NCBI GenBank assembly: GCA_965221895.1 | Contig: CBDCSX010000002.1 | Location: 1,595,366-1,659,365, forward strand | Origin: Dehalococcoidia bacterium | GTDB taxonomy: Bacteria > Chloroflexota > Dehalococcoidia > Lucifugimonadales > GCA-2712585 | Length of the DNA stretch: 64,000 bases | Reading direction: 5' to 3' | Translations under genes and position numbers: made by a program | Shown: positions 1 through 64,000 of the stretch, piece after piece | Position numbering within the stretch: the first letter of the stretch is position 1 | How the letters are laid out: each line of letters begins with the position of its first letter | The notes under the pieces: model-generated | What the model was told of the DNA's origin: nothing | Seen by the model: the letters and a program-made list of their open reading frames with translations, nothing else | The model's database searches: none

Positions 1-19
1 GCCCAGATTATACTCGATG

Positions 20-480
20 GGGAGCGAGGGAAGGGATGGGTTCCCGCCCTCGTCTGCACGAGGGCAGGCTCTCCGCGGGAACAACGGAGGTGGAGGGGGG
101 CGGGATGACATGTGGGTGGCGCAAGGGGGATGGGTCCCCGCATCCGCGAGGACACAGGAGGGGGAGGAGTTCCCGCCTCCGTCTTCACGAGGGCAGGCTC
201 TGTGCGGGGACGACGGAGGTGGGGGCGCGGGATGACATGTGGGTGGCGGAAGGGGGATGGGTCCCCGCATCCGCGAGGACACAGGAGGGGGAGGAGTTCC
301 CGCCCTCGTCTGCACGAGGGCAGGCTCTCTGCGGGAACAACGGAGGTGGAGGGGGGCGGGATGACATGTGGGTGACGGAAGGGGGATGGGTCCCCGCATC
401 CGCGGGGACACAGGAGGGGGAGGAGTTCCCGCATCCGTCTTCACGAGGGCAGGCTATGCGCGAGGACACGGGAGGGGGAG
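20..480. repeat. Tandem minisatellite with a ~124-bp G-rich unit, ~3.7 copies (units begin near 46, 170, 296, 424). The array runs to the window edge and so may be longer.
   Basis: Direct reading: 'ttcccgccYYcgtctKcacgagggcaggctct..gcggg.ac.acggaggtgg.gg.gcgggatgacatgtgggtg.cg.aagggggatgggtccccgcatccgcg.ggacacaggagggggaggag' recurs with a few substitutions per copy. The overlapping ORFs (17..235, 36..572, 112..375, 185..469) are artefacts of the repeat. Confidence 0.8.
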
Positions 481-504
481 GCTTTCACCCCCATCCTGGC
501 CTTC

Positions 505-570
505 CCCCTCAAGGGGGGAGGGCGGTTCGCGAACCGCCCCTACAAAGAGGGGGGGCGGGCGGAAGGGGTT
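505..570. repeat. REP-like element: a 20-bp perfect palindrome GGGCGGTTCGCGAACCGCCC (524-543) flanked by G/C runs. It is copy 1 of 3 in the window.
   Basis: The same palindrome plus a 'cctacMagaGGGGGGG' tail recurs at ~38199-38232 and ~39009-39040. Confidence 0.7.
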
Positions 571-1141
571 AGCCGTTGCCTCGACGGTTTTGGGCCTCCA
601 TCCTGGCCAGAATGTCCCGGATCTCCGCCAACAGCTCGTTGGCAACGGTCGGCGTTGCAGCGAGAGCAGCGGCGGCGGGCGTCGATTCGACGACGCCCTC
701 CAGCACCAGCTGGCGCTGGCGAAGGATCTCGTCCCGGAAGGCAACGGCGTCAACCACACCTATGAGGTCTCCCTCGCTGCCGGCGTTCTGCCCCGACTGG
801 CCCGCCGTCTCGACCTTCAAGCCCCTCACTCCGCAGAAACGCATCCAGGGGTCGTCGTGCAGGCGCACGTCCGTCACACGGTTCAGAGGAATGGTGGCTT
901 CTTTTCGGAAGAAGACCCCTTTGTTTACCTGGACTGCGTTGGTGGTGAGACGGGCGGACATTCGCCTCAGGCTTTCGGGGGCGTACCAACGACAGAACAG
1001 CAGCCCAAAGGGGATCAAGGGGATGCCAACGACGCTGATTATCATGAAAAATATAACCACCCCGGTGGTGTGCTTCTTCACCATGGGGTCGAATTCGGCT
1101 TCCTGAATGGTTTCGCCTGTAACGTCCGTGAAACCAGTCAT
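569..1141 (-). CDS. Bacterial PH-domain (bPH_2 / YdbS-YdbT-like) membrane protein
   Basis: N-terminal hydrophobic segment followed by the typical 'ATIPLNRVTDVRL...DDPWMRFCGVRGLKVETAG' PH-like core. The start was moved to the ATG at 1141, which is preceded by AAGGAG. Confidence 0.6.
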   Translation of the reverse strand: MTGFTDVTGETIQEAEFDPMVKKHTTGVVIFFMIISVVGIPLIPFGLLFCRWYAPESLRRMSARLTTNAVQVNKGVFFRKEATIPLNRVTDVRLHDDPWMRFCGVRGLKVETAGQSGQNAGSEGDLIGVVDAVAFRDEILRQRQLVLEGVVESTPAAAALAATPTVANELLAEIRDILARMEAQNRRGNG

Positions 1142-1210
1142 TTGGGGACTCCTTACAGAGGTGTGGGTCCGAATCAAGACGAATGGAACAGCCCAAGTCG
1201 AGGGCCGGCG

Positions 1211-2044
1211 TTAATACATGAGAGCGCCGCCGGCCACGGGTAGCGAGACGCCAGTGAGATAGTCCGACTGGTCGGAAGCTAGGAAGGCGGCCGCGTCGGC
1301 TACGTCTGCGCCTTGGGCCACCCGGCCCAGGGGTATGGCCTTGGCCCGTTCTGCAAACATGCGGGCGCGGTACTCCTCCGCCGTCTCGCCTTCTGACGCC
1401 AAGGCCGCCGCAATCCCCGAGATTCTCTCCGTATCCACCAGCCCGGGGCAGATGGCGTTGACGTTTATGCCGTGGGGCGCAAGCTCCAGGGCCAGGGATT
1501 GGGTGAAGCCGATGAGGGCAAACTTAGAGGTGCAGTAGGCGGCGTACCGGGCTATGCCCTGCTTGCCCGCGCCTGACGAGATGACGATTATTTTTCCCCG
1601 TTGGCCAGCGCGAAGCATTTGCCGCGCCACGGCCCGAGAGCATAGGAACGTGCCTTTGACGTTGACGCGCTGCACCATGTCCCAGGCATCTTCCTCCAGC
1701 TCCACCACAGGTACACGGTCAGGACCCGCCGCCGAACCGGCGTTGTTGACCAAGATGTCTATGGGGCCTAAACGCTCGGAGGCTTCGCGTACCATGTCGT
1801 CCACTTGGCTGGCGTCGGAGACGTCGGCGATGATGCTCATTGACCGGCGGCCCAGGCTTTGAATCTCTTCTACGACGCTGTCCACGCCGCGCCATGCGAC
1901 GGCGCCACCGTGAGGGTTGGACTTTACGTCATTGACCACCACGTCGGCCCCTTCTTGGGCCAGACGAACGGCTATGGCCCGCCCGATGCCATGCTGTCCT
2001 CCTGCGCCGGTGACAAGGGCAACTTTACCTTCCAGGTTATACAT
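1211..2044 (-). CDS. SDR family NAD(P)-dependent oxidoreductase (FabG-like)
   Basis: TGAGGQHGIGRA Rossmann motif, NNAG, and catalytic Y-x3-K (YCTSK). Confidence 0.8.
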   Translation of the reverse strand: MYNLEGKVALVTGAGGQHGIGRAIAVRLAQEGADVVVNDVKSNPHGGAVAWRGVDSVVEEIQSLGRRSMSIIADVSDASQVDDMVREASERLGPIDILVNNAGSAAGPDRVPVVELEEDAWDMVQRVNVKGTFLCSRAVARQMLRAGQRGKIIVISSGAGKQGIARYAAYCTSKFALIGFTQSLALELAPHGINVNAICPGLVDTERISGIAAALASEGETAEEYRARMFAERAKAIPLGRVAQGADVADAAAFLASDQSDYLTGVSLPVAGGALMY

Positions 2045-2052
2045 TTCAGATC

Positions 2053-2451
2053 CTACCAGTGGCCATGAGTTTGACAGGCGTTCCTGAATGTTACACCTTC
2101 GGGGTATAACTCATCAAACGGGAGCAGGGCTGCGCCCGCACGATAGGGCGGTGTGGTGATTGCTCGAGCTAGGGCTGCGCCGGCTTCCTTAACGGGCGGT
2201 TCAGCACCAACCAGGAACAGTAATCCATCCATTAGCCGCTCCAGTGCCTCCACCTGCGATATTCTGCCATCTTCGAGGTCAGTCAAAACTCTCCGTACAA
2301 TTGAACAACCCTGAGCGCCGTAGTATGCGGGAGGAGGGGGAGTTGCCGTTGACGTGGGAGGCGACGTAGCCGGTTGTCCGCCGCAGGCCAAAACCGCAGC
2401 GACGAGCGCCGCTGTCACTAGAACCAGAGTCGCGCACTGCAGTTTGGGCAT
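2053..2451 (-). CDS. Small secreted lipoprotein, hypothetical. The start was taken at MPKLQC; the upstream ORF extension is probably spurious.
   Basis: Signal peptide 'MPKLQCATLVLVTAALVAAVLACGG' with a lipobox, followed by a Pro/Thr-rich stretch. Confidence 0.4.
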   Translation of the reverse strand: MPKLQCATLVLVTAALVAAVLACGGQPATSPPTSTATPPPPAYYGAQGCSIVRRVLTDLEDGRISQVEALERLMDGLLFLVGAEPPVKEAGAALARAITTPPYRAGAALLPFDELYPEGVTFRNACQTHGHW

Positions 2452-2477
2452 TGCGGTACGGCGAAGGCGGGAGGGTC

Positions 2478-3386
2478 TTACATCATCCGCTCGATGATCT
2501 TCTGGGACTGCTCCTTGGTGATGCCCAGGGGGCGGAAGCCCAACGGCCCGCCTTCTTTCAGCACCGGCTCCTGGCCGTGGAGGGTTGGGGCCTGCCTCTG
2601 GAGAAACACGCCGGTATAGATCGTGTCGCCCCACAACATTGCCTTCTCGCAGGCGGCCTTCCAATCGCTGGTGTCGTGTCCTTCGTCCTCCAGCTTCTTG
2701 ACCCGGGTCTTGAAGAAGGGGTGGGTATTGTCCTTATTAAAAGTGACGCAGGGACTAAACACGTCGATAAGGGAGAACCCCTTGTGCTGCATGCCCTGGA
2801 CGATCATCTCGGTTTGGTGGCGGATGTCTCCACTGTAGGCGCGGGCCACAAAAGTAGCACCGTTCATGATAGCCCCGGTGATGGGATTGATGGGGGGCTC
2901 GACACTGCCGAAGGGGGTACTCTTGGTCTTCATACCCTCGGTGCTGGTGGGGGAAATTTGGCCGGTGGTAAGGCCATAGATCTGGTTGTTCATCACCACC
3001 ATGGTGAGGTCCACGTTGCGGCGGGCGGTGTGAACAAAGTGGTTGCCGCCGATGCCGTAGCCGTCCCCATCGCCGGTGGTGACGACGACGTTCATTTCGT
3101 GGTTGCCCATCTTTGCCCCCGTGGCCACGGCCAGGGAACGGCCGTGGAGGGTGTGCATACCATAGGCATTGACATAACCGGGTAGGTTGGAAGAGCAGCC
3201 TATGCCGCTAATGACGAGTAGCTCGTGGGGACGTAAGCCCATTTCGGCAAAGGCCCGCTGGAGGCTGTTGAGCACTCCAAAGTCGCCACAGCCCGGACAC
3301 CAGTCGGGAGTGACTGGGCCACGAAAGTCTCTGGCAGTCAGCTTGCGGGCAGGCTTGCCTGTCGCGATATCTACTACGGTTGTCAT
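2478..3386 (-). CDS. korB: 2-oxoacid:ferredoxin oxidoreductase, beta (TPP-binding) subunit
   Basis: TPP-binding 'GDGDGYGIGGNH' region and conserved 'GCSSN' motif. It sits immediately downstream of the alpha subunit and is preceded by an AAGAGGTGA RBS. Confidence 0.85.
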   Translation of the reverse strand: MTTVVDIATGKPARKLTARDFRGPVTPDWCPGCGDFGVLNSLQRAFAEMGLRPHELLVISGIGCSSNLPGYVNAYGMHTLHGRSLAVATGAKMGNHEMNVVVTTGDGDGYGIGGNHFVHTARRNVDLTMVVMNNQIYGLTTGQISPTSTEGMKTKSTPFGSVEPPINPITGAIMNGATFVARAYSGDIRHQTEMIVQGMQHKGFSLIDVFSPCVTFNKDNTHPFFKTRVKKLEDEGHDTSDWKAACEKAMLWGDTIYTGVFLQRQAPTLHGQEPVLKEGGPLGFRPLGITKEQSQKIIERMM

Positions 3387-3398
3387 CCTATCACCTCT

Positions 3399-5180
3399 TT
3401 AGACTATTACTTCCTGATACGGCACATGAATATCGGTGGCGCCGCTGAGAATCTCCATAATGCCCTCGGTAACGTGGTGGGGCATGAAAGGCTCTCCGTC
3501 GTACTTGCGCACGTGGCCATCCACGGAGAGGCCCGTCTCACTGCGCAAGTACCGGTAGAACTGGCCGGAGTAGTTGTTCTCGACCATGATGGTCTTCTTT
3601 GATTTGGAGAAGATTTCGACAATTTCGTCGCCCATCAAGGGGACTATCCACTTGATTGGCAGGTGGTTGGCAGTGACACCCCTCTCCGCCAATTGCGGGA
3701 TGGCCTCTTTAATGACGCCGTAGGTGGAACCCCAGCCGACGATGGTCACGTCGGCGTCTTCGGGGCCTTCCAGTTCCGGGGCGGGAACCAGTTTAGACAA
3801 TAGCTGGAACTTACGCGCCCGCTTCTCCACCATCTTGCGACGCTTGTGGGGATGGGTAAACTCGTCGCTGATGAGGATTGAATCCTCGTCATGCTCGTCG
3901 GTGGCCACCACGTGGGTGTAGCCTTCCAGACCAGGGAGCGCCCGGGGCGAAACGCCAGTCTCAGTGTTGAGATAGCGCTTGTAGCCGTTGGGGGCGGCGG
4001 GTTCGGTAATGATTTCGCCACGGTCTATGACGGGCTGCATGTTAAGGGTGTCGGGGTCGAAGCTGAACCGGCCCTCGCCAATGACCAGGTCGGAAATGAC
4101 GATGCCGGGGCACTGGGCCTTGTCCACCAGGTTGAAAAGCTCCGGCATGGTGTTAAAGGCGTCAAGGGCGTCTATGGGAGCAACTATAAATCGCTCGAAG
4201 TCGCCCTGGCTGGCGCCCAAAACCTGCCATAGGTCGCCTTGTTCCGACTTTGTGGGGACGCCGGTGGACGGTCCTGCGCGCATGACGTCGATAAAGACTA
4301 CGGGAATCTCCATCATGCCGGCGCTGCCTATCGCCTCCGTCATAAGTGCGAAGCCGCCGCCGGAGGTGGCGCACATGGCGCGGCAGCCGGTGTGGGCCGC
4401 ACCGATGGTCATGTTGGCCACGCCGATTTCGTCCTCGACCTGCCGCACCATTATGCCTAACATGCGGGCGTAGGCCGCCATCCAGTGAAGAACCCCTGTT
4501 GAGGGGCTCATTGGGTACGCTGCGTAGAACTTGACGCCGGCGGCCGCGCCGCCCATTGCGACAGCGTCGTTGCCCGCCCAGACTGCCAGGGGCTTCTCGC
4601 CCACGGGGGCGGGCGGGTCGTAGGGCGCGAAGTTTTCCACCGCGTACTCATAGCCGGCCCGGGCAAACTTCACGTTTTCGTCCACCACCGCCTGGCCATG
4701 ACGCGCGAACCGCAGGTTGAGGCTGTCTTCGAGGGTCTGGAAGTCAAGCCCCAGCATGTACATGATGGAGCCCACGGCCACGGTGTTCTGGATAAGCCGG
4801 TTCCTGCTGCCGCCTGTCAGGTGGGAGATGGGCAACGCGCAAATCTGGACGCCCTCCTGGGCATCGTTCACCTTAATGCGGTCGCCGTTGAAGACGATGC
4901 TGGAGCCCGGCCCCATGAGACCCACGTGCCGGTCGGCGGTGTCCTGGTTCAGACACAGTAGAAGGTCCAGCTTGTCTCCATGAGTCAGCACTTCCTCCTC
5001 CCCCACTCGCATGGTGAGGAAGATGTGGCCGCCACGAATGATGGACTGATAGGCGTTGTAGGTGTAGAGGTGAAGGCCGCGGCGCACAAAGACCCGGGCC
5101 AGAATGTCGCCCGGGGTGGCGATGCCCTGACCGGCCTCGCCGCCAATAGCCATGGCGAAATCGAACTTCCCTGAACTCAT
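3399..5180 (-). CDS. korA: 2-oxoacid:ferredoxin oxidoreductase, alpha subunit (2-oxoglutarate/pyruvate type)
   Basis: Length and conserved OFOR alpha domains (pyruvate-flavodoxin oxidoreductase N-terminal and transketolase-like). The start was set at MSSGKFDF, preceded by a GAAGGAG RBS. Confidence 0.85.
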   Translation of the reverse strand: MSSGKFDFAMAIGGEAGQGIATPGDILARVFVRRGLHLYTYNAYQSIIRGGHIFLTMRVGEEEVLTHGDKLDLLLCLNQDTADRHVGLMGPGSSIVFNGDRIKVNDAQEGVQICALPISHLTGGSRNRLIQNTVAVGSIMYMLGLDFQTLEDSLNLRFARHGQAVVDENVKFARAGYEYAVENFAPYDPPAPVGEKPLAVWAGNDAVAMGGAAAGVKFYAAYPMSPSTGVLHWMAAYARMLGIMVRQVEDEIGVANMTIGAAHTGCRAMCATSGGGFALMTEAIGSAGMMEIPVVFIDVMRAGPSTGVPTKSEQGDLWQVLGASQGDFERFIVAPIDALDAFNTMPELFNLVDKAQCPGIVISDLVIGEGRFSFDPDTLNMQPVIDRGEIITEPAAPNGYKRYLNTETGVSPRALPGLEGYTHVVATDEHDEDSILISDEFTHPHKRRKMVEKRARKFQLLSKLVPAPELEGPEDADVTIVGWGSTYGVIKEAIPQLAERGVTANHLPIKWIVPLMGDEIVEIFSKSKKTIMVENNYSGQFYRYLRSETGLSVDGHVRKYDGEPFMPHHVTEGIMEILSGATDIHVPYQEVIV

Positions 5181-5271
5181 TAGGCTGCTCCTTCTTACTT
5201 GGTGGGCCCTACGGCCTTGCGGCGACGGAACGGCGCAAGTTGCCGGCTCATATAGGGAAGGGCCCCGATTC

Positions 5272-5287
5272 TGTTGTACATACAACA
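5272..5287. promoter_or_regulatory. Candidate operator palindrome TGTTGTA-CA-TACAACA in the korAB upstream region
   Basis: 7-bp perfect inverted arms lying ~90 bp upstream of the korA start on the minus strand. Confidence 0.25.
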
Positions 5288-5560
5288 CTTCCGTCGGCGG
5301 CGCAAATAATAGAGGCGGGCCGGATTGGCCCCCCATTGAGCCGCAGTATATCTATTGTCAACAAGGAAGTATAGCGTTACCCGTTGCCGTAGGCAACCTT
5401 GAGAGATACTATAGCTTGGGAATCGGGCATTGGGCGACGGTGGTTGCCGCCTCATCCAACCCCAACCGATACTCACATATCTTAGATTCTTGGGAACAAT
5501 CAGCAAGGCTCGGATACTAACATTACAGTTCAGAATGCGCGAAAGTGAAAATAGACTGCG

Positions 5561-5788
5561 ATGAAACGGAAACTTACCATCATCGTGGACACCGAGTTAA
5601 TTTCGATGGCCAAGCGGTATGCCCGCACACGTGGCGTCTCCCTTTCGTCGCTGGTAGAGCAGTCGCTTAGAGAGATGACGAGAGGGGAAACGCCATCCTT
5701 CTCCTCTCGTTGGCGCGGCAAGTTTCAGGCAGCCCAGTGCAAAGACGACCCACGATACGATGCGTTAGCCAAAAAATACCTCCAATGA
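5561..5788 (+). CDS. Type II antitoxin (VapB-like / DUF6364-type) whose toxin partner is only a stub
   Basis: 'KLTIIVDTELISMAKRYARTRGVSLSSLVEQSLREM' is an antitoxin-type N-terminus. ATGA overlap with the downstream PIN stub. Confidence 0.55.
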   Translation: MKRKLTIIVDTELISMAKRYARTRGVSLSSLVEQSLREMTRGETPSFSSRWRGKFQAAQCKDDPRYDALAKKYLQ

Positions 5789-5880
5789 TTCTTTTGGACA
5801 CCGACGTGCTTATAGACGTCGCCCTCAACAGGCATCCTTATTCGGAATCGGCTTCGGAGCTTCTGGACGGTATGGAGTAA
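5785..5880 (+). pseudogene. Truncated VapC (PIN-domain) toxin remnant of ~31 codons
   Basis: Translation 'MILLDTDVLIDVALNRHPYSESASELLDGME*' is a canonical VapC N-terminus ending at a TAA. The terminator and the next gene follow with no PIN-domain continuation in any frame. Confidence 0.6.
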
Positions 5881-5900
5881 GGGCTCGGCGCAGCATCTGT

Positions 5901-5938
5901 CCCAAAAAGATAGGGGCCGGTTTGAAACCGGCCCCTAT
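5901..5938 (-). terminator. Rho-independent terminator for glnII (minus strand), also usable from the plus strand
   Basis: Perfect hairpin 'ataggggccgg-tttgaaa-ccggcccctat' followed on the minus strand by TCTTTTTGGG. Confidence 0.65.
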
Positions 5939-5965
5939 TGAATGGCTCTGAATGTCTAGGCGGGA

Positions 5966-7021
5966 CTATTCGTCTCCGTTGTATCTCACGCCGCAGATGG
6001 TCTCCATGACCAAACGGGTGACGACGTAGGGGTCCATGTTGGCGTTGGGCCGCCGGTCTTCGATGTATCCCTTCTGGTCATGGTGCACCTGCCAGGGAAT
6101 GCGCACCGACGCGCCCCTGTCCGACACGCCGTATCGGAATTCCTTGTAGGAGCAGGTCTCGTGCAGCCCGGTGAGCCGCTCTTCGATGCCATAGCCGTAG
6201 TTTTCAATATGGACTTCGTGGCGGGTGCCCAGGGCCTCCGCCGCGTCGATGCAGGGCTGGTAGCTGTGGCGCATCTCCCTGGTGGAGAAATTGGTATGAG
6301 CGCCGGCGCCGTTCCAGTCGCCGCGGGCGGGCTTGGGGTAGAGAGTAGCGTTGATGCCAAAGTCCTCGGCCACCCGGTAGAGGAGCCAACGGGCGAGCCA
6401 GAGCTGGTCGGAGACCTCCACGGCGGGCAAGGGGCCAATCTGAAACTCCCACTGTCCGGGCATAACCTCGGCGTTGATGCCCTCAATCTTCAACCCGGCC
6501 TCCAGGCAAGCCTCCAGGTGAGCCTCCACTACCTCCCGGCCGTGGACCTCGTCGTCGCCCACGCCGCAGTAGTAACCACCCTGGGGCGGGGGATAGCCGG
6601 ACTCCGGGAAGCCCAGAGGTCGAATGCCCTTGAAGAAGGTATACTCCTGCTCGATGCCGAAGATCATTTCGTGTGTTCTAGTCATTTCGGCAACGGCTGC
6701 GCAGGCTGCGCGGGTGTTGCTCGCGTGGGGAGTCAGATCCGTGTTCAGTACCTCGGTCATAACCAGGATGTCTCCACGGTCCCTCTCCAGCAACGTGTCG
6801 AGCTTCTTGCGAACCGGGTCCTTTATGGAGAGAACGGGCCGTATGACGCAATCGGAGTTCGAGCCGACTGCCTGGTTGGTGCTGGAGCCGTCGAAGCCCC
6901 AGATGCCTGGCTGCTCAACTCTCATGCCAACCCTGGTCTTGGAACGGATCTTGGCGGTGGGCTTGGACCCATCTATCCATATATACTCTTCTCTTCGATA
7001 GTCTTCCCTTCTTATCAGCAT
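5966..7021 (-). CDS. glnII: Glutamine synthetase, type II (eukaryote-like GSII)
   Basis: ~350 aa with GSII hallmarks 'EQEYTFF' and 'MPGQWEFQIGP'. Confidence 0.8.
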   Translation of the reverse strand: MLIRREDYRREEYIWIDGSKPTAKIRSKTRVGMRVEQPGIWGFDGSSTNQAVGSNSDCVIRPVLSIKDPVRKKLDTLLERDRGDILVMTEVLNTDLTPHASNTRAACAAVAEMTRTHEMIFGIEQEYTFFKGIRPLGFPESGYPPPQGGYYCGVGDDEVHGREVVEAHLEACLEAGLKIEGINAEVMPGQWEFQIGPLPAVEVSDQLWLARWLLYRVAEDFGINATLYPKPARGDWNGAGAHTNFSTREMRHSYQPCIDAAEALGTRHEVHIENYGYGIEERLTGLHETCSYKEFRYGVSDRGASVRIPWQVHHDQKGYIEDRRPNANMDPYVVTRLVMETICGVRYNGDE

Positions 7022-7560
7022 ATCACCCTTCCAACTCCTTCATTGTTTATCTGCGGCTTACGCGGCGTCATAGGTACGAATCCGTGTGTGGGTATGCCGC
7101 TTCCAGGCACGGGACCCCAACCCTCGTTGCAGGTTGGCAGCAGAGGTCCCGCAACCCATTGGAAACACGCTAAAAATATAGCAGAAAGAGCGTCGCACTT
7201 CAATTTCTTTGGGCGCAGGGTCTATGATACATGGTGTCTCGGAAGGCGGACGGGTGGCAACAGGACAAGGCAGTCTATTGTGAGGGAATCGACGTTATGC
7301 CGTCGCAGCCTGCCGTTTGCAGACGGTTAGGCCTGGCACGGAACCAGCAAACGCGTCGATTGCAGCAGAGGGCCTCAAACCAGCGCGTATTACGCAACTC
7401 TTAATAGAGGCGAGGCTTATTAAGTTTTGGGCCTCAATTCTTAATAAGGGGATCAGGTTGAGCTTGCAGGCTAATGGGCCGCTTCTCATTTGCCAGCTTT
7501 GACACCTTCTGGGGCCGATGGTATATTTCCCTCCGTCCTTCGAACCGCGGCCCGCAGGAG

Positions 7561-8367
7561 TTGGCGTTGCCCCTGAATATCTTCGTACTGGCCAAGCAGG
7601 TCATCGACCCGGAGATGCCCCGTTCCGCCTTCCAGGTGGACCGGGAGAATCGCCGCGTCGTCAGCCCTTCCACCCTGCCGCCGGTGGTGAACGGCTTCGA
7701 CGAAAACGCCGTTGAAGCGGCTCTTCGCATCAAAGACTCCCAAACCGCCGTAATAACCGTCATCTCAATGGGCCAGAACTTCGCCCTGGACGTGATGAAG
7801 AAACCCCTCTCCATGGGCGCCGACAGCCTCGTACTTCTCCAAGACGACGCTTTCGCCAACACGGTGGACAGCTTCGTCGTGGCCCGTATTCTGACGGCGG
7901 CGATAAAGAAGCTCGGCCCCTTCGACCTCATCATCGCAGGACGACAGGCTTCCGACTGGGACAACGCCCAAGTTCCCCTGGCGGTGGCGGAACTGCTGAA
8001 CCTTCCCAGCGTCACCATAGGCAAGAAGGTGGAGGTGGGCGACGGTCGGGTGACTGTGGAGCGCCAGATGCCGGAGGGTACGGAGATTGTAGAGGCCCCC
8101 ATGCCCGCCCTGGTAACGGTGAGCAACGAGTTGGGCCAGCCCCGCTACCCCACCCTGAGGGGCATAATGGCTGCCACTCGCAAGCAGCCCGTTGTCTGGT
8201 CTCTCGGGGATTTGGGATTAGACGCAGGTCAGCTTTCGCCCCAGGTAGAAACGGTTGACCTGTACGTGCCTGTAACGGAAGCCGATTGCGAGTTCATAGA
8301 AGGGGAGGACGCCGCAGACGCGGGCCGGCTGCTGGCCCTCAAGCTCAGGGAGGCCAAGCTCGTCTAA
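7561..8367 (+). CDS. etfB: Electron transfer flavoprotein beta subunit. A TTG start at 7561 was chosen; the longer ORF from 7474 is not protein-like.
   Basis: 'NIFVLAKQVIDPE' N-terminus typical of EtfB/FixA, followed directly by etfA. Confidence 0.75.
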   Translation: MALPLNIFVLAKQVIDPEMPRSAFQVDRENRRVVSPSTLPPVVNGFDENAVEAALRIKDSQTAVITVISMGQNFALDVMKKPLSMGADSLVLLQDDAFANTVDSFVVARILTAAIKKLGPFDLIIAGRQASDWDNAQVPLAVAELLNLPSVTIGKKVEVGDGRVTVERQMPEGTEIVEAPMPALVTVSNELGQPRYPTLRGIMAATRKQPVVWSLGDLGLDAGQLSPQVETVDLYVPVTEADCEFIEGEDAADAGRLLALKLREAKLV

Positions 8368-8385
8368 TGGACAATCGCGAGTTGA

Positions 8386-9387
8386 ATGGTTATGTCTGAA
8401 TCTGCAGGCGTTCTGGTTCTCGCCGAAATGGATGGCGGCTCCCTTTCGTCCACGGCGGCGGAACTTCTTGCCGCGGGACGCGAGGTGTCGGAAGGGCTGG
8501 GCTTGTCCCTTTCCCTTGCCGTGTCGGGAAGCGACGTCGGGCCGGCAGCGCAGGAAGCCGCAACTCTCGGGGCGCATCGTGTTTACGCTGTGGAGGACGA
8601 GCTTCTGACCGGCTACCCCCCGGAGCTTGTCCTGGAGACGTGGTCACAGATATGCAGACAGACCAATCCTACTGTAGTCTTGATCGCCAGGACCACGGCA
8701 GGCCGGGATCTTGCGCCGCGGCTGGCGGTCCGGCTGGGCGTGGGGTTGGCCCAAGACTGCCTGGAAGTCACCGTCGACGAAGCGTCGGGGCGAATGATTG
8801 CTCACCGTCCCGTCTACGGCGGCAATGCCATGGCCGCCGTGGTGTGCAACGGAACGCCCCATATGGCGTGCATCCGTCCTAAGGCATACGAACCTTTGGA
8901 ACCGGATGATTCTCGGACGGCGGAGGTTATTCCTCTCAGCGTTTCCCTGGATGACTCTATGGCGAGGGTGAAGCTGGTGGAGCGGGTTGCGGAGGAGTCG
9001 GAGGGGGTGCAGCTGGAATCGGCCAAGATAGTCGTCGCCGGAGGGCGGGGGCTGGGGTCGCCAGCGCCCTTCAAAGACCTGGAGGTCATCGCCGGATTGC
9101 TGGGGGCTGGCGTCGGCGCGTCGCGGGCCGCGGTGGATGCGGGTTGGGTGCCTCCCTCGTGGCAGATAGGGTTGACGGGCAAGACCATTACGGCTGACCT
9201 GTACATAACGGTAGCCATCAGCGGGGCCAGCCAGCACATGGCGGGCTGCTCCGGCTCGAAGGTGATAGTAGCGGTGAACAAGGACGCGGAGGCCAACATC
9301 TTCAAGGAGGCCCGCTACGGAGTGGTGGGCGACTGGCAGAAGGTGCTGCCGAGCTTTACGGAGACGCTGCGGGAGCTTCTGGCTTAA
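8386..9387 (+). CDS. etfA: Electron transfer flavoprotein alpha subunit
   Basis: EtfA/FixB domain order and the C-terminal FAD-binding region 'ITVAISGASQHMAG'. Confidence 0.8.
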   Translation: MVMSESAGVLVLAEMDGGSLSSTAAELLAAGREVSEGLGLSLSLAVSGSDVGPAAQEAATLGAHRVYAVEDELLTGYPPELVLETWSQICRQTNPTVVLIARTTAGRDLAPRLAVRLGVGLAQDCLEVTVDEASGRMIAHRPVYGGNAMAAVVCNGTPHMACIRPKAYEPLEPDDSRTAEVIPLSVSLDDSMARVKLVERVAEESEGVQLESAKIVVAGGRGLGSPAPFKDLEVIAGLLGAGVGASRAAVDAGWVPPSWQIGLTGKTITADLYITVAISGASQHMAGCSGSKVIVAVNKDAEANIFKEARYGVVGDWQKVLPSFTETLRELLA

Positions 9388-9466
9388 ACGGGGGACGGTC
9401 GCCGCGTGGGTGGTGGTGAGGTGGCGCGTAGGTGAAAGGGCTTACCTTGTCCTAGAGAAGTTGTTG

Positions 9467-9742
9467 TTACGTCCTTGGTGCCGAAGTAGCGGCCAGTTTG
9501 CGACGAGCCTGGGCGAGATCATAGTGGGCTTGAAAGCGCATCCAGAAGTCGGCATCACTCCATCCGATGCGCTCCAATGCAAGTGCCACCGACGTCGAGA
9601 CGCCGCAACGACCATTTAGCAGGCGAGAAGCTGTGTTGCGACTAACTCCGAGGCGAGCAGCGAATTCGTTGACGCTCCAACCCATCTCCTCCACACTATC
9701 CCGAAGGCTTTCTCCGGGATGACTCGGATTATCTCGGCTCAT
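9467..9742 (-). CDS. higA: HigA-family antitoxin (XRE HTH)
   Basis: 'WSVNEFAARLGVSRNTASRLLNGR' HTH_XRE motif. ATGA overlap with the upstream higB. Confidence 0.75.
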   Translation of the reverse strand: MSRDNPSHPGESLRDSVEEMGWSVNEFAARLGVSRNTASRLLNGRCGVSTSVALALERIGWSDADFWMRFQAHYDLAQARRKLAATSAPRT

Positions 9743-10026
9743 AGTCTTACCTCCCAGTGATAATCTTCCAGGTTAATGCCCACGGCTTCACCGTGCACGA
9801 ACCGGAAGGTAATCCGCCAATTTCCACTCACTCGGACACTCCAAACATCCTTGCGATTGCCCTTTAATTGATGAAGGCGGTTGGCGGGCTGATCCATCTG
9901 GCTAGGGCGAACGGCGAAGAATAACTGGTCAAGGATTCGGCCAATTCTTCGCACATGGGCAGGATTGAGGCGGCGGGCGTCTCCTCGCTCCCAAAACCGC
10001 CGCAACCCCGAGTGCCTGAATTCCAC
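9739..10026 (-). CDS. higB: HigB toxin (RelE/ParE superfamily). The toxin-first gene order is typical of higBA.
   Basis: 'LKGNRKDVWSVRVSGNWRITFRF...EDYH' matches the HigB plasmid-killer family. Confidence 0.7.
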   Translation of the reverse strand: MEFRHSGLRRFWERGDARRLNPAHVRRIGRILDQLFFAVRPSQMDQPANRLHQLKGNRKDVWSVRVSGNWRITFRFVHGEAVGINLEDYHWEVRL

Positions 10027-10084
10027 GGACCTATAGTACCGTATGGCGGTACATGCTGCAAATTGTCAGCGGGCTGAGTGCGGT

Positions 10085-10930
10085 CTAACGAACGCCGCCG
10101 AGGACCACGTTGTCTATGAGACGAACGGAGCCTATCCACGCCGCTGTGGAGACCATGGCGCCTGCCGTGGCCGACTCCAACTCCTGCATCGAGTTGGAGT
10201 CGGCGATGCTGACGTAGTCGATACTTTGCACCAGCGGTTCGGCCTCCAAGATGGTGCGTGCACGTCGCTTCAGTTCGGCGGCGCGGGTTTCTCCGGCCAG
10301 CCATAGTTTCTCAGCCTGTCGCAAGGCGCGGTATAGCACTACGGCGGCGCGGCGCTCCGACGGGTCGAGGCGGCTGTTGCGGCTGCTGTAGGCCAACCCG
10401 TCGTCCTCCCGCACCGTTGGCGACACCACTATCTCCACGGGCAAATTGAGGTCTCTCACCATCGCCTTGACCACGGCGGCCTGCTGTCCGTCCTTCTGCC
10501 CGAAATAGGCGCGGGTGGGCGACGTGACGTTGAACAGTTTGGCTACAACCGTCGCGACGCCCTGAAAGTGCCCAGGGCGATGAGCGCCCTCCAATCGACG
10601 GGAAACCGCGCCAACCTCCACCCATGTGTCCATACACGGTGGGTACAACTCCGACGTCTCCGGGGCGAAGACTAAGTCCACCTTCTCATCCTTCAGGATG
10701 GCCAGGTCCCGGGCCAGATCCATAGGGTAGGCGCTGAGGTCTTCCTCTGGGCCGAATTGGGTGGGATTAACGAAGATGCTGACCACCACCGAGGCGTTCT
10801 CGCGCCGGGCCCTTTGCACCAGCGATAGATGTCCGGGGTGCAGGTAGCCCATGGTGGGCACAAGACCCACTGGGCGGGGTAGGCTCCTGCAGGCTTGGGC
10901 CATGTCCGAAACGGATCCGATGACGCGCAA
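10085..10930 (-). CDS. panC: Pantoate--beta-alanine ligase
   Basis: 'VPTMGYLHPGHLSLV' HIGH-class motif and length. Confidence 0.85.
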   Translation of the reverse strand: MRVIGSVSDMAQACRSLPRPVGLVPTMGYLHPGHLSLVQRARRENASVVVSIFVNPTQFGPEEDLSAYPMDLARDLAILKDEKVDLVFAPETSELYPPCMDTWVEVGAVSRRLEGAHRPGHFQGVATVVAKLFNVTSPTRAYFGQKDGQQAAVVKAMVRDLNLPVEIVVSPTVREDDGLAYSSRNSRLDPSERRAAVVLYRALRQAEKLWLAGETRAAELKRRARTILEAEPLVQSIDYVSIADSNSMQELESATAGAMVSTAAWIGSVRLIDNVVLGGVR

Positions 10931-10935
10931 CGATT

Positions 10936-11772
10936 TCAGTCTTCCAGGAGGTCTTGAAGCAGCGCCTCGTCCATGTCGAAGCTCTCCTTTGAGGTGGGAA
11001 AGACGCCGTCCCTCACCTCCTGGGCGTACCGTTCAAGGGCGGCGGCGATGGTCTCGGAAAGGTTGAGATACTGCCGGGTGTGCTTGGGGACAAAATCGTC
11101 GTAGAGGCCTAGAATGTCGTGGATGACCTGCACCTGGCCGTCGCAGTGCGGCCCGGCGCCGATGCCGATAGTCGGGATGGAGAGTTTCTGGGTGATGATG
11201 CGGGCCAAGGGCGCGGGCACAAGCTCCAGCACCAGGGAATAGGCTCCGGCTCCTTCCAATGCCCGTGCATCTTCGAGCAGCCGGACAGCCTCTCGCCTGG
11301 CCTTACCCTGAACCCGATACCCACCGAATTGGTGCACCGATTGGGGAGTGAGGCCCAGATGTCCCATGACGGGGATGCCCGCTTCGACTATTCGGCGCAC
11401 CTTCTCCACCGTGGGGCCGGCGCCCTCCAGCTTCACCGACTGCGCGCCTCCTTCCTGCACCAGCCTTCCGGCGTTCCTTACGGCATCCTCCATGCTTGTC
11501 TGGAAGCTCATGAAAGGCATATCCGTCACCACCAGCGGACGCTGCGCTCCCCTGACCACGGCCCTCGTATGCCGCACCATGTCTTCCATGGTCACCGGTA
11601 TGGTGGAGTCATAACCCAGGCAGACCATCCCCAGGCTATCGCCCACAAGGACGATAGGGAAGCCCGCCCGGTCCGCCAACCGGGCGAAGGTGTAGTCGTA
11701 AGCGGTGACTACGGGTATTCGCTGGCCCTTGGCCTTCATGAACCGTATGCGTCGGGCCGTCATTCTAGCCAT
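10936..11772 (-). CDS. panB: 3-methyl-2-oxobutanoate hydroxymethyltransferase. The start was trimmed to MARMTARR.
   Basis: 'VVTAYDYTFARLADRAGFPIVLVGDSLGMV' is the PanB signature. Confidence 0.85.
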   Translation of the reverse strand: MARMTARRIRFMKAKGQRIPVVTAYDYTFARLADRAGFPIVLVGDSLGMVCLGYDSTIPVTMEDMVRHTRAVVRGAQRPLVVTDMPFMSFQTSMEDAVRNAGRLVQEGGAQSVKLEGAGPTVEKVRRIVEAGIPVMGHLGLTPQSVHQFGGYRVQGKARREAVRLLEDARALEGAGAYSLVLELVPAPLARIITQKLSIPTIGIGAGPHCDGQVQVIHDILGLYDDFVPKHTRQYLNLSETIAAALERYAQEVRDGVFPTSKESFDMDEALLQDLLED

Positions 11773-12988
11773 GGGACCGGCCTCCATCGTTGTGCTTACG
11801 GCTAGATGCGGAAAGTTCATTCATCGGTTGAAGATCGTTGGCTTCGACAGGCGCCCACAGGCAGACAGCTTCTTCAAATTGGGTAAGCAGGCATTCTAAT
11901 TCACGCAGCTTCTTCTGGTCGAGGGCGGACGTCAGGGGGATTGATGCTCTTGTCAGTTCAATGTATAACGGAAGAACCTCGGGCGCACGGGCTTGTAAGG
12001 CCGCCAGATGTCGGCGCAGGGTGGCTACGTCTCCCCTCACTACGGGGCCGGTGATGGCCGCTTCGGGGCCGAGGGCTGCCGCGTTCTCGAGGGTGGTTCG
12101 AGCAAGAGGGATAATGGCTCGGAGAGCCGTTTCCTGGTCGACGCCCATCGCCTTCCAGAGGGCGACGGCGGAGCGGAGCAGAGCGACAAGGGCGCCGCAG
12201 CTCATGACCGCGGAGGCGTGATACAGGGGGCGGTCAGCCGGTTCAATTTCGATGGTCCGGCCACCCAGGTCTGACGCCATAGCGTCTAGAGTTTCCCGAA
12301 GCCAGCCACTTCCCTCCACGGCGAAGGTCACGCCTTCCAATCGGGCTTGTGCCACGGCAGCGGCGTCTTCGTCCGTCGGCAAGGAGGTGAATGTCTGAAG
12401 GGGATGGAAGGAGCCGCAAAGAGCGCCCGCAGTTGCGGCAGGGCTGAGAAGCTCCGACGTGCCCGCGCCGCTGCAGTGCGCCACACCCCGGCCTGCAGGC
12501 CAGTTTAGGGACGATGCCACCTGAGTGATTACGTCGTCAGGGACCGTCAAGAAGACGATGCGGCAGCGGTCCACTATCGCTTGGGGTTCAGTCTCCGCGC
12601 TGCATCCGGGAATCAGGCGGGCGAGACGAAGGGCCGAAGCGTAGGAGCGGCTGGCCACAGCCCCGACATTCCAACCAGCCGCGGATAGGGCCAGTGCCAA
12701 GGTAGTCCCCAGGGCGCCGGCGCCAATGAAACCGACAGCGGGGCGGTCATCCGAGCGACGCGTCAACGGGGTAGCGGCAGCTTCTTCGGGCGCAGCTTTG
12801 CTTACGGTTGCGCGGAAAGGCGTGGGATACGTGTGGGATTTCCCGTTGGCATCAGGGCGGACGGCAGGTTCGGCATCCGCAGACGAAGCAAACGGAGCGA
12901 TAGTTATAGAAGGGGAAAGTATTTCCAGCGTTGCCGTCTCGGTCCTCATGGGATCCCAGCGGCCTCCTGAACTCGTCGGAAGGCTCAC
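11765..12988 (-). CDS. Rossmann-fold/DUF2520 family oxidoreductase, a putative PanG-type ketopantoate reductase. The N-terminal ~90 residues of the ORF are probably not translated.
   Basis: 'VGFIGAGALGTTL' dinucleotide fold and a C-terminal DUF2520-like 'AITGPVVRGD' region. It overlaps the panB start by 8 bp, which is an operon-type arrangement. Confidence 0.55.
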   Translation of the reverse strand: MSLPTSSGGRWDPMRTETATLEILSPSITIAPFASSADAEPAVRPDANGKSHTYPTPFRATVSKAAPEEAAATPLTRRSDDRPAVGFIGAGALGTTLALALSAAGWNVGAVASRSYASALRLARLIPGCSAETEPQAIVDRCRIVFLTVPDDVITQVASSLNWPAGRGVAHCSGAGTSELLSPAATAGALCGSFHPLQTFTSLPTDEDAAAVAQARLEGVTFAVEGSGWLRETLDAMASDLGGRTIEIEPADRPLYHASAVMSCGALVALLRSAVALWKAMGVDQETALRAIIPLARTTLENAAALGPEAAITGPVVRGDVATLRRHLAALQARAPEVLPLYIELTRASIPLTSALDQKKLRELECLLTQFEEAVCLWAPVEANDLQPMNELSASSRKHNDGGRSHG

Positions 12989-13139
12989 CCCCCGAACGGG
13001 TGGATGGCGCGGTTATGATACCACCGCGGCGGTAAGCCTTCAACGTGGGGGTTCTCGACGGGGGCGACGAGGCCTTGGCCCAAATTGCGCTCCGAACGAG
13101 TACAGTTTCTTACTAATGTGTGAGCAATACAATAGGCTA

Positions 13140-13240
13140 TTTGTGTCACACGGCGGGGTTGCAGTTCTGAACTCCTATTTCGGGAGTGGGCCTCCGTGCC
13201 CTTTGAGTTCAGAACCGGATATGGCTGCTGTGTGACAACG
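13140..13240. promoter_or_regulatory. Nested inverted repeats upstream of the protease lipoprotein gene
   Basis: Outer arms 'tgtgtcacac'/'gtgtgacaac' and inner arms 'gttctgaactc'/'gagttcagaac' form a long imperfect hairpin. Confidence 0.25.
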
Positions 13241-13272
13241 TCGCCCAATCCCACAACAAGGGGGTTCCTGCT

Positions 13273-14822
13273 TTGTTACGGCTCGCTGGCGTACTATTTA
13301 TAGTAACCCTTTGTACCGTAGCCTGCATCACCGTAAACGCACCACCCCAAACCACGCAACCCACTCCGATGTATACACTAATGCCGACACCTGCGCTGGC
13401 AACCGCACCCACTGCCAGGACAACCCCCACTCCGACGGCTACGTCCACACCAACAGCGGCACCCACTGCGAGACCGACACCCTCACCGTCTGCTATCGCA
13501 CCATCGACGCCAACTCTCATTCCCGCACCTGCACTTGTTCACAACGTGGAAGATCTAGTGGCTCGGGTGAAACCGGCCGTCGTCAGGTTGAGCCAGGGAA
13601 GAAGCACGGGTTCGGCGTGTTCTATGAAATTGAAGGTATTCAACAAACACCGTATATTCTCACTAACTATCACGTGGTAGACGGGGCTACACAGGTTGAT
13701 GTGCTTTTGGAGAGTGGACAGACCTACATCGGAGAAGCAATCTGGACGGATTCACAGAGGGACTTGGCTATAGTGGACGTTACTTGCTGCTTGGTCCCCA
13801 CCGCGCGTCCACTAAGTATACCCTTGGCTGTTGATGCGCCGCGGGATGGAGCGGAGGTCATTGCCATGGGTTTTCCACTAGGATTCTATAGTGTTAGGAC
13901 TACGAGGGGCATTGTGGCTTCTAGTTGGTACGATACACAGTCCGATAGCTGGTGGATTCAATCCGATGCTGCTACCAATCCAGGCAACAGTGGAGGGCCT
14001 CTACTTAATGTAGACGGGGAAATTGTGGGCATCAGTACATCCAGGGAAGAAAGCAGCGCGTCGGGTCGGCCCGTGGAAGGAATCAACTACGCGGTCTCAA
14101 CCGTTACCATTCAAGAGGTTATTCCAAGCCACTCAGAGCTAAACGCAAAGCCCTCATCGGTTCCGACTCCAGTAGCGCGCGCAACTCCAAGGCCAACCCC
14201 TGCGCCTACACCAAAGCCAACAGAAACTCCAACTCCGGCACCAACAATAATTCCCACTCCAAGTCCAACGGCAATTCCTACCCCTGAAACACCTCCTCAT
14301 TCCTGTAGCTTGGCAGGAATAACACCGGCTTACACGATGCTGGACAATTATTCATACTTCGTTTCCGCTCACTTCATGGATATCAACCCGGCGGTGAAGC
14401 CGACACTTCTTAATTTGTTCCCGGAAGTAGCGGGGGCGTACATTGTTGAATTCATCGATGATCCCTTGAAATACGCTTCCTTCCGCGACTTTCTCCAACG
14501 GGTTAATTTTGTAACTGCCGCGGAGGCCAATCTTGAGGATGGCCTCCAAGCAATGCAGGATCGAGGCTTGTTGCCCAGCGCAGACGAGTCGCTGCAGGAA
14601 TACAATCAACGACTAGCCTTGGACCCATGTGCACTTGCCCGGATCTCCATTTTCCGGGACGATGACATTATGACAATACTTGCTGTTGGCGTTGCCAGGG
14701 AAGTTAGTACGGGCGTCGCGCAACGTTACGCGGTGGACGGTATGATAGATAGCATCAACGCTTACAGATGGGAAGATCCAACCACGCCGCTAATATACTT
14801 CGTTCTGCGATATATCGAGTAG
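13273..14822 (+). pseudogene. Lipoprotein S1-family (trypsin-like) serine protease with a Pro/Thr linker and a C-terminal domain, interrupted by a 1-nt frameshift near 13612
   Basis: Frame 1 gives the signal peptide with lipobox, a PT linker and 'VKPAVVRLSQGRSTGS'. Frame 0 continues 'GVFYEIEG..TNYHVVDG...NPGNSGGPL'. Adding one G at 'ggttcg(g)gcg' restores 'GSGVFYEIEG', which aligns with the paralog at 59753-62330. Confidence 0.6.
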
Positions 14823-14870
14823 TTGAAGAATCCCTGAGATTCTGCGGATTATCGCCATCGAGAAAGTCAG

Positions 14871-15332
14871 TTGTGGATCATACGGGCCAATGTCGCAAAA
14901 ATCGGTGAGAGATTAGGAATAGTAGAGATGAACACAGGAGAATTCGAATCTAGAGACAGACTGAAGTATGTAGATGCAATGTGGGATGAGACTCCACCAG
15001 CTTCGCCATCCGCTATTAGGCTATACGTGGACTGTGTAGCAGAGGCTGTTTCAAAATACGATAGAGTTTCGCCCGAAACCCGAACTATAGAGTTGTTCCT
15101 TAAGGCTTTTGCAAGATGTCTAGAATCTAGAACCGCGTCTCTTGGAAAAGTTCTGGATAGAAGAGATGTGGAAGATTGTAACCATTTGATTCGTGCAACC
15201 GGGGCTATGGTATTGGTTTACCGGCATAGAGATTTTTATGAGGCTGGAAGTCCGTTTCTAGATTGTGCGTTACCTAAACTGATGCCGGGAAAGGGTCCAT
15301 GCCCATATCATCAGCCAAAGAACCAAGAATAA
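14871..15332 (+). CDS. Hypothetical protein in a lower-GC islet
   Basis: Open reading frame with no recognisable motifs. Confidence 0.35.
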   Translation: MWIIRANVAKIGERLGIVEMNTGEFESRDRLKYVDAMWDETPPASPSAIRLYVDCVAEAVSKYDRVSPETRTIELFLKAFARCLESRTASLGKVLDRRDVEDCNHLIRATGAMVLVYRHRDFYEAGSPFLDCALPKLMPGKGPCPYHQPKNQE

Positions 15333-15502
15333 GCGTGTATCTAACAACGTGATTGTCCCCCTCGTTTGACCACCCATCCCCCTTGCCCTATTCTGGCCTT
15401 GAATGCTGCCCGGATTAATAACCCCACGGAGCAGGCCGTGGAGGTGTTCCTGGTGGGCACCCAAATTCTTGGGAGCGGCGGGAGACTGCCCACTTCATGT
15501 TC

Positions 15503-15531
15503 TTGACAGTGGTTTGATAGCTTCCTATAAT
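15503..15531 (+). promoter_or_regulatory. Near-consensus sigma70-type promoter TTGACA-17 nt-TATAAT upstream of the DUF1800/DUF1501 pair
   Basis: Read directly: ttgaca(15503-15508), a 17-nt spacer, then tataat(15526-15531), ~85 bp upstream of the start at 15616. Confidence 0.55.
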
Positions 15532-15615
15532 TGCGTCACCTCTATTTGACCTCGGCGAAAGCTGCGGGCTGTTAGGGGCGCATGTAGTTTGTAGATTATA
15601 GAAAGGAGTGGCTTA

Positions 15616-17031
15616 ATGGCAAATAAGGACATCGCATTGATGGCCCACCTGATGCGCCGCGCCGGTTTCGGAGCCACCTACGACGAGCTTGAAGCAAGAG
15701 CCGCCAAGGGCTACGAAGCCACCGTGGAAGAGCTGGTGGACCCCGACGCCCACGGTGTGTCGGAGTACGACGAGTTGACTTTGGCTCGGTACTTCCCAGA
15801 CATGGAAGTTCCTTCCGCTCCCGCCATGGGCACCGCCAACTTCATGTACCACCTGTACACAACCCCTCGTCCCCTGGTGGAAAAGATGACCCTCTTCTGG
15901 CACATGGTCTTCGCCACCGGCAACTCCAAGGTGGACAACCCACCGGAGATGCTCCAGCAGATTGAGATGTTCCGCCAGCACGGAATGGGGGACTACAAGG
16001 AACTGCTGGTTCGCGTTTCCAAAGACCCCTCCATGATATTCTGGCTGGACAACAACGAGAACCACAAGCGCGCCCCCAACGAGAACTGGGGCCGCGAGCT
16101 CTTGGAGCTTTTCTCCATGGGGCAGGGCAACTATTCCGAAGACGACGTCAAGATGGCTGCCCGGGCCTTCACCGGCTGGACCATCCTTCCCAAGATTCCG
16201 CGCACTCCCTATCAGCGCCACCACTGGAAATTCATCTACAAGGCGGAGGACCACGACCATAGTGAAAAGACCTTCCTGGGCCACACCGGCCGCTTCAACG
16301 GGGAGGACATCATAGACCTCATCGTGCAGCAGCCGGCCACCGCCAATTTCATGGCCCGTCATCTGTACAACTTCTTCGTCGCCGACGAAGTCCAGGTACC
16401 CAGCTGGCTCGACGTGCCCCCCAAGGACCCCGAGGCCGTTCAAGCCATCGCAAAAACTTTTATCGATTCCGACTACGACATTAGGACTACCCTGCGCTTC
16501 ATCTTCAAGTCCGACTTCTTCAAGGACGAGAGCGTATGGTTCGCCAAGGTGAAGAACCCCGCCGAGGTGGTAGCAGGCACGATTCGCCTGGTCGGAGACT
16601 TTCAGGAACCCCGCCCCGGAGTGCTTAACATCGGACTAGAAGGCACCTACCAGGGGCAGGACCTGATCAATCCCCCCAGCGTCGAGGGCTGGCATACGGG
16701 TCAGGAGTGGATAGACACCGGCTCCCTGGTTCGCCGCGTCAACTTCGTCGCCGACAGCTTCAGCAACACTGACATGCCCGGCGTCAAGTTCATCATCAAC
16801 CGGCTGGGCGCCAGCGATACCCTCACCCCCGAGGAGCTCGTGGACGGCTGCCTGGAACTCTTGGGCGCCGTTCAGATAAACGACGAGACCCGCGAACAGC
16901 TCCTCACCCACGTCCGGGCCGACGGCGACATTAGCCGCGGCTCCACGGAGGAAGAGACCAGGACTTTCGGCAAGAGAGTAACGGAAGTACTGCAACTAAT
17001 AGCCGCAACCAGGGAGTACCAGTTCGGCTAG
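15616..17031 (+). CDS. DUF1800 family protein
   Basis: N-terminal 'HLMRRAGFGATYDEL' and overall DUF1800 length, paired with DUF1501 downstream. Confidence 0.75.
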   Translation: MANKDIALMAHLMRRAGFGATYDELEARAAKGYEATVEELVDPDAHGVSEYDELTLARYFPDMEVPSAPAMGTANFMYHLYTTPRPLVEKMTLFWHMVFATGNSKVDNPPEMLQQIEMFRQHGMGDYKELLVRVSKDPSMIFWLDNNENHKRAPNENWGRELLELFSMGQGNYSEDDVKMAARAFTGWTILPKIPRTPYQRHHWKFIYKAEDHDHSEKTFLGHTGRFNGEDIIDLIVQQPATANFMARHLYNFFVADEVQVPSWLDVPPKDPEAVQAIAKTFIDSDYDIRTTLRFIFKSDFFKDESVWFAKVKNPAEVVAGTIRLVGDFQEPRPGVLNIGLEGTYQGQDLINPPSVEGWHTGQEWIDTGSLVRRVNFVADSFSNTDMPGVKFIINRLGASDTLTPEELVDGCLELLGAVQINDETREQLLTHVRADGDISRGSTEEETRTFGKRVTEVLQLIAATREYQFG

Positions 17032-17083
17032 GCGATTGGAAAGCTTAAGATGAACCTTAACCCCAATGAAAGGAGCAAACGTC

Positions 17084-18208
17084 ATGGCTAAAGATCCAGT
17101 CTTGGTAATTTTTCAGCTAACCGGAGGTAACGATTACCTCAACACCATTGTCCCCCGACAGGAACCCCTTTACAGGGACTACCGTAAGATGGTGGTCATC
17201 CCGGAGGGTGACGAGATACCCATCGACGACAACTATGGCTTCCACCCGGAGATGGCCCCGATAAAGCAGTTCTGGGATGAGGGCAAGATGGCTCTCATTC
17301 ACGGAATCGGATACGACAACTCCCCCAGGTCCCACTTCCGCTCAATGGACATCTGGCACACCTGCGAGCCGGACAAGGTAGGCACTGAGGGTTGGGTGGG
17401 TCGCTCCATCCAAGCCGTAGACCCCAACAAGGAGAACGTCCTCACGGGCGTGAACTTTGGCCAGGGTCTTCCGCGGGCCATGGCCCTTCCCGGCGTACCC
17501 GTAGCGTCCGTTTCCGACATCGAGAACTACGGCGTGCTCACGGGCATCACGGACCAGGACCAGCGCATGCGCGCCCTGGACCGCTTCCAGCGGATCTACT
17601 CGCCCGCTATCGGCCGCGGCCCCGTCATGGACTATCTGGGACAGACGGGTCTGGACGCCCTCAAGGGCGCCGACATTCTGAAGACCGCGCCGGAACAGTA
17701 CAGTTCCTCCGTGGAATACGCCGCGACCCCCATCGCTCAGAAGCTCCGTGGCATCTCCATGGTGCACCAGGCAAACCTGGGGACCCGTTTCTTCTACACC
17801 CAGCACGCCAGCTTCGACACCCACGCCAGCCAGATGCCCGGCCACCATCAGCTCTGGAAGGACTGCTCCGCGGCAATCTCGGACTTCTTCGCCGACCTGC
17901 GCGAGCACGACGCCGCTGACAACGTTGTTCTCATCATGTTCAGCGAGTTCGGTCGCCGCGTCCGAGACAACGGCTCCGGCACCGACCACGGCGCCGGCGG
18001 AGTCGCCTTCGCAATCGGCGATCCCGTCGTGGGCGGTCACTTCTCCGAGTACCCCTCGATGAACGAGGCGGACCTACAGGAGGGCGACCTGGCCCCCAAC
18101 TACGACTTCCGTGGCTTCTACTCCAGCCTGCTGGAACAGTACATGGGTCTTGACCCGACGGAAATCGTCGGCGGCACCTTCGAGCAGCTCGACTTTATCG
18201 CAAAGTAA
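17084..18208 (+). CDS. DUF1501 family protein (sulfatase-like fold)
   Basis: 'VLVIFQLTGGNDYLNTIVP' is a DUF1501 N-terminus. The ATG at 17084 has an AAAGGAG RBS. Confidence 0.75.
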   Translation: MAKDPVLVIFQLTGGNDYLNTIVPRQEPLYRDYRKMVVIPEGDEIPIDDNYGFHPEMAPIKQFWDEGKMALIHGIGYDNSPRSHFRSMDIWHTCEPDKVGTEGWVGRSIQAVDPNKENVLTGVNFGQGLPRAMALPGVPVASVSDIENYGVLTGITDQDQRMRALDRFQRIYSPAIGRGPVMDYLGQTGLDALKGADILKTAPEQYSSSVEYAATPIAQKLRGISMVHQANLGTRFFYTQHASFDTHASQMPGHHQLWKDCSAAISDFFADLREHDAADNVVLIMFSEFGRRVRDNGSGTDHGAGGVAFAIGDPVVGGHFSEYPSMNEADLQEGDLAPNYDFRGFYSSLLEQYMGLDPTEIVGGTFEQLDFIAK

Positions 18209-18252
18209 GCTCTCTTTGCCAAGGGACCCCTTAGGTATCCGGTAACAAACGA

Positions 18253-18300
18253 CGGGCCACCCCGCCATGGGGTGGCCCGTCGCCATTTTTCATGAAATCC
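18253..18300 (+). terminator. Rho-independent terminator
   Basis: 13-bp perfect stem 'gacgggccacccc'/'ggggtggcccgtc' followed by a T-run 'ccatttttcatg'. Confidence 0.7.
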
Positions 18301-18316
18301 ACTTGAGGGAGCAAAC

Positions 18317-19321
18317 ATGCCAATAACGCAAATAGCCACCGGCCGGGCCTTCAGCTACATGGACAACATCGGTCAAATCGGCACCTCCGGCCCCAGCCTC
18401 CGCCATCCCGTGGGGCTAGCTCGCGGCGCCAACGACGTTCTATACGTGGCCAACTGGGGCACGGAATCCCAAGGCGGCGCCAGAATCACCAAGTGCGTCA
18501 TGTCAACCCAGGAGTGGCTGGCGGACATCGGACAGCACGGCTCCGGGGACGGGGAGTTCATCTGGCCCGGGGGTCTCGTCGCAGACTCTGACGAGAACCT
18601 TTATCTAACGGACCAGGCGGACAGCAAGGTTGTCATCTTCGACAAGGAGGGCGGGTTCATCGCCAAGTGGGGGGAGGAAGGCTCCGGGGAGGGCCAGATG
18701 TTTAGGCCCAGCGGCATAGCCTTAGGCTCCCAGGGGAACCTGCTCATCTCCGATACTCGCAACCACCGCATCCAGAAGTTCACCAAGGACGGACAGTTCC
18801 TGGGGTCCTTCGGCTCATACGGCTCCGGCGAGGGCGAGTTCGACCTGCCCTGGGGTCTGGACGTGGACGCCGACGACAACGTCTACGTTGCCGATTGGGG
18901 CAACAACCGTGTCCAGAAGCTCTCGGCGTCAGGGGAGCACCTTCAGACGTTCGGCGAATCCAGCGACCAGGTGCAGCTAAACCACCCCAGCGACGTTTCC
19001 GTGGACAAGGACGGGGACGTGTTCGTAGCCGATTGGGCCAACAACCGGGCGATAGTCTACCAGCCCGACGGCACGTTCCTGGTCACGCTGATTGGGGACG
19101 CCACCAACCTTTCCGAGTGGGCCAAGTCGAAGGTCGCTGCCAACCCGGACCTGGCCAAGGCCAGAATGCGGGCCGACCTTGAGCCAGAATGGCGCCTCTG
19201 GCATCCCGCCGCCATTCTGGTGGACGACGACTACAACATCCTCATCGCCGAGGCCCAACACATGAGGGTGCAGATCTATCAGAAGGACCCCGACTATTTT
19301 GAAGCACAGTTTACGCTGTAG
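18317..19321 (+). CDS. NHL-repeat beta-propeller protein
   Basis: Repeated 'xxGxGxGEGxFxxPxGIAxDxxGNxYVADxxNNRVQKF' blocks. Confidence 0.75.
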   Translation: MPITQIATGRAFSYMDNIGQIGTSGPSLRHPVGLARGANDVLYVANWGTESQGGARITKCVMSTQEWLADIGQHGSGDGEFIWPGGLVADSDENLYLTDQADSKVVIFDKEGGFIAKWGEEGSGEGQMFRPSGIALGSQGNLLISDTRNHRIQKFTKDGQFLGSFGSYGSGEGEFDLPWGLDVDADDNVYVADWGNNRVQKLSASGEHLQTFGESSDQVQLNHPSDVSVDKDGDVFVADWANNRAIVYQPDGTFLVTLIGDATNLSEWAKSKVAANPDLAKARMRADLEPEWRLWHPAAILVDDDYNILIAEAQHMRVQIYQKDPDYFEAQFTL

Positions 19322-19344
19322 GCGAACACAAACTGCAAGAAACG

Positions 19345-19385
19345 AAGAAGGGGCGGTCGGGTGGGCCGCCCCTTCTTTGCTTTAG
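19345..19385. terminator. Bidirectional terminator hairpin between the NHL gene (+) and fic (-)
   Basis: 'gggcggtcgggtgggccgccc' stem-loop followed by CTTCTTTGCTTT. Confidence 0.55.
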
Positions 19386-19425
19386 CTTCTCAAGAATCAG
19401 ATCGGGGTGCCATGTCATCCTCCGC

Positions 19426-20637
19426 TTACGATATCTGATACTTGCCAATGGCGTTGAAATCTATCTGTACCCAAGCCTCTGCCCGCTTTTCAAAGACAAC
19501 CTTGATGAATCCCAATTCTCCCAATCTATTGAGTTCTCTTATGATGGTTCGGACAGTCACTTCTCGATAGGCGGCTCTCACGAAGGCAGATTCCAACGCC
19601 TCGTGTAGAGCGACTTTACGGGACGGACTCTCATCAAACGGGTCTTCCGGCTCCGTCTCATCCAAGAGAAATTGCAACAGTTGAACTTCCCTATCGTTCA
19701 ACAAACGACGTCGAGGGCTGACCTTTCTGTTGTGACTGGCCACCAGCATTTGCCTATACATTACCCTGTTTAGCTTGGTCTTGACGAAGTTGTTTATGCC
19801 CATAAGTTCTTCCAAGAACCCCTCTACACCAAACTGTATGAAGGCAGTCACGTTCATCTTGGGCGCCGTACGTCTGGCCTCATTCAGGCGAACCCTATAC
19901 CTGTCCGCGTTCCTGTAAAAGAAGTTGGACAACCCATAGAATCCGTGCACGTTGTACCCGTGTTGGAACAGTATTCCGGCCTCCAGTAGCCTGGAAACCC
20001 TGCCGTTGCCGTCACCAAAAGGATGAATGGTCACTAAGAAAAAGTGCGCCAGCAGGGCTTGAATAACCGGCATCTCAGATGGCAATCTTCCGGAGTTCAG
20101 GAAGGACACGAATTCTTCCATCATCCGGGGCAAGTCGTTGTGAGACGCGCCCCAATGAATCCCGCCGAGATCCGGTGCACCCACCCTAACGGGATTATTC
20201 CGCAGCGCGCCGGGCACGTTATCTTTCTCGTCCGAACCCTGGGTAAGCAGCCTATGCATCGTCAGGATGTCGCCCATGCTCACTGGCGACGAACCCGGGG
20301 CGAACCGGTCTTTGACCCAGTCCTGCCCTCTGGCAGCATTGGCTATCTGCGTTATCTCGCGTGACTTATCCGTTGGCGACACGGCCGCCTCCCGTTCGAT
20401 CCGCTCTATTTGCACCTGAACTTCGGTCTCCGACAGAGGGTTGCCTTCAATGGCCGTCGTCCCATGGACGGCCCGCACCTTATTCAACCTGTCCAGTTGC
20501 TTAACCCATTCTGGGGCTAGGACCAAGTGGCTCGCCGACTGTCTATGGGCCTCAATGCTAATCACCGTATTGAATAATGCGCTGCCCTCCAAGTAGTAAT
20601 CAAAGCCAAACCGTTCCCAGAAATTCTTCGAGTCCAA
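19426..20637 (-). CDS. Fic/DOC family protein (AMPylation-type) with a C-terminal winged-helix-like extension
   Basis: Fic motif 'HPFGDGNGRVSRLL'. The locus is lower in GC. Confidence 0.8.
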   Translation of the reverse strand: MDSKNFWERFGFDYYLEGSALFNTVISIEAHRQSASHLVLAPEWVKQLDRLNKVRAVHGTTAIEGNPLSETEVQVQIERIEREAAVSPTDKSREITQIANAARGQDWVKDRFAPGSSPVSMGDILTMHRLLTQGSDEKDNVPGALRNNPVRVGAPDLGGIHWGASHNDLPRMMEEFVSFLNSGRLPSEMPVIQALLAHFFLVTIHPFGDGNGRVSRLLEAGILFQHGYNVHGFYGLSNFFYRNADRYRVRLNEARRTAPKMNVTAFIQFGVEGFLEELMGINNFVKTKLNRVMYRQMLVASHNRKVSPRRRLLNDREVQLLQFLLDETEPEDPFDESPSRKVALHEALESAFVRAAYREVTVRTIIRELNRLGELGFIKVVFEKRAEAWVQIDFNAIGKYQIS

Positions 20638-20649
20638 AGTACCACCCCC

Positions 20650-20812
20650 CCATTTGACAGCTTATTTGACACGCTATTTGGCACTGGACAAAGTGTCTTT
20701 CATAGCTGATTCATAGCTAAACCATACCATAATTCGGCATCACTAGTTATTTGACGTCACGTTATTTGACAGATTATTTGGCACGCTATTTGACACGTAT
20801 TCTTAGGCACAC
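20650..20812. promoter_or_regulatory. Iteron-like array of 8 copies of TATTTGRCAC at ~11-13-bp spacing, in clusters of 3 and 5, between the divergent fic and aminotransferase genes
   Basis: Read directly: atttgacagc / ttatttgacacgc / tatttggcactgg ... ttatttgacgtcacg / ttatttgacagat / tatttggcacgc / tatttgacacg / tattcttaggcacac. Confidence 0.5.
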
Positions 20813-20955
20813 TTTCATGCCCCCAATCGTAAGCGTAACTTTAGACGGCTTTCTTGACGCGCTCGATTTCGTCCCTCAAAAATCCCCACTGGTTGACAAG
20901 CACGTTGGCTACACCTTTATAATGCCGTTATCCTACGGATTCTGGAGGATTCATT

Positions 20956-21870
20956 ATGGCCGAAGAGATTATTGCCTATTTTAATGGTGAGTGGATTCCA
21001 AAAAGCGAATGCAAGATAAGCATGGACAACAGGGGCTTCCGCCTCGGTGACGCCGTCTTCGAGGTGGACCGCACCTATGGCGGCAAGTTCTTCAACATGG
21101 ACGATCACATGGACCGCCTCTTCCGCTCCCTCAAGTACACCCGCATCGACCCCGGCATCTCCCGGGATGAGATGAAGCAGATTACCAGCGAAGCCGTGGA
21201 GCGCAACTGGCACCTGGTGCCTGAGGGCAGTGACATGAACGTGCGGCAGATGATCACCCGCGGCGAGGGATCCAGCGTCAACGACGGCTCCCCCGCAACG
21301 GTGTTCGTCACCGCCTACCCCATGGGCTTCGACCGCTACGCCCATATCTACGATGAAGGCGCCCACGTGGTCTTCGCCCGCACCCGCTCATACCATCCCG
21401 ACTCCCTTGACCCCAAGGTCAAGCACGTCAGCCGAATGAACTTCGTTCTGGCGGAGTTGGAAGCGTCCGACGTGGACCCGGATTCGTGGCCCGTCCTCCT
21501 CGACCTGGACGGCAACATCTCCGAGGGCACCGGCTTCAACTTCTGGATTGTCACCGACGGCAAGCTCCGCACCGCCGGAGACCGCACCCTTCTTCAGGGA
21601 GTCTCCCGAAAGACCCTCCTGAGTCTGGCCGACGAGTTGGACATACCCGTCGAACTGGATGACATCCAGCTTTACGACGCCTACACGGCCGACGAAGCTT
21701 TCGTTTCCGGCACCAGCCACTGCCTGCTCCCTGTCTCCAAGCTCGACAACCGGCCCATTGACGGGGACGTGCCCGGACCGGTGGTCTCGCGGCTATTGGC
21801 CGCCTGGAGCGAACGGGTAAGCGTGGACCTCGTCGGCCAAGCCCAGGCCCAGGCCGGCATCTCCAGCTAG
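20956..21870 (+). CDS. Class IV (branched-chain / D-amino-acid) aminotransferase family protein
   Basis: Length and class IV fold motifs ('FEVDRTYGGKFF', 'EGTGFNFW'). Confidence 0.65.
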   Translation: MAEEIIAYFNGEWIPKSECKISMDNRGFRLGDAVFEVDRTYGGKFFNMDDHMDRLFRSLKYTRIDPGISRDEMKQITSEAVERNWHLVPEGSDMNVRQMITRGEGSSVNDGSPATVFVTAYPMGFDRYAHIYDEGAHVVFARTRSYHPDSLDPKVKHVSRMNFVLAELEASDVDPDSWPVLLDLDGNISEGTGFNFWIVTDGKLRTAGDRTLLQGVSRKTLLSLADELDIPVELDDIQLYDAYTADEAFVSGTSHCLLPVSKLDNRPIDGDVPGPVVSRLLAAWSERVSVDLVGQAQAQAGISS

Positions 21871-21963
21871 ACGGATCCAGGCTCCCAAGACGACATACAC
21901 GTCCGGGCCGAAAACTTCGGCCCGGACGTTCGAAATCCGAATTAAGATTACGGAGGACTTTTT

Positions 21964-22890
21964 ATGCGTAAAATGACCCTAGGCAGGACCAACTACCAGG
22001 TAACCCAGCTGGGCTACGGCGCCTTAGAGGTGCGCGGCACGAGCCAGGATGACGACCGGGGCCGGATGCCCAACGAGGATCGGGCAGACCAGATCCTCAA
22101 CGCCGTGCTGGACTCCGGCATCAACTTCATCGACACCGCCTGGTGCTACGGCCGGAGCGAAGAGATGATGGGTAAGTACATTAACAAGCGTCGCGACGAA
22201 TACGTCCTTGCCGCCAAGACGGGCCATGGACGTTGCAGCGCCGACAACTTCGCCAGCTACAACCGCAAGGACATGCTGGAATGCCTGGAGGAGAGCCTTC
22301 GCAACCTGGGCACCGACCACCTGGACATTGTACAGCTGCACAACCCGACGGCGGAGGACGTGGAGGAGAACGGCTCCATCGAGACACTACAGGAGATAAA
22401 GGCCCGCGGCCTGACCAAGTTCATCGGCGTATCCAGCGTACTTCCCCACCTGGAGAAACACCTGGCCACGGGGGTCTACGACGTGTTCCAGATTCCCTAC
22501 TCGGCGCTGGAGCCGGACCACCACGACATTATCACGAAGATTGCCGAGGCGGGCGGCGGCACCATCATACGTGGCGGAGTCGCCAAGGGCGAACCCGGGG
22601 CCGGCGCGGGCGCCGACGGCCGAGTTCACAGCAGTGGCGGCAAGCGATGGGACGCCTTCGAGGAGGCGAACCTGGATGAACTGCGCGAGGATGGGGAGTC
22701 CCGTACCGCTTTTCTGCTCAGATTCACCATGTCACACCCGCACGCCCACACCATCATTGTCGGCACACAGAACCCGGCGCACCTGAGCGAGAACGTGGCG
22801 GTGGCCGCCCGGGGTCCCCTCGCCGATGACGTGTACGCAGAGGCGAAGAAGCGGTTAGCGACCATAGGGTTGGTGCACGGCAGCCAGTAG
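21964..22890 (+). CDS. Aldo/keto reductase
   Basis: 'LGYGALEVRG', 'IDTAWCYG' and 'LQEIKARGLTKFIGVS' AKR signatures. Confidence 0.8.
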   Translation: MRKMTLGRTNYQVTQLGYGALEVRGTSQDDDRGRMPNEDRADQILNAVLDSGINFIDTAWCYGRSEEMMGKYINKRRDEYVLAAKTGHGRCSADNFASYNRKDMLECLEESLRNLGTDHLDIVQLHNPTAEDVEENGSIETLQEIKARGLTKFIGVSSVLPHLEKHLATGVYDVFQIPYSALEPDHHDIITKIAEAGGGTIIRGGVAKGEPGAGAGADGRVHSSGGKRWDAFEEANLDELREDGESRTAFLLRFTMSHPHAHTIIVGTQNPAHLSENVAVAARGPLADDVYAEAKKRLATIGLVHGSQ

Positions 22891-22976
22891 CCAGAGGTTG
22901 CCATAGGAACACAACGAATCCGCTGGGGGCGACATGTGAACCATCTCCTCTCCTTACACCGCAAACGCAATAATTC

Positions 22977-23456
22977 ATGAGGAGGCCACAGAGCATCGAA
23001 AACCCAGAGGATGCGCCTAATGAATCCATCTGGAGCGCCCTCGCGGAAACCAAACATTGGTACCTCGGATTCTTCACACTCCTAGCGACTTCTGGAGAGA
23101 TCATCGTAATTGCTGGAGAAATTGGACAACACCAAGGTATAATGGAAACGTGGCGCGCCGTCATGGGCCCTTCCGCCGACGTAATGGCCACCTCTGCCGG
23201 CGCAGCCTACGCCCTAACAGAAATCGGGAGAAACTCAGTGGTTATAGCCAAGTCCTTGGAAAAGTGGCTCGAAGACCGGCGCAAGAGACGACTTGAAGCC
23301 GCCCGCGAAGTCGCCCGCAAAGAGGGGCTCCAGGAGGGACGCCAAGAGGGTCGGGTGGAAGAGCGCGAGTTTTGGCTAGAATGGTTGGCCCGGCGCGAAG
23401 AAGCTGAAGCCCGCGGCAAAACTTTCAACGAACCGCCCCCCAATGGCAAACTCTAG
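22977..23456 (+). CDS. Hypothetical protein with a charged coiled-coil C-terminus
   Basis: ORF only. Confidence 0.3.
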   Translation: MRRPQSIENPEDAPNESIWSALAETKHWYLGFFTLLATSGEIIVIAGEIGQHQGIMETWRAVMGPSADVMATSAGAAYALTEIGRNSVVIAKSLEKWLEDRRKRRLEAAREVARKEGLQEGRQEGRVEEREFWLEWLARREEAEARGKTFNEPPPNGKL

Positions 23457-23524
23457 CCTCCCCTTAGGGGCGATTAGCGAAACACCCCTACCAGAGTGAC
23501 GTAGTTTGTGTTTCGGCCAGTGGT

Positions 23525-24091
23525 TCAGGCCCGGGGCGTTAGCTCCGAGACTTCCACTCCCGTAAGGACTGCAACCACCGGGTCGGCCAACTGGCCGGCC
23601 CGTTCCTTTATCCCGTCCCGGTCCAGCGTTCCCACCGGGTGGTGGGTGTAGACCACCGGAAAGTTGGGCGCGCCCCATGTCTCCGCCATGCCGGTAGCCG
23701 TAACCTCAAACCGGTCGGTGCAAATTACCGCTGCGGGGATGCCTGCCTTCTCCACGTGAATTCCGTCGTGCACACTGCACGCGCTGCAGGACCCTCAATC
23801 ACCCACCGCGACAATTGCTCCGTCGCATTCCTTGGCCATCCGCTCCACAATCTGCGGGTCTGCCGGTTTCGAGGCGGAGGGCTTGCGATGGTACATCACC
23901 ACTGAAGTCTCGAACCGGTCTTCCAGAATGGACGCCAGGTCCTCCAGAAGCTCCTTGGCGTTTGTCTTGCTGTCGTCAATGAGGCCAATCCGCTTGCCCC
24001 TAATATCCAGAAGCCTTGGCGCAAAGCTGAAGCTTGCCACCAGGGGTTGCGTCGTGGGATCCACCAGTTCATAGCCGCCGTTCTTCGTCAT
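23525..24091 (-). CDS. UGSC-family selenoprotein. It forms a single gene with an in-frame UGA (Sec) at 23795-23797; the ORF track split it into ORFs of 98 and 82 aa.
   Basis: Minus-strand read across the junction: '...AIVAVGD-TGA-GSCSACSVHDGIHVEK...' gives the U-G-S-C motif. A hairpin 'cctgcagcgcgtgcagtg' begins 3 nt after the UGA and is SECIS-like. Confidence 0.7.
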
Positions 24092-24191
24092 AACACGCTC
24101 CTTCTGCCGCTGTTAGATATAAATGGGCGAGACCATCGGGGCGGTCTTCGCTGAATATGTTCTTGAATAGACTCTCCTGTGCTTTAGGGCA

Positions 24192-25265
24192 TCAGCCGGA
24201 GGGCCACTGCACCCTGCGGGTCACCGATTCCGAGGAGACCCTAGGCCCCCAGCTTGGAATCACCGCCATGTGGGAGGACTCCGCGCCGCCCGCGAACACA
24301 ACCATTATATCTTCCGGCGAGAGAATAAGCTTCAGATACTTCTGCTCGTCGTCGGCAGTTATGTTTCCTTCCAGCATACCGCCGCGCTTCAGGTCGGCCA
24401 ACGACCGTTTTAGCCTTGGGTGCAAGTAGCGCCGGATGTCGTCCTTCGTCCAATCCTCCCAAACGTCGCTTGTGCCGGCAAACACCACTACCACCTCCCC
24501 TTGGCGCACCACGGTGGAGGTGTCGCCAACGGAACCGGCGGAGGCCATGGACGTGCCCAGGCTGGAGATAACGTCGGCGGCGGAGTAGAGCATCGTCTCC
24601 GGGCGGTTGCTGGCCCGCACCTGACGCGGCCCCTCGCAGGCGAAGACCGTGACGGCGCTGTCCTCCCGGTCGAAGCCCCGCTCCACATGAAGCGGCGTCC
24701 AAGAGGTTCCCGCCTCGTTCTCGGCGATGCAGTAGCTGAACTTACCCGGATGCCCCAGGATTGTGCGGTCGAAAAGGCCCGGTATTGCGGCACAGGTGTT
24801 CATCAGGATGAGCCGGACGGCCCGCCCGATGGTGGAGTTGGCGCGATTGCCGGGGCCAAACAGGTTGTTGCGGCTGTTGATGCCCAGGGCAGGGACTACC
24901 GGGCCGTTGAGAATAACGAGAATGGCGGCCCCGCCGAGGCTGGACGACGGGCCGATGAGGTTGAACGCCGGGTCCAGTATTGCCTCCGCCGTCGCGAGCA
25001 CCACCGGGAAGTATTCCGGCTTGCAGCCCGCCATCACCGCGTTGGCGGCCACCTTCCCTACGGTAACCTCTCGACGACGCTCCGGCAGGCCGCCAATGAC
25101 CTCATCCGGCGGTCGGTTGCCAACGGACAGGAACTCATTCACCCGCTGCAGCGTGGGCGGCACTACGGGTAGGCCATCCGTCCAGCCCAAGGCGTAACAC
25201 TGCTCGACGGCCTCTACAGGGTCGTTCCATTGAGACTGTACCAGGGAACCCAAACCGGAGGTCAT
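24192..25265 (-). CDS. Hypothetical protein of unidentified family, adjacent to the selenoprotein
   Basis: 357-aa ORF, Gly/Ser-rich, with no motif I can name with confidence. Confidence 0.4.
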   Translation of the reverse strand: MTSGLGSLVQSQWNDPVEAVEQCYALGWTDGLPVVPPTLQRVNEFLSVGNRPPDEVIGGLPERRREVTVGKVAANAVMAGCKPEYFPVVLATAEAILDPAFNLIGPSSSLGGAAILVILNGPVVPALGINSRNNLFGPGNRANSTIGRAVRLILMNTCAAIPGLFDRTILGHPGKFSYCIAENEAGTSWTPLHVERGFDREDSAVTVFACEGPRQVRASNRPETMLYSAADVISSLGTSMASAGSVGDTSTVVRQGEVVVVFAGTSDVWEDWTKDDIRRYLHPRLKRSLADLKRGGMLEGNITADDEQKYLKLILSPEDIMVVFAGGAESSHMAVIPSWGPRVSSESVTRRVQWPSG

Positions 25266-25296
25266 TTTTCTTTCCCTTTCGAAGCGTCCAAATTTC

Positions 25297-25704
25297 TCAT
25301 TGTCCTACGGTGGAAGCGCCGGCGGAGGAGATCTCCTCGTCCTCTTCGCCCGACCCGCCGGCGGTCCCGACGGCCCCGACGAGAACGCCACCCTTAAAGA
25401 CGGGCATGGCCCCCTGTTGGGGCATGAAGCGACCATGGTGCATCTGCTGCAGCCCGTGAGCCACAGGGCGGGCAGCGCGCTCCAGCAGCTCGCCGCTGGG
25501 CACGCCCTCGTAGGCGACGGTAGACACGGCCTTGCCCCGGCTGCTCTCGGTCCACCACCAGATAGCACCGTCCATCCTTGCGGCGGCCACCAGGTCGCCA
25601 CGGGCGTCCACGACGGAGACGGCAACGACGAGGTTGAGGCTGCGGGCCTTGTCGAAAGCCGCTTCCAGGATGTTCATTCCATCTTGCAGGGTGATGCCGG
25701 ACAT
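25297..25704 (-). CDS. GlcG/HbpS-family heme-binding protein (DUF336)
   Basis: 'VVAVSVVDARGDLVAAARMDGA...GAVGTAGGSGEEDEEI' DUF336 pattern. Confidence 0.7.
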   Translation of the reverse strand: MSGITLQDGMNILEAAFDKARSLNLVVAVSVVDARGDLVAAARMDGAIWWWTESSRGKAVSTVAYEGVPSGELLERAARPVAHGLQQMHHGRFMPQQGAMPVFKGGVLVGAVGTAGGSGEEDEEISSAGASTVGQ

Positions 25705-25777
25705 ACTTTGTCTCCGTCGCTAGGGTTTGGGGTCAGAATAGCGTAAGGGGGACAGAGTGGTCAAACGGGGGGGGCTA

Positions 25778-27835
25778 TCAATAGACCGGGACAGTGTACT
25801 CGTGGTAGCGCACGGGGCCGAAGTGGGCCTGGTTGACCTCGTATCCCTCAACGAAGCCCGGGTTGTAGACTGCTTTCTCAAATACCCACAAAAGGGGAAT
25901 GCTCAGGAACTCATCATGCCAAAAATCGCCGAGTTCTTGAATTAATTTTTTCCGCTCCATAGGATCGGCCACGGTGTCAAAATGTTCCTTCCACTCGGTG
26001 ATGAAGGGCAATTCGTAGTATGGCCTGATGCTTTTCCGCCACAGGAATCCCATGCCCGCTGAGGGCAACTGCGGCGACCAACGAACCAAAAAAATGGTTC
26101 CGTTCAACGCGCGATTCATCAGCCCCTCCTGAACAAGTGAGTGCTCAGTAACCGTCAGGAAAGCGTTTATGCCGATCTCTTGCCACATTTCAGCAATCGC
26201 AAGCGTAACTTCGGGAATTTCCGGTGTCCCTCTCAGGTTCGATGAAGCAAAAAGGTCCAGACTGAAGCCATCAGGATAGCCGGCTTCAAGCAATAGTTCC
26301 CGGGCTTTTTCCGGATCGTAAGGATAGGGCCAGCCGCCATCTGCACCAGTCTTGCCATCGGGCCCAGGAATGGGCGCCCATTCATCTTTGAAGGAATCCC
26401 GCCACTCGGCCATGTGGGAGACGGCGCTGGGTATTGCGTCTCCACCAAAGAACGTGTCATTGATGTAGTTCCGGTCGATAGAGTAATTGAGCGCCTGTCT
26501 AACTAACTTGTTCCGGGTGGGTGCATTCTCACTATAGTTGGGTGTAGGTGTGCCATCCAGTGCCTCGGGCAGGTACCAGGGAATGACCCCCCATAGGTGG
26601 AAGCCAGGCAGAGTGCTTTTGGCAATCTCCAAGCCATATTCTTCAGTCCGATCGAACACTTCCCTTGGAAGCTGGCTAATGTGGGACTCTCCGGTTATTG
26701 TCATAGCCAGGACTAATGCAGGCTCTTGGATCCAAAGGAACTGAAGCTCGCGGAAGTCCGGTTCCTTCCGGTAGTGCCCCACGTTCCTTTCCAGCAGGAA
26801 GTGCTCGTTGCGGATGTACTCCACGAAGCTAAATGCCCCTGTTCCAATAGGGTGGTTGGTGTAACCATCCTCGCCGCCTACGTCGTCCCAGTAGTCTTTA
26901 CTGATGAGCCCGAAGGTCCAGTCCTCTGAAAGGTAAATGTGGGCGTCCGGATGGACGAAGTCCAAATTCCAGGTAACGGCGTTACCTTCAAGCACAATAT
27001 CTTCACCACTTTCGAGCCATGGCCTCCACGTGCCGGTGTTATTGGCCCGATCTGATTCTATTCCAGCCTGCAAGAGCCATGTCCACCGAACATCTTCTGG
27101 TGAGACCACGTACTCGCTTGACTTACCCTTCATGTAGTAGGGAATGTTCTCTTTGAGGTGGAAAGTCCACTTCCTGGCATCATCACTGACGGACCAAGCC
27201 TCTGCGAGGTGGGTATTTTCTACCGCTCCGGTCTTACGATTCACGCCCACCAGATAGTCATAGAGATTGTGGAGAGGCCCGCTGGAACTCTGGAATGTCA
27301 TGTAAGGGAGTCTCACTTGATGGGTAGGCGGCGGCATCGCTATCTTCAGCCTGGGGTCCAAGGGGATAAGCTGGGTTGTAGGGGAGGTTGGCGTAGGGAT
27401 GGGCGTGGCAGTCGGCGGCGCTGCTTCTGAGGGCGTAGGCATCGGACTGGCTGCGGGCGTAGCACTTGGGGTTTCTGTGGGGACGGGTGTTGGTAGCGAT
27501 GTCGGCCTCGCTGTAAGGATTGGCGTGGGAACTTGTCTCTCATTAGGCACCGATGTGGCGATAGGCGTTGGTGAAGGAGTCGGCCGCGTTGTCGGTGTGA
27601 CTGTAGGTACCGGCCTCGCCATAGGGACAGGAGTGGGAATAGATCCAGACGTTTGTGGCAAATCGTCTTCTGTCCCACACCCAGTGGCAACCAACATCAC
27701 TGCTAATACTACACCGAGAGAAAAGGCCAACCTGGTGACGTGGGACGATTGCTCACGAATGAATATGACTAGCTCAATTAAGAACACCAACTTATAATTA
27801 GAAGTTGGCGAAATTCTGAAGGGATTCATAGGCAT
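25778..27835 (-). CDS. ABC transporter substrate-binding protein, family 5 (peptide/oligopeptide type), a lipoprotein with a Pro/Thr linker. The start is uncertain; the ORF runs to 27946.
   Basis: Lipobox 'LVATGC', PT-rich linker, and SBP_bac_5-type body. Confidence 0.7.
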   Translation of the reverse strand: MPMNPFRISPTSNYKLVFLIELVIFIREQSSHVTRLAFSLGVVLAVMLVATGCGTEDDLPQTSGSIPTPVPMARPVPTVTPTTRPTPSPTPIATSVPNERQVPTPILTARPTSLPTPVPTETPSATPAASPMPTPSEAAPPTATPIPTPTSPTTQLIPLDPRLKIAMPPPTHQVRLPYMTFQSSSGPLHNLYDYLVGVNRKTGAVENTHLAEAWSVSDDARKWTFHLKENIPYYMKGKSSEYVVSPEDVRWTWLLQAGIESDRANNTGTWRPWLESGEDIVLEGNAVTWNLDFVHPDAHIYLSEDWTFGLISKDYWDDVGGEDGYTNHPIGTGAFSFVEYIRNEHFLLERNVGHYRKEPDFRELQFLWIQEPALVLAMTITGESHISQLPREVFDRTEEYGLEIAKSTLPGFHLWGVIPWYLPEALDGTPTPNYSENAPTRNKLVRQALNYSIDRNYINDTFFGGDAIPSAVSHMAEWRDSFKDEWAPIPGPDGKTGADGGWPYPYDPEKARELLLEAGYPDGFSLDLFASSNLRGTPEIPEVTLAIAEMWQEIGINAFLTVTEHSLVQEGLMNRALNGTIFLVRWSPQLPSAGMGFLWRKSIRPYYELPFITEWKEHFDTVADPMERKKLIQELGDFWHDEFLSIPLLWVFEKAVYNPGFVEGYEVNQAHFGPVRYHEYTVPVY

Positions 27836-27973
27836 TGCCTGTAGGGGAACGGAATTTCTTGTCGACGTAGTATACAATACGCACATCAGAATGCAACTCG
27901 GTACGAAGTCAAGGGACGACAAACCCCGGCAAGCATTACTCACCATTTATAACCACCGCAAGGAGATTCTCCT

Positions 27974-29554
27974 ATGGCAGATGTTATTATTCGAAACGGT
28001 AGAATTATTGATGGGGCGGGGAACCCCTGGTATCACGGCGACGTGGCAGTCTCGGGCGGGGTAATATCAGCCGTTGGGGAGGTAATGGAGTCCGCGCCGA
28101 CGATCATCGACGCTCAGGGTCTCTGCGTCTGTCCTGGCTTCATCGACATGCACTCCCACCCGGACCTTACGCTCTTCTACAAGGACGTGGAGGACTACAA
28201 GCTGCGGCAGGGGGTCACCACGGAGGTCGGCGGCAACTGCGGGTTCACCGCCGCGCCCCTCAGCGACGCCACCGCCGACGACCTTCAGAGTTATACCGCC
28301 TTCATCACGCCTCCCAGTGGGGTAACGTGGGACTGGCGCACCTTCAGCGAATACCTGAATGCGGTGGAAGAGTCCCGCCCCGCCACCAACCTGGCGCCCC
28401 TGGTCGGCCAGGGAACTGTTCGAATCGCGGTTATGGGCTTCGACGAGCGCGCGCCAACGCCCGACGAGCTTCGAGAGATGCAAGCTCTTGTCCAAGAGGC
28501 CATGGAAGCCGGCTCTTTCGGCATCTCAACCGGCCTCATCTACGTCCCGGGGGCCTACGCCGCAACGGAAGAGATTGCCGCTATGGCCCGGGTCGCATCC
28601 CAGTTCGGCGGCTTCTACGCCACTCACATGCGAAACGAGGGCGACGACCTGATGAAGTCCATCGAAGAGACCCTGACCATCGGACGAGAGGCGAACCTGC
28701 CCGTCCAGATATCCCACCACAAGGCCACGGGAAGCGCCAATCACGGCAAGGTTTCCCAGTCTCTGGAACTTATCGGAGAGGCCCGGCGGCAGGGCATGGA
28801 CGTCACCGTGGACCAGTACCCCTACGCCGCCGGCAGCACCACCCTGCAGGCCGTGCTGCCCCCGTGGGCCCAGGAAGGGGGCGTTGACCGGGTGGTAGCC
28901 CGACTTCAAGACCCCGAAACCCGGGCTGTCGTAGAGGAGGAGCTACTCAACGAAAAGGGAGAGACTCGCATCGGCGGCGCACTGGAGAACATCCTAATAA
29001 CCACGGTGAAGTCGGACGCCAACCGCCGGTTCGCCGGCCTTACCATCGGAGAAATCAGCGACCTTCGTAACAGCTCGCCGGTGGATGCCGTCCTTGACCT
29101 GCTGGTGGAGGAACGCTGCGCCGCAGGCATGGTGGTCTTCTCCATGGACGAGGCCGACGTGCGGACGGTGATGGCCAGCCCCCACACCATGATCGGCTCT
29201 GACGGGCTGTTCCAGCTGGGCAACCCCCATCCACGGATCTACGGCACCTATCCCCGCATCCTGGGCCGATATGTTCGGGAGGATGGACTGCTCACCCTGG
29301 AGGAGGCGGTGCGAAAGATGACGTCCTTCCCCGCCCAGCGGCTCGGCCTGCACAACAAGGGGGTGCTGCGTCCGGGGGCCGACGCGGACATCGTGGTCTT
29401 TGACCCCGATACTGTTATCGATCGGGGAACCTTCCGGGACCCCAACCAGTATCCCGTGGGCATCGAATACGTGCTCGTCAACGGATGCGTCAGCGTTTCC
29501 GAGGGGCGGTTTACGGGCGAAACAGCGGGGCAGGTTTTGCGCAAGGGACGGTAG
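27974..29554 (+). CDS. N-acyl-D-amino-acid deacylase (D-aminoacylase), amidohydrolase superfamily
   Basis: 'IIRNGRIIDGAGNPWYHGDVAV..GFIDMHSHPD' and the overall D-aminoacylase architecture. Confidence 0.8.
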   Translation: MADVIIRNGRIIDGAGNPWYHGDVAVSGGVISAVGEVMESAPTIIDAQGLCVCPGFIDMHSHPDLTLFYKDVEDYKLRQGVTTEVGGNCGFTAAPLSDATADDLQSYTAFITPPSGVTWDWRTFSEYLNAVEESRPATNLAPLVGQGTVRIAVMGFDERAPTPDELREMQALVQEAMEAGSFGISTGLIYVPGAYAATEEIAAMARVASQFGGFYATHMRNEGDDLMKSIEETLTIGREANLPVQISHHKATGSANHGKVSQSLELIGEARRQGMDVTVDQYPYAAGSTTLQAVLPPWAQEGGVDRVVARLQDPETRAVVEEELLNEKGETRIGGALENILITTVKSDANRRFAGLTIGEISDLRNSSPVDAVLDLLVEERCAAGMVVFSMDEADVRTVMASPHTMIGSDGLFQLGNPHPRIYGTYPRILGRYVREDGLLTLEEAVRKMTSFPAQRLGLHNKGVLRPGADADIVVFDPDTVIDRGTFRDPNQYPVGIEYVLVNGCVSVSEGRFTGETAGQVLRKGR

Positions 29555-29707
29555 CACCGCCGCGAACTCTCCCTCTCAATTGGCGGACATTTTCATCAAT
29601 ACGACTGCACGCAAACCTTTATAGTTGCGGTATATTGTCATATATTGACATGATTCAACATTTACCGCATCATGGCTTGAAAATCTCTTGCACCGTAGGA
29701 AGCAGTC

Positions 29708-30199
29708 TTGGAAGTCAACGACACACCATCGGCGCTGATGTCCCTGCCACAACTGGCCCGATACCTGGCCATGAAGGAGCGCACCATCTATGACTGGGCC
29801 CAATCAGGCAAAATCCCTGCGTTCAAGCTAGGCGCCACTTGGCGGTTCCGTCGGTCAGAGATAGACGCGTGGCTGGAGACTCAGCGGGTAGGAGTCGACG
29901 TCGCCTCTCTCCGCGCACCCCTGGTACCGCCGGTGCAACCCCCGTTGACGGCGTGGGAAGTTCGCCGGCAGAAGGAGGAAGCTCACCGGCAGCTAGTTGA
30001 GGCCTGCCGAAAGGAAATTGAGATGGTCATCCGCGACGAGAGCCGAAGCGTGTTTGTTATTGACCAATTTACCTACCAGTTCGGGGCCGACGTGGTAAGG
30101 GAAGTGGTGGAACAGCTTCGAAAGGAGAAGCTAATCACTGTTTCAGAGCACCGGGGACGAGACGGAGAGAAAGTCAAAGTTATTGGAAGGAGGAACTGA
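29708..30199 (+). CDS. Excisionase-family (AlpA/Xis-like HTH_17) DNA-binding protein with a C-terminal extension
   Basis: 'LPQLARYLAMKERTIYDWAQSGKIPAFKLGATWRFRRSEIDAWLE'. An AT-rich region containing the palindrome TGTCATATATTGACA lies upstream at 29625-29655. Confidence 0.65.
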   Translation: MEVNDTPSALMSLPQLARYLAMKERTIYDWAQSGKIPAFKLGATWRFRRSEIDAWLETQRVGVDVASLRAPLVPPVQPPLTAWEVRRQKEEAHRQLVEACRKEIEMVIRDESRSVFVIDQFTYQFGADVVREVVEQLRKEKLITVSEHRGRDGEKVKVIGRRN

Positions 30200-30200
30200 A

Positions 30201-30722
30201 GTGACATTTCTGGGATTAGGTAAGCCAAGGAAGCTCGAAGATCTCAAGATTGACGACCTCCGAAAGGAGCGAGCGCAGCAGGAGATAAAGCAGGATATTC
30301 TCTTGACGGCCTTGCGGCGGGCCCAAAAGGAGTACGACCGCCTGTTGGAGGTGGCGTCGGAGCCGGGGATAAACGATGCGGCAAGGAACGTGGCGGCCTA
30401 CCGGATGAGCCACGCCTCCAAGCGAAGGGGCAGGGCCGAGGCCGACCTGTGCCGGGTTATAACTCGAATGACTGTGCTGGATTCTGCCATCGACAACATC
30501 AGTATGAAGATGGACCTGCAGAAGCGCGGCGTTTGGAAACAGATCAACGACCTTGATAAGGAAACCTTGGTTGAGCAATTGGATGCCTTCGTCGTTAGGA
30601 CAAAAGCGGCAGACGACAAGTTAGAAGCCATGACTGAGGTGAACGTTGTCTTCCACCGTGGACCTGAATTCGACCGGGCCAGAGCCGCTATCGAGGAAGC
30701 GGCCAGCGAGAAGATCGACTAG
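30201..30722 (+). CDS. Coiled-coil hypothetical protein, with a GTG start 7 nt after GGAGG and 1 nt after the upstream stop
   Basis: Charged heptad-like sequence. Tight translational coupling to the genes on either side. Confidence 0.5.
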   Translation: MTFLGLGKPRKLEDLKIDDLRKERAQQEIKQDILLTALRRAQKEYDRLLEVASEPGINDAARNVAAYRMSHASKRRGRAEADLCRVITRMTVLDSAIDNISMKMDLQKRGVWKQINDLDKETLVEQLDAFVVRTKAADDKLEAMTEVNVVFHRGPEFDRARAAIEEAASEKID

Positions 30723-30742
30723 CTCGGAAGCGCGGACATCTC

Positions 30743-33259
30743 TTGAGACAGGAAGAACATGACACTTTAATCCTGCGTCCGGGCCGGCCCACTGGCGGGC
30801 TATTCGGCAAGTCGCTGACCGTCGGTCCCTACCAGGTTGGCATTGTCGTCCGGGACGGCGAACTGCAGCCTCCCTTCTCGGAAGGCACTAGAAGGCTGCC
30901 GAGAGGCCACGCGATGGAGACCTACGTGGCCTCAACAGCACCGTTCAATCTGGTCTTCTGGCTTGCCGACCCGGGCGATCCGGAAAGACCGGCGCAAGGA
31001 CTCTCGCTGGATCAGCCCGCACTCACCGCCGACGGACTGCCCGTCACAGGCCGTATGGAACTCACGCTATCCGTCACATCCGAGTATGCCGCCCGGCTGC
31101 TGCGACTGAGGAGAATGGGCCAACGCGAGATCAGGGCGAGCGACGTCTCCAACGCCATCAGGGGCGAACTGGTTGCCAAGGTGCTGGCTCTGGAACTGCA
31201 TCGCTACACGTCCGACGAGTTGCGGGGCAACCGAGCCCCTCTCCAAGACATACACGGCTCCATCAATACGGAGCTAGCCTCGACTATCTCGGGCTATGGC
31301 CTCCGTCTGGACAATTTCAACGTCAGCTGGGGCCTTACGCTCCAAGAACGGGAACATATCAAAGAGGCTCGGCACAGGAGCGCCATACGGGACATCGAGC
31401 GAGAGGGGGAGTTGGAGCAGGCCAGGTTGAGAGGGGAACCGGCAAGGAACGCCGAAACCATCGAACAAGCGCCGCCTCCGCGCAGCGAGACATCTGATGA
31501 ACCATCAACAGATGCAGATTCGAAGGATGGCGGACAGGGCTTCGGAGGGCCATCAGAGCCAGGCAACCAAGGAGTGCAACCGAGGGGAGCATGGGATCCC
31601 AAGTGGGTACTTGCGGTGGCCGTGGTGGCAATAGTCGGACTCGCTGGCGCATTGTTATATTTCACTAGCTTGGACTCATCCGGCGCTTCTCCGGAGGAGT
31701 CCTCCGTGACAACCGCGGAACCCATGCCGATACCGCTCCAAGACCACAACTGTCCCGACTTTGAAACGCAGTCGGAAGCCCAAGACTATTATGAGCGTGC
31801 GGGAGGTCCCGATTTAGACCCGCACCGACTTGATGACGACGGCGACGGCATCGCCTGCGAAGGATTTTTTTCAGATAGATTGCCCACAGACTCGCCGCCA
31901 TCTTCAACCAGGTCCGACACCCCGACTCCTGCGCCCACTGCCGCTTCAACGGCCACACCGCCAGTTGCATCGCAGCCAATAATCATCAATGTGTCCATAC
32001 CTTCGCCAATGCAGACACCAACCGCTGTGCCGTCGCCTACGGTCACACTCAATCCAACGACTGTGCCAACCGCCGTGCCGACACCAGCGGTTACACCCAA
32101 TCCAACGGCTGCACCAACCCCCGTATCGATACCCACACCCAAGTCGTCAGAACGTACAAGGGGCGATTTGTCGTGCTTTGTACCAGAATGCTCTCGGCGC
32201 TCAGATCCGCTCAAAGACTCTTTCGACAACTTTTTGGTAGAAGCCACGTTTGTCAACCCAACTAGCACGGACGAATTCAAGTATGGCTTCACCATCGACG
32301 GCACGTTCAATAATAACGTCTCCGAGCAGATTGAGATCAGGATAACCAACGACCGGACTTGGAGGGCGTTCATCCGAAAGGTCTACCATGAATCCGCACC
32401 GGTCAACATAGACCGACGACAAATCGAAATTGACGGCGGGGAGATACCCTATCCAATCGTGAACACCAGCGCTGGAGGTTCCAACAAACTAGAGGCAACT
32501 ATTGTTGGAGACGAAGGGTGCCTTTATGTAAATTCTATTCTTATTTCCTGCTTCGACATCTCAGGCCGCTCCCTGACGAGGGGGATACTCGTATCTTCTG
32601 AGAAAGGAGATGTCCGGTATAACGGCTTTAGAGCAAGGGAAGCGATGGCAGGAACTGAGGGGCCGCTTGCGACCCCAAGTCCCACGCCCACGCCCGCATC
32701 AATACCAACTCCCATGTCGGCAGAACGTGCCAGGGGTGACTTGTCCTGCTCAGTGTCAGAATGTGCGCAACGCTCAGATCCACTCGGCATCTCGTTCGCC
32801 AACTTTTTGGTTGAGGCCACGTTCTTCAATCCGACCAGTATGGAATCATTCAAGTATGGCTTCACAATCAAAGGTGCGTCCCAGGATGACATCATTGAAA
32901 GGATTGAGATCAGGGTCGCCAACGACCGAACCTGGAGAGCGTACATCCAAAAGTCCTCCCATGAGTCCTTTCCCGTCAATTTAGATCATCGGCAAATAGA
33001 AATTAGCGGCGGGGAGATACCCGTTCCATTCGTCGACACTAACGTCGGAGGCTCCAATCGGCTCGAGGCAACCGTTCTTGGTGACGAAGGGTGCCTCTAC
33101 GTCAATGGCATTTTCATTTCCTGCTTCGACCTGTCCAACCGCGCCTTTACGAGGGACATAGCCGTATCTTCTATGCAAGGTGACGTCCTGTATACCGGCT
33201 TCAGAGCAAGGGAAGCGCTGGCAGGAACTGAGTGGCCGCTTTCCACGCCCCCTCCATAG
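30743..33259 (+). CDS. Multidomain membrane protein: N-terminal SPFH/band-7-like domain, TM helix (~aa 287-306), Excalibur Ca-binding domain, Pro/Thr linker, and 2 tandem copies of an uncharacterised ~150-aa domain
   Basis: Excalibur 'CPDFETQSEAQDYYERAGGPDLDPHRLDDDGDGIACE'. SPFH-like 'ETYVASTAPFNLVFWLADP...SNAIRGELVAKV'. Repeated domain 'LVEATF(V/F)NPTS..FKYGFTI...GCLYVN.I.ISCFD(I/L)S' at aa ~535-690 and ~715-835. Confidence 0.6.
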   Translation: MRQEEHDTLILRPGRPTGGLFGKSLTVGPYQVGIVVRDGELQPPFSEGTRRLPRGHAMETYVASTAPFNLVFWLADPGDPERPAQGLSLDQPALTADGLPVTGRMELTLSVTSEYAARLLRLRRMGQREIRASDVSNAIRGELVAKVLALELHRYTSDELRGNRAPLQDIHGSINTELASTISGYGLRLDNFNVSWGLTLQEREHIKEARHRSAIRDIEREGELEQARLRGEPARNAETIEQAPPPRSETSDEPSTDADSKDGGQGFGGPSEPGNQGVQPRGAWDPKWVLAVAVVAIVGLAGALLYFTSLDSSGASPEESSVTTAEPMPIPLQDHNCPDFETQSEAQDYYERAGGPDLDPHRLDDDGDGIACEGFFSDRLPTDSPPSSTRSDTPTPAPTAASTATPPVASQPIIINVSIPSPMQTPTAVPSPTVTLNPTTVPTAVPTPAVTPNPTAAPTPVSIPTPKSSERTRGDLSCFVPECSRRSDPLKDSFDNFLVEATFVNPTSTDEFKYGFTIDGTFNNNVSEQIEIRITNDRTWRAFIRKVYHESAPVNIDRRQIEIDGGEIPYPIVNTSAGGSNKLEATIVGDEGCLYVNSILISCFDISGRSLTRGILVSSEKGDVRYNGFRAREAMAGTEGPLATPSPTPTPASIPTPMSAERARGDLSCSVSECAQRSDPLGISFANFLVEATFFNPTSMESFKYGFTIKGASQDDIIERIEIRVANDRTWRAYIQKSSHESFPVNLDHRQIEISGGEIPVPFVDTNVGGSNRLEATVLGDEGCLYVNGIFISCFDLSNRAFTRDIAVSSMQGDVLYTGFRAREALAGTEWPLSTPPP

Positions 33260-33270
33260 CCCAATCTCTA

Positions 33271-33370
33271 GACCCCAACCAGTATCCTGTAGGCATTGAG
33301 TACGTGCGATCAACGGATGCTTCAGCGTGTCGGAGGGCGGTTTGCGGGGGAGACGGCGGGTGGGGGGGAA
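33271..33370 (+). pseudogene. Orphan, frameshifted ~95-bp copy of the D-aminoacylase 3' end (corresponding to 29436-29530)
   Basis: 'gaccccaaccagtatcctgtaggcattgagtacgtgcg-atcaacggatgc...' is ~80% identical to the gene end. The differences are mostly synonymous, plus a 1-nt deletion. Confidence 0.7.
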
Positions 33371-33448
33371 CAAGGCAAAGCAACGCCCCGGCAGGCAACT
33401 TAGCCGCCAACTTTGATTCCACCCGATCCTTCGGTGTATGATAGGTGT

Positions 33449-33652
33449 ATGGTACGCACCAACGTAGATATCGACGATCGGGCGTGCGCCGAGGTGATGC
33501 GGCGATATCAGCTATCCACCAAGCGCGAGGCGGTCAATTTTGCCCTCCGCACCCTGGCTGCGGAGTCCCTATCCTTAGCTGAGGCCCGCAACCTCCGCGG
33601 CATCGGCTGGGAGGGCGACCTGGACGTAATGCGGTCTTCATCCTCGCCGTGA
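33449..33652 (+). CDS. vapB: VapB-family antitoxin
   Basis: 'MVRTNVDIDDRACAEVMRRYQLSTKREAVNFALRTLAAE' with a 4-bp overlap onto the PIN gene. Confidence 0.75.
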   Translation: MVRTNVDIDDRACAEVMRRYQLSTKREAVNFALRTLAAESLSLAEARNLRGIGWEGDLDVMRSSSSP

Positions 33653-34044
33653 TTCTGGTCGACTCCTCAGCCTGGATAGAGTTTCTTCGAGACACGGGAT
33701 CTACGGTCTGCGAGGCGGTGGACCGGTTGCTAGGACAGGAGGTGGCCGTCTGCGACGTCATTAGCATGGAGATCCTCGCCGGCGCTCGTGACGAATCGCA
33801 CTTGGCAAGCCTACGACGCCTGCTAGCCAGGGCCGCCATGATCCGTACGAGGCCAACGGACTATGAAGACGCTGCTGCGCTCTATCGTCGCTGCCGCCGG
33901 GGAGGAGAGACCGTTCGCAAGCTGGTCGACTGTCTCATCGCCTCGGTAGCCATACGCGCTGGTGTGGCCGTTCTGCACCAGGATGCTGATTTCGACACCC
34001 TAGCCCGTCATACGAAACTGCAAGTGCACCAATCCAATCCTTAA
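33649..34044 (+). CDS. vapC: VapC PIN-domain toxin
   Basis: 'MILVDSSAWIEFLRDTGS...CDVISMEILAGAR...DCLIASVAIRAGVAVLHQDADF' PIN acidic residues. Confidence 0.8.
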   Translation: MILVDSSAWIEFLRDTGSTVCEAVDRLLGQEVAVCDVISMEILAGARDESHLASLRRLLARAAMIRTRPTDYEDAAALYRRCRRGGETVRKLVDCLIASVAIRAGVAVLHQDADFDTLARHTKLQVHQSNP

Positions 34045-34134
34045 AGGCTTCTTACCCCTGATTGACAGCCTCCGTCAATTCTGATGCAATAGGGGCGGTA
34101 TCCATACTTTCAAATTAGGAAAGGAGGCGCCGCT

Positions 34135-35148
34135 ATGACAAACACTTTCGTATACGTTGGACTCGGCACGGAAGGAGGCGACGAAGGCCACGGCCTCTAC
34201 CGCCGCTCACTCGACGGCGACTCTTGGGAGCTTAAGGTTGACGGACTTCCTCCCGACCCTGAGATCCGCGTCATCGCCATCGCGCCCAACGACCCCGCAG
34301 TCATCTACGCCGGCGCGCAGGACGGCCTCTACCGCAGCAGCGATCGCGGAGACTCCTGGGAGAAGATGACCCTGCCGGGCGAACTCGTGCCCGTCTGGTC
34401 CGTTGCCTTCCATCCTCACAACCCCCGCGTCGTCTACGCCGGCGGCGAAGAAACCAAGCTCTACGTATCCGAAGACGGCGGCGAAAGCTGGGAGCTAATG
34501 CCCATCAGCGCCACCTTCCCATCGGTTACTACCACCCCTCGCCAGATGCCGAAGCGGGTCCTTGGCATTTCCCTAGACCCGGACCATCCGTCCGACATGT
34601 ACGCCGCCATCGAGGTGGGCGGGCTACTCAAGAGCACCGACGGCGGAGCCACCTGGGAGAGCGTCAGCGAAGGACATTACCAGAACGACGACCCCGTGGA
34701 CATGCACAGCGTGTTGGTCAGCAGCCACCGGCCCCGCCACATCTCCACCATCTCCCGCATCGGCCTCTCCAGAAGCACCGACGGCGGCGACCACTGGTCC
34801 CCCGGCAGAATTCAGATGCTCAGTCAGCGGGGCACCTACTGTCGGGTGATTCGGGAAGACCCCCAGGACCCCGACACCCTCTACGTGGGCGCTGGACCGG
34901 AGTTCAGAGGAACCCCAGGCGCGCTGTTTCGCAGTCGGGACGGGGGCGACAGTTGGAACCAAGTAGACATGGGCCTCACGCTGAATTCCACCCTCTTCGG
35001 ATTCGCCATCAACGCTGCCGACCCGAGCCAGATGTACGGGGCCACCCGTAACGGACAGGTAGTGGGCACTCGCGACGGAGGGCAAACGTGGGAAGACCAC
35101 TCGCTGCCCCAGGGAGTCAGCGAAGTCAACGCCCTGGCTATCGGCTAG
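34135..35148 (+). CDS. BNR/Asp-box repeat beta-propeller protein (sialidase-like / Ycf48-like fold), cytoplasmic
   Basis: Six S-x-D-x-G-x-(S/T)-W repeats (SSDRGDSWEK, SEDGGESWEL, STDGGATWES, STDGGDHWSP, SRDGGDSWNQ, TRDGGQTWED). Confidence 0.7.
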   Translation: MTNTFVYVGLGTEGGDEGHGLYRRSLDGDSWELKVDGLPPDPEIRVIAIAPNDPAVIYAGAQDGLYRSSDRGDSWEKMTLPGELVPVWSVAFHPHNPRVVYAGGEETKLYVSEDGGESWELMPISATFPSVTTTPRQMPKRVLGISLDPDHPSDMYAAIEVGGLLKSTDGGATWESVSEGHYQNDDPVDMHSVLVSSHRPRHISTISRIGLSRSTDGGDHWSPGRIQMLSQRGTYCRVIREDPQDPDTLYVGAGPEFRGTPGALFRSRDGGDSWNQVDMGLTLNSTLFGFAINAADPSQMYGATRNGQVVGTRDGGQTWEDHSLPQGVSEVNALAIG

Positions 35149-35300
35149 AATTGGGCTGCCTAGTGTCGAAAGCCACCACCCTACCTATAGCATCAGACAC
35201 CAACATCGCAGAGGCGGGATCGCACTACGCCGCCTACTGCGCTTGGGCCAATTAGCGGCCGGGAATTCCCGCCAAAACTTAATCTGTTAGGAGAATCAGA

Positions 35301-36542
35301 ATGTCCATCCCCGCCACAACGGTTATCAAAGCCAAGGCAGTCATCGACGGCACAAGCGACAAGCCACTGGAGCACGCCGCCGTCATCGTCGAGGGAGACA
35401 CCATCAAAGAGGTGGTCCAGGGAGATTTTTCAGGTCTGCCCAGTGGTCCGCACGTACGAACCCTTGATTACCCGGAGGGATACCTGCTGCCGGGGATGGT
35501 GGACGCCCACACCCACCTGATCTTCGGGGAATTCGGCTCCTCTTACGAGGAGGTAATGGAAAACGACTCCGACCAGATACTGCTGCTGAGGGCCGCCAGG
35601 AACGCCCTAACCCATCTCCACGCCGGCGTGACGACCATGCGGGAGAACGGGGCCCGCAACCGCGTGACCTTCGACCTACGGGAGGGGGCACGCCGAGGGT
35701 ACACCACCACCCCCCGCCTCTACCTCTGCGGACGACCCGTTACCCTCACAGGGGGGCATTTCTACTGGTGCAACCAGGAGGCCGACGGTGAAGACGGGGT
35801 GCGCGCCGCCGTGAGAGAGCTTGTCAAGGACGGCGCGGACCACATCAAGATCATGGCATCCGGCGGAGGCACGGCTATAACCGACAACCGCAGGACTTCC
35901 TACAGTGTCGAAGAGCTGCGGGCCATAGTCGACGAAGCCCATAACTTCGGCAAGCTCACAACCGCCCACTGCCTGGCCACTGAGAGTCTGACAAACGCCC
36001 TGGAAGCGGGGGTAGACATGATCGAGCACGCCGGATTCATCGAGCCAGACGGCTCCTTCAAGTTCGACCAACACATCGCCGAGCGCATCGCCGAACAGGG
36101 TGTATACGTCAGCCCGACGGTGCAGACGGGGTACCGCCAGCGGGAGTCGCTGGTGGCCAAGGAGTTGGAGCGCCCGCTGACCGCGGAGGAACAGGGCCGG
36201 TTGGACGGCCTCAAGGCCAAGTGCGAAAGCCAGATGGAGTTTCTGGGGCGGATGTGGACGGAATGCGGCATCAGCATCATCTCCGGCACCGACGCCATTC
36301 AAATCTTCGGCGACTACTGCCTGGGGCTAGAGCTTATGGCCGAATCCGGCATGAGCAACATGGACGTCATCCGCGCTTCTACCAGCGTGGCGGCCAAGTC
36401 CATCGGCGCAGGAGACATCTTCGGCAGCTTGACGCCGGGCATGGGCGCAGACATGGTCGTGGTAGACAAGGACCCGGTGGAGGACATTCGCGCCCTTCGC
36501 TCCATGACCATGGTCATGCGGGCCGGAGAGCAGATAGTCTAG
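35301..36542 (+). CDS. Amidohydrolase family metal-dependent hydrolase
   Basis: 'GYLLPGMVDAHTHL' metal-binding HxH motif and overall amidohydrolase_1 layout. Confidence 0.75.
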   Translation: MSIPATTVIKAKAVIDGTSDKPLEHAAVIVEGDTIKEVVQGDFSGLPSGPHVRTLDYPEGYLLPGMVDAHTHLIFGEFGSSYEEVMENDSDQILLLRAARNALTHLHAGVTTMRENGARNRVTFDLREGARRGYTTTPRLYLCGRPVTLTGGHFYWCNQEADGEDGVRAAVRELVKDGADHIKIMASGGGTAITDNRRTSYSVEELRAIVDEAHNFGKLTTAHCLATESLTNALEAGVDMIEHAGFIEPDGSFKFDQHIAERIAEQGVYVSPTVQTGYRQRESLVAKELERPLTAEEQGRLDGLKAKCESQMEFLGRMWTECGISIISGTDAIQIFGDYCLGLELMAESGMSNMDVIRASTSVAAKSIGAGDIFGSLTPGMGADMVVVDKDPVEDIRALRSMTMVMRAGEQIV

Positions 36543-36573
36543 CCCCACACCCTACAGGCGGAATAAACCACTC

Positions 36574-36607
36574 CAGTAAGGGCAGGTCTAAAACCTGCCC
36601 TTACTGG
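36574..36607. terminator. Bidirectional terminator hairpin between the amidohydrolase gene (+) and the MFS gene (-)
   Basis: 14-bp perfect stem 'ccagtaagggcagg'/'cctgcccttactgg' with a tctaaaa loop. Confidence 0.55.
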
Positions 36608-36618
36608 ACCTGCCCTTG

Positions 36619-37836
36619 CTATTGCTTTCGCCTTCGGGATAATTGGGATCGGGGGCCTGTCTCCGGCACCATCAGCCCCACCACCAGCAGGCCCCAGGAA
36701 AGCACCGCCCACAGCATGAAGCCGGGGACGAACGACCCCAGCCAGTCCGTCATGAACCCTACCGACATGGGGCCTACGATGGCAATCCCGCTGGCCACGG
36801 CGAACATCGTCGCCCATGCCACCGCCACCTGTCCTTCCGACAAGCCCTTCATCTCCATAGGAATTGTCATCAACACGGGCAGATAGATAAAGCTGGCGAC
36901 GCCCAATGCAACAATCGCGACGTATATGACCGCTTCGTTCTGGAAGAGGAAGCAACCCATCCCCGCCAGGCCCACCACTGCGCCTGGAATCACCAGGAAG
37001 GGCTTTCGCACCCCCAATCGCGCACTAAGAAACCCGCCCGTCAGCGACGCCACGACTCCCACTATAGAAATCAGGCCCACTACCGAGCCCGCCTTCGTGA
37101 GCGACATTCCAAAGACCTCGTTGTAGTAGGTGGGAAGCCAGGTTGTCAACGCCAGATTCTGGGCGAATGCCGCGCCGTCGGCCAGCCCCAGCAGCAGTAT
37201 CGTCTTGGAGCGAACAGACCTCGCCATTTCGCGGATGGACACCCTTCGCATCTTCCCTTCTGCGGCGGGCGGCGGCACCCTGCCAAAGGCCACCCAAACC
37301 GCCCCAACCACCAGCATCGCCGCCCCGAAAACCATAAGCGTCGACTGCCATCCAATGGCCGAAGACAACGGCCCGGAGGCGAAGGTACCTATGCCAATGC
37401 CCAGGATGAAGAAGGTCATGTGCAGGCTGTTCATCAGCGGCAGCTCCCTCGCGCTGAACCAGCGCATGAGGATGGGCGCCGTAGCCGGCATGATTAGCAC
37501 GAAGGCCAGAGCGTGCACCAGTCGCAGCGAAAGCAGGACTAAGAAGTGGTCCGCCAGGAAAGTTAGGCCCATGGCGGCGGCAACCACGCATCCGATAGCG
37601 AATACGAGCTTCAGGGGCGCCTTGGCGACCAAAATGCCCCCGGGTATGACGAACAAGGCTTGCGTTATCAGCACGCCGGACATGAGGAAGCTGGCGGCCC
37701 CACGGCTAACCTGGTACTCATCGATGATGAGGGGCATGATGGGGGTTACGACGGAGAAGTTGGCGGAATAGAAAAGATTAAAAAGCAGGATTATCCCTGC
37801 TATGACGAATCGATATCGGCTCTTCTTTGGGTCCAA
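36619..37836 (-). CDS. MFS transporter
   Basis: 12-TM hydrophobicity pattern. The other five ORFs on this interval are antisense or frame artefacts. Confidence 0.7.
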   Translation of the reverse strand: MDPKKSRYRFVIAGIILLFNLFYSANFSVVTPIMPLIIDEYQVSRGAASFLMSGVLITQALFVIPGGILVAKAPLKLVFAIGCVVAAAMGLTFLADHFLVLLSLRLVHALAFVLIMPATAPILMRWFSARELPLMNSLHMTFFILGIGIGTFASGPLSSAIGWQSTLMVFGAAMLVVGAVWVAFGRVPPPAAEGKMRRVSIREMARSVRSKTILLLGLADGAAFAQNLALTTWLPTYYNEVFGMSLTKAGSVVGLISIVGVVASLTGGFLSARLGVRKPFLVIPGAVVGLAGMGCFLFQNEAVIYVAIVALGVASFIYLPVLMTIPMEMKGLSEGQVAVAWATMFAVASGIAIVGPMSVGFMTDWLGSFVPGFMLWAVLSWGLLVVGLMVPETGPRSQLSRRRKQ

Positions 37837-37960
37837 CTTATTTCCAATGGAGGCGCACCCTTCGTGCTTTCTGCCGTAGGGGGAGACTATCTTAGACGGG
37901 TTGGGTGGAGTTTGTCATTCCGAAGGGGCACCGGAAGGAGAAGGGGAGGGCGGGTTTCAA

Positions 37961-38131
37961 GAGCCTGTTTCAGAAGTAGCAACCAAGTCATTGAGCTCGT
38001 TCGTTCACAACGGCATAAGGCGGAAACAGCATATCTACTAGTCGTATATCGCAGCATTTGTGGATATGGTTACGCCTGTCGTCACGCCCTTTTGCCGCGG
38101 ACAGACGCGCGGGAACTTTTGAAACAGGCTC
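37961..38131. mobile_element. MITE copy 3 (171 bp) with 17-22-bp terminal inverted repeats GAGCCTGTTTCAGAAGT / ACTTTTGAAACAGGCTC
   Basis: TIRs read directly. There is no ORF, and the element belongs to the same family as the copies at 50956-51125 and 51534-51705. Confidence 0.65.
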
Positions 38132-38135
38132 TTCA

Positions 38136-38240
38136 AACCAGCGCCTACGGGTGGGGGTCTTGCCATCGGATAAACCGTCTACGCAATAGGCGGGAAAAGG
38201 GCGGTTCGCGAACCACGCCTACCAGATGGGGGGCAATATC
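38136..38240. repeat. Left ~105-bp direct repeat flanking brnTA; contains the REP-like palindrome
   Basis: ~88% identical to 38942-39050. Confidence 0.7.
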
Positions 38241-38320
38241 ATCGTGCGTATCCGGACAAACATTGACTTTTGGTATGTCCTGTAACTACAACTTTGTAAT
38301 ATGGTGAAGGGCGACTGTAT

Positions 38321-38611
38321 TTGCGTTGGACTTGGAACCAGGCCGAGGATCGGGGGAATCTTGGAGCACACGGCCTCGACTTCAATGCAGCAGCGCTTGT
38401 GTTTGACGATCCTATGTCTGCGACGCGGGAAGACCCATATCCACATGAGCAAAGGTGGCGAACAATGGGCGTGTTAGGAAATCAAGTCTTAATGGTAGTC
38501 CACACATGGCCCGCCTTTGACGAAGAGACTGGCGAAGCTATCGGCCGCATCATCTCCGCACGCAAGGCGACGAGTTATGAAAGGATGGCTTATGAAGAAG
38601 GACTTGACTGA
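38321..38611 (+). CDS. brnT: BrnT toxin (RelE-like ribonuclease, DUF497)
   Basis: 'FDDPMSATREDPYPHEQRWRTMGVLGNQVLMVVHTW....RIISARKATSYERMAYEE'. Confidence 0.75.
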   Translation: MRWTWNQAEDRGNLGAHGLDFNAAALVFDDPMSATREDPYPHEQRWRTMGVLGNQVLMVVHTWPAFDEETGEAIGRIISARKATSYERMAYEEGLD

Positions 38612-38882
38612 GTTGCCGTCAGACGTTCAAGCGCAGTTACGGGACTTAGAAGCTCTGCCGGACGACCAGATTGATACAACCGACGCCCCAGAGATTCTCG
38701 ACTGGACCGATGCCAGGCGCGGGGTGTTCTACCGGCCTATAAAGCAACAGATTACGCTAAGGCTCGATGCAGACGTCATAGCCTGGTTCAAGGCCCATGC
38801 TCGTAACGGTCGTGGGTATCAAACAAACATCAATGGAGCGCTTCGCGCGCACGTACAGCGGTCGGCTCGTTCGGTAAGGTAA
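38592..38882 (+). CDS. brnA: BrnA antitoxin. The start was moved to the ATG at 38592, which follows an AAGGA RBS and overlaps the brnT end.
   Basis: C-terminal 'ITLRLDADVIAWFKAHARNGRGYQTNINGALRAHV' BrnA/CopG-like region. Confidence 0.7.
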   Translation: MKKDLTELPSDVQAQLRDLEALPDDQIDTTDAPEILDWTDARRGVFYRPIKQQITLRLDADVIAWFKAHARNGRGYQTNINGALRAHVQRSARSVR

Positions 38883-38941
38883 TCTTGACCGTCGTGTCGA
38901 GCCACCGGTCGCCATGGAACTTGCGGAGATGGCGGGTTTGA

Positions 38942-39050
38942 AACCAGCCCCCTACGGGTGGGGGTCTTGCCATCGGATAAACCGCCTACGCAATAGACGG
39001 GGAAAGGGCGGTTCGCGAACCGCCCCTACCAGAGGGGGGGGTAATATCGT
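38942..39050. repeat. Right ~105-bp direct repeat flanking brnTA, preceded by a degenerate MITE-TIR-like 'gggtttgaaaccagcc'
   Basis: Alignment to 38136-38240. The palindrome GGGCGGTTCGCGAACCGCCC is perfect here. Confidence 0.7.
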
Positions 39051-39163
39051 CCGATTCTCCGTGAGCGGTCTTGTCTAGTCTGGACACCAACCCCAAAAGA
39101 CTGTAGTTTTTTATGGGCGCTTCTAAACATCGGCGCGCCAGTCCCAACCTCCAAGGAGCTAAG

Positions 39164-41767
39164 ATGACCCAGTCCTCTCCCTACCGACTGCCCCCCAACG
39201 TCCGGCCTACGGCCTACAGGCTGACGCTGACGCCGGACCTGGAAAACTTCACCTTCACCGGCCAGGTGTCCATAGATCTGCAGGTTTCCGAATCCACGGG
39301 ACGAATCCTGCTCAACGCCGCCGAGCTTGAAATAACCTCCGCTAGCATCACGGACGCATACGGCGGGCCCATGCCCGCGTCCGGGATTCTCCTAGACGAA
39401 AAGCGGGAGCGGGCCTACCTGACGTTTCCCAGGGAGATCGCTACGGGCAGGGCAACCCTGTCGATGGAATTTTCCGGCATCCTCAACGACCAGCTAAGGG
39501 GCTTCTATCGGTGCCGTTACACGGACGCAGACGGGGCCGACCGCAACATGGCCGCCACGCAGTTCGAGGCCACTGACGCCCGCCGAGCCTTCCCCTGCTG
39601 GGACGAGCCTGCCGCCAAGGCCACCTTCGAGCTTACCCTCCGCATCCCGTCGGAGCTAACGGCAGTATCGAACACCATGCCCGAGGCGGAGACGCCCGCC
39701 AAGGAGGGCACGAAAGAAATCCTTTTCGCCCCAACGCCAAAGATGTCTACATACCTGCTGGCCTTCATCGTTGGAGACCTTGCCGCCGTGGAAGAACGCG
39801 CGGCCAACGGCACCCTCGTGCGCATCTGGGCCACCCGCGGCAAGGAGGAGCAGGGCCGCTTCGCCCTCGAAACCGCCGTAGACCTACTGACCTATCTGGA
39901 CTTCTACTTCGGCATTCCCTACCCCCTAGAGAAGCTGGACCACCTCGCCCTGCCGGACTTTGCCGCCGGCGCAATGGAGAACTGGGGGGCTATTACGTAC
40001 CGGGAGATCGCCCTCCTCTTCGATCCGGCTAACTCCGCCGCCAACACCCGCCAGCGCATTGCCGAAATCGTTGCCCACGAGATGGCCCACATGTGGTTCG
40101 GCGACCTGGTTACTATGGAGTGGTGGGACGACCTCTGGCTCAACGAGAGCTTCGCCTCCTGGATGGGCAACAAGGCCGTGGACCACATCCGCCCGGAATG
40201 GGACATGTGGACGCAGTTCGTCTACCAGGACACCAACGGCGGATTGAGCCTTGACGGTTTGAAGAACTCTCATCCCATCGAGATGCAGGTTGCAAATCCG
40301 GCTGAGATTGGCGAGCTTTTCGACGCGATCAGCTACAACAAGGGCGGTGCAGTGCTCCGGATGCTGGAGGATTTTCTGGGCGAGGAGACTTTCCGCCAGG
40401 GCATTCACCACTACCTCAAGAGCCATCAGTACGGCAACGCCCGCACGGAAGACCTGTGGGCCAGCCTGGAGTCTGTTTCCGGCAAGCCCATCACGGCCAT
40501 CATGAACACCTGGGTCAAGCAGGCCGGCTATCCCGTCGTGACGGTGGAGGAATCCACCGACGCCTACATCGGAGGCCCTGTCCTATCGCTCACGCAAAGC
40601 CGCTTCCTCTACGACCGTCTGATGAGTCCGGAGGACGAAGACGCCTCCCTATGGCAGGCGCCCGTAAGCATCCAACAGGCCGGCGTGCACTCCAAGGTCG
40701 CCGCCCTCATGGTGGGCAGCACTCTGAATGTGCCCCTTGATTCAGCCGACGACGCAGGCTGGGTCAAGGTCAACGCCGGCCAAACGGGCTTCTACCGCGT
40801 CAACTACGACGCCGACCAGTGGAAGCGTCTGGGAGAAGCCGTCGGCTCCATGGAACTGCCGGCCACTGACCGGCTTGGCCTACAGAACGACGCCTACGCC
40901 CTGATGCGCGCCGGCTCTCTATCCCCCGCCACCTTCCTTGCCTTGGCGGAAAACTACCGCGGCGAGACCCACGTTTCCGTGTGGAGCGACCTGGCCTCCA
41001 ACCTCGGCTCCTTCGACAACCTCATTGGCAGCCAGCCCTACTACGACCGGTTCCGGCCCTTCGCCCAAGATATTTTTAGAAAGGCCGCCCAACGGATAGG
41101 CTGGGAGCCTCAGCCCGACGAAGGACACCTGGACACGCTGCTGCGGACCACCATGCTGGGGCAGCTGGGCACATACGGCGACGAAGCGACGATTCAGGAA
41201 GCGCGGGCCCGCTTCGACCGTTTCCTGGAGCGGCCCGAATCGCTGTCCCCCGACCTGCGGGGAATGGTCATCGCACTGACGGCCCAGGCGGGCGACGGGG
41301 ACACCTTCGACACCCTCCTCCAGTTGGAGGATGCGGCGGACCTACAGGAAGAGAAGATGCGCCTACTGCGCGCCCTTACTCGTTTCCAGCGGGGAGACCT
41401 GCTCCAGAAGACCCTGGAGCTAACCCTCAGCCCAAGAGTACGAACCCAGGACAGCGTGTCGCTGGTTATCGGCGTGGCCGTTAACCGAATTGGCGGGGAC
41501 ATGGCCTGGGAGTTCATCAAGAACAACTGGGACGAGTTCAACCGACGTTACGGCGCGGGCGGATTCGCCATCATGCACCTCGTCAGTATCATCGGGCGGT
41601 TCACCACCCTGGAGCACGCCGACGACGTGGAGGCGTTCTTCGCCGAGCATCCGGCGCCGGGAGCACAGAGGACCATCCAACAGGCCCTGGAGCGCATCCG
41701 AATCAACGCCCGGTGGCTGGAGGTTCGGGGAGCGGAGGCCGGTGAATGGCTGAGCGCGCGGAGTTAA
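39164..41767 (+). CDS. pepN: Aminopeptidase N (M1 family)
   Basis: 'GAMENWG' and 'HEMAHMWFGD' (HExxH-18-E). The start was set at MTQSSPY with an AGGAG RBS. Confidence 0.9.
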   Translation: MTQSSPYRLPPNVRPTAYRLTLTPDLENFTFTGQVSIDLQVSESTGRILLNAAELEITSASITDAYGGPMPASGILLDEKRERAYLTFPREIATGRATLSMEFSGILNDQLRGFYRCRYTDADGADRNMAATQFEATDARRAFPCWDEPAAKATFELTLRIPSELTAVSNTMPEAETPAKEGTKEILFAPTPKMSTYLLAFIVGDLAAVEERAANGTLVRIWATRGKEEQGRFALETAVDLLTYLDFYFGIPYPLEKLDHLALPDFAAGAMENWGAITYREIALLFDPANSAANTRQRIAEIVAHEMAHMWFGDLVTMEWWDDLWLNESFASWMGNKAVDHIRPEWDMWTQFVYQDTNGGLSLDGLKNSHPIEMQVANPAEIGELFDAISYNKGGAVLRMLEDFLGEETFRQGIHHYLKSHQYGNARTEDLWASLESVSGKPITAIMNTWVKQAGYPVVTVEESTDAYIGGPVLSLTQSRFLYDRLMSPEDEDASLWQAPVSIQQAGVHSKVAALMVGSTLNVPLDSADDAGWVKVNAGQTGFYRVNYDADQWKRLGEAVGSMELPATDRLGLQNDAYALMRAGSLSPATFLALAENYRGETHVSVWSDLASNLGSFDNLIGSQPYYDRFRPFAQDIFRKAAQRIGWEPQPDEGHLDTLLRTTMLGQLGTYGDEATIQEARARFDRFLERPESLSPDLRGMVIALTAQAGDGDTFDTLLQLEDAADLQEEKMRLLRALTRFQRGDLLQKTLELTLSPRVRTQDSVSLVIGVAVNRIGGDMAWEFIKNNWDEFNRRYGAGGFAIMHLVSIIGRFTTLEHADDVEAFFAEHPAPGAQRTIQQALERIRINARWLEVRGAEAGEWLSARS

Positions 41768-41879
41768 TTTTGACTGCGCTGAGGAGCATATTGCCACCAG
41801 TTCGCGCAGAGTGGCGGAATTGCCAACCATCCGGGGCTAGGCGGAACATCGACCTCCGCGGCGGGCCGTCCCTAGGACG

Positions 41880-42944
41880 TTGAACCGGGCGAATTTTCCT
41901 GCCTTGGCTCAGACCTTGCTTTCCCGCCCACAGCTTTTCGCGTCGGCCGCCCTGCTGGGCCTGCTTTTACTAACGTCAACGCCCCTGGCCTGCCACCGAG
42001 CCGACCCGTCGGAAGACCCGGGAAGCCTCGTCATCTACGCTGCGCGTGAGGAGCAGCTGGTCGGCCCCGTGGTGGAAAGATTTCGGGAGGAGACGGGAGT
42101 GCGGGTAAAGGTGAAGTACGGCGGCACGGCGCAGGTGGCGGCCACTCTCCTAGAAGAGGGCGACGCCAGCCCCGCCGACCTGTTCTGGACGCGCGATCCC
42201 GGAGGGCTGGGCGCCCTTTCCGGCAAGCTCAAGTCTCTGCCGTCGGACATTCTGGACTTAGTGCCCGACAGGGCCCGCTCTTCCGAAGGCCAATGGGTGG
42301 GCATCACTGCACGGGTGCGGGCGCTGGTCTACAATCCTGAGCGCGTTGACCCCCAGGAGCTTCCCCGCTCCCTTCGCGATCTGACGGAGGCACGCTGGAA
42401 GGATAGGGTGGGGTGGTCGCCTACAAGCGGGCCCACCCAGACCATGATCACCTTCATGCGCTACGCCTGGGGAGAGGAGGAGACCCGGCGCTGGCTTGCA
42501 GCCCTGGAGGAGAACGGGGCGGTCAAGTACGGCGGCCACACGTCGGTGGTGGCGGCAGTGCACCGGGGCGAGGTAGACGTGGGGTTGGTCAACCACTACT
42601 ACGTCCACCGGTTCAGGGAGGAGCACGGCCAGGACGCCGCCGTTGAGAATCACCACCTGCCGGAAAAGGGGCCGGGCAACCTGGCCATGATATCCGGCGC
42701 GGGCGTCCTGCGAACGGTGAAAAACGAGGCCAACGCCCACGCCTTCCTGCGGTATCTACTTTCGGCCCACGCTCAGGCTTACTTCACCCATCAGACCTTC
42801 GAGTATCCAATGGTAGAGGCTGTGCCCATCCACCCCGACCTCACACCTCTGGCCGAAATCAACACCCCCGAGGCAAACATGGACGACTTGGCTGACTTGC
42901 AGGCGACGCTGGGGCTGCTGCGGGAGTTGGGGGTTGTGCCGTAG
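41880..42944 (+). CDS. Fe(3+) ABC transporter substrate-binding protein (FbpA/AfuA-like)
   Basis: Signal peptide and SBP_bac_1/11-type 'VIYAAREEQLVGPVVERFREETGVRVKV'. Confidence 0.65.
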   Translation: MNRANFPALAQTLLSRPQLFASAALLGLLLLTSTPLACHRADPSEDPGSLVIYAAREEQLVGPVVERFREETGVRVKVKYGGTAQVAATLLEEGDASPADLFWTRDPGGLGALSGKLKSLPSDILDLVPDRARSSEGQWVGITARVRALVYNPERVDPQELPRSLRDLTEARWKDRVGWSPTSGPTQTMITFMRYAWGEEETRRWLAALEENGAVKYGGHTSVVAAVHRGEVDVGLVNHYYVHRFREEHGQDAAVENHHLPEKGPGNLAMISGAGVLRTVKNEANAHAFLRYLLSAHAQAYFTHQTFEYPMVEAVPIHPDLTPLAEINTPEANMDDLADLQATLGLLRELGVVP

Positions 42945-43069
42945 GGGGGCGTACTGAATAGGGGAGAGTAGAGAGGGGAGTTCCTTCAGGCCTCGGACGC
43001 GATGTGTCAATGCCAAAGCCACAGACGGGTGAAAATCGCCGCGTTCGGCCCTTCGGCCTTAGAGTGTCG

Positions 43070-43282
43070 CTACCCTATCAATTGCAGAATGACGTTTAGG
43101 CCAGCCAAAACCAATCCAACGACGCTGATGGTAGATACCACCAACACCTTTAACGCTTTAATGTCCCCACGAACTTCGGCCAAGTCTGCTTTCGTTGCGT
43201 AGTGCTGACGATATTCGTCTCGCAACGACGACAGTTCTTCCCTAAGCTCACTTCGGGTAATGGGCTGTTCCGCCATTGCCAT
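43070..43282 (-). CDS. Small coiled-coil protein with a C-terminal TM helix (XhlA/DUF1640-like), downstream of the AbiTii-like gene
   Basis: 'SELREELSSLRDEYRQHYATKADLAEVRGDIKALKVLVVSTISVVGLVLAGLNVILQLIG'. The start was trimmed to MAMAEQ. Confidence 0.45.
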   Translation of the reverse strand: MAMAEQPITRSELREELSSLRDEYRQHYATKADLAEVRGDIKALKVLVVSTISVVGLVLAGLNVILQLIG

Positions 43283-43436
43283 TGCTATCCTCCGATACTC
43301 TCTGTACCAGAGCCTAACAAAACCGATGTGCGACGGCAAGCAGCGGTTGGCACCGGTGTTCTCTCAATTCCTCGGTTGAGTGGGCTGAGTCTCGAGTACT
43401 CCACATACTATTCGCCATGCGGGACCGTTTATGCTA

Positions 43437-44339
43437 TCACCCTCCGTAATAGCTCCTAATTCCATCTATTAACACCTTTGGAGCCGTTGCGAGGCTGATC
43501 TTCCATGCTCCAGATGCCGCCTTTTCTATCATTTTCCCTACCCAAGCCTGAACTTTCGGTCCAAATTGACCTTGAGAAGGATCCTGCTCAGTAGCAACTA
43601 TTCTTTTGAGTTCACTCAGGTCATTCTCATCGACCTTATGGCCAGCCAAGTGATTTACAAGCGATGCAATGTCACCCTTGCGAATGGGATTAGCTTGTTG
43701 TTGTACGTTTTCTCCGCTGGCTACGATGTTGTGGTCGCCATGGATATTGATGTTGAAAAGGTTCCTCACCGTCTCTTGCTTCACTTCGCCACTCTTCAGG
43801 TTTTCCGACGTGACATTGTTCTCCTGCAGGCCAAGTATGAAATCTAACAGCTTGTTCTTCACCTTATCCAGAATTCCAGCGATGTGTGAGGGGAGAATCG
43901 GCTGGTGTGCATTTACTAAAATCATGCCATCTGTCATTTGTGTTGCATCTCTAGCCAACATCACGAATTCTACAGGCCATTCCCTCTTATATTTCCCGTC
44001 CCCCTGGTTTAGCATAGCTTCAAGCTCTCCCACACCCTGGGAAAGGACCAATTTCTCAGCGAATTCCTTTACCGGGCTAGGTAGACTTTGCGTAGGAAGT
44101 GGTACCTTCCTTGCCATCGTCTGGAAGGAGCCACTGAAAGTGCCAAGATTGAGAGGGCGAGAACCTCTGTAGTTAGGCACTTTTTTCAAATCTGGGTAGC
44201 CATTGAGTTCAGAGTCAACCCATTCCCGAAATTCAGGTAACCCCAAATCGTTGGCGAGTATCTTCGCCTTCCTTAGGGTATTCGAGACACTCGCTGATTC
44301 ATCAATCAAGTCAGAGCGAATATTGTCGATTAGAGCCAT
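43437..44339 (-). CDS. AbiTii-like abortive-infection domain protein; the islet is lower in GC
   Basis: N-terminal 'LIDNIRSDLIDESASVSNTLRKAKILANDLGLPEFREWVDSELNGY' resembles the AbiTii N-terminal domain. Confidence 0.5.
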   Translation of the reverse strand: MALIDNIRSDLIDESASVSNTLRKAKILANDLGLPEFREWVDSELNGYPDLKKVPNYRGSRPLNLGTFSGSFQTMARKVPLPTQSLPSPVKEFAEKLVLSQGVGELEAMLNQGDGKYKREWPVEFVMLARDATQMTDGMILVNAHQPILPSHIAGILDKVKNKLLDFILGLQENNVTSENLKSGEVKQETVRNLFNINIHGDHNIVASGENVQQQANPIRKGDIASLVNHLAGHKVDENDLSELKRIVATEQDPSQGQFGPKVQAWVGKMIEKAASGAWKISLATAPKVLIDGIRSYYGG

Positions 44340-44526
44340 TTCTTTCCCAACCTACCTACGTTACTACTGTTCTTAATTTACCATAGTCCCCTATTCCAAT
44401 TGCCGCTTGGTGTGGCCTGTGCTACATTGCAACGTAAGCGCGACGAGATTCTTCGCTTCACTCAGAATGACATAAGTCGCGCTCGGAATGACAGTTGTCA
44501 CGCCATCCCAGCCCAAGGAGTTGAAG

Positions 44527-46278
44527 ATGACTAACGCTTACTCGGTTAAGTTTGAGCCGCATATCCCCCTGACCCTCGGAGACGGGACCATGTCCTACGT
44601 GGACGTGTTCCGGCCCGACGCTCCCGGTCGTTTTCCCGCCCTTCTCCAGCGCACGCCCTACGACAAGGGAGGGCCCGGCAGCCGCTCCGGACCCGTCGAC
44701 GCCATTCGGGGGGCCATGAACGGCTACGCCGTCGTCATCCAGGACGTTCGCGGTCGGCATAGTTCGGACGGCGAGTTCTACACCTTCGTCAACGAATCCG
44801 ACGACGGATATCACTCCGTGGAGTGGGTAGCGTCCCAGCCCTGGTGCAACGGCAAGGTGGGCATGTACGGCGTGTCCTACGTGGGCGCAACCCAGTGGCT
44901 CGCGGCCAAGGCAAAGCCCCCATCTCTGACGGCCATCGTCCCCGGCGTCACCGCCTCCGATTACCACGAAGGTTGGGCCTGGCAGGGCGGCGCCTTTGAG
45001 CTTGGCTTCAACCTTTCCTGGGCCGTCGGCCCCCTGACCGCCGCCAACTGGGGCAACCTCTCCAAACGTCTGGGCCTCCCCCAGCAGCAGCTGAACGACG
45101 TCATTCACGCCAAGGACAATCTGACCGACGGATTCCTGCACATGCCCTTGGAGGAAGTGCCTGACCTGAAGGGCGGCCTGGCTCCCTACTACTACGACTG
45201 GCTGGCCCATCCGGAGTTCGACGACTACTGGAAGAGCGTCTGCATCGCCGAGTCCCACTCCGACATCGACGTGCCCGCGCTCAACTGGGGCGGGTGGTAC
45301 GACGTGTTCCTCGGCGGCACAATCGACAACTACGTGGGGATGCGCCGACGAGGGGCGACGGAGGCCGCCCGCAAGGGTCAGCGCCTGCTCATCGGACCGT
45401 GGATTCACGGCAACTCGCCCGTTGACGTTTCGGGCCAGTTCCACTTCGGCACCCGCGCATCTTCTGCAGTCCTCGACCTGCCCGGGATCATCCTCCGCTA
45501 CTACGACCACTGGCTCAAGGGAGAGGACAACGGAGTGGCTGACGAAAAGCCGGTGCGCATCTTCGTCATGGGAGAAAACAGGTGGCGGATGGAGGATTCG
45601 TGGCCCCTGGAGCGGGCGGTGACCACCAACTTCTACCTGCATAGCGGCGGGAGGGCTAACACCCTGAACGGCGACGGGTCGCTGAGCGTGGACGCGCCGG
45701 GCAACGAGCCGCCGGACGTGTACGCCTACAACCCCCTGGACCCGGCCCCGACTCGAGGCGGCGGCCTGTGCTGCGACCCCGCATTCATGATGTCGGGCGC
45801 CTACGACCAGCGGCCTATCGAGGCTCGCCCCGACGTTCTGGTGTACAGCACGCCGGAACTTGAACGAGACACGGAAGTCACCGGCCCCGTGACGGTCACT
45901 CTGTACGCCGCCAGCTCCGCCGTGGACACGGACTTCACCGGCAAGCTGGTGGACGTTGAGCCCTGCGGCTGCGCCCGAAATCTAACCGACGGCATCATAC
46001 GCGCCAGATATCGTAAGCCGCGACAGCCTGCGAGCCTCATCCAACCCGGTGAAGTCTACGAGTACGCCATCGACGTCTGGGCCACCAGCAACGTGTTCAA
46101 GAAGGGACACCGGATTCGGTTGGAGATTTCCAGCAGCAACTTCCCCCGGTTCGACCGGAACGCCAACACCGGCGGGGACATAGGCGCGGGGACGCGGCTG
46201 GTTCCGGCTTTGCAGACAGTGTTCCACGACGGGGAGTATCCGTCGCACGTGAGCCTGCCGCTGGTGCCGAGGGGGTGA
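44527..46278 (+). CDS. CocE/NonD family hydrolase (S15 X-Pro dipeptidyl-peptidase fold)
   Basis: 'ALLQRTPYDKG', 'GVSYVGATQW' (GxSxxG), and a C-terminal beta-sandwich domain. Confidence 0.8.
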   Translation: MTNAYSVKFEPHIPLTLGDGTMSYVDVFRPDAPGRFPALLQRTPYDKGGPGSRSGPVDAIRGAMNGYAVVIQDVRGRHSSDGEFYTFVNESDDGYHSVEWVASQPWCNGKVGMYGVSYVGATQWLAAKAKPPSLTAIVPGVTASDYHEGWAWQGGAFELGFNLSWAVGPLTAANWGNLSKRLGLPQQQLNDVIHAKDNLTDGFLHMPLEEVPDLKGGLAPYYYDWLAHPEFDDYWKSVCIAESHSDIDVPALNWGGWYDVFLGGTIDNYVGMRRRGATEAARKGQRLLIGPWIHGNSPVDVSGQFHFGTRASSAVLDLPGIILRYYDHWLKGEDNGVADEKPVRIFVMGENRWRMEDSWPLERAVTTNFYLHSGGRANTLNGDGSLSVDAPGNEPPDVYAYNPLDPAPTRGGGLCCDPAFMMSGAYDQRPIEARPDVLVYSTPELERDTEVTGPVTVTLYAASSAVDTDFTGKLVDVEPCGCARNLTDGIIRARYRKPRQPASLIQPGEVYEYAIDVWATSNVFKKGHRIRLEISSSNFPRFDRNANTGGDIGAGTRLVPALQTVFHDGEYPSHVSLPLVPRG

Positions 46279-46319
46279 TTGCCCGACCTCTCGTTTAACT
46301 TGCCTTCAGGCCAACATTT

Positions 46320-47576
46320 GTGCGAAACTACCGAGCTATGAGCAGCGACTTCATAAAGCGGAAATCTCTCGTATTTGTCCTCGCGGCGGTGGTGGTGGGG
46401 CTTGTGGCTTTTGTGGGGGCGTGCGTGCTTGTGTATGAAACCGGGTGGTTGAGCAACGAGGAATACGACTGGAGGGAGGAAGTGACAGGCTCGCGCCCTT
46501 TTGTTCCCCCTCAGTGGTCTTCTGACGGCACGAAGATGATAATAGATTGGTGGGAGATCCCCTACCTAGTTGACACTGGTCCTGACCCACCAATGCTCAA
46601 GCGAATAGTCGCAGGAAATTACCAGGAACGCTTCTATCCCCGCATTTCTCCAGACGGATTGCGGATAGTCTTCTCAACGGAGCGACACGCGAGTTACGGA
46701 CTTATGAGGGAGATTGGAGTCTCCAACCTTGACGGGTCTGAATATCGACGACTAACCAGAAATAGATATTTTCAATCAGCCCCGGCGTGGTCTCCCGACG
46801 GCTCCCACATCGCCTTGTTCTCCAAACCTCAAAGTGACGAGGAAACCTACTACAGATTTCAAAGCTTATATGTGATTTCAGCCAGAGGCTCCAGCCCACA
46901 GAAACTTGTTGAGTGGGTTCGGGCTTTCGGCCCTCCTGTCTGGTCTCCCGATGGCCGCAAGATTGCATTATTGAGCCGCCCAAGAGCAACATCGGGTGAC
47001 GGCATTATCTACGTTATCGACCGAGACGGATCTAACGCGATCAAAATTCCTGGGGCTTCCAGCCAACCAGCCTGGTCTCCCGACGGAAGCTCTATAGCTT
47101 TTCTGCGTGGAGAAAAACGCGAATCCCTACATGTCGTCAACCCGGACGGTTCCGGGTTGCGGAAGCTAGTCGATTTGGACCCCGACACTTTACTAAGACG
47201 GAACTGGTATCCGGAACTTTATTTGTCTTGGTCTCCGGACGGTTCGGAGATCTTACTGCGGGACTACCCTTTCATTTTGGTCAAAGCCGATGGTACGGAT
47301 TACCCTGAGGGAGAATCACCATACGCCGTATTTGCCGATTCGCAAGATTGGCGCAGAGCCTACGCCTCCTGGTCTCCGGACGGCTCAAGAATTGCCATCA
47401 CTGTAGAGCGAATGGGTGAATTCGGGCCCATTGCTGGCGATGCCGTTCTCCTCACCATGGCGCGAGACGGGTCAGACAAGCGGGTGCTGGTAAGGCACGG
47501 CCATGAATACAGACCCTATGCCGTTCCCAATGAGCCGTGGGAGGGAGAAGGGGAATGGGTGTGGCATTCTCCGTAG
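46320..47576 (+). CDS. TolB-like (PD40/WD40-like beta-propeller) lipoprotein, paralog 1
   Basis: Lipobox 'AFVGAC' and repeated 'WSPDGS.IAF' blocks. Ends '...VPNEPWEGEGEWVWHSP'. Confidence 0.7.
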   Translation: MRNYRAMSSDFIKRKSLVFVLAAVVVGLVAFVGACVLVYETGWLSNEEYDWREEVTGSRPFVPPQWSSDGTKMIIDWWEIPYLVDTGPDPPMLKRIVAGNYQERFYPRISPDGLRIVFSTERHASYGLMREIGVSNLDGSEYRRLTRNRYFQSAPAWSPDGSHIALFSKPQSDEETYYRFQSLYVISARGSSPQKLVEWVRAFGPPVWSPDGRKIALLSRPRATSGDGIIYVIDRDGSNAIKIPGASSQPAWSPDGSSIAFLRGEKRESLHVVNPDGSGLRKLVDLDPDTLLRRNWYPELYLSWSPDGSEILLRDYPFILVKADGTDYPEGESPYAVFADSQDWRRAYASWSPDGSRIAITVERMGEFGPIAGDAVLLTMARDGSDKRVLVRHGHEYRPYAVPNEPWEGEGEWVWHSP

Positions 47577-47585
47577 GGGGGAATC

Positions 47586-47709
47586 AGCCCCGGTTCGACC
47601 GAAACGCCAACACGGGAGGGGGGACGCGGCTGGTTCTCGCGCTGCAGACCGTGTTCCACGACGCGGAATACCCCTCCCACGTAAGCCTTCCCCTGGTGCC
47701 TAGGGACTA
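47586..47709 (+). pseudogene. Orphan copy of the cocE 3' end (corresponding to 46143-46278), with an in-frame 12-nt deletion and a TAA stop in the homologous position
   Basis: Would encode 'PRFDRNANTGGGTRLVLALQTVFHDAEYPSHVSLPLVPRD*', compared with cocE 'PRFDRNANTGGDIGAGTRLVPALQTVFHDGEYPSHVSLPLVPRG*'. Most of the nucleotide differences are synonymous. Confidence 0.75.
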
Positions 47710-47798
47710 ACTGAATACATACATCCGCAAGTCATCGGCTTTTGACTTGCCGTTTCGCAACGCTTGTGCGAAACTAACCATCGATAGGCGGTGGTTTC

Positions 47799-49016
47799 GT
47801 GCAACGGAAATACATTGTAGTCGTCCTGGCGTCGGTTATGGTGGGGCTTGCGGCTTTTGTGGGAGCGTGCGCGCTTGTTTATGAAACCGGGTGGTTGAGC
47901 AGTGACGATGATGTAGGATACCCTGTTGGATCTCCTCCCCTCCTGCCTCCCATATGGTCTCCTGACGGCACAAAGATAGTATTGGACTGGTGGTCAGGGT
48001 CGTACCTGGTTGAAGCAAGATACGATGGCGTAGAACTCACTAGAATCTACGTGGAAAATGAATGGGAGAGGATTTATCCCCATATCTCCCCAGACGGCTC
48101 ACGGATAGCCTTCTCAACAGGGCGGAACTCGTTTGATGTATATGACTCTGATATTCGGCTTACCGACTTAGACGGGGGCAATTATCGATATCTGACCAGA
48201 AGCAGGGGTAATCAATTTGGTCAAAGGTGGGCACCCGACGGCTCAAGAATCGCCTTTATCTCATGTCTTCGCGTTCGCAAAGATGCGGTCGAGAGGACCT
48301 GTAGCCTATACAGCATAGCTGCCAACGGTTCCGGGCCCCGCAAGCTTGTTGACTCGGTGCAAGCTACCGGGGGCATCGCCTGGTCTCCTGATGGAAGGAC
48401 GATCGCATTCTTCGGCCATGAACGGGACCAGTTAGGCGAATGGCCGAAGGCCCATTTCATATACATCGTAGACGGCGATGGTTCAAATTTGGCCAGGCTT
48501 GCAGAAGCTTCTAGTCTACCGACCTGGTCCCCTGACGGAAGCTCTATTGCTTTTCTGCAGGGAGACACCAGAGACGCATTGTTCGTCGTCGAGCCGGACG
48601 GCACCGGGTTGCGGAAAATTGCCGTTCTAGATTCCATACCAGAACGGTCTTGGTTCCCAAGAACATACTTGTCGTGGTCTCCAAATGGTTCGGAGATTCT
48701 GCTGCAGGATTATCCCTTCATCTTGGTCAAGGCGGATGGCACGGAATACCCGGAGGGGAAAGCGCCTTATGCGGTTTTTGTCGACTCAGAAGATTGGGAA
48801 CATGCCTACGCGTCCTGGGCTCCGGACGGTTCAAGGATTGCCATCACTGTCCAGCAGGCCGGCGGAAACGACCCAGATGACAGAGAAGCCTTTCTCCTCA
48901 CCATGGCGCGAGACGGGTCAGACAAGCGTGCTATGGTAAGGATCGACGAACGTGTCTATGCCGTGCCCAATGAGCCGTGGGAGGGAGGGGGCGAGTGGGT
49001 GTGGCATTCGCCGTAG
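47799..49016 (+). CDS. TolB-like (PD40) lipoprotein, paralog 2
   Basis: ~60-65% identical to paralog 1, with N- and C-termini nearly identical. Confidence 0.7.
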   Translation: MQRKYIVVVLASVMVGLAAFVGACALVYETGWLSSDDDVGYPVGSPPLLPPIWSPDGTKIVLDWWSGSYLVEARYDGVELTRIYVENEWERIYPHISPDGSRIAFSTGRNSFDVYDSDIRLTDLDGGNYRYLTRSRGNQFGQRWAPDGSRIAFISCLRVRKDAVERTCSLYSIAANGSGPRKLVDSVQATGGIAWSPDGRTIAFFGHERDQLGEWPKAHFIYIVDGDGSNLARLAEASSLPTWSPDGSSIAFLQGDTRDALFVVEPDGTGLRKIAVLDSIPERSWFPRTYLSWSPNGSEILLQDYPFILVKADGTEYPEGKAPYAVFVDSEDWEHAYASWAPDGSRIAITVQQAGGNDPDDREAFLLTMARDGSDKRAMVRIDERVYAVPNEPWEGGGEWVWHSP

Positions 49017-49020
49017 GGGG

Positions 49021-49105
49021 AATCAACCACGCTTCGAGGTGAACGCCGACATGGGCGGGAACATGGGCGGGGAGACGCGGCTGGTACGAACGCTTGCAGT
49101 CCTGG
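49021..49105 (+). pseudogene. A second, more diverged orphan fragment of a cocE-like 3' end
   Basis: 'cgcttcgaggtgaacgccgacatgggcgggaacatgggcggggagacgcggctggtacgaacgcttgcag' is ~75% identical to cocE 46148-46225 and retains the 12 nt that the 47586-47709 copy lacks. Confidence 0.55.
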
Positions 49106-49123
49106 GGATAAACGCCTCAGACT

Positions 49124-49540
49124 ATGGTAGGCTCAGAATCAGGGACAAGTGATTTGGGATTCTTCACAGTTCGTAAAATTTGGCCGGCGTTACTCTTCTT
49201 GCCTACTGGAGTCGGGATCGCACTCGCCTTCACCTTACTGCAATCCATCGATACATGGCTTCAAATTCTGGTTGCGGCGATAACAATGGGGACTTCTTTT
49301 CTTGCTGGGGTGTTCTCAACGGGTCTGGGGATTGCGTTACTTCTGCCTGTTGTTGTGCTGGCTAGTCTTTTGGTGGCTTTCAGACTTTTCGGGGCGCCGT
49401 CTACTGACGTTGAACCTATAGGTTTCGCGATTCTACTTTCTCTCATCTATGGAGGTGTGGCGTACTTTGCCTTCGGGGCGGGATGGATAGTGCGCGGGTT
49501 GCTTGTCGGATTCCACGAGGGAAATAACCGGCAACGTTAG
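49124..49540 (+). CDS. Small polytopic membrane protein, hypothetical; lower GC; true start uncertain
   Basis: 3-4 predicted TM helices. Confidence 0.4.
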   Translation: MVGSESGTSDLGFFTVRKIWPALLFLPTGVGIALAFTLLQSIDTWLQILVAAITMGTSFLAGVFSTGLGIALLLPVVVLASLLVAFRLFGAPSTDVEPIGFAILLSLIYGGVAYFAFGAGWIVRGLLVGFHEGNNRQR

Positions 49541-49630
49541 AGCGGCAAACTCCCTCGTTTGACTTGCCGTTCTGCCGATGGTAGCGTTCAAACATAGGGG
49601 TACTCGCCCCATCCACTTTCCTAACGGAGG

Positions 49631-50089
49631 TTGTGCCAGGTGTACACCAAGAAAATCCTCGGCCTGGAAGAGAGCCAGGCCGCCATTGCCGCCATGATTG
49701 CCGAGTTCCAGAAGAATCCGGAGAACCCGCCCGCTGCTTTTGCAGTGGTGGACGAAGTGGGGCATCTGCTGGCGTACGCCCGCACCGACGGTTCCCGCCC
49801 CATCATCTCCCGGAACGCCATCAAGAAAGCGTACACCGCCGCCCTGCGGGGCATGACCACCGAGACCTTCTTCGAGGAGATGAACCATCGGGGTTGGCGT
49901 GTAGGCGACATGGGAGACCCTATGCTTATCGCCGTTCCCGGCGGCGTGCCGGTCATTGACCCGTCGGACGGCGCGGTCCTGGGTGGCGTGGGCGTCGCCG
50001 GCCTTCCCCCAGGCCCCGGCGACGACGACATTGCCGAGGTGGGCGTCAAGGCTACGGGCTTTTCGCCAATCCCCATTAAGCCCGGCTAA
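49631..50089 (+). CDS. GlcG/HbpS-family heme-binding protein (DUF336), second copy
   Basis: 'AFAVVDEVGHLLAYARTDG...GGVGVAGLPPGPGDDDIA'. Confidence 0.65.
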   Translation: MCQVYTKKILGLEESQAAIAAMIAEFQKNPENPPAAFAVVDEVGHLLAYARTDGSRPIISRNAIKKAYTAALRGMTTETFFEEMNHRGWRVGDMGDPMLIAVPGGVPVIDPSDGAVLGGVGVAGLPPGPGDDDIAEVGVKATGFSPIPIKPG

Positions 50090-50189
50090 TTCCGTTGCTC
50101 GCCGAGGCTCTTTCCTTCACCCCAAGGCAAGGGCGTGGGAATCCGACAGTTAACCTCATCCCGTATAGATTATAAAGAGGTGAGCGGCC

Positions 50190-50927
50190 ATGCTGGAATT
50201 CTTCGGGCATCTTGAAAGACTCGCCTCGGACCTCTACCCGTGGCGGTGGCTCATCATGGCCATCGTCCTGCTGGTGGTCGCCGCCGTACTCCACTACGCC
50301 TACAAGCGGGGCTGGCACACCTACGCCTGGGAGCGGAGGGTGCGCTTCGGAATCATCGGCGCACCCGTGCTGGCCCTGCTGCTGTTCATCGCGTGGGACC
50401 TGGGTTCGCCCCTGTTCATCAACAAGACCGTCGAGGAGGAATTCCCCTTCGCCTTCTCCGCCCAACCGCCCGCAGAGGTGACGATGGAGGAAGTGGAGAT
50501 GGCAATGGAGGTTATGGCGAAGGTGGACTCGCCCGCAATGGAGGCGATGCCTGAGGCGATGATGATGCCCGCAGCCCCGGAAAGGCTCAAGTCGGGAATG
50601 TTCAGCGACCGGGACAGGATACACAAGGGCAGCGGCGAGGCGATAATCTATCGGGCTGAAGACGGCTCCCACCTGCTGCGGCTGGAGAACCTGAACGTCA
50701 CCAACGGGCCGGACCTGCACGTTTTCCTTTCCCCGCATACCGACCCAAGTGACCGGGACGACGTGATGTCTCCTGGATACTTCAGTCTGGGGCCGCTGAA
50801 GGGCAACCAGGGCAACCAGAACTACCCAATCCCATCGGACCAGGACGCGGCGGCGGTGGGGAGCGTCATCATATACTGCAGGCCTTTCCACGTGATATTT
50901 ACAATCGCGCCTCTGACGGAGGGATAG
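50190..50927 (+). CDS. Membrane-anchored DM13 domain protein
   Basis: 'NGPDLHVFL...LGPLKGNQGNQNYPIP...VIIYCRPFHVIF' is a DM13 signature. Two N-terminal TM helices. Confidence 0.65.
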   Translation: MLEFFGHLERLASDLYPWRWLIMAIVLLVVAAVLHYAYKRGWHTYAWERRVRFGIIGAPVLALLLFIAWDLGSPLFINKTVEEEFPFAFSAQPPAEVTMEEVEMAMEVMAKVDSPAMEAMPEAMMMPAAPERLKSGMFSDRDRIHKGSGEAIIYRAEDGSHLLRLENLNVTNGPDLHVFLSPHTDPSDRDDVMSPGYFSLGPLKGNQGNQNYPIPSDQDAAAVGSVIIYCRPFHVIFTIAPLTEG

Positions 50928-50955
50928 GGCGTCACCAACACGCGGGCGGGTCGGG

Positions 50956-51125
50956 GAGCCTGTTTCAGAAGTCGGATCTCTCCGTGAATTGGACCTTCTG
51001 GATTCCGGCTTTCGCCGGAATGACGGATCTTGGGGCCATATTCCATGTTCCCCGTCGGGGAGTCGTAGAAAATCGTCTTAACATGCTTAGCATATATCAT
51101 GGGTGAGGACTTATGAAACAGGCTC
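50956..51125. mobile_element. MITE copy 1 (170 bp)
   Basis: TIRs GAGCCTGTTTCAGAAGT...ACTTATGAAACAGGCTC. The first ~85 bp are identical to copy 2. Confidence 0.65.
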
Positions 51126-51169
51126 CACGGCCCGTCCCTATCAGAACGGGGGGTGGGGCGCCGGTTGGG

Positions 51170-51310
51170 GGGATGGGTTTCATTGTTGTTGTAGAGATGA
51201 TTCGTTTTGGGGTGACTCGTTTTGCTGTGTGGTGGAAACGAGTGGTGTTTTCCTTCGTAATTGGGGACTCGTTATTTGCTGTGGTGAAAACGAATGGGGC
51301 TTTAACCGTA
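51170..51310. repeat. Cluster of short G-flanked hairpins with GACTCGTTT / AAACGAGT stems, lying between the two MITE copies
   Basis: Examples: 'gactcgttttgctgtgtggtggaaacgagtgg' and 'ggggactcgttatttgctgtggtgaaaacgaatgg'. The same motif family occurs at 59455-59650. Confidence 0.5.
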
Positions 51311-51533
51311 CTTTAACCGTAGACGTAGCAACGCTGGATGGCCATGAGCCTGGCAGGGGCATGGACAGCGCGGAGGAGGAGTTCAGTGGAGCCTTCGATG
51401 ACGTTATGATTTCGTCTATATGTTTCATGGAAGGAAGGGTAAAGGGGAGTGCGGGTTAGTGGCAAGGAGGAGTTGTCACTATTGGGAGGAATGAGGCGGG
51501 TTGGGATGATTTGGGTGAGAGGGCTGGTTTAAA

Positions 51534-51705
51534 GAGCCTGTTTCAGAAGTCGGATCTCTCCGTGAATTGGACCTTCTGGATTCCGGCCTTCGCCGGAATG
51601 ACGGGATTAGAGGCCATATTACCAAATATAGAATTAGAATCAGCGTCGATAATTGTCTTGCCACGCTTAACATAAACCATAGGTTAGGACTTCTGAAACG
51701 GTCTC
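51534..51705. mobile_element. MITE copy 2 (172 bp)
   Basis: TIRs GAGCCTGTTTCAGAAGT...ACTTCTGAAACGGTCTC. Confidence 0.65.
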
Positions 51706-51774
51706 CAAGGGTCGCCCCTACGGGGGACGGGAAGTTCTGACACCTTCCTGCTAGTATGAGACAATGGCCCGGCC

Positions 51775-53073
51775 ATGCTCATCCGTCCTTTTCTGAACAT
51801 ATACCAACGCTTCAGCGGCTCCTTCTATGGCTGGAAGTTGGTGGGCCTCAGCTTCTTCATGCTCACCCTATCCTCCCTGGTATCCTTCCAGGGGGTGGGG
51901 ACTTTCGTCGTGGCCCTGGAGCGGCAATTCGGTTGGAGTCGCACTGTCCTTTCCGGGGCCTTCGCCCTAACGCGCGTTCAGGGAGCAGCCCTTGGACCCA
52001 TCGAAGGGGTGCTCATCGACAAGTTCGGCCCCCGCCGGATGGTCATGGCGGGATTCATCGTCATGGGGATCGGGTTCGTTCTTTTTTCACTTGTGGGAAA
52101 CGCCTGGCAGTTCTACATTGCCTTCGTTGTCATCAGCCTGGGCGCGGGGCTTGGGGGATGGCTGGCCATGATTGCCGCCGTCACCAACTGGTTCATCAAG
52201 CACCGCGCGATGGCCCTCTCCCTTGGCATGTCGGGCACCCACGTGGCCGGACTGCTGGTGCCTCTGCTGGCGCTCGGAATCGAGGGCTATGGCTTCGAGA
52301 AGGTGGCGCTTGGGATCGGCGTTGTCCTGCTGGTCATAGCCATTCCCGCCGGGCGGCTGGTCAAGAACTATCCGGAAGAGTACGGACTGGTCCCCGACGG
52401 CGAGCCCGCGCCGCAGGAGTCCGAAGACCCGTCCAAGCCCAGTGCCCCGTCGGACCCTGAACCGGCTTTCACCGTGAAGGAGGCGCTACAGACCCGCGCC
52501 TTCTGGTTCATCGCCTTCGCCCACATCGCCTCGGCGGTGCCCATTGTCACTTTGTCCATCCACCTGGTGCCCAAACTGACAGACATCGGCCTGTCTCTGA
52601 GCATGGCGGGCGTAGTGGTGGCTCTATATACAATAGTGGCGCTGCCCTTCCAGTTCCTCTCGGGCTACCTGGGCGACAAGCTGCCCAAGCCGCCACTCAT
52701 CTTCCTATTCCTCACGCTGCAGGCCATCGCGCTGCTGGTCATTGCCCAAACAAACAGTATCGCCGGAGCGTTACTTTTCGCCGTGCTGTTCGGCATCGCC
52801 TTCGGCGGGCGGATGCCGCTGCTCTTCTCCATAAGGGGGGAATACTTCGGCCGCAAGTCCTTCGCGACGATTATGGGGATGTCACAACTGCCGTCGAACT
52901 TACTGATGATAGGCGCGCCGCTGTTTGCGGGGATCATGTTCGACGCGACGGGTTCTTATTTCATACCCTTCACATTCTTCGCCGGGTTCACTTTCGTGGG
53001 GGCGTTTCTGATTCTGTTTGCGAAGAAGCCGATACCCAAAGAGCCGCAGCCGAAACCCTGGGAAACGGGCTAG
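51775..53073 (+). CDS. MFS transporter (OFA/Nar-like MFS_1)
   Basis: 12-TM pattern with a central loop. ORF 51756..52460 is a frame artefact. Confidence 0.7.
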   Translation: MLIRPFLNIYQRFSGSFYGWKLVGLSFFMLTLSSLVSFQGVGTFVVALERQFGWSRTVLSGAFALTRVQGAALGPIEGVLIDKFGPRRMVMAGFIVMGIGFVLFSLVGNAWQFYIAFVVISLGAGLGGWLAMIAAVTNWFIKHRAMALSLGMSGTHVAGLLVPLLALGIEGYGFEKVALGIGVVLLVIAIPAGRLVKNYPEEYGLVPDGEPAPQESEDPSKPSAPSDPEPAFTVKEALQTRAFWFIAFAHIASAVPIVTLSIHLVPKLTDIGLSLSMAGVVVALYTIVALPFQFLSGYLGDKLPKPPLIFLFLTLQAIALLVIAQTNSIAGALLFAVLFGIAFGGRMPLLFSIRGEYFGRKSFATIMGMSQLPSNLLMIGAPLFAGIMFDATGSYFIPFTFFAGFTFVGAFLILFAKKPIPKEPQPKPWETG

Positions 53074-53888
53074 GTGCCGATGCGCGGGCCGGCGGTGCAG
53101 GCCTCTCGGAGGGTCTCCAACACCGACAGGATGGCCAGGTAGCTGGTGCGGGGATTACGGTCGTGGGGTCGGTTCTCCAGGGTGAACCGCATGACGCCAA
53201 AGCTGCCGCGAGCGTAGATCTGGTGCACGTTGCCGGGGGATTCCGGGTCTGCCACCACCTTCACGCGGGTTTTCTCCGGCCCAAGGCCTGCCAAGCTAAG
53301 GGTGGCCCCGACGTTGACGTTGGCGGGAAAGAGCTTGATGGCCTCCAGGGCCGAACCATCGAATATCACCTGCGCTTCCGTTATCTCTTTGGACTCCCAC
53401 TCCTTGAAGCCGGGAGCGCCCATGAGACCTCGCGGAGGCTTCGTGGTGGTCAGGACTACTTCTTCCAGAAGGCCCCGCGTTGCGCGAATGGCGTCGATGC
53501 CCCCCAGGGCGCCGGTGGGGATAATGAAGCGAAGGCCCTGCTTTTCGGCGAGGTCGGCAAGCCTCTGGAAGAGGGCCGTATCCGTGAGGGCGCCGGAGCT
53601 GACGACCATCAGGTCCTTGCCGGCGGAGAGCACCTTCTCCGCGTGGGCTTTTACGGCGCTGGGAGAGGCACACTCGACCACCATCTCCATCCCTGGGGCC
53701 GCCAGGAATTCATCCATGTCGGTGAAGGCGGGAATCGCGCCGCCCAACTGCTGGGCCAACTCATTGGCAATGGCGGCGTCCATGTCAAAGAGGGCGGCTA
53801 TCTCAGCGCTCCCCACGCGCCCACCGGAAACCTCGGTGGCTATCTCCGTGCCGATGGCCCCGCAGCCAATCAAACCAATCTTCGTCAC
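53070..53888 (-). CDS. nadX: L-aspartate dehydrogenase
   Basis: 'KIGLIGCGAIG' and the DUF108 aspartate-dehydrogenase C-domain; ~270 aa. Confidence 0.7.
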   Translation of the reverse strand: MTKIGLIGCGAIGTEIATEVSGGRVGSAEIAALFDMDAAIANELAQQLGGAIPAFTDMDEFLAAPGMEMVVECASPSAVKAHAEKVLSAGKDLMVVSSGALTDTALFQRLADLAEKQGLRFIIPTGALGGIDAIRATRGLLEEVVLTTTKPPRGLMGAPGFKEWESKEITEAQVIFDGSALEAIKLFPANVNVGATLSLAGLGPEKTRVKVVADPESPGNVHQIYARGSFGVMRFTLENRPHDRNPRTSYLAILSVLETLREACTAGPRIGT

Positions 53889-54020
53889 TTCACCCTCGCT
53901 ATCGGTAGTCTGAACTCTGCGATTTTCGTACTGACGGCCATCACCGCAGCCCCCTTGGGCAAGAAACCGCGAACCTCTGGGATTATAGGAGCGGCCCTCT
54001 CAAGCGGTCAAGCAGCGCAG

Positions 54021-54314
54021 CTATAGGGACACGATGACCTCAACATCGTAGTCTATCACCTCCACCTCAGCCCTTTGACGGACGATGAAGTCCACCACGG
54101 ATTGCAGGGTCTTGTCGGCGTGGGGAGCGCGATTGCTAACGCAACAGACGCCGATGGTCAACTTCTGCCACAAGTCGTTGTCGTCCACCTCGGCGATGGC
54201 CACGTTGAACTTATTGGAGACCAGGGCAATAAGGGAGCGGGATATCCGGCGCTTGGCCTTCAGGCTCTGTGCCCCGTGAAGCCGCAGGGATAGACGGCAA
54301 ACGCCCACGTTCAT
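54021..54314 (-). CDS. DUF503 family protein
   Basis: ~97 aa with a 'LHGAQSLKAKRRI...FNVAIAEVDDND' pattern. Confidence 0.55.
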   Translation of the reverse strand: MNVGVCRLSLRLHGAQSLKAKRRISRSLIALVSNKFNVAIAEVDDNDLWQKLTIGVCCVSNRAPHADKTLQSVVDFIVRQRAEVEVIDYDVEVIVSL

Positions 54315-54504
54315 GACCGAAGTCTCCAGTGGGATATGGAGGGAGTATCGAAGCCATCAGCGGCGTTTAGGTGGCCCGCGAACATGCGCAACATGAAGGG
54401 CAGTATAGTCGGCGGCTTCAGGGGCCACAAGCCAGACCCGATTCGTTCGTCGGCGTTGTGCCAGGGGCCGACTTGCAATAGACTCTGAAGCCGGAGGAGC
54501 AACT

Positions 54505-55485
54505 TTGGACGTTCTATTCGACCGCGGCATATACCTGCCGAGTCTTGACCTGTGGCTGGATTCCAAGAGGAAGCAGCCTATCGGCTACATTTCCCACGCC
54601 CACGCCGACCACACCGCCGCCCATAAGAGGCCCATACTCACGCCCGCCACGGCGATTCTCCTCCGCAAGCTGGTGCGCCGCTCCGAGCCACACACGCTGG
54701 AGTACGGAGAAGTGTACGACGCACCCCATTATTCGCTAACCCTCTATCCCTCGGGACACTGCCTCGGTTCGGCGCTGGCGCTGGTGCAATGCAAAGCGAC
54801 GGGCGAGCGCGTCCTCTACACCGGCGATTTCCGGGCAAAGCCGAATCCCACCGCCGAACCCCTGGCCACGGTGCCTTGCGACGTGCTCATAATGGAGTCC
54901 ACCTACGGCAGAGAAGACTACGTGTTTCCGCCCCAGGAAGAAGTTCTGGAGCGGCTTTTTCGAAGCATGTCTCAATGGCTGGAGGCTGGAGGCGTGCCCG
55001 TGGTGCTCGCCTATCGGATGGGCAAGACGCAGGAATTGCTGCATCATCTGCTGGCCCGCGGCTTTCGGGCAGCCCTGGAGGAAGCAGCCTACGAGGTGAC
55101 CCGCAGCTACGAGGAAGCGGGTGTGCGGTTTCCAAAAGACTATCGCGCCTTTGACGGCACAGTCCGGGACGGCGAGGTACTGATCTTCCCGTCGGGACGT
55201 CGAACTAAGACGACGCTGTCGGGCGTCAGAAACAAGCGGTACTTCGGAATGTCCGGCTGGGCGTTGAACGGACACAGGGAGCACTGGCTGGGCGCGGACG
55301 AGTCGTTTCCCTTCAGCGACCACGCCGATTATACGGAGCTGCTGGCATACGTAAAGGCCGTGGGCGCCCGGCAGGTCTACACCGTCTACGGCTTCCCGGA
55401 CCTGGCCCAACATCTCAGGACCATGGGGTACGAGGCAACGCACTTGGAGAAGGCGACGTCCAGCGTGCAGTTGAAGTTTGCCTGA
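54505..55485 (+). CDS. MBL-fold/beta-CASP-like metallo-hydrolase, resembling the ligase-associated DNA-damage-response exonuclease family. No ligase or helicase gene is adjacent.
   Basis: 'YISHAHADHTAAH', 'GHCLGSA' and 'GDF' metallo-beta-lactamase motifs. Confidence 0.5.
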   Translation: MDVLFDRGIYLPSLDLWLDSKRKQPIGYISHAHADHTAAHKRPILTPATAILLRKLVRRSEPHTLEYGEVYDAPHYSLTLYPSGHCLGSALALVQCKATGERVLYTGDFRAKPNPTAEPLATVPCDVLIMESTYGREDYVFPPQEEVLERLFRSMSQWLEAGGVPVVLAYRMGKTQELLHHLLARGFRAALEEAAYEVTRSYEEAGVRFPKDYRAFDGTVRDGEVLIFPSGRRTKTTLSGVRNKRYFGMSGWALNGHREHWLGADESFPFSDHADYTELLAYVKAVGARQVYTVYGFPDLAQHLRTMGYEATHLEKATSSVQLKFA

Positions 55486-55532
55486 CGCGGCGGGGTGTCG
55501 TCGGAAACTACTGGATATAAGGAGGAAAAGAA

Positions 55533-55850
55533 ATGATACGGCTAACTGTTCTCTACCCAAACCTCAAGGGTTCCCACTTTGACTGGGACTACTACATCAA
55601 CGTTCATACGCCCCTGGCGCAGAAGCGCTTCGGCAAGACGGTCCTCAAGTGGGAGGTAGACCGGGGTGTGGAGGGGGAAGAGTCGGGGCAGCCAGCGCCC
55701 TACCAGGTTGCGGCCTTCATTACCTTAACTTCACTGGAAGACTTCCGGAGAATCTCGAAGGAGCACGGCAAGGAGTTGAAGGGAGACTTTCCCAACTACA
55801 CGAACGTCTACCCCCAATTCCTAATCAGCGAAATCTCCTTCAGCGAGTAG
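55533..55850 (+). CDS. EthD-domain protein (TIGR02118 family)
   Basis: 'MIRLTVLYPNLKGSHFDWDYYINVHTPL' N-terminus. Confidence 0.65.
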   Translation: MIRLTVLYPNLKGSHFDWDYYINVHTPLAQKRFGKTVLKWEVDRGVEGEESGQPAPYQVAAFITLTSLEDFRRISKEHGKELKGDFPNYTNVYPQFLISEISFSE

Positions 55851-55876
55851 ACGGTCGTCGGTTTGGCGTATTCCCG

Positions 55877-57394
55877 TCACCTAGAGATGTTGGGCGTCTT
55901 CGCGGAATCCGGCTGCTGGGGGGAGAGACTGAAGTCTCGGGGAAGGAACACCGCCGCGGCCACGCCCAGAACCAAAACCACCACCACCACCAGTCCGGCA
56001 TGGGATAGGGCCACGGCGAAGGCCTCCGCCTGGGCGACGTTGCCCACCGCCGGGCCGAAGGTCTGCACAGCGTCATAGTCCGTCGTCAGGTCCCTCTCGG
56101 CCAACCCTACCCTCAGCGAAGTGAGAAACACCGACGACACTAGCGCTATGCCCAGGGTGGCCGAAACGTTCTGGGTCATGTAGACGATGCCCGAAGCCAC
56201 GCCGGCCTTGTTCACCCCCAGCGAGTTGACCAGAACGGTGGTGGTAGTCACGAAGGCGGCGGCTCCGCCCACGCTGGCCAGCAGTAGGCTTATCAGCAGG
56301 GATCCATAGGTGGAAGACGCGTCGAAAGTCAGCCAGACCAGGGCGGCGGCGCAGGCAATGAGCATGCCCGCTATCATGGGCCATCGCGGTCCGAAGTTGT
56401 CTACAATCTTCCCCCAAACCAGTGTGGCCACCACGATGGCCCCGCCGGCGGGCAGAAACAGCAAGCCGGCTTCCAGTGCGTCCTTGTGCAGGAAGTCTTG
56501 CAAATAGATGGTGCTCATGAATATCACCGGCACGAAGGCGAAACCGATGGCGAATCGCACCAGAATCCCAACGCTGAAGGCCCGGTTGCGGAAGAACCTC
56601 GGGTCTACGATGGGATACTCTAGGCGGGCCTCCGTAAACGCCAGAGTCACGATAGAGACAGCTGCTCCGGCGAACAGCAGCAGCGTCATCGACGACGCCC
56701 AACCATTTTCGTTGCCGCTCACAATGGCCAGAGCCAGCGTTAGCACTGAAACGGCGATGAGGACCACGCCCAAGTAGTCGATGCGCCGGTCTATGGACTC
56801 GTCCCGCGACTCCTTCACGGTCAGAAGGATAATGACCACGGCCGCCAATACCACCGGTATGTTCAGCAGGAAGATTGCACGCCACTCCAGGAGCGAGGTA
56901 AAGGCTCCGCCGATGAGCGGCCCGGCGATAAACCCCAGGGCTCCGATGCTTCCCCAAAGGCCGATGGCCGTGCCCATGTTCCTGTTCTGGTAGGCCGCCG
57001 TCAAGACCGAAAGGGAGGCGGGCATCATCATTGCGCTTCCCAATGCCTGGATCACCCGGGCCGTCAGCAGCGTTTCGATGTCCACGGAGAAGAACCCCAC
57101 CAGCGAGCCGACGGCGAAGAGGACCGCCCCGGCAACAAGGAACCGCTTGCGCCCGAAGATGTCCCCCAGCTTGCCCCCTACGATGACCAGCACGGCAAAG
57201 GTGAGGGTGTAGGCCTTGATGACCCAGCCCCTCTCCACCAGGGTGACCTCGAAGTCTCGCTGAATGGAAGGCAGGGCCAGGTTGATGACGGTAACGTCGA
57301 GCGCCACCAGAAAGGCGGTAAGACAGGTGGCCAGCAGGATGAGGCGGCGCTTCAGGTCGTCAGACACTTCAAAGGAGGCAAAAGAGGCAATCAA
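55877..57394 (-). CDS. MFS transporter, DHA2 (EmrB/QacA) 14-TMS type. The start is uncertain: the ORF extends to 57511 but the N-terminal ~40 residues are Arg-rich and not protein-like.
   Basis: 'DDLKRRLILLATCLTAFLVALDVTVINLALPSI' DHA2 motif and 14 hydrophobic segments. Confidence 0.7.
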   Translation of the reverse strand: MIASFASFEVSDDLKRRLILLATCLTAFLVALDVTVINLALPSIQRDFEVTLVERGWVIKAYTLTFAVLVIVGGKLGDIFGRKRFLVAGAVLFAVGSLVGFFSVDIETLLTARVIQALGSAMMMPASLSVLTAAYQNRNMGTAIGLWGSIGALGFIAGPLIGGAFTSLLEWRAIFLLNIPVVLAAVVIILLTVKESRDESIDRRIDYLGVVLIAVSVLTLALAIVSGNENGWASSMTLLLFAGAAVSIVTLAFTEARLEYPIVDPRFFRNRAFSVGILVRFAIGFAFVPVIFMSTIYLQDFLHKDALEAGLLFLPAGGAIVVATLVWGKIVDNFGPRWPMIAGMLIACAAALVWLTFDASSTYGSLLISLLLASVGGAAAFVTTTTVLVNSLGVNKAGVASGIVYMTQNVSATLGIALVSSVFLTSLRVGLAERDLTTDYDAVQTFGPAVGNVAQAEAFAVALSHAGLVVVVVLVLGVAAAVFLPRDFSLSPQQPDSAKTPNISR

Positions 57395-57422
57395 TCTCCC
57401 TGGCGGGTGATGCCGATTCGGC

Positions 57423-58766
57423 CTAAGCCCTCTCTCCTTCCGTAACAGGCACCGCGACAATGGGCGGCGGCGCGGCCTCCTGCGGTAAGCCGGGCCGGCC
57501 CTTCTTCTCACGAATAGTCAGAATGAGGATGGTGGCAATCACCAGCAGAACCAGGTTAGACCAGATCGCAAGATCGTAGGTCCCCCGAGCGTCGAATAAA
57601 TAGCCGCCCAAGGCGGCACCCATGCCGGACCCGAGTGGCATGACCGCGAACATGGTCCCATAGATTGTCCCCAAATGCTTCAAGCCAAACTTGTCGGAGG
57701 CAAAGGCGGCGGTGAGGGCTACCACTGCGTTCCAGGACAGCCCCACCAGGATGATGCCTGTCAGGAGAGTCCCCAGCCCCATAGCGGGTATACCGAGGAA
57801 GGAAATCCCCATGGAAAGAAGCACCAGCACGAAGCCGACACAACGCAGGGCGTAGGAGAAGCTGAGGAATGACCTGCGACCATGCCTATCGGAGAGATGT
57901 CCCAGCACGAGAGCGCCCAGGATGGCGCATCCGCCGATGAGGCTGAAGCTGCCGGCGGCTATCAACCGGCTGTACCCGAGGTCGGTGATGTAGGCCACGA
58001 AGTGAGCGTTCACGAAGCTCATGGTGTAGCCTCATACGAAGTAGCCGAAGGTTAGCTTCCAGAAGAAGGGCGTCTTGAACGCTTCGACAAAGGTAGAATC
58101 CCGAAAGGCCAGGGCAGGGCTGCCACTCTGTCCGTCGGCGCTAACGATGGTTGGAGGCGCGCCTTCGGGCTTCAGGCCCACGTCTTCGGGGCGATTCTTT
58201 ATGAACAGCAAGCCTATCGGGAAAATGACCAGCAGCAACAGGATGCCAAGGAATTGGTAGGCTTGCTGCCAGCTGAACCACTCCACGAATACGGACGACA
58301 CGGGCACTAGCACCATGCCGCCGATGGCGCCGCCGCCGTTGATGAGTCCCAAAGTCAGCCCGCGTCGCTGGAAGAACCAGGAGCTGACAATCTTGGTCAG
58401 AGTCGGCCCCGCCGCCAGGGTGAGGCCGATGCTCATGACGGCAAATATGGCAAAGAGGTGTACCAGGGTCTGGATGTAGGGCAGAAGCAGCAGCATGACG
58501 CCGACTATGGCGATGCCGATGAGGGCCACGGCCTTGGGGCTGTATCTATCGGCTAAATACCCACCCAAGGGCCGCAGCAGGCCGGAAAGCATGAAGGTTG
58601 TGCCGAAGGCGGTGGCGAGGACGGCGCGGCTCCAGCCGAACTCCTCCGTCATGGGCTTGAGGAAGACGCCGAAGGAGAAGTGGCTGCCCGACGCGCCGAA
58701 GACGATGAAGGCGCAGGCAAAGGTAACTATCCAGCCGTAGTAGAGGTTTCCCCGGTTCAACAGCAT
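57423..58766 (-). pseudogene. MFS transporter (OFA-like) interrupted by a single in-frame TGA at 58032-58034. It is either a pseudogene or a recoded site.
   Basis: Minus-strand read '...KLTFGYFV-TGA-GYT-MSFVNAHFVAYITD...'. The halves of 244 aa and 199 aa are each ~6 TM, together making one 12-TM transporter. Confidence 0.6.
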
Positions 58767-58907
58767 GACAAGGCTATCTTAAGACAGTAGCGGCGGGGAT
58801 GACAACGCCTTTAACTACGCAAGGCGTGGAAAGGTGGGGGCCAGAGTGCGCCGGTTGGGTGGGGATGGTAGAATGATTGGGAAACATATGACGCAAGGAC
58901 GTGAAAG

Positions 58908-59297
58908 ATGGGTGCAACGCATGTAACCGTAGCAATCCGCAACCCTGCCGAACGGGACCGGGTGTGGGAAGGCGAATTCCTGGTTGATACAGGCGCTACA
59001 GATTGCCTGGTTCCCCGCGCGGCCTTGAAATCTATTGGCCTGCAACCGCGAGGCAAGCGCACATACGAACTGGCCGACGGCAGCGAAATCCAATTCGACG
59101 TCGCCGTTGCCGAAGTGGAGTTCATGGGCGATTTCGTCGGCTCCACGATCTTATTTGGGGATGACGACGCCGAGCCGCTGTTGGGCGTGACCGCGCTGGA
59201 ATCGATGGGCGTCGAGGTGGACCCGCTCAACCAGACGCTGAAGCGGCTGCCGGCCGTCCGGCTCAAAGGCTTCCGTCACCGCCACGCCACGTCCTAG
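58908..59297 (+). CDS. Retropepsin-like (clan AA) aspartyl protease
   Basis: 'FLVDTGATDCLVP' DTG catalytic motif; ~129 aa. Confidence 0.65.
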   Translation: MGATHVTVAIRNPAERDRVWEGEFLVDTGATDCLVPRAALKSIGLQPRGKRTYELADGSEIQFDVAVAEVEFMGDFVGSTILFGDDDAEPLLGVTALESMGVEVDPLNQTLKRLPAVRLKGFRHRHATS

Positions 59298-59454
59298 CGC
59301 ATCACCATCCCCCCGTAAACCATCCCCCGAAGGCGGCAAACCCCCTCAGCTTTTCCCTAAGGGGGCGGGCTGGGAGCTGCAAGTCATCCTGTGCCCACCG
59401 ACCCTAGGGCGCCCAGCTTCGGCGAGATTCTTCGCTACGCTCAGGATGGCATTC

Positions 59455-59650
59455 GGGTAACGGGGGGTTGTTTGTGGGAAACGAGTGGGTTTTCGGGGTA
59501 CTCGTTTCCGGGGTTTTAGCTTTGGGGAGGACTCGTTTGTGATAACGAGTATAGGGCTGTTTTGGGGTGTCTCAGGCGTGGATCTGATTGATTTTAGGGG
59601 GAGGACTCGTTTTATTTTTTCTGGGGGAAACGAGTCGGGGGTTGAGGCAA
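59455..59650. repeat. Second locus of GACTCGTTT/AAACGAGTC hairpin repeats (at least 3 hairpins)
   Basis: 'gggaaacgagtgggttttcggggtactcgtttccgg', 'ggaggactcgtttgtgataacgagtatagg' and 'ggaggactcgttttattttttctgggggaaacgagtcgg'. Confidence 0.5.
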
Positions 59651-59752
59651 GGCGGGGGTAGGGTCGAAGGGCAGGTTGGCGGCAGCAGGGCGAATGTATG
59701 TTCATCGGGGGGATGGTAACACGAAGTGGGGCGTTTGGGGAATGGGTAGATG

Positions 59753-62330
59753 TCAGGGCGCCCAGACGGTGAAATTCCGGAAGTCTACGTCGCGGTTGCT
59801 GGTGCTGTAGAAGCCGGCGATGGCGGAAATACCGCCGGCTTCAAGGTTGAAGTCGAGAATCAAGGTAGCCTCAAGAGTCCCGTTGACAAAGAACCAGCCT
59901 GTATCTCCCATAGAAATGAGCAACAGTTGGTTTTGGCTTCCCGGGCCGTCACGCCAGTTTGAGAGGCGACCCGAACTCAATCCGGTATACTCATCGTCCC
60001 CAACGCTACGTGTGTGGTGCTCCCATTGACCACTATTGTGAACTGATATTGCTTCAAGATGGCCGGAGAAAGGCCTACGGAAGATAAACCCGTAGTCCCA
60101 TTTTCCTGATTGAGGATTGATAAACTCAACCTCTGTCACAAAATCGCGGGAGTGCAAACCACTTCTGTGGGTTCCGACGATCCCTTCGCCGTATTCAATA
60201 GTTTCGCTTGTTGGGCCGTACCGACGGCTCAGGTCGTAGCCCCGGAAGTTCTCGTATTTGGTCGAGGCTCCCGCTTTTTCGCTGCCGGCGTAGGCACCTG
60301 TCATGATTGCCACGTCTCCACTGACCGTCACGTCACTCAGATCAAAGGAGGCGATGAAGGTTTGGTTAACGAAGAGCCATCCCTCTTCTTCTAACGCCAC
60401 CACCATTATCTGATTCTGCTGCCCTCCCCGTAACTTCAAGTTGGAAACAACACCGGCGGCCACCTGATTGTACGGAGCGTCATTACCGGACTGCACAGAC
60501 CATCTCCCTCTACTGCTGATAATCACCTGCAAGAAGGAGGGATCATCTTCGAAAAGGTCGTATCTCAGGAAGAAGCCGTAGCTCCAGGGGTGTTCGGAAG
60601 CGTCGTACGGATTGGTGAAGGTGGCCTCCACCATTAGGTCGTCAAGGGAGACATCGGCGTATTCGGTCTGGATGAAATTGTCCTCGGGGTTGTGTTGCAG
60701 ATCCCCATCGAGCGGGCCGAAGTCGTAATCGGCACTGGGGGTTGGGGTGAATCCAGGCGTGGGAGTTGGGCGAGGTGTTGGCGTTGGGGTGGGTGAAGGC
60801 CGGGCGGTCTTGAGGGTGTGCAGTTGTTCCTGGATGGTGGGGGCGGCGATGGCGAAGCCGACGTTATCTACCGGCCGTCCGCTTTGAGTTTCTTCCTGGC
60901 GGAAGGTGTTGATGCCTAGAATCTGGCCGGTTTCGGAAAGCATCGGGCCGCCGCTGTTACCCGGATTGATGGCCGCATCCGTCTGGATAACGAGGCTCTG
61001 ATGACTTTCGTCGTAGCGAATGGCGGAAACGATGCCCTTGGTGACCGTTGCCTCCCCTGGAAGCCCTAGAGGATAGCCCATGGCAAAGACATCATCACCC
61101 GGATTGAGTTCGGAAACGTTTCCAAAGGAGAGGGCCCGGAAGTCGCCGCAGCAGACACGGAGGACGGCCAAGTCCCGGACCGCATCCGTGCCGAGAATTT
61201 CGGCGCTGTAGGTAGAGGAGTCGTTAACCTCCACCTGGGTATCGCTTTCGTCCTCGATGACATGAGTAGTTGGTGAGAACGAGGGCTGCATCGTCGTCGA
61301 CCTCAAAAATCACGCCGGAACCGGAGCCTTTGTCGGTGCGAATTCTGACGACTGAAGGGCGCACGTCCTCAATCATGGCGCTGATGGTCGGCGTTGGTTC
61401 GGGCGTGGGGGTCGGCGCAGGAGTGGGGACGGGCGTCGGGGTGGGAGTTGGCGTTGGCTCAGGGGTGGGAATTGGGGTTGGTACAGGCGTGGGCTGAGGT
61501 GTTGGTACAGGCGTAGGCTCCGGAGTGGGCGCTGGCGTTGGGGTGGGAATGGGCGTTGGGGTTGCCGTTGGAGCCATGGTCGGCGTGAGCGTGGGAGTGG
61601 GGATTGGGGTGGGAATGGGAGTAGGGATGGCCGTGGGAGCCACGGTCGGCGTGGGCGTGGGGATTGGCGTGGGTTCAGCCGTGGGCGTGGGGGTGAGGAG
61701 GGCGACGACAATGGGAGGCTCGGTGACGCCGGGGTAGTCGAGGCTCAGATACCGACGTTCGTCGGAAGTTGAGCCGGGGGCGACGTAAATCAGGACAAGG
61801 TCGTCCTCGTCTACCGGCACTTGGAAGCAGACCTTGCCTTCGAGTTGGCTACCTTTTGGAATTTCGCCTTCAAGCCGGTCGGGTATGGAACCGCAGGAGT
61901 GTATTACCGGGTTGTAGTCGCTGCGGCTGCTGCCCACCAGATGAAAGTGGGTATGGCTGACGTTGACGGTGTCGGCGCCGGTTAGGTTAAAGATGCGAAG
62001 AGCAACCATGTAGTACCGATAGCCGGGGGGAGGCGAGGGATTGTCGGGGAAGTTTTGGAGGAGAAATGGTTGCGCGTCTTGCATGACGCCGACGACCTGC
62101 ACTTGCAGCCCGTTGGAGCCAACGAGTACGTCTCCGGCAGGGTAGGGGTTGTCGAGGGTGAAGCCTGGTGGGGCGGGGGTAACGATTGGAGTTGGGGCAG
62201 GCGTAGGTTCAGGCGTGGGAGTTGCGATTGGAGGCGGCGCGGGGGTTGGGGTGCTTCCGCCGCCGCAGGCGACTGCGACGAGGGCGGCGAGCAGCAGGCA
62301 GGGAAGGAATAGAATTTTCAATAGGCGCAT
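59753..62330 (-). pseudogene. Lipoprotein S1-family serine protease paralog: DUF4352-like N-domain, PT linker, protease domain, PT linker, and 2 copies of the domain shared with the 838-aa protein. It is interrupted by a frameshift (1 extra nt) near 61270.
   Basis: ORF 61224..62330 ends '...[19 protein letters not shown]|SCHRGRK'. ORF 59753..61306 continues '|HVIEDESD...GNSGGPM'. Removing one nt at 'aactac(t)catgtc' restores TNYHVI. Confidence 0.6.
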
Positions 62331-62470
62331 GGGTGTATTTCAGATAGGGGTTGGTATTGTATCAAAAGAGTTGGTCTGAGGGAGGGAGGCGTCGAGATGA
62401 TGGATCCCGGAGAATGAAGTTACGGAAGGCTACCTTGCGGTTACGATGGGCAATTGCAGCATCACATCTC

Positions 62471-63193
62471 TCATGACATCAACATCTGCCGAAAACAACG
62501 ATTAACCATTTGGTCGCACGAAGGACATTCTATTATGCATTCGGCAATCATTTCTGGTCCACTCACCAGCAAATTCAATCCTTTCCCTAACAAGCACGCA
62601 TCGCGTTTAGCTATCCACGCTTCGTATTCGCTCCTGCATTTTAGGTTTCCACACTTCACATTGGCCTTGAGCGTTGCGCTTCTGAACTTGTTGGCAACTC
62701 TGTAGAACTCACTTGAGCCAGAAACTCGCGCAGCAGATGCAACTAGGCCCTCGTACTGTTCCCAACCTAGTTCTGAAGTGAAGTCAAAGAGAAAGAGTAC
62801 ATTCAACATAGGAACAGATACTTCTATCCCCTGCCTGATGTCTTGAATGGCCATTACATACTTCAGGTTGCTAGGGTCGTTTCCCAACCCAGCGAAGATT
62901 CCAACCTCGAAGCCAATCCACGCCTGCGTCCAGTATTTTCCTGATACTTCGTCGCCCAAGAGGACAAAGAGCATCTCACTTTCAGCTATCTTGTCCGCCA
63001 GGACCTTGGCTGGAGGAGCCTTTATACGGTGCTCAGGGCTGAGTTCGTATAGGAAGGGTGCAACACCAGCCTTGCAACAGGCACACTTTAGTTTCTTGGC
63101 TATCTCTTTGTCATTCGCTGAATGTGAAACAAATGCCTGCTTCATGTGTTGGCCATTACAAACTCTACATTCGAAGCCTTGAGACTGTGACAC
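62471..63193 (-). CDS. TIR-like domain protein with N- and C-terminal Cys-rich (zinc-ribbon-like) segments, in a lower-GC islet
   Basis: 'KQAFVSHSANDKEIAKKL...APFLYE...EMLFVLLGDEVSGKYWTQAWIGFEVG' fits a TIR/TIR-like (DUF1863) pattern. C-x2-C pairs at both ends. Confidence 0.4.
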   Translation of the reverse strand: MSQSQGFECRVCNGQHMKQAFVSHSANDKEIAKKLKCACCKAGVAPFLYELSPEHRIKAPPAKVLADKIAESEMLFVLLGDEVSGKYWTQAWIGFEVGIFAGLGNDPSNLKYVMAIQDIRQGIEVSVPMLNVLFLFDFTSELGWEQYEGLVASAARVSGSSEFYRVANKFRSATLKANVKCGNLKCRSEYEAWIAKRDACLLGKGLNLLVSGPEMIAECIIECPSCDQMVNRCFRQMLMS

Positions 63194-63263
63194 TATTCAT
63201 CCTCCTCTGGGTACCCATTGAGGCGCTGGTTTAGTATTTCAAAGGGCGACATCCGAATAGCGC

Positions 63264-63974
63264 CTAAGGCACAATTTCACATATGAATTCGATTGCATCT
63301 TCGACTCTTGTCTTAATTGCAATTAGTTGAGGTAGCGAGAATCTTCCCGCTGGGCCATGCGCACCAGAGTTAAGGTCTTTGAACAAGACAGACAGATTCT
63401 TGATGTTTGCCTCGGTAAAATCCTCAAGGGCTTCATTGCCTAGTCCGCGGCGATCCAAACAATAATGTATTTTGGCACGTCGAGTAGGCATACCACGCTC
63501 AGTAACTTGACAGTCTGGAAACCATGACAACACCTCGCCGTCGGGAGCTCCGCAATTGAGAATATCCGCGAGGATTTCCCTTGAGCTTGTACAAAAATGC
63601 CGGGCAGCATCCGGGTTATGAGGGTTCAGAGCAAATAGGGCACCGGACCAGCGATCCTGTATGTCTACAGGATAACCCTTTAGCGATTCCGTTAACTTCG
63701 TACTAGTAAGTTCTTCATCTCCCAACTGTACTTGGCTGTTGTATCCAAGCAACGTGTTGAGCACATTCGCGCTGTTGGCAGTGTCTCGTTCAGCGAGGTC
63801 TGAGAGAAATGGATTCGCATTACTATGGTCTAGTCGTTCATACGCAGAGTTGAGAGCAATAACAGACAAATGCGACGAGGTATAGCTGATGGGGATTGTT
63901 CGAGAAGAAAGACTCTTTAGGGCGGATCGTAGTCGGGATCTGTTGGCCCTGACGCGTGCATTGTGTGCCCGCAC
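63264..63974 (-). CDS. Hypothetical protein upstream of the TIR-like gene on the same strand. It may extend beyond the window edge.
   Basis: ORF only; lower GC. Confidence 0.3.
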   Translation of the reverse strand: MRAHNARVRANRSRLRSALKSLSSRTIPISYTSSHLSVIALNSAYERLDHSNANPFLSDLAERDTANSANVLNTLLGYNSQVQLGDEELTSTKLTESLKGYPVDIQDRWSGALFALNPHNPDAARHFCTSSREILADILNCGAPDGEVLSWFPDCQVTERGMPTRRAKIHYCLDRRGLGNEALEDFTEANIKNLSVLFKDLNSGAHGPAGRFSLPQLIAIKTRVEDAIEFICEIVP

Positions 63975-64000
63975 TTTGCGGTTAAGTACGTCAATGGCCC

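What the first reader, a model, noticed from the sequence alone, without database searches (positions are those of the whole stretch)
13273..14822. Two paralogous lipoprotein S1 proteases are both frameshifted, at different codons
Paralog 1 (13273-14822) needs a +1 nt correction at ~13612, where a G is missing in 'ggttcg(g)gcg', to read through ...GSGVFYEIEG... Paralog 2 (59753-62330) needs a -1 nt correction at ~61270, where 'tact' has an extra t, to read ...LVLTNYHVIEDE... Both lesions fall in the first ~40 residues of the protease domain, upstream of the catalytic His, but they are not at homologous positions and are not in long homopolymers. No other gene in the window shows a comparable lesion, so random sequencing error is a weaker explanation than true inactivation, or possibly regulated frameshifting, of this protease family.
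Basis: seen in the sequence. Interest (0 to 1): 0.55.

Follow-up and report, generated by a model that had tools for sequence, protein, structure and literature searches.

The report
Two protease genes broken by single-base indels
Two related secreted-protease genes in this Dehalococcoidia-like genome are each broken by one single-base indel that intact relatives lack, so these are ordinary young pseudogenes or assembly errors, not programmed frameshifting.

Summary
Paralog 1 (13273-14822, +) lacks one base between 13613 and 13614. Relatives read TC(G/A)GGC there; the window reads TCGGC. Paralog 2 (62330-59753, -) carries an extra T at 61265, directly before the catalytic His codon. After a one-base repair, each protein matches Pfam Trypsin_2 end to end and keeps the His/Asp/Ser triad. 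I checked about 44 kb of other coding sequence in the window and found no other frameshift.

Syntenic orthologs from related metagenome contigs are intact at both sites, so neither frameshift is conserved. There is no slippery heptamer and no conserved downstream RNA structure. Programmed frameshifting is not supported.

Two ordinary explanations remain, and only the reads can separate them.
- **Recent loss-of-function mutations, about 0.48.** These fast-evolving accessory genes also carry unrelated lesions in relatives: a TAG stop in L005 and multiple indels in L006 and L002.
- **Consensus errors at the most strain-variable loci of a long-read metagenome assembly, about 0.42.** The paralog 1 lesion is a minus-one change in a short G run, which is the commonest indel type between two near-identical relatives' assemblies. 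dN/dS shows no relaxation of constraint.

Interest is low.

The parts
13273..13613 (+). Paralog 1, 5' segment (frame 1). It has a TTG start, a hydrophobic N-terminus ending ...CTVAC (putative lipobox), a Pro/Thr-rich linker, and the first strand of the protease domain (…VHNVEDLVARVKPAVVRLSQGRSTGS).
   Evidence: Aligns to residues 1-142 of the intact ortholog P0122 in frame 1.
13614..13615 (+). Paralog 1 lesion. The window has GG where orthologs have GGG (L003, L004, L006) or AGG (L005). One base is missing between 13613 and 13614, so a -1 reading-frame change is needed to continue.
13614..14822 (+). Paralog 1, 3' segment (frame 0). It contains the rest of the HtrA-type catalytic domain (His 13671-13673, Asp 13761-13763, Ser 13989-13991), a second Pro/Thr linker, a C-terminal domain of about 170 aa of unknown function, and the stop at 14820-14822.
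   Evidence: 87% identical to P0122 residues 126-537 with no further stop or frameshift.
61266..62330 (-). Paralog 2, 5' segment. It has an ATG start, an N-terminus ...LVAVAC (putative lipobox), a DUF4352 domain, a long Pro/Thr linker, and the first strands of the protease domain up to ...LVLTNY.
   Evidence: 92% identical to L007 residues 1-212.
61265..61265 (-). Paralog 2 lesion. An extra T lies between the Tyr codon (61268-61266) and the catalytic His codon. A +1 reading-frame change is needed to continue. A C>T substitution lies at 61262.
59753..61264 (-). Paralog 2, 3' segment. It begins with the catalytic His (61264-61262), followed by Asp (61174-61172) and Ser (60955-60953), a Pro/Thr linker, a C-terminal region of about 350 aa with no Pfam match, and the stop at 59755-59753.
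   Evidence: 78% identical to L007 residues 354-856 in one frame with no stops.

Best explanation
Both genes encode secreted proteases, probably lipid-anchored, with an HtrA/DegP-type catalytic domain and no PDZ domain. The host resembles a Dehalococcoidia MAG. Each gene was knocked out recently by an ordinary single-base mutation. In paralog 1, one base is lost in the Ser-Gly codons of GSG|V. In paralog 2, one T is inserted directly before the catalytic His codon. Translation then ends 22 codons (paralog 1) or 14 codons (paralog 2) later. What remains is a signal peptide, linker and, in paralog 2, the DUF4352 domain, with no active protease. The downstream ORFs have no signal peptide and lack the first protease strands. 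There is no recoding.

Shown: the lesions, their absence from orthologs, the intact triads, and the lack of frameshift signals. Inferred: that the lesions exist in the cells rather than only in the consensus, and that the genes are dispensable accessory genes with frequent turnover.
For: - A single one-base repair restores a full-length protein with an end-to-end Trypsin_2 match and an intact His/Asp/Ser triad in both genes.
- The lesions are private to the window. Syntenic orthologs are intact at these sites.
- About 44 kb of other coding sequence in the window carries no lesion, against 2 lesions in 4.1 kb of protease genes.
- The paralog 2 lesion is not in a homopolymer and comes with an adjacent substitution.
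- Orthologs in other assemblies carry unrelated disruptions while most neighbouring genes are intact. L005 has TAT>TAG two codons after the window's paralog 1 lesion. L006 has at least 6 indels. L002, at 22x coverage, has linker frameshifts and several frame-disrupting indels with 5 in-frame stops in its last 700 nt. L008 has a linker frameshift.
- The genes evolve faster than their neighbours. Amino-acid identity is 79-87%, against 94-99% for most neighbours. For paralog 2, dS is 0.62-0.69 against about 0.23 for its flanks. This pattern is typical of accessory surface genes.
Against: - There is no sign of relaxed constraint. Omega is 0.20-0.37 for pairs that include the window, similar to pairs of intact genes (0.18-0.19). 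Each gene has only one lesion and no decay.
- The paralog 1 lesion is G3 to G2. Between two near-identical relatives' assemblies, 5 of 7 indels are plus-or-minus-one changes in short homopolymers.
- Relatives' contigs also have frameshifts in housekeeping-type neighbours: DUF2520 in L004 and L005, and Lactamase_B_2 and Fic in L006. Their protease lesions may therefore also be noise.
- Long-read metagenome assemblers collapse similar strains into a consensus and leave a few indels per 100 kb (PMC13087279). That is the same order as 2 per 64 kb.
- No reads were available.
Confidence: 0.48

Rival explanations
1. Consensus or assembly artefact. The genes are intact in the cells. The indels arose when a long-read metagenome assembler built one consensus from co-occurring strains whose protease alleles differ strongly. 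Effective coverage and consensus accuracy would then drop exactly at these hypervariable loci.
For: - The window's ORF P0121 comes from a single 2.85-Mb contig held by NCBI and ENA.
- The closest named relative is a MAG of Dehalococcoidia.
- The related contigs have names of the form ctgN_coverage-x_l and coverages of 3-22x. I recall this as the metaMDBG naming style, but I did not check that.
- metaMDBG collapses similar strains, and residual indels truncate predicted proteins (PMC13087279).
- Indels between L003 and L004 (99.4% identical) are mostly plus-or-minus-one in homopolymers of 1-5 bases and hit other genes. The paralog 1 lesion is of this type.
- The missing base lies at a position that varies among relatives (TCG or TCA).
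- L002 and L008, which are 95% identical, co-occur in one sample, and both carry lesions in this gene.
- There is no relaxation of dN/dS, and each gene has just one lesion.
Against: - The rest of the window is clean over about 44 kb of checked coding sequence.
- The paralog 2 insertion is not a homopolymer error.
- The L005 lesion is a substitution to a stop codon, which is not an indel-type error.
- L002 carries many lesions at 22x coverage while its 14 kb of flanks are clean.
- The sequencing platform and coverage of the window's own contig are unknown.
Confidence: 0.42
2. Programmed ribosomal frameshifting: a -1 shift in paralog 1 and a +1 shift in paralog 2 regulate how much full-length protease is produced.
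For: - Both lesions lie early in the protease domain, and the downstream frames are fully open with intact triads.
- A P-site slip on G_GGU in paralog 1 would give ...TGFGVFYE..., a protein of normal length (my inference).
- The fold downstream of the paralog 2 site has z=-2.2.
Against: - The frameshift requirement is not conserved in any ortholog.
- There is no X XXY YYZ heptamer in any frame within 13540-13680.
- At AAC UAC UCA there is no +1 re-pairing codon, no A-site stop and no upstream Shine-Dalgarno-like element (my reading).
- The paralog 1 downstream fold has z=+0.27.
- The paralog 2 hairpin is also found in L002, which has no frameshift, and is absent from L007 and L001.
- The two sites would need opposite shift directions and share no sequence.
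Confidence: 0.02
3. Functional gene fission. The lesions are real, but the pieces are still used. For example, the N-terminal DUF4352 lipoprotein of paralog 2 could act alone, or the downstream protease ORF could be re-initiated.
For: - The L008 ortholog is split in its linker into a 292-aa DUF4352 protein and a 538-aa protease ORF.
- I recall that stand-alone DUF4352 lipoproteins exist, but I did not check this.
Against: - The downstream ORFs lack a signal peptide and, in paralog 2, the first protease strands.
- The break points differ between genomes.
- No start codon or ribosome-binding site was examined or conserved at the break.
Confidence: 0.05

Closest known systems
HtrA/DegP/DegS/DegQ serine endopeptidases (MEROPS S1C; Pfam Trypsin_2 PF13365)
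   Same: The catalytic domain matches Trypsin_2 end to end. The best solved relatives are Deg1, HtrA, DegP-like, HhoA and DegS, with E of 1e-28 to 1e-20. The TNYHV, DLA and GNSGGP motifs are present.
   Different: No PDZ domain is present, and all NCBIfam HtrA/DegP models score far below their cut-offs. The architecture is instead signal/lipobox, then DUF4352 (paralog 2 only), then a Pro/Thr linker, the protease, a second Pro/Thr linker, and an unknown C-terminal domain. Here both copies are disrupted.
Programmed -1 frameshift sites (for example dnaX and IS3-family transposases) and the +1 site of prfB
   Same: A frame change of one base is needed to produce the full-length product.
   Different: There is no slippery heptamer, no stimulatory structure specific to the frameshifted copy, no A-site stop or Shine-Dalgarno-like element, and no conservation among orthologs.
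Young unitary pseudogenes, or frameshift truncations in long-read MAGs of the kind counted by the IDEEL test
   Same: A single indel splits an otherwise orthologous, full-length ORF. As PMC13087279 notes, such truncations cannot be separated from sequencing indels without reads.
   Different: Here both lesions hit paralogs of one family, and orthologs in several other assemblies carry independent lesions. That is more clustering than uniform noise predicts.

Membership tests
HtrA/DegP (S1C) proteases | Chymotrypsin-fold catalytic domain with a His-Asp-Ser triad | tested here: met
   After the one-base repair, both proteins match Trypsin_2 1-144/144. The triad codons were located. PDB relatives are HtrA/Deg proteases.
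HtrA/DegP (S1C) proteases | One or two C-terminal PDZ domains | tested here: not met
   There is no PDZ hit in Pfam. NCBIfam degP_htrA_DO scores 112-153 bits against a cut-off of 416 and matches only profile positions 56-227.
Programmed -1 ribosomal frameshift | Slippery heptamer X XXY YYZ at the shift site | tested here: not met
   No such heptamer exists in any frame within 13540-13680.
Programmed -1 ribosomal frameshift | Stimulatory downstream RNA structure | tested here: not met
   Window 13600-13720 folds with z=+0.27.
Programmed frameshift (either direction) | The frameshift requirement is conserved among orthologs | tested here: not met
   L003, L004, L006 and L009 (paralog 1) and L002, L007, L008 and L001 (paralog 2) read through in a single frame at both sites.
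Programmed +1 frameshift (prfB-like) | P-site codon that can re-pair at +1, a slow or stop A-site codon, and an upstream Shine-Dalgarno-like element | tested here: not met
   The sequence CTC ACC AAC TAC TCA TGT has none of these (read by eye). The downstream hairpin is not specific to the frameshifted copy.
Bacterial lipoprotein | Signal peptide ending in a lipobox with an invariant Cys | tested here: inconclusive
   The N-termini read MLRLAGVLFIVTLCTVAC|ITVN and [22 protein letters not shown]|GGG. Both look lipobox-like, but position -3 is not Leu and no predictor was run.
Pseudogene (real loss of function) | ORF disrupted relative to intact orthologs | tested here: met
Pseudogene (real loss of function) | Lesion present in the organism's DNA (read support) | not testable with these tools
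   No reads are available. The window's contig is not in the gene-position index and was not found in genome contigs.
Pseudogene (real loss of function) | Relaxed selective constraint or accumulation of further lesions | tested here: not met
   Omega is 0.20-0.37, similar to intact pairs. Each gene has a single lesion. This is compatible only with a very recent event.

The most novel reading that the evidence does not exclude
Surface HtrA-like protease genes of this Dehalococcoidia lineage are repeatedly and independently knocked out in different strains. Lesions occur in the window (two paralogs), L005, L006, L002 and L008. Three of them fall in the first roughly 20 codons of the catalytic domain. 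This would point to selection for loss, or to population-level on/off polymorphism, of an exposed protease. A possible driver is pressure from a host or from phages.
Probability: 0.2. Interest if true: 0.4.

Novelty: already known. Interest (0 to 1): 0.15.

Why it matters
If the lesions are real, they show ordinary gene turnover in a fast-evolving accessory protease family of an uncultured Dehalococcoidia lineage. That is useful for annotation: both genes should be marked as pseudogenes. It also hints that these exposed proteases are dispensable or counter-selected. If the lesions are artefacts, they are a practical warning that consensus errors in long-read metagenome assemblies concentrate in strain-variable genes and can mimic family-specific inactivation. 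Neither outcome bears on an open question about recoding.

Tried and rejected
- **Apparently truncated homologs.** P0007, P0014, P0005 and P0006 start at GSGV|IFEV or at MIEDV, which looked like recurrent frameshifts at the same site. Translating L001 and L007 showed intact full-length ORFs. The gene caller had simply started late because spurious antisense ORFs are called in the Pro/Thr linker.
- **Source of the window.** P0121 equals window ORF 13311-14822 and comes from a 2,851,146-bp NCBI/ENA contig. The gene-position index does not hold it, the cluster gives no accession, and genome contigs does not hold it.
- **JGI metagenome scans.** The paralog 1 alignment found nothing. The paralog 2 alignment found only distant relatives, at 56% identity or less. 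No independent short-read copies of the orthologs were obtained.
- **Codon-usage Viterbi segmentation.** I tried it as a frameshift detector. It was too crude, and it scored paralog 1 as non-coding. I replaced it with homology checks.
- **Clustering of window-private substitutions around the lesions.** In paralog 1, three G>A changes lie at 13600, 13634 and 13645, against about 0.6 expected in that span. This is post hoc, with p of about 0.02. Paralog 2 shows no excess. I judged this too weak to use.
- **Literature.** A search for pseudogenes in sponge-associated Dehalococcoidia found nothing relevant.

Full report
**What is in the sequence**

The window is 58.8% G+C. On the + strand, an ORF in frame 1 (13273-13680) overlaps an ORF in frame 0 (13311-14822). 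On the - strand, ORF 62330-61224 overlaps ORF 61306-59753.

Reading the DNA and repairing one base in each gene gives continuous proteins of 516 and 858 aa. For paralog 1 the repair adds a base after 13613. For paralog 2 it removes the T at 61265.

Both repaired proteins match Pfam Trypsin_2 over the whole profile (1-144/144; E=2.5e-25 and 6.6e-30). Paralog 2 also has an N-terminal DUF4352 domain. The two protease domains are 42% identical over 189 aa. The nearest solved structures are HtrA-family proteases (Deg1, HtrA, DegP-like, HhoA, DegS). There is no PDZ domain, and all NCBIfam HtrA/DegP models score far below their cut-offs.

The catalytic codons are intact in both genes. In paralog 1 they are His 13671-13673, Asp 13761-13763 and Ser 13989-13991. 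In paralog 2 they are His 61264-61262, Asp 61174-61172 and Ser 60955-60953. The extra T of paralog 2 directly precedes its His codon.

**Are the lesions specific to these genes?**

I fetched syntenic loci from related metagenome contigs.
- L003 and L004 cover window 7388-21926 at 88-97% nucleotide identity.
- L005 and L006 cover the same locus.
- L002, L007 and L008 cover the paralog 2 locus; L002 aligns to window 62392-54416.

I compared the proteins of these loci with the window by tblastn. ETF alpha and beta, an HTH protein, PanC, PanB, DUF2520, DUF1800, DUF1501, an NHL protein, an aminotransferase, an Asp-protease-like protein, three MFS products and two hypothetical proteins are each full-length in a single frame in the window. 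Only the two proteases are split.

I also ran Pfam scans on 40 further stop-to-stop ORFs. Every ORF with a family hit covered the profile nearly end to end. Examples are the PFOR subunits, an SDR, the M1 and S15 peptidases, amidohydrolases, solute-binding proteins and MFS transporters. The one exception is a UGSC-family gene that is interrupted by a TGA. That TGA sits in the position of the family's U-G-S-C motif, so it is probably selenocysteine.

In total, about 44 kb of other coding sequence shows no frameshift, against two in 4.1 kb of protease genes.

**Comparison at the lesion sites**

At the paralog 1 site, L003, L004 and L006 read GGTTCGGGCGTG, L005 reads GGTTCAGGCGTG, and the window reads GGTTC-GGCGTG. 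At the paralog 2 site, L002 and L001 and L007 and L008 read AAC(T/C)AC-CACGT, whereas the window reads AACTACTCATGT.

Intact orthologs of paralog 1 are P0122 (537 aa, in L003 and L004), P0123 (516 aa, in L009) and P0124. L009 is titled 'MAG: Dehalococcoidia bacterium'. Intact relatives of paralog 2 are found in L007 and L001. The need for a frameshift is therefore private to the window's genome.

**Programmed frameshifting**

Paralog 1 would need a -1 shift and paralog 2 a +1 shift.
- No X XXY YYZ heptamer occurs in any frame in 13540-13680.
- The 120 nt downstream of the paralog 1 site fold no better than shuffled sequence (z=+0.27).
- The region downstream of the paralog 2 site folds somewhat better than shuffles (z=-2.2). 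The same hairpin is present in L002, which has no frameshift there (z=-1.8), and is absent from L007 and L001 (z>0).
- The sequence AAC UAC UCA offers no +1 re-pairing, no A-site stop and no upstream Shine-Dalgarno-like element (my reading).

Together with the intact orthologs, this rejects recoding. I put it at about 0.02.

**Real mutation or consensus error?**

The evidence splits between the two.

In favour of real, recent loss of function:
- The rest of the window is clean.
- The paralog 2 lesion is not in a homopolymer and is accompanied by a C>T change two bases downstream.
- The orthologs in other assemblies carry unrelated disruptions.
  - L005 has TAT>TAG in GSGVF*EIEG, two codons after the window's lesion.
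  - L006 has at least six frame-disrupting indels.
  - L008 has a frameshift in the linker.
  - L002, at 22x coverage, has linker frameshifts. Its last 700 nt carry several frame-disrupting indels and five in-frame stops, while its flanks are clean.
- The genes evolve fast. Amino-acid identity to orthologs is 79-87%, against 94-99% for most neighbours. For paralog 2, dS is 0.62-0.69 against about 0.23 in its flanks.
- The C-terminal domain of paralog 1 exists in two allelic types arranged as a mosaic among relatives. This fits an accessory, recombining surface gene.

In favour of an artefact:
- dN/dS for pairs that include the window (0.20-0.37) is no higher than for pairs of intact genes (0.18-0.19). 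Each gene has exactly one lesion.
- The paralog 1 lesion is a G3-to-G2 change.
- L003 and L004 are 99.4% identical, at 3x and 7.7x coverage. Five of the seven indels between them are plus-or-minus-one changes in homopolymers of 1-5 bases, and they fall in other genes (Fic, DUF2520).
- L005 and L006 also show frameshifts in DUF2520, Lactamase_B_2 and Fic. These assemblies therefore do contain frameshift noise.
- The relatives' contig names and coverages look like long-read metagenome assemblies.
- The nanoMDBG paper states that minimizer-space assembly collapses similar strains into consensus genomes. It also says indel errors truncate predicted proteins, and it reports about 4 indels per 100 kb on an ONT mock community (PMC13087279).
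- L002 and L008, which are 95% identical, co-occur in one sample. Consensus accuracy would be expected to be worst exactly at strain-variable loci such as these protease genes.

**Verdict**

The lesions are non-programmed single-base indels. I favour recent genuine inactivation (0.48) slightly over consensus error (0.42). Small weights go to functional fission (0.05) and recoding (0.02). Only read pileups can decide. Under either main reading the finding is ordinary, so interest is low.

The most novel reading still open is recurrent, possibly selected, knockout of exposed HtrA-like proteases across strains of this lineage. I put that at about 0.2.

Noticed in passing
window 58778-57426 (-), TGA at 58034-58032; L002 about 10275-10277; L007 about 9215-9217; L008 about 8338-8340: An MFS transporter is split into 244-aa and 197-aa ORFs by a single in-frame TGA (…FGYFV*GYTMSF…). 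The TGA is conserved in all four relatives. A hairpin starts right after it (GGCUACA..GAGC-loop-GCUC..GGCCUAC), and relatives differ in the 3' arm. This could be a selenocysteine-containing MFS transporter with a bacterial SECIS-like element.
   Followed up: partly
window 24112-23543 (-), TGA at 23797-23795: A UGSC-family (PF24696) gene has an in-frame TGA exactly at the U of the motif (…AVGD*GSCSAC…). It is probably a selenoprotein, which would imply that the organism uses selenocysteine. It is not a lesion.
   Followed up: partly
L005 1533-3185: The ortholog of paralog 1 has a TAT>TAG nonsense codon in GSGVF*EIEG. This is only two codons downstream of the window's frameshift. The contig has 7x coverage.
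   Followed up: partly
L002 7900-8560 and L006 7640-9290: The orthologs of paralog 2 (L002, 22x coverage) and paralog 1 (L006) each carry several frame-disrupting indels, while most flanking genes are intact. This is either real decay or a chimeric consensus of co-occurring strains.
   Followed up: partly
window 14300-14560 and the matching parts of L003, L005, L006 and L009: The C-terminal domain of paralog 1 exists in two sharply different allelic types (…LDNYSYFVSAHFMDINPAVKP… and …LEEWEQFVATQSIGITKLAEQ…). They are distributed as a mosaic among relatives, which suggests recombination within the gene.
   Followed up: no
window 13600, 13634, 13645: Three window-private G>A substitutions flank the missing base at 13614 within 46 nt. 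Elsewhere in the gene, private changes are sparse (about 0.6 expected in that span). This could be a small mutational cluster, an imported patch, or a local dip in consensus quality.
   Followed up: partly
window 61370-61740 and 13330-13530; L001 3400-4000: The Pro/Thr-rich linkers are open in several frames on both strands. Gene callers place spurious antisense ORFs there and start the protease genes late, as in P0007, P0005 and P0001. This mimics N-terminal truncation.
   Followed up: yes
window 19429-20661, 29699-30196, 33583-34041, 38499-38879, 43440-44351, 62474-63998: The window is rich in defence and toxin-antitoxin-type genes: Fic, HTH_17, a PIN domain, a BrnA antitoxin, AbiTii, and a predicted pPIWI-associated nuclease next to a 240-aa ORF with no Pfam hit.
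   Followed up: no
window 14871-15332 compared with L003 9706-10347: The gene downstream of paralog 1 shares only its first 98 residues with the 213-aa NYN-domain protein of L003 and L004. L005, L006 and L009 share the window's short form. This is an allelic replacement rather than a lesion.
   Followed up: partly

What the first reader, a model, noticed from the sequence alone, without database searches (positions are those of the whole stretch)
23525..24091. UGSC-family selenoprotein with in-frame UGA and a SECIS-like hairpin, mis-split into two ORFs
ORFs 23795..24091 and 23525..23773 are collinear in one frame across a single TGA: '...ECDGAIVAVGD-U-GSCSACSVHDGIHVEKAG...'. This gives the U-G-S-C motif that names the family, and Cys homologues carry CGSC. 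A stem-loop 'cctgca-gcgcg-tgcagtg' begins 3 nt 3' of the UGA. This implies that the organism has Sec decoding machinery (selA/selB/selD/tRNA-Sec lie outside the window), and other genes in this genome may be mis-annotated for the same reason.
Basis: partly seen in the sequence, partly recalled or inferred. Interest (0 to 1): 0.65.

Follow-up and report, generated by a model that had tools for sequence, protein, structure and literature searches.

The report
Known UGSC selenoprotein gene, correctly spotted

Summary
Confirmed, and already known. Window 24091..23525 (minus strand) is one 188-codon reading frame with a single in-frame TGA (23797..23795) in the motif D-U-G-S-C. With U replaced by C, it matches Pfam PF24696 (UGSC, 6e-56, full length) and NCBIfam NF041046 "UGSC family (seleno)protein" above its cutoff. 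All 80 genomic relatives (Dehalococcoidia/SAR202 MAGs, 53-99% identity) carry TGA at this codon. More distant relatives carry TGC (Cys). UGA is an ordinary stop elsewhere in the window.

It is the overlapping stem-loop C17-A22/U26-G31 with loop G23-U24-G25 (23781..23767). Its six codons show no synonymous variation in 81 sequences, it pairs in 100% of cells, and two of its pairs carry compensatory changes. It meets all four published bacterial SECIS criteria.

Sec machinery is absent from the window and from 1.33 Mb of relatives' DNA, so the whole-genome test was not possible.

Added value: the fold is Rossmann/flavodoxin-like, not thioredoxin-like. The gene is almost always adjacent to an unannotated 357-aa partner family, which suggests a two-subunit enzyme of unknown function.

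The parts
23525..24091 (-). Complete UGSC-family selenoprotein gene: 188 codons, ATG at 24091..24089, true stop TGA at 23527..23525
   Evidence: Pfam PF24696 at 6e-56 covering profile positions 1-171 of 172, and NCBIfam NF041046 at 148.9 bits against a cutoff of 125. Collinear tblastn matches over residues 1-188 in 80 loci.
23795..23797 (-). Sec codon UGA (codon 99) in the motif D-U-G-S-C
   Evidence: TGA in 80 of 80 genome loci and 25 metagenome loci; TGC (Cys) in 54 more distant loci. UGA is a normal stop for 11 of 37 Pfam-supported ORFs in the window.
23764..23783 (-). Bacterial SECIS hairpin inside the ORF (nt 15-34 counted from the U of UGA). Core stem C17-A22/U26-G31 = 23781..23767; apical loop G23-U24-G25 = 23775..23773; bulged A32; lower pairs G16-C33 and C15-G34.
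   Evidence: Codons +5 to +10 show no synonymous variation in 81 distinct sequences, while flanking invariant residues vary freely at wobble positions. 100% of cells paired, 2 compensatory pairs, 0 of 500 shuffles reached this. The extended stem pairs in 98.4% of cells. MFE is -9.7 kcal/mol. It meets all four bSECIS criteria of PMC13188914. It is in the same register as the verified E. coli fdhF SECIS.
23773..23790 (-). It is mutually exclusive with the SECIS and probably not functional.
   Evidence: 94% of cells paired, no compensatory change, no better than shuffles. Only 10 nt from the UGA and -6.1 kcal/mol, so it fails 2 of the 4 bSECIS criteria.
24098..24103 (-). Shine-Dalgarno-like AAGGAG, 6 nt upstream of the ATG
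   Evidence: Read directly from the sequence.
24192..25265 (-). Conserved 357-aa partner gene, 100 nt upstream and co-directional. It belongs to a large family with no Pfam or NCBIfam model.
25297..25704 (-). HbpS/GlcG-like gene (PF03928) upstream on the same strand. It may share the transcription unit, but it is conserved only in the closest relatives.
   Evidence: Present in only about 10 of 80 loci. One promoter-like site at 25764..25735, which is not above chance.

Best explanation
Window 24091..23525 (minus strand) is a single gene for a 188-residue selenoprotein of the UGSC family.

Shown:
- It is one continuous, conserved reading frame.
- UGA at codon 99 aligns with Cys in Cys-form homologues.
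- An 18-20 nt RNA element lies 12-13 nt downstream of the UGA and is under selection at the nucleotide level. It folds as CGUGCA-GUG-UGCACG, with two further pairs and a bulged A.

Inferred from established knowledge of bacterial Sec decoding: this hairpin is the bSECIS. It binds SelB-GTP-Sec-tRNASec while the ribosome sits at the UGA, so selenocysteine is inserted instead of terminating. The machinery (selA, selB, selC, selD) must lie elsewhere in the genome.

The protein, modelled from a 45%-identical Cys form, is a three-layer Rossmann/flavodoxin-like alpha/beta domain. The Sec-x-x-Cys pair sits between strand 3 and the following helix.

Most likely mechanism (inferred, moderate to low confidence): Sec99 is the nucleophile and Cys102 the resolving residue, cycling through a selenenylsulfide as in the remotely similar Sec region of PrdB/GrdB reductases. 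The protein would act as the small catalytic subunit of a two-subunit enzyme, with the co-encoded 357-aa protein as the large subunit. The substrate is unknown.
For: Family: PF24696 at 6e-56 over its full length, and NF041046 above its cutoff.

Sec codon:
- 80 of 80 plus 25 loci carry TGA, and 54 carry TGC at the same column.
- Downstream codons are under purifying selection. Window against relatives over 78 codons averages 19.5 synonymous-only and 27.8 amino-acid-changing differences, and many invariant residues have variable wobble bases.
- TGA terminates 11 of 37 other genes in the window.

SECIS:
- No synonymous variation in codons +5 to +10.
- 100% pairing; U19-A29 to G-C and G20-C28 to C-G compensatory changes plus one G-U; 0 of 500 shuffles.
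- An independent Sec clade has a different stem, CGUCGGC-GGUC-GCCGACG, at the same place. Its 12 Sec forms use invariant codons, while 28 Cys forms encoding the identical peptide vary at every wobble position.
- All four consensus criteria are met.
- The G23-U24 loop and the U26-C30 arm are in the same register as E. coli fdhF.

Sec use and tRNASec are documented in Chloroflexi (PMC1794560 and PMC5389517).

Fold: pLDDT 88, pTM 0.83, Rossmann-like.

PrdB/GrdB similarity: 13 of 17 family members hit the PrdB model and 4 hit GrdB, over the Sec region.

Partner: adjacency in 65 of 80 and 71 of 80 loci despite swapped gene order.
Against: - No Sec machinery or tRNA-Sec in the window or in 1.33 Mb of relatives' flanks, so Sec decoding by this organism is inferred, not shown.
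- Thermodynamic folding alone is not distinctive in this GC-rich ORF: z = 0.1 for the 81-nt and 42-nt windows.
- True both-side covariation within the register comes from one lineage only (L119/L120). The rest is conservation.
- No Rfam SECIS family matches.
- The PrdB/GrdB hits are far below membership cutoffs (15-19 bits against 300-602).
- No PrdA/GrdE-like pyruvoyl partner is present, and the partner has no recognisable fold relative.
- No experiment exists for any UGSC protein (PMC13188914).
Confidence: 0.93

Rival explanations
1. The SECIS is the first reader's hairpin, CCUGCA-GCGCG-UGCAGUG (nt 8-25), which starts right after the UGA.
For: It can form 5 bp and is 94% paired across relatives, with C-to-U changes giving G-U wobbles. 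The 42-nt MFE uses part of this 5' arm in a longer imperfect stem.
Against: It does not explain the invariant wobble bases U24, G27, C30 and C33. It has no compensatory change and is no better than shuffles. It is broken in L119/L120, and 11 of 47 sequences break the 9-23 pair. Its UGA-to-loop spacing is 10 nt (the consensus is 16-37), and its MFE of -6.1 is weaker than the -7.5 threshold. The long-stem variant pairs in only 88.7% of cells.
Confidence: 0.04
2. The TGA is a nonsense mutation, a pseudogene or a sequencing error, and the downstream ORF is a dead remnant.
For: No Sec machinery is seen in the window. Database gene calls stop at this codon.
Against: The TGA is conserved in 105 independent loci at identities down to about 40%. 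The downstream 89 codons are under purifying selection, and a nucleotide-level conserved hairpin follows. A sequencing error cannot recur identically in more than 100 assemblies.
Confidence: 0.01
3. These are two separate small genes: a 98-aa protein ending at TGA and an 82-aa protein starting at GTG 23773.
For: Both ORFs exist mechanically.
Against: The 7 codons between them (GSCSACS) are invariant at the protein level in 81 sequences and contain the family's catalytic motif. Cys forms are single uninterrupted proteins. Both family profiles span the junction as a single match. The GTG lies inside the hairpin, with no ribosome-binding site.
Confidence: 0.01
4. UGA is recoded here, but not to Sec. 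For example, hairpin-stimulated read-through inserts Trp, Cys or Arg.
For: Sec machinery could not be verified. One relative (L162/P0001) has CGA (Arg) at this codon and keeps the hairpin.
Against: The aligned residue in 54 non-UGA homologues is Cys, the classic Sec/Cys signature. The hairpin matches the SelB-type consensus and the fdhF register. The family is curated as a selenoprotein (NF041046). Chloroflexi have tRNASec.
Confidence: 0.02

Closest known systems
UGSC-containing protein family (Pfam PF24696; NCBIfam NF041046 'UGSC family (seleno)protein'), described from Sargasso Sea and GOS metagenomes (PMC2398784)
   Same: Full-length profile match above the curated cutoffs. The U-G-S-C motif, with Cys homologues carrying CGSC. 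Marine origin (SAR202/Dehalococcoidia). Sec forms dominate among close relatives, as in GOS (255 Sec against 21 Cys).
   Different: Nothing essential; this is a member. Refinements made here: the fold is Rossmann/flavodoxin-like, not the thioredoxin-like fold guessed in 2008. This clade adds a third Cys (UxxCxxC) that the Cys forms lack. A near-obligate partner gene was identified.
E. coli fdhF bacterial SECIS (sequence verified in 5419 of 5426 E. coli genomes)
   Same: An in-ORF hairpin immediately 3' of the UGA. G23-U24 in the apical loop counted from the U of UGA, followed by the identical 3' arm U26-G27-C28-A29-C30. An upper stem containing UGCA/UGCA, and one bulged base. A sister UGSC clade even carries fdhF's GGUC tetraloop.
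   Different: A 3-nt GUG loop rather than the 4-nt GGUC. The bulge is an A on the 3' side, whereas fdhF has a bulged U on the 5' side. There is no long lower stem reaching back to the UGA. SelB binding has not been tested.
Selenoprotein B of the D-proline, glycine, sarcosine and betaine reductases (PrdB, GrdB, GrdF, GrdH; TIGR04483, TIGR01917, TIGR01918)
   Same: Weak but consistent profile similarity centred on the Sec region (E from 5e-4 to 1e-2; 13 of 17 UGSC members hit PrdB). The same U-x-x-C arrangement, and U-x-x-C-x-x-C in this clade.
   Different: Scores are 15-19 bits against cutoffs of 300-602, so it is not a member. It is much shorter than GrdB. No PrdA/GrdE-type pyruvoyl proprotein, GrdA or thioredoxin genes are nearby. 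The partner is an unrelated, unannotated family.
Methanogenesis marker protein 7 and McrC of the methyl-coenzyme M reductase activation complex (PDB 8s7v chains H and I)

Membership tests
UGSC family (PF24696 / NF041046) | Whole-protein profile score above the curated cutoff, covering the whole model | tested here: met
   PF24696: 189.7 bits against 25, profile positions 1-171 of 172. NF041046: 148.9 bits against 125, positions 2-147 of 147.
UGSC family (PF24696 / NF041046) | [U/C]-G-S-C motif at the conserved position | tested here: met
   D98-U99-G100-S101-C102. D98, S101, C102, S103 and A104 are invariant in alignment A1. The same column is TGA or TGC in 159 loci.
Bacterial selenoprotein gene (SelB/SECIS-dependent UGA recoding) | In-frame UGA aligned with Cys in homologues, with a conserved coding sequence downstream | tested here: met
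   105 TGA and 54 TGC loci. Synonymous variation with invariant amino acids downstream.
Bacterial selenoprotein gene (SelB/SECIS-dependent UGA recoding) | bSECIS consensus: 3-9 nt apical loop on a 4-16 bp stem; G in the first two loop positions (G[G|U]); 16-37 nt between UGA and loop; MFE <= -7.5 kcal/mol (PMC13188914, Fig. 2A) | tested here: met
   Loop GUG (3 nt). Stem of 6 bp plus 2. 19 nt between the UGA and the loop. -9.7 kcal/mol for nt 14-35.
Bacterial selenoprotein gene (SelB/SECIS-dependent UGA recoding) | selA, selB, selD and tRNA-Sec present in the same genome | not testable with these tools
   None in the 64-kb window. None in 1.33 Mb of relatives' loci by tblastn with E. coli SelA, SelB and SelD, or by ARAGORN run on the window and loci L001-L060. 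Chloroflexi are known to have selenoproteins and tRNASec.
Bacterial selenoprotein gene (SelB/SECIS-dependent UGA recoding) | Selenium actually incorporated at the UGA | not testable with these tools
   This needs 75Se labelling or mass spectrometry. No UGSC protein has been characterised experimentally.
Known Rfam SECIS families | Covariance-model match | tested here: not met
   No Rfam match at gathering thresholds in the window, and none relevant at E <= 10 in 23500..24100.
GrdB/PrdB selenoprotein B | Profile score above the curated cutoff | tested here: not met
   TIGR01917: 19.1 bits against 602. TIGR04483: 15.3 against 300. TIGR01918: 16.6 against 65.
GrdB/PrdB selenoprotein B | Homology of the Sec-bearing UxxC region | tested here: inconclusive
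   Five related models hit the same region (query 58-164) at E from 5e-4 to 1e-2. 13 of 17 family members hit PrdB. No residue-level alignment or solved PrdB/GrdB structure was available.
GrdB/PrdB selenoprotein B | Genomic association with a pyruvoyl proprotein (PrdA/GrdE) and GrdA/thioredoxin system | tested here: not met
   The neighbours are an unannotated 357-aa protein, an HbpS-like protein, a family-5 solute-binding protein, an aldo-keto reductase and a class IV aminotransferase.
Thioredoxin-fold redox proteins (the 2008 suggestion for UGSC) | Thioredoxin fold | tested here: not met

The most novel reading that the evidence does not exclude
UGSC is not a free-standing thioredoxin-like redox protein. 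It is the small Sec-bearing catalytic subunit, remotely PrdB/GrdB-like, of a widespread and completely uncharacterised two-subunit enzyme. Its large subunit is the 357-aa protein encoded next to it. That protein belongs to a family of at least 8000 sequences with no Pfam or NCBIfam model and no solved structural relative. The pair would carry out a reductive or group-transfer reaction on a small nitrogenous or organic substrate in SAR202 and in soil bacteria.
Probability: 0.4. Interest if true: 0.55.

Novelty: already known. Interest (0 to 1): 0.22.

Why it matters
For genome annotation, this is a textbook case. A gene caller that ignores Sec splits or truncates the gene, and the protein database already holds several such truncated entries. 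NCBI's NF041046 model exists to fix exactly this, so nothing new is learned about selenoproteins as such.

It does indicate that this SAR202-type Dehalococcoidia organism uses selenocysteine. Other UGA-interrupted genes may therefore exist elsewhere in its genome; none with a redox motif was found in this window.

The two modestly useful by-products are these:
1. A comparative definition of the family's SECIS, including a Sec-versus-Cys same-peptide control.
2. Evidence that one of the ocean's most abundant selenoproteins of unknown function is tied to an unannotated partner protein. That gives experimentalists a concrete two-gene unit to express and assay.

Tried and rejected
- Thermodynamic folding of 81-, 42-, 22-, 18- and 15-nt windows against shuffles. 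Not discriminating in this GC-rich ORF; only the 15-nt core reaches z = -2.4. I therefore relied on comparative evidence.
- Rfam at gathering and at permissive thresholds. No SECIS or tRNA-Sec.
- ARAGORN on the window and on 60 relatives' loci. No tRNA-Sec.
- Pfam on 57 window ORFs, and tblastn with E. coli SelA, SelB and SelD against 1.33 Mb. No Sec machinery.
- A screen for other TGA-split ORFs in the window. Apart from UGSC, the 48 mechanical candidates are off-frame GC-rich noise or adjacent genes. None has a CxxU or UxxC motif.
A natural Cys form, P0004, was modelled instead.
- PDB sequence searches with the single sequence and with the profile. Nothing.
- The afdb50 library was unavailable.
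- P0022 looked like a partner-UGSC fusion. It comes from a 5x-coverage long-read contig and has an out-of-frame tail, so it was rejected as a frameshift artefact.
- I tried to equate the partner with the 'Unknown_1' domain of the GOS paper, but Figure S1A is held only as an image.
- The exact partner protein of the window is not on record in the contig index.
- A suspected truncated glutamine synthetase (5966..7021) is a normal-length type II enzyme.
- The promoter and terminator scan found nothing above chance.

Full report
**Observation.** On the minus strand, ORF 24091..23795 (98 aa) and ORF 23773..23525 (82 aa) are in the same frame. Translating 24091..23525 gives 188 codons with one internal stop, TGA at 23797..23795, in ...ECDGAIVAVGD-U-GSCSACSVHDGIHVEKAG.... 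The gene has an AAGGAG ribosome-binding site 6 nt before its ATG and ends at its own TGA at 23527..23525. The one exception is the quoted hairpin string, which starts 4 nt after the UGA rather than 3.

**Family.** With U replaced by C, the protein matches Pfam PF24696 (UGSC) at 6e-56 over profile positions 1-171 of 172. It also matches NCBIfam NF041046, "UGSC family (seleno)protein", at 148.9 bits against a cutoff of 125. The family is well known. UGSC-containing protein was one of the most abundant selenoprotein families in the Global Ocean Sampling data (255 Sec forms, 21 Cys forms), and its function was unknown (PMC2398784). It is still listed as uncharacterised in 2022 and 2026 reviews (PMC9312934 and PMC13188914).

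**Is the UGA real and recoded?** A scan of one genome per species found 103 relatives, and I kept the best 80. Nearly all are Dehalococcoidia/SAR202 MAGs, plus one Candidatus Entotheonella. The closest, OZ253467.1, is 99% identical.
- All 80 have TGA at the homologous codon, and tblastn alignments run straight through it.
- A metagenome scan added 25 more TGA loci and 54 TGC (Cys) loci at the same column. Database proteins P0004-P0020 are uninterrupted Cys forms reading GVGD-C-GSCSA.
- Entries P0003, P0007, P0017, P0019 and P0021 are N-terminal halves that stop exactly at ...VAVGD or ...VAIGS. They are gene-caller truncations at the UGA.
- Downstream of the UGA, many residues are invariant while their wobble bases vary. 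Over 78 downstream codons, the window differs from relatives by 19.5 synonymous-only and 27.8 amino-acid-changing codons on average. That is the pattern of a translated sequence.
- UGA is an ordinary stop in this genome, ending 11 of 37 Pfam-supported ORFs. Recoding must therefore be local.

**The SECIS.** Folding energy alone says nothing here (z about 0.1). Comparative data decide. I number from the U of UGA as 1, so window position = 23798 - n.
- Codons +5 to +10 (GCG UGC AGU GUG CAC GAC, nt 16-33) show no synonymous variation in 81 distinct sequences, apart from GAC to GAU in two.
- Flanking residues that are equally invariant (G, S, C, S before; G, I, H, V, E, K after) vary freely at the third position.
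- This block folds as C17-G18-U19-G20-C21-A22 / loop G23-U24-G25 / U26-G27-C28-A29-C30-G31. It extends through G16-C33 and C15-G34 with a bulged A32, at -9.7 kcal/mol.

On 47 distinct sequences from three Sec clades, the three candidate structures compare as follows:

| Model | Cells paired | Compensatory pairs | Shuffles reaching it |
|---|---|---|---|
| B: 17-22/26-31, loop GUG | 100% | 2 (U19-A29 to G-C; G20-C28 to C-G), plus one G-U | 0 of 500 |
| B extended: adds 15-34 and 16-33 | 98.4% | 2 | 0 of 500 |
| C: long imperfect stem from the 42-nt MFE | 88.7% | 0 | no better than shuffles |

A fourth Sec clade (12 loci, peptide UGSCSASAVADG) has a different stem at the same place, CGUCGGC-GGUC-GCCGACG. 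Its codons +4 to +10 are invariant in all 12 loci. By contrast, 28 Cys-form genes encoding the identical peptide vary at every wobble position. This same-peptide control shows that the nucleotide constraint goes with the UGA, not with the protein.

Against the published bSECIS consensus (3-9 nt loop, 4-16 bp stem, G[G|U] at the start of the loop, 16-37 nt from the UGA, MFE <= -7.5; PMC13188914), model B meets all four criteria.

I recalled the E. coli fdhF SECIS from memory and verified it by BLAST: an exact match under fdhF in 5419 of 5426 genomes. It has G23-U24 in its loop and U26-G27-C28-A29-C30 as its 3' arm, the same bases at the same distance from the UGA as here.

One caveat: both-side covariation within this register comes from a single lineage (L119/L120). 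The remaining support is conservation plus the independent clade.

**Sec machinery.**
- The window has no tRNA-Sec (ARAGORN) and no Rfam hit.
- It has no SelA, SelB or SelD among 57 ORFs scanned with Pfam.
- Sixty relatives' loci have no tRNA-Sec.
- tblastn with E. coli SelA, SelB and SelD against all 1.33 Mb held found nothing.

This shows only that the machinery is not linked to the gene. Selenoproteins and an 8/4-type tRNASec are documented in Chloroflexi (PMC1794560 and PMC5389517).

**What the protein is like.** The AF2 model of a natural Cys form (P0004, 45% identical; pLDDT 88, pTM 0.83) is a three-layer alpha/beta Rossmann/flavodoxin-like domain. The [U/C]-x-x-C pair sits between strand 3 and the next helix.
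- Foldseek finds nothing at E below 1e-3.
- No thioredoxin appears, so the 2008 guess of a thioredoxin-like fold is not supported.
- Five NCBIfam models for selenoprotein B of the proline, glycine, sarcosine and betaine reductases hit the Sec region weakly (E from 5e-4 to 1e-2). 13 of 17 family members hit PrdB. This is consistent remote similarity, but far below membership cutoffs.
- The third Cys of UxxCxxC is specific to this clade and absent from the Cys forms. Its UGC codon is part of the SECIS stem, so the RNA and the peptide constrain each other here.

**The partner.** The 357-aa ORF 25265..24192, 100 nt upstream, has no Pfam or NCBIfam hit. It has at least 7979 homologues, none with a Pfam domain.
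- It lies immediately upstream of UGSC in 65 of 80 genome loci.
- It is adjacent in 71 of 80 metagenome loci. It sits upstream in the SAR202-type clades and downstream in the other Sec clades and the Cys forms. Eight of the remaining nine are contig ends with no room on the side where the partner would lie. Only L144 truly lacks it.
- Adjacency that survives a swap in gene order at 33-74% identity argues for a two-subunit unit.
- The wider neighbourhood (HbpS-like protein, family-5 solute-binding protein, aldo-keto reductase, class IV aminotransferase, amidohydrolase) is conserved only among the closest relatives.

**Verdict.** It is an already known kind with a curated annotation model, so interest is low. 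Two corrections apply: the SECIS is the overlapping 17-31 hairpin, and the Sec machinery remains unverified. The by-products worth recording are the clade-wise SECIS definition, the non-thioredoxin fold, and the near-obligate unannotated partner.

Noticed in passing
window 57423..58766 (minus strand): Two MFS-transporter half-genes are in the same frame, separated by a single TGA at 58034..58032. They are ORF 58766..58032 (244 aa, MFS_1 profile 2-212) and ORF 58022..57423 (199 aa, MFS_1 profile 23-193). The context is KLTFGYFV-TGA-GYTMSFVN. There is no redox motif, so Sec is unlikely. It could be a split or pseudogenised transporter, or two genes.
   Followed up: no
L162 630..720 (metagenome contig Ga0496633_0101928; protein P0001, also P0002): A 60%-identical UGSC relative has CGA (Arg) where the others have UGA, and AGC where they have GGN. 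It still keeps the full invariant SECIS block GCGTGCAGTGTGCACGAC, and it has no partner gene beside it. This looks like a Sec-to-Arg copy with a 'fossil' SECIS, possibly an inactivated paralogue.
   Followed up: partly
window 24192..25265 (minus strand) and loci L001-L160: The 357-aa partner belongs to a very large family (at least 7979 database proteins) with no Pfam or NCBIfam model and no solved structural relative. Invariant residues include C81, C179, H193, the E62-R63-R64-R65 stretch and a G137-P138-G139-N140-R141-A142-N143 loop.
   Followed up: partly
UGSC codons +5 to +10 in all Sec clades (window 23782..23765): The peptide right after the catalytic motif tracks the SECIS type: ACSVHD with the GUGCA/UGCAC stem, AASVAD with GGCCA/UGGCC, and ASAVAD with GUCGGC/GCCGAC. 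The hairpin and the protein sequence seem to constrain each other. The extra Cys and His of this clade may be partly by-products of the RNA stem.
   Followed up: partly
L016 and L071 (both on contig CBDFGE010000006.1); loci L018, L021, L023-L030, L039, L070, L073, L074: Some SAR202 genomes carry more than one UGSC gene. About 15 of the 80 genome loci have a UGSC gene without the partner within 6 kb. The L023-L030 group instead has tRNA-Leu and tRNA-Cys genes and an aldo-keto-reductase-like gene upstream.
   Followed up: no
window 63264..63974 (minus strand), 43437..44339 (minus strand), 19426..20637 (minus strand): Defence- or toxin-type genes are scattered in the window. A predicted pPIWI-associated nuclease (PF18165) sits at the window's edge, so a prokaryotic Argonaute operon may continue beyond it. 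There is also an AbiTii protein and a Fic/DOC protein.
   Followed up: no
L161 3001..3831 (protein P0022): An apparent fusion of the partner's C-terminus with the UGSC N-terminus comes from a 5x-coverage long-read contig and ends in out-of-frame sequence. It is most likely a frameshift artefact, not a natural fusion, and it shows how such assemblies can create false domain fusions.
   Followed up: partly

What the first reader, a model, noticed from the sequence alone, without database searches (positions are those of the whole stretch)
29436..33370. A 3.8-kb insert (excisionase-like HTH, coiled-coil protein, SPFH-Excalibur protein) bracketed by the D-aminoacylase 3' end and a decayed duplicate of it
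The last ~95 bp of the D-aminoacylase ORF (29436-29530) recur at 33271-33365, immediately after the 838-aa gene. The duplicate copy differs mostly at synonymous sites and has a 1-nt deletion, so it is a displaced gene end. This is the arrangement expected when an integrative element carrying its own copy of the target 3' end inserts at that 3' end. The three enclosed genes are tightly coupled: there is 1 nt between the stop of the HTH gene and the GTG of the coiled-coil gene, and 20 nt before the third gene. The first gene encodes an AlpA/Xis-type HTH. No integrase is present. The same architecture is seen at the cocE locus, which argues for a shared mechanism acting at 3' ends of protein-coding genes in this genome.
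Basis: partly seen in the sequence, partly recalled or inferred. Interest (0 to 1): 0.8.

Follow-up and report, generated by a model that had tools for sequence, protein, structure and literature searches.

The report
Recombination scar beside a resident three-gene operon
The duplicated end of the D-aminoacylase gene is real, but it is a strain-level recombination scar in a very recombination-prone locus: the three enclosed genes were already resident there in every sampled relative, so they were not delivered by a mobile element that made the duplicate.

Summary
The last ~110 nt of the D-aminoacylase gene (29438-29548) recur at 33271-~33375, 11 nt after the stop of the 838-aa gene (84% identity over 92 nt, self-BLAST E=1e-18). 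Gene spacing, the HTH_17, Band_7 and Excalibur domains, the absence of an integrase and the cocE parallel are all confirmed.

In 15+ related Dehalococcoidia contigs the HTH / coiled-coil / SPFH operon sits at this same locus, and its protein identities track those of the flanking genes. Most of these contigs have no duplicate.

The duplicate (X') is an allele found in 5 of 11 near-identical strains. The other strains carry an unrelated ~50-nt spacer (v) between the same flanks, and v starts with a 14-15/17-18 match to the head of the repeat.

X' was copied from a sister-lineage ("K") allele of the gene end and then decayed neutrally. This strain's working gene end is a ~250-nt allele from a third lineage, which explains the "synonymous" differences.

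I conclude that microhomology-primed illegitimate recombination made X', not site-specific integration.

Similar displaced gene ends recur nearby: the second lectin-like domain of the 838-aa ORF, the cocE-PD40 array, and an aminoacylase 5' copy in a relative. Interest is moderate to low.

The parts
27974..29554 (+). D-aminoacylase-like amidohydrolase gene (526 aa), the conserved anchor gene
   Evidence: Amidohydro_3 at 2e-37. Orthologues of 86-97% identity lie in syntenic loci.
29438..29548 (+). X: the part of the aminoacylase 3' end that recurs downstream. The 17-nt head is 29438-29454.
29395..29640 (+). Imported allele patch covering the gene end and the intergenic region. It is L088-like, whereas the gene upstream of it is L081-like.
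   Evidence: Informative-site pattern switches between 29372 and 29394, and switches back between 29625 and 29715. Identity to L088 is 98% over 206 nt.
29555..29707 (+). Intergenic region with promoter-like hexamers (29618-29673) and a 10-nt inverted repeat (29626-29635 / 29660-29669). This is the likely promoter and operator of the operon.
   Evidence: These are consensus matches only.
29708..30199 (+). 163-aa protein with an N-terminal excisionase-family HTH (HTH_17) and an uncharacterised C-terminal ~100 aa
   Evidence: PF12728 62.7 bits and TIGR01764 50.5 bits, both above cut-off. MAD1 scores 70.9 bits, below its cut-off of 80.
30201..30722 (+). 173-aa all-helical (coiled-coil) protein of a rare uncharacterised family
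   Evidence: 45 clusters in one search and 82 in the other. No Pfam hit, even for remote members. The AF2 model is a helical hairpin, pLDDT 77.
30743..33259 (+). 838-aa ORF. Order of parts: cytoplasmic SPFH/Band_7 domain, one TM helix (~31589-31660), Excalibur, P/T-rich linker, lectin-like domain Cdom1, linker, Cdom2.
32114..32686 (+). Cdom1: hypervariable galectin/ConA-like domain. It is the functional C-terminus in sister strains.
   Evidence: It is 75% identical to Cdom2. It is only 81-91% identical to the Cdom1 of strains that are otherwise 98-100% identical. Foldseek gives galectins at E=2e-6.
32687..33259 (+). Cdom2: the displaced native (K-type) C-terminal domain. It is joined to the ORF here only because the stop after Cdom1 (TAG in 5 sister strains) reads GAG in this strain.
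   Evidence: Cdom2 is 97% identical to L081's single Cdom.
33271..33375 (+). X': decayed copy of a K-type allele of the aminoacylase 3' end. It is allelic to the unrelated v spacer of other strains.
33449..34044 (+). vapB (33449-33652, ATG start) and vapC (33649-34044), with a promoter-like site at 33413-33442 downstream of X'
46144..49085 (+). Parallel case: cocE end X0 (46144-46278), PD40 gene A (46320-47576), X1 (47588-47705), PD40 gene B (47799-49016), truncated X2 (49027-49085)

Best explanation
Shown:
- The HTH / coiled-coil / SPFH-lectin operon is an old, vertically inherited resident between the D-aminoacylase and BNR genes of this Dehalococcoidia clade.
- The sequence at 33271-33375 (X') is a young, strain-level allele. 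About 110 nt of the aminoacylase 3' end, taken from a sister-lineage (K-type) allele, replaced about 50 nt of the spacer behind the SPFH gene.
- The spacer already contained GACCACGGCCAGTAT(T/C)CC at that point, a 14-15/17-18 match to the head of X.
- Since then X' has decayed neutrally.
- In this strain the working gene end and the adjacent intergenic region were also overwritten by a ~250-nt allele from a third lineage, through ordinary short-tract homologous recombination.

Inferred:
- The event that made X' was illegitimate recombination primed at the microhomology.
- It could have been a templated short patch (SPDIR-like).
- It could also have been one-sided homologous recombination, with the non-homologous end joined inside the anchor gene.
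- It was not catalysed by an integrase, and it did not bring in the three genes.

X' has no evident function. It lies upstream of the vapBC promoter-like site.
For: Residency of the operon:
- Same locus and same gene order in L001, L081, L082, L085, L086, L088, L092-L096 and L098.
- Protein identities of the cassette rank like those of the flanks.

X' is allelic to v:
- Both alleles share the left flank (SPFH stop plus 11 nt) and the right flank (AAC(A/G)AGGCAAAGCAA...).
- X' occurs only in the window, L092, L095, L096 and L097.
- v occurs in L081, L085, L093, L094 and L098, and apparently in L099, where only the shared right flank was checked. L088 has a more diverged orthologue.
- L098 is 97-100% window-like everywhere else.

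Source of X':
- X' shares the diagnostic sites of K-type ends (GGGGGAGACGGCG, GTGTCGGAG, GTAGGC, CTGGTC).
- Identity is 91% to L093/L094 against 84% to the window's own end.

Neutral decay:
- L097 X' against L093: Sd 2, Nd 5, plus a frameshift shared by all X' copies.
- The window copy has further indels.

Imported working end:
- The site pattern is, and identity to L088 is 98%.

No recombinase and no phage link:
- No recombinase in any of the 40 ORFs scanned.
- No relatives in IMG/VR.

Known mechanism of this kind:
- SPDIR integrates ectopic single strands at extended microhomologies and gives indels of 3 to ~100 bp (10.1101/2023.11.22.568220).

Recombination-prone locus:
- Strain comparisons show a patchwork of 150-1000-nt tracts.
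Against: - The right-hand junction shows no clear microhomology.
- The patch (~110-120 nt) is at or above the size range reported for SPDIR.
- X' is K-type, yet it is found only in strains whose working end is L088-type. The order of events is therefore unresolved.
- Three other scars have the same geometry, with a displaced copy of the adjacent conserved gene's end lying 11-40 nt beyond the stop of the last cassette gene: cocE/PD40, Cdom2, and the L082 5' end. This hints at a process tied to cassette gain rather than random patching.
- The head match in v could be a vestige of an older copy rather than a chance microhomology. A match at that exact position has a probability of ~1e-6. Over all gene x spacer position pairs, about 0.3 such matches are expected (my own calculation).
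Confidence: 0.55

Rival explanations
1. Re-insertion by recombination with homology on one side only (homology-facilitated illegitimate recombination, HFIR). A sister strain had lost the operon, leaving aminoacylase-vapBC. It took up a DNA fragment running from inside the aminoacylase gene to just past the SPFH stop. The left end recombined homologously in the gene. The right end, which carried the v head, joined at the matching head inside the recipient's own gene end. The recipient's native end was thereby displaced downstream as X'. The first reader's picture would then be right in outcome, but without any integrase.
For: - It gives the observed geometry in one step.
- X' runs to the end of the gene and merges into the native vapB upstream region, so no second illegitimate junction is needed.
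- The junction lies at the microhomology.
- The same logic explains Cdom1 and the displaced Cdom2.
- It also explains the displaced aminoacylase 5' end in L082 and the founder X-PD40-X state in L100.
- L004 shows that operon-deleted variants exist.
Against: - No operon-free, vapBC-bearing strain was found.
- The flanks downstream of X' are 96-100% identical to those of v strains, so no distinct recipient lineage is visible.
- It needs a prior precise loss of the operon.
Confidence: 0.2
2. Scar of a tandem duplication. Unequal exchange between the X head and the v head, 3.83 kb apart, duplicated the whole unit from X through the SPFH gene. A later deletion removed the second operon copy and left only its first ~110 nt as X'.
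For: - The left junction lies at the microhomology.
- Tandem amplification of exactly such a unit is seen at cocE, with 1, 2 or 3 PD40 units in different genomes.
Against: - It needs two rare events.
- The second event would have to be an illegitimate deletion with no visible microhomology.
- Homologous collapse of the duplication would remove X' as well.
- No strain carries two operon copies.
Confidence: 0.13
3. Integrase-dependent integrative element that has lost its integrase or is mobilised in trans (CIME-like). GACCCCAACCAGTATCC would be the att core, and X' would be the displaced native gene end, as with e14 at icd.
For: - The two copies share a 17-nt identical head followed by diverged sequence.
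- The first gene has an excisionase-family HTH.
- The v allele keeps only the head, as a conserved core would.
- The architecture equals that of e14/icd, which has a 163-bp pseudo-icd' (PMC6379469).
- The module occurs elsewhere in defence islands (L083, L084).
Against: - No recombinase in the insert or in the other large ORFs scanned across the 64-kb window.
- No empty site at the repeat boundaries.
- Relatives have the operon without the repeat.
- Cassette and flanks are congruent.
- The L088-type patch starts 45-65 nt upstream of the supposed core.
- L083, L084, L001 and L082 show no flanking repeats.
- No relatives in IMG/VR.
Confidence: 0.07

Closest known systems
e14 / phage 21 integration at the 3' end of E. 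coli icd (pseudo-icd' remnant)
   Same: A direct repeat of the last ~100-160 nt of a protein-coding gene brackets an insert. The working gene end and the displaced copy differ mainly at synonymous sites (PMC6379469).
   Different: e14 carries its own integrase, has an empty site at the repeat boundaries, and excises. Here there is no integrase and no empty site. The insert is older than the repeat and is inherited vertically.
[quoted passage not shown]
   Same: An ectopic stretch replaces a short stretch in situ, starting at an extended microhomology that contains mismatches. No dedicated recombinase is needed (10.1101/2023.11.22.568220).
   Different: Reported SPDIR patches are 3 to ~100 bp, whereas this one is ~110-120 nt. 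The right junction lacks visible microhomology. Nothing is known about DNA uptake or recombination functions in this uncultured lineage.
Orphan (displaced) C-terminal modules of polymorphic toxin loci (rhs, cdi); this comparison rests on my own knowledge
   Same: A new 3' part recombines into a conserved upstream region, and the old 3' part is left as an untranslated orphan just downstream. This matches Cdom1/Cdom2 of the SPFH gene (stop after Cdom1 in 5 of 6 strains).
   Different: The variable domain is a galectin/ConA-like fold on an SPFH-anchored membrane protein. It is not a toxin with an immunity gene. The aminoacylase X' copy is a conserved end, not a variable one.
Tandem gene arrays evolving by unequal crossing-over between flanking repeats
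   Same: The cocE-PD40 array has 1, 2 or 3 units in different genomes, and every unit is bounded by the same 135-nt cocE end.
   Different: The repeats are copies of the coding end of the neighbouring gene. Their differences show pN/pS of 0.15-0.17 although all but one are non-functional in place. Alleles are shared between the functional and internal positions of different genomes.

Membership tests
Site-specific integrative element at a gene 3' end (e14/icd type) | Direct repeats (attL/attR) made of the target gene end | tested here: met
   29438-29529 vs 33271-33360, E=1e-18, with a 17-nt identical head
Site-specific integrative element at a gene 3' end (e14/icd type) | Integrase (tyrosine or serine recombinase) encoded next to an att site | tested here: not met
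   No recombinase domain in the three genes or in the other 37 large ORFs of the window that were scanned
Site-specific integrative element at a gene 3' end (e14/icd type) | Empty site in relatives whose edges coincide with the repeats | tested here: not met
   L002 lacks the operon but also lacks vapBC. No locus has aminoacylase followed directly by vapBC. Strains without X' still have the operon.
Site-specific integrative element at a gene 3' end (e14/icd type) | Element history independent of the host (patchy distribution, incongruent similarity) | tested here: not met
   Cassette identities rank like those of the flanks across 8 lineages. No relatives in IMG/VR.
CIME-like integrase-less element mobilised in trans | A cognate integrase elsewhere that recognises the flanking att sites | not testable with these tools
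   Only 64 kb of this genome and 8-17-kb loci of relatives were available
SPDIR / microhomology-primed templated patch | In-situ replacement: the new sequence is allelic to an older sequence between the same flanks | tested here: met
   X' and v alleles share both flanks
SPDIR / microhomology-primed templated patch | (Extended) microhomology at the junctions | tested here: inconclusive
   Left junction: 14-15 of 17-18 nt. Right junction: none evident.
SPDIR / microhomology-primed templated patch | Patch size of 3 to ~100 bp | tested here: inconclusive
   ~110-120 nt copied and ~50 nt replaced. The published range is cited.
SPFH / Band 7 proteins | SPFH domain above the Pfam gathering score | tested here: met
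   PF01145 32.3 bits against a cut-off of 23.6, residues 26-227
Excisionase-family (HTH_17 / TIGR01764) DNA-binding proteins | Domain above the curated cut-offs | tested here: met
   PF12728 62.7 against 27; TIGR01764 50.5 against 28.8. This shows the fold only. Excisionase activity was not tested, and the protein has an extra ~100-aa C-terminal part.
MADS defence system protein MAD1 | NCBIfam equivalog score at or above its cut-off | tested here: not met
   70.9 bits against a cut-off of 80. No other MADS genes are nearby.
PspA / Vipp1 / ESCRT-III (for the coiled-coil protein) | Significant sequence or fold match | tested here: not met
   Foldseek best E=0.09-0.4. hhalign against E. coli PspA gives probability 0.7%. 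No Pfam hit, even for remote members.
Galectin / ConA-like lectin fold (for Cdom) | Fold match of the predicted structure | tested here: met
   Foldseek E=2e-6, probability 1.0, TM 0.65-0.70 by target. The model is of medium confidence (pLDDT 68.5 overall, 80-87 in the core). Sugar binding was not tested.

The most novel reading that the evidence does not exclude
In this symbiont-like Dehalococcoidia lineage, short copies of the ends of conserved 'anchor' genes may act as integrase-free recombination handles. Cassettes such as surface lectin domains, PD40 propellers and defence or toxin-antitoxin genes would be gained, lost, amplified and swapped between strains by recombination at these gene-end repeats. 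Each import would bring a working gene end and push the old one downstream. The aminoacylase X', Cdom2, the cocE-PD40 array and the L082 5' copy would then be four products of one systematic process rather than unrelated accidents.
Probability: 0.2. Interest if true: 0.6.

Novelty: new member of a known kind. Interest (0 to 1): 0.33.

Why it matters
- It corrects a tempting reading. A gene-end duplicate bracketing accessory-looking genes is not sufficient evidence for an integrative element. Here population data separate the repeat from the genes.
- It gives a natural example of microhomology-primed illegitimate recombination in an uncultured lineage. That mechanism has mostly been documented in laboratory transformation systems.
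- It shows that recombination reshapes this locus at several scales. Short tracts are exchanged between strains, a lectin-like surface domain is swapped, and displaced gene ends are left behind.
- The by-products may be of more interest than the finding itself. One is a rare, uncharacterised HTH / coiled-coil / SPFH-anchored lectin operon. The other is a cocE-PD40 cassette array whose repeated cocE ends keep their coding sequence.

Tried and rejected
- Diversity-generating retroelement (template and variable repeat at a gene 3' end): rejected, because the mismatches are not adenine-specific.
- Is the v spacer a heavily decayed older copy of X? No significant similarity beyond the head (p=0.79-0.99).
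- Is v a decayed linker plus the start of a Cdom? Homology holds through the P/T linker up to about the stop codon. It is not significant beyond that (p=0.27-0.87).
- Did a single 3.3-kb imported block (29395-32686) create both the new gene end and Cdom1? Not supported. Comparisons with several K strains show a patchwork instead, for example L093 at 97-99% in 31100-31850.
- Flanking repeats around the module in other contexts (L083, L084, L082, L001): none found.
- Phage or mobile origin of the module: no relatives in IMG/VR. PADLOC gives only a weak MAD1 HTH hit.
- PspA/ESCRT-III identity of the coiled-coil protein: not supported.
- Scan of JGI metagenome contigs with the head motif: 120 hits, all from unrelated D-aminoacylases. 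No close relative was found.
- One contig look-up (P0074) returned nothing.
Full report
**1. The observation**

The last part of the D-aminoacylase-like gene (27974-29554; Amidohydro_3) recurs downstream. 29438-29529 matches 33271-33360 at 83.7% over 92 nt, E=1.2e-18 in a self-BLAST of the window. None of 2000 shuffles reached the alignment score. The two copies begin with an identical 17-mer, GACCCCAACCAGTATCC, which occurs nowhere else in the window. Homology starts abruptly, 11 nt after the stop of the 838-aa ORF.

The three enclosed genes are as described:
- 29708-30199: an excisionase-family HTH (PF12728 and TIGR01764, both above cut-off).
- 30201-30722: a coiled-coil protein starting at a GTG 1 nt after the HTH stop.
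- 30743-33259: an ORF starting 20 nt later, with Band_7 and Excalibur domains.

vapB and vapC follow. No recombinase domain was found in the insert, nor among the other 37 large ORFs of the window that were scanned. Those ORFs are mostly housekeeping or transport genes, with scattered Fic, AbiTii, VapBC and BrnTA genes.

**2. The three genes in relatives**

A scan of one genome per species returned five syntenic Dehalococcoidia MAGs. Look-ups of the coiled-coil protein family and of the identical VapC protein returned 15 more loci.

- The order aminoacylase -> HTH -> coiled-coil -> SPFH -> (toxin-antitoxin) -> BNR gene is present in L001, L081, L082, L085, L086, L088, L092-L096 and L098.
- L004 keeps a truncated HTH gene fused to the vapB region.
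- L002 (77% aminoacylase identity) has the aminoacylase followed directly by the BNR gene. It lacks both the operon and vapBC.
- Protein identities of the cassette rank like those of the flanking genes: L081/L093/L085 > L088 > L001/L086/L082.

The operon is therefore an old resident of the clade, inherited with its neighbours. At 62% coiled-coil identity the module also occurs elsewhere (L083, L084). There it carries two SPFH paralogues with 33-aa tandem, TPR and PQQ repeat tails and sits among defence genes (AAA_15/21, ThsB_TIR, SduA_C, SIR2), without flanking repeats. No relative was found in IMG/VR.

**3. The duplicate is a strain-level allele**

Among strains that share an identical VapC, the copy (X') is present in the window, L092, L095, L096 and L097. 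In the latter strains it carries 10 more nt, and L097 lacks one of the 1-nt deletions. L081, L085, L093, L094 and L098 carry a different sequence (v) between exactly the same flanks; L099 appears to, though only its shared right flank was checked:

CCTGCCCTCGA-GACCACGGCCAGTATTCC-AAAAGCTGTGAGAATCGCCG...TTCTAAC-GAGGCAAAGCAA.

- v shares only its first 17-18 nt with X (14-15 matches). The rest shows no significant similarity (p=0.79-0.99).
- L098 is 97-100% identical to the window everywhere else, so the repeat and the operon are separable.
- v also occurs in the more distant L085, and in a more diverged form in L088. X' is confined to one tight group of strains. v is therefore the older state and X' the derived one.

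**4. Where X' came from**

- X' carries the diagnostic sites of the 'K-type' working gene ends of L081, L093, L094 and L085. Identity is 91% to L093/L094, against 84% to the window's own end.
- Against its nearest source allele, the least decayed X' (L097) has 2 synonymous and 5 non-synonymous differences, plus a frameshift shared by all X' copies. This is neutral decay.
- The window's own gene end is a different allele. Informative sites switch from L081-like to L088-like between 29372 and 29394, and switch back between 29625 and 29715. The 206 nt around the stop codon are 98% identical to L088, which is otherwise ~85% identical.
- This explains why the two copies in the window differ 'mostly at synonymous sites'. 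They are two functional alleles from different lineages, and one of them has since decayed.
- The left edge of the imported patch lies 45-65 nt upstream of the repeat head. It is therefore not the product of a crossover at a putative att core.

**5. Most likely mechanism**

What is shown: X' replaced ~50 nt of spacer in situ, and the replacement starts at a pre-existing imperfect match to the head of X.

What is inferred: the event was illegitimate recombination primed at that microhomology. It could have been one of three things:
- a templated short patch, like SPDIR, in which ectopic single strands are integrated at extended microhomologies;
- recombination with homology on one side only, with the free end joined inside the anchor gene;
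- a tandem duplication followed by a deletion.

I cannot separate these three. The right junction shows no microhomology, and the patch is slightly longer than reported SPDIR events.

A dedicated integrase is unlikely for these reasons: no integrase was found, there is no empty site at the repeat edges, cassette and flanks are congruent, and the operon exists without the repeat.

The locus as a whole is a patchwork of 150-1000-nt tracts exchanged between co-existing lineages.

**6. Other displaced ends**

*(a) The 838-aa ORF is a strain-specific fusion.*
- In five sister strains a TAG follows Cdom1 (...MAGT*), at the same place as the stop in L088, L086 and L001. The window reads GAG there.
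- Cdom2 is 97% identical to the single domain of L081, whereas Cdom1 is ~75% identical to every other sampled domain.
- Cdom2 is therefore a displaced native 3' part, as in the orphan modules of polymorphic toxin loci.
- Cdom1 itself differs by 9-19% between strains that are otherwise 98-100% identical.
- The domain is predicted to be a galectin/ConA-like beta-sandwich (pLDDT 68.5; Foldseek E=2e-6).
- It also occurs on Peptidase_MA_2 and collagen-repeat proteins.

*(b) The cocE locus.*
- Every PD40 gene is followed, 11-12 nt after its stop, by a copy of the last 135 nt of cocE starting at the same nucleotide. There is 1 unit in L100, 2 in the window, L089 and L091, and 3 in L090. The last copy is always truncated.
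- Differences among the copies give pN/pS of 0.15-0.17, with pS up to 0.5.
- Alleles are shared between the working position in one genome and internal positions in another.
- The copies have therefore spent time as working gene ends.

*(c) The aminoacylase 5' end in L082.* A 67-nt copy of the aminoacylase 5' end, with its native upstream region, lies 3.36 kb upstream. It has been displaced by a p450 / PRTase / DprA-like insert.

They point to homologous plus illegitimate recombination anchored in conserved genes rather than to an integrase.

**7. What the operon is**

- The HTH protein has an excisionase-type fold plus ~100 uncharacterised residues. It scores below the MAD1 cut-off.
- The intergenic region has promoter-like hexamers and an inverted repeat.
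- The coiled-coil protein belongs to a rare family: 82 clusters among 1.8 billion representatives, with no Pfam hit.
- Its model is a helical hairpin. ESCRT-III, Vipp1 and F-BAR are the top but non-significant fold matches. PspA membership is not supported.
- The SPFH protein has a cytoplasmic SPFH domain and one TM helix (residues ~287-307). Outside the membrane it has an Excalibur domain, a P/T linker and lectin-like domain(s).
- My inference, at low confidence: this is an autoregulated operon for an SPFH-anchored surface lectin under diversifying selection.

**8. Verdict**

- The interpretation as an integrative element is only partly supported.
- The feature is a recombination scar of a known general kind, in an unusually scar-rich locus.
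- Interest is moderate to low. The recurrent gene-end copies, especially the cocE-PD40 array, deserve a genome-wide census.

Noticed in passing
window 44488-49085; L089, L090, L091, L100: cocE is followed by 1-3 tandem PD40 beta-propeller genes. Each is followed 11-12 nt after its stop by a copy of the last 135 nt of cocE. The internal copies keep an intact reading frame and the peptide PRFDRNANTGGDIG...LVPRE* (pN/pS 0.15-0.17). An ATG inside the PD40 end opens a 55-aa ORF that runs through most of them. Alleles are shared between working and internal positions of different genomes.
   Followed up: partly
window 32114-33259; L092, L095-L098: The 838-aa ORF is a read-through fusion. Five sister strains have TAG after the first lectin-like domain. 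The second domain is a displaced K-type copy. The first domain differs by 9-19% between strains that are otherwise 98-100% identical.
   Followed up: yes
L082 2441-2507 vs 5802-5868: A 67-nt copy (92.5%) of the aminoacylase 5' end, with its native upstream region, lies 3.36 kb upstream of the gene. It has been displaced by an insert encoding a cytochrome P450 (minus strand), a phosphoribosyltransferase and a DprA-like protein. L093 also has the DprA-like gene directly upstream of the aminoacylase.
   Followed up: partly
window 38132-38243 and 38938-39051 (also L081, L092, L093, L095, L097, L099): A BrnT/BrnA toxin-antitoxin pair (38321-38882) is flanked by ~112-nt direct repeats (89-93% identical). 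The repeats contain the palindrome GGGCGGTTCGCGAACCGCCCC, which also occurs at 513-555.
   Followed up: no
window 50956-51140 and 51534-51720: A 185-nt direct repeat (79%; its first 87 nt 93%) containing a REP-like element (TGGATTCCGGC(T/C)TTCGCCGGAATGACGG) brackets ~400 nt with no convincing gene. A similar element truncates the last cocE-end copy in L089-L091 and L100.
   Followed up: no
window 43437-44339 (minus strand) and the same position in L089, L090, L091, L100: The slot upstream of cocE holds different defence or toxin-antitoxin genes in each genome: AbiTii here, PIN_10 + DUF433 in L089 and L091, PLDc/DpnI_C + DUF433 in L100, and small ORFs in L090.
   Followed up: no
L083 7507-12606; L084 91-7541: Distant versions of the HTH / coiled-coil / SPFH module carry two SPFH paralogues with 33-aa tandem-repeat (unnamed), TPR or PQQ-propeller tails. 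They sit among defence genes (AAA_15/21, ThsB_TIR, SduA_C, SIR2_2). In L083 the module follows the DUF1501-DUF1800-NHL genes, whose window counterparts are at 15616-19321.
   Followed up: partly
window 33-482: About three and a half tandem copies of a ~129-nt unit (74-92% identical) at the very start of the window, inside an ORF (36-572).
   Followed up: no
window 27200-27800 and 60754-62249: Long P/T-rich low-complexity linkers in a solute-binding protein and around the ORFs next to a trypsin-like protease gene (12-18-nt periodic GGCGTGGG-type repeats on the plus strand). They resemble the linkers of the SPFH protein.
   Followed up: no
P0248, P0250: The lectin-like Cdom also forms the C-terminus of a Peptidase_MA_2 protein and of a collagen-triple-helix-repeat protein. 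It is therefore a shuffled module.
   Followed up: partly
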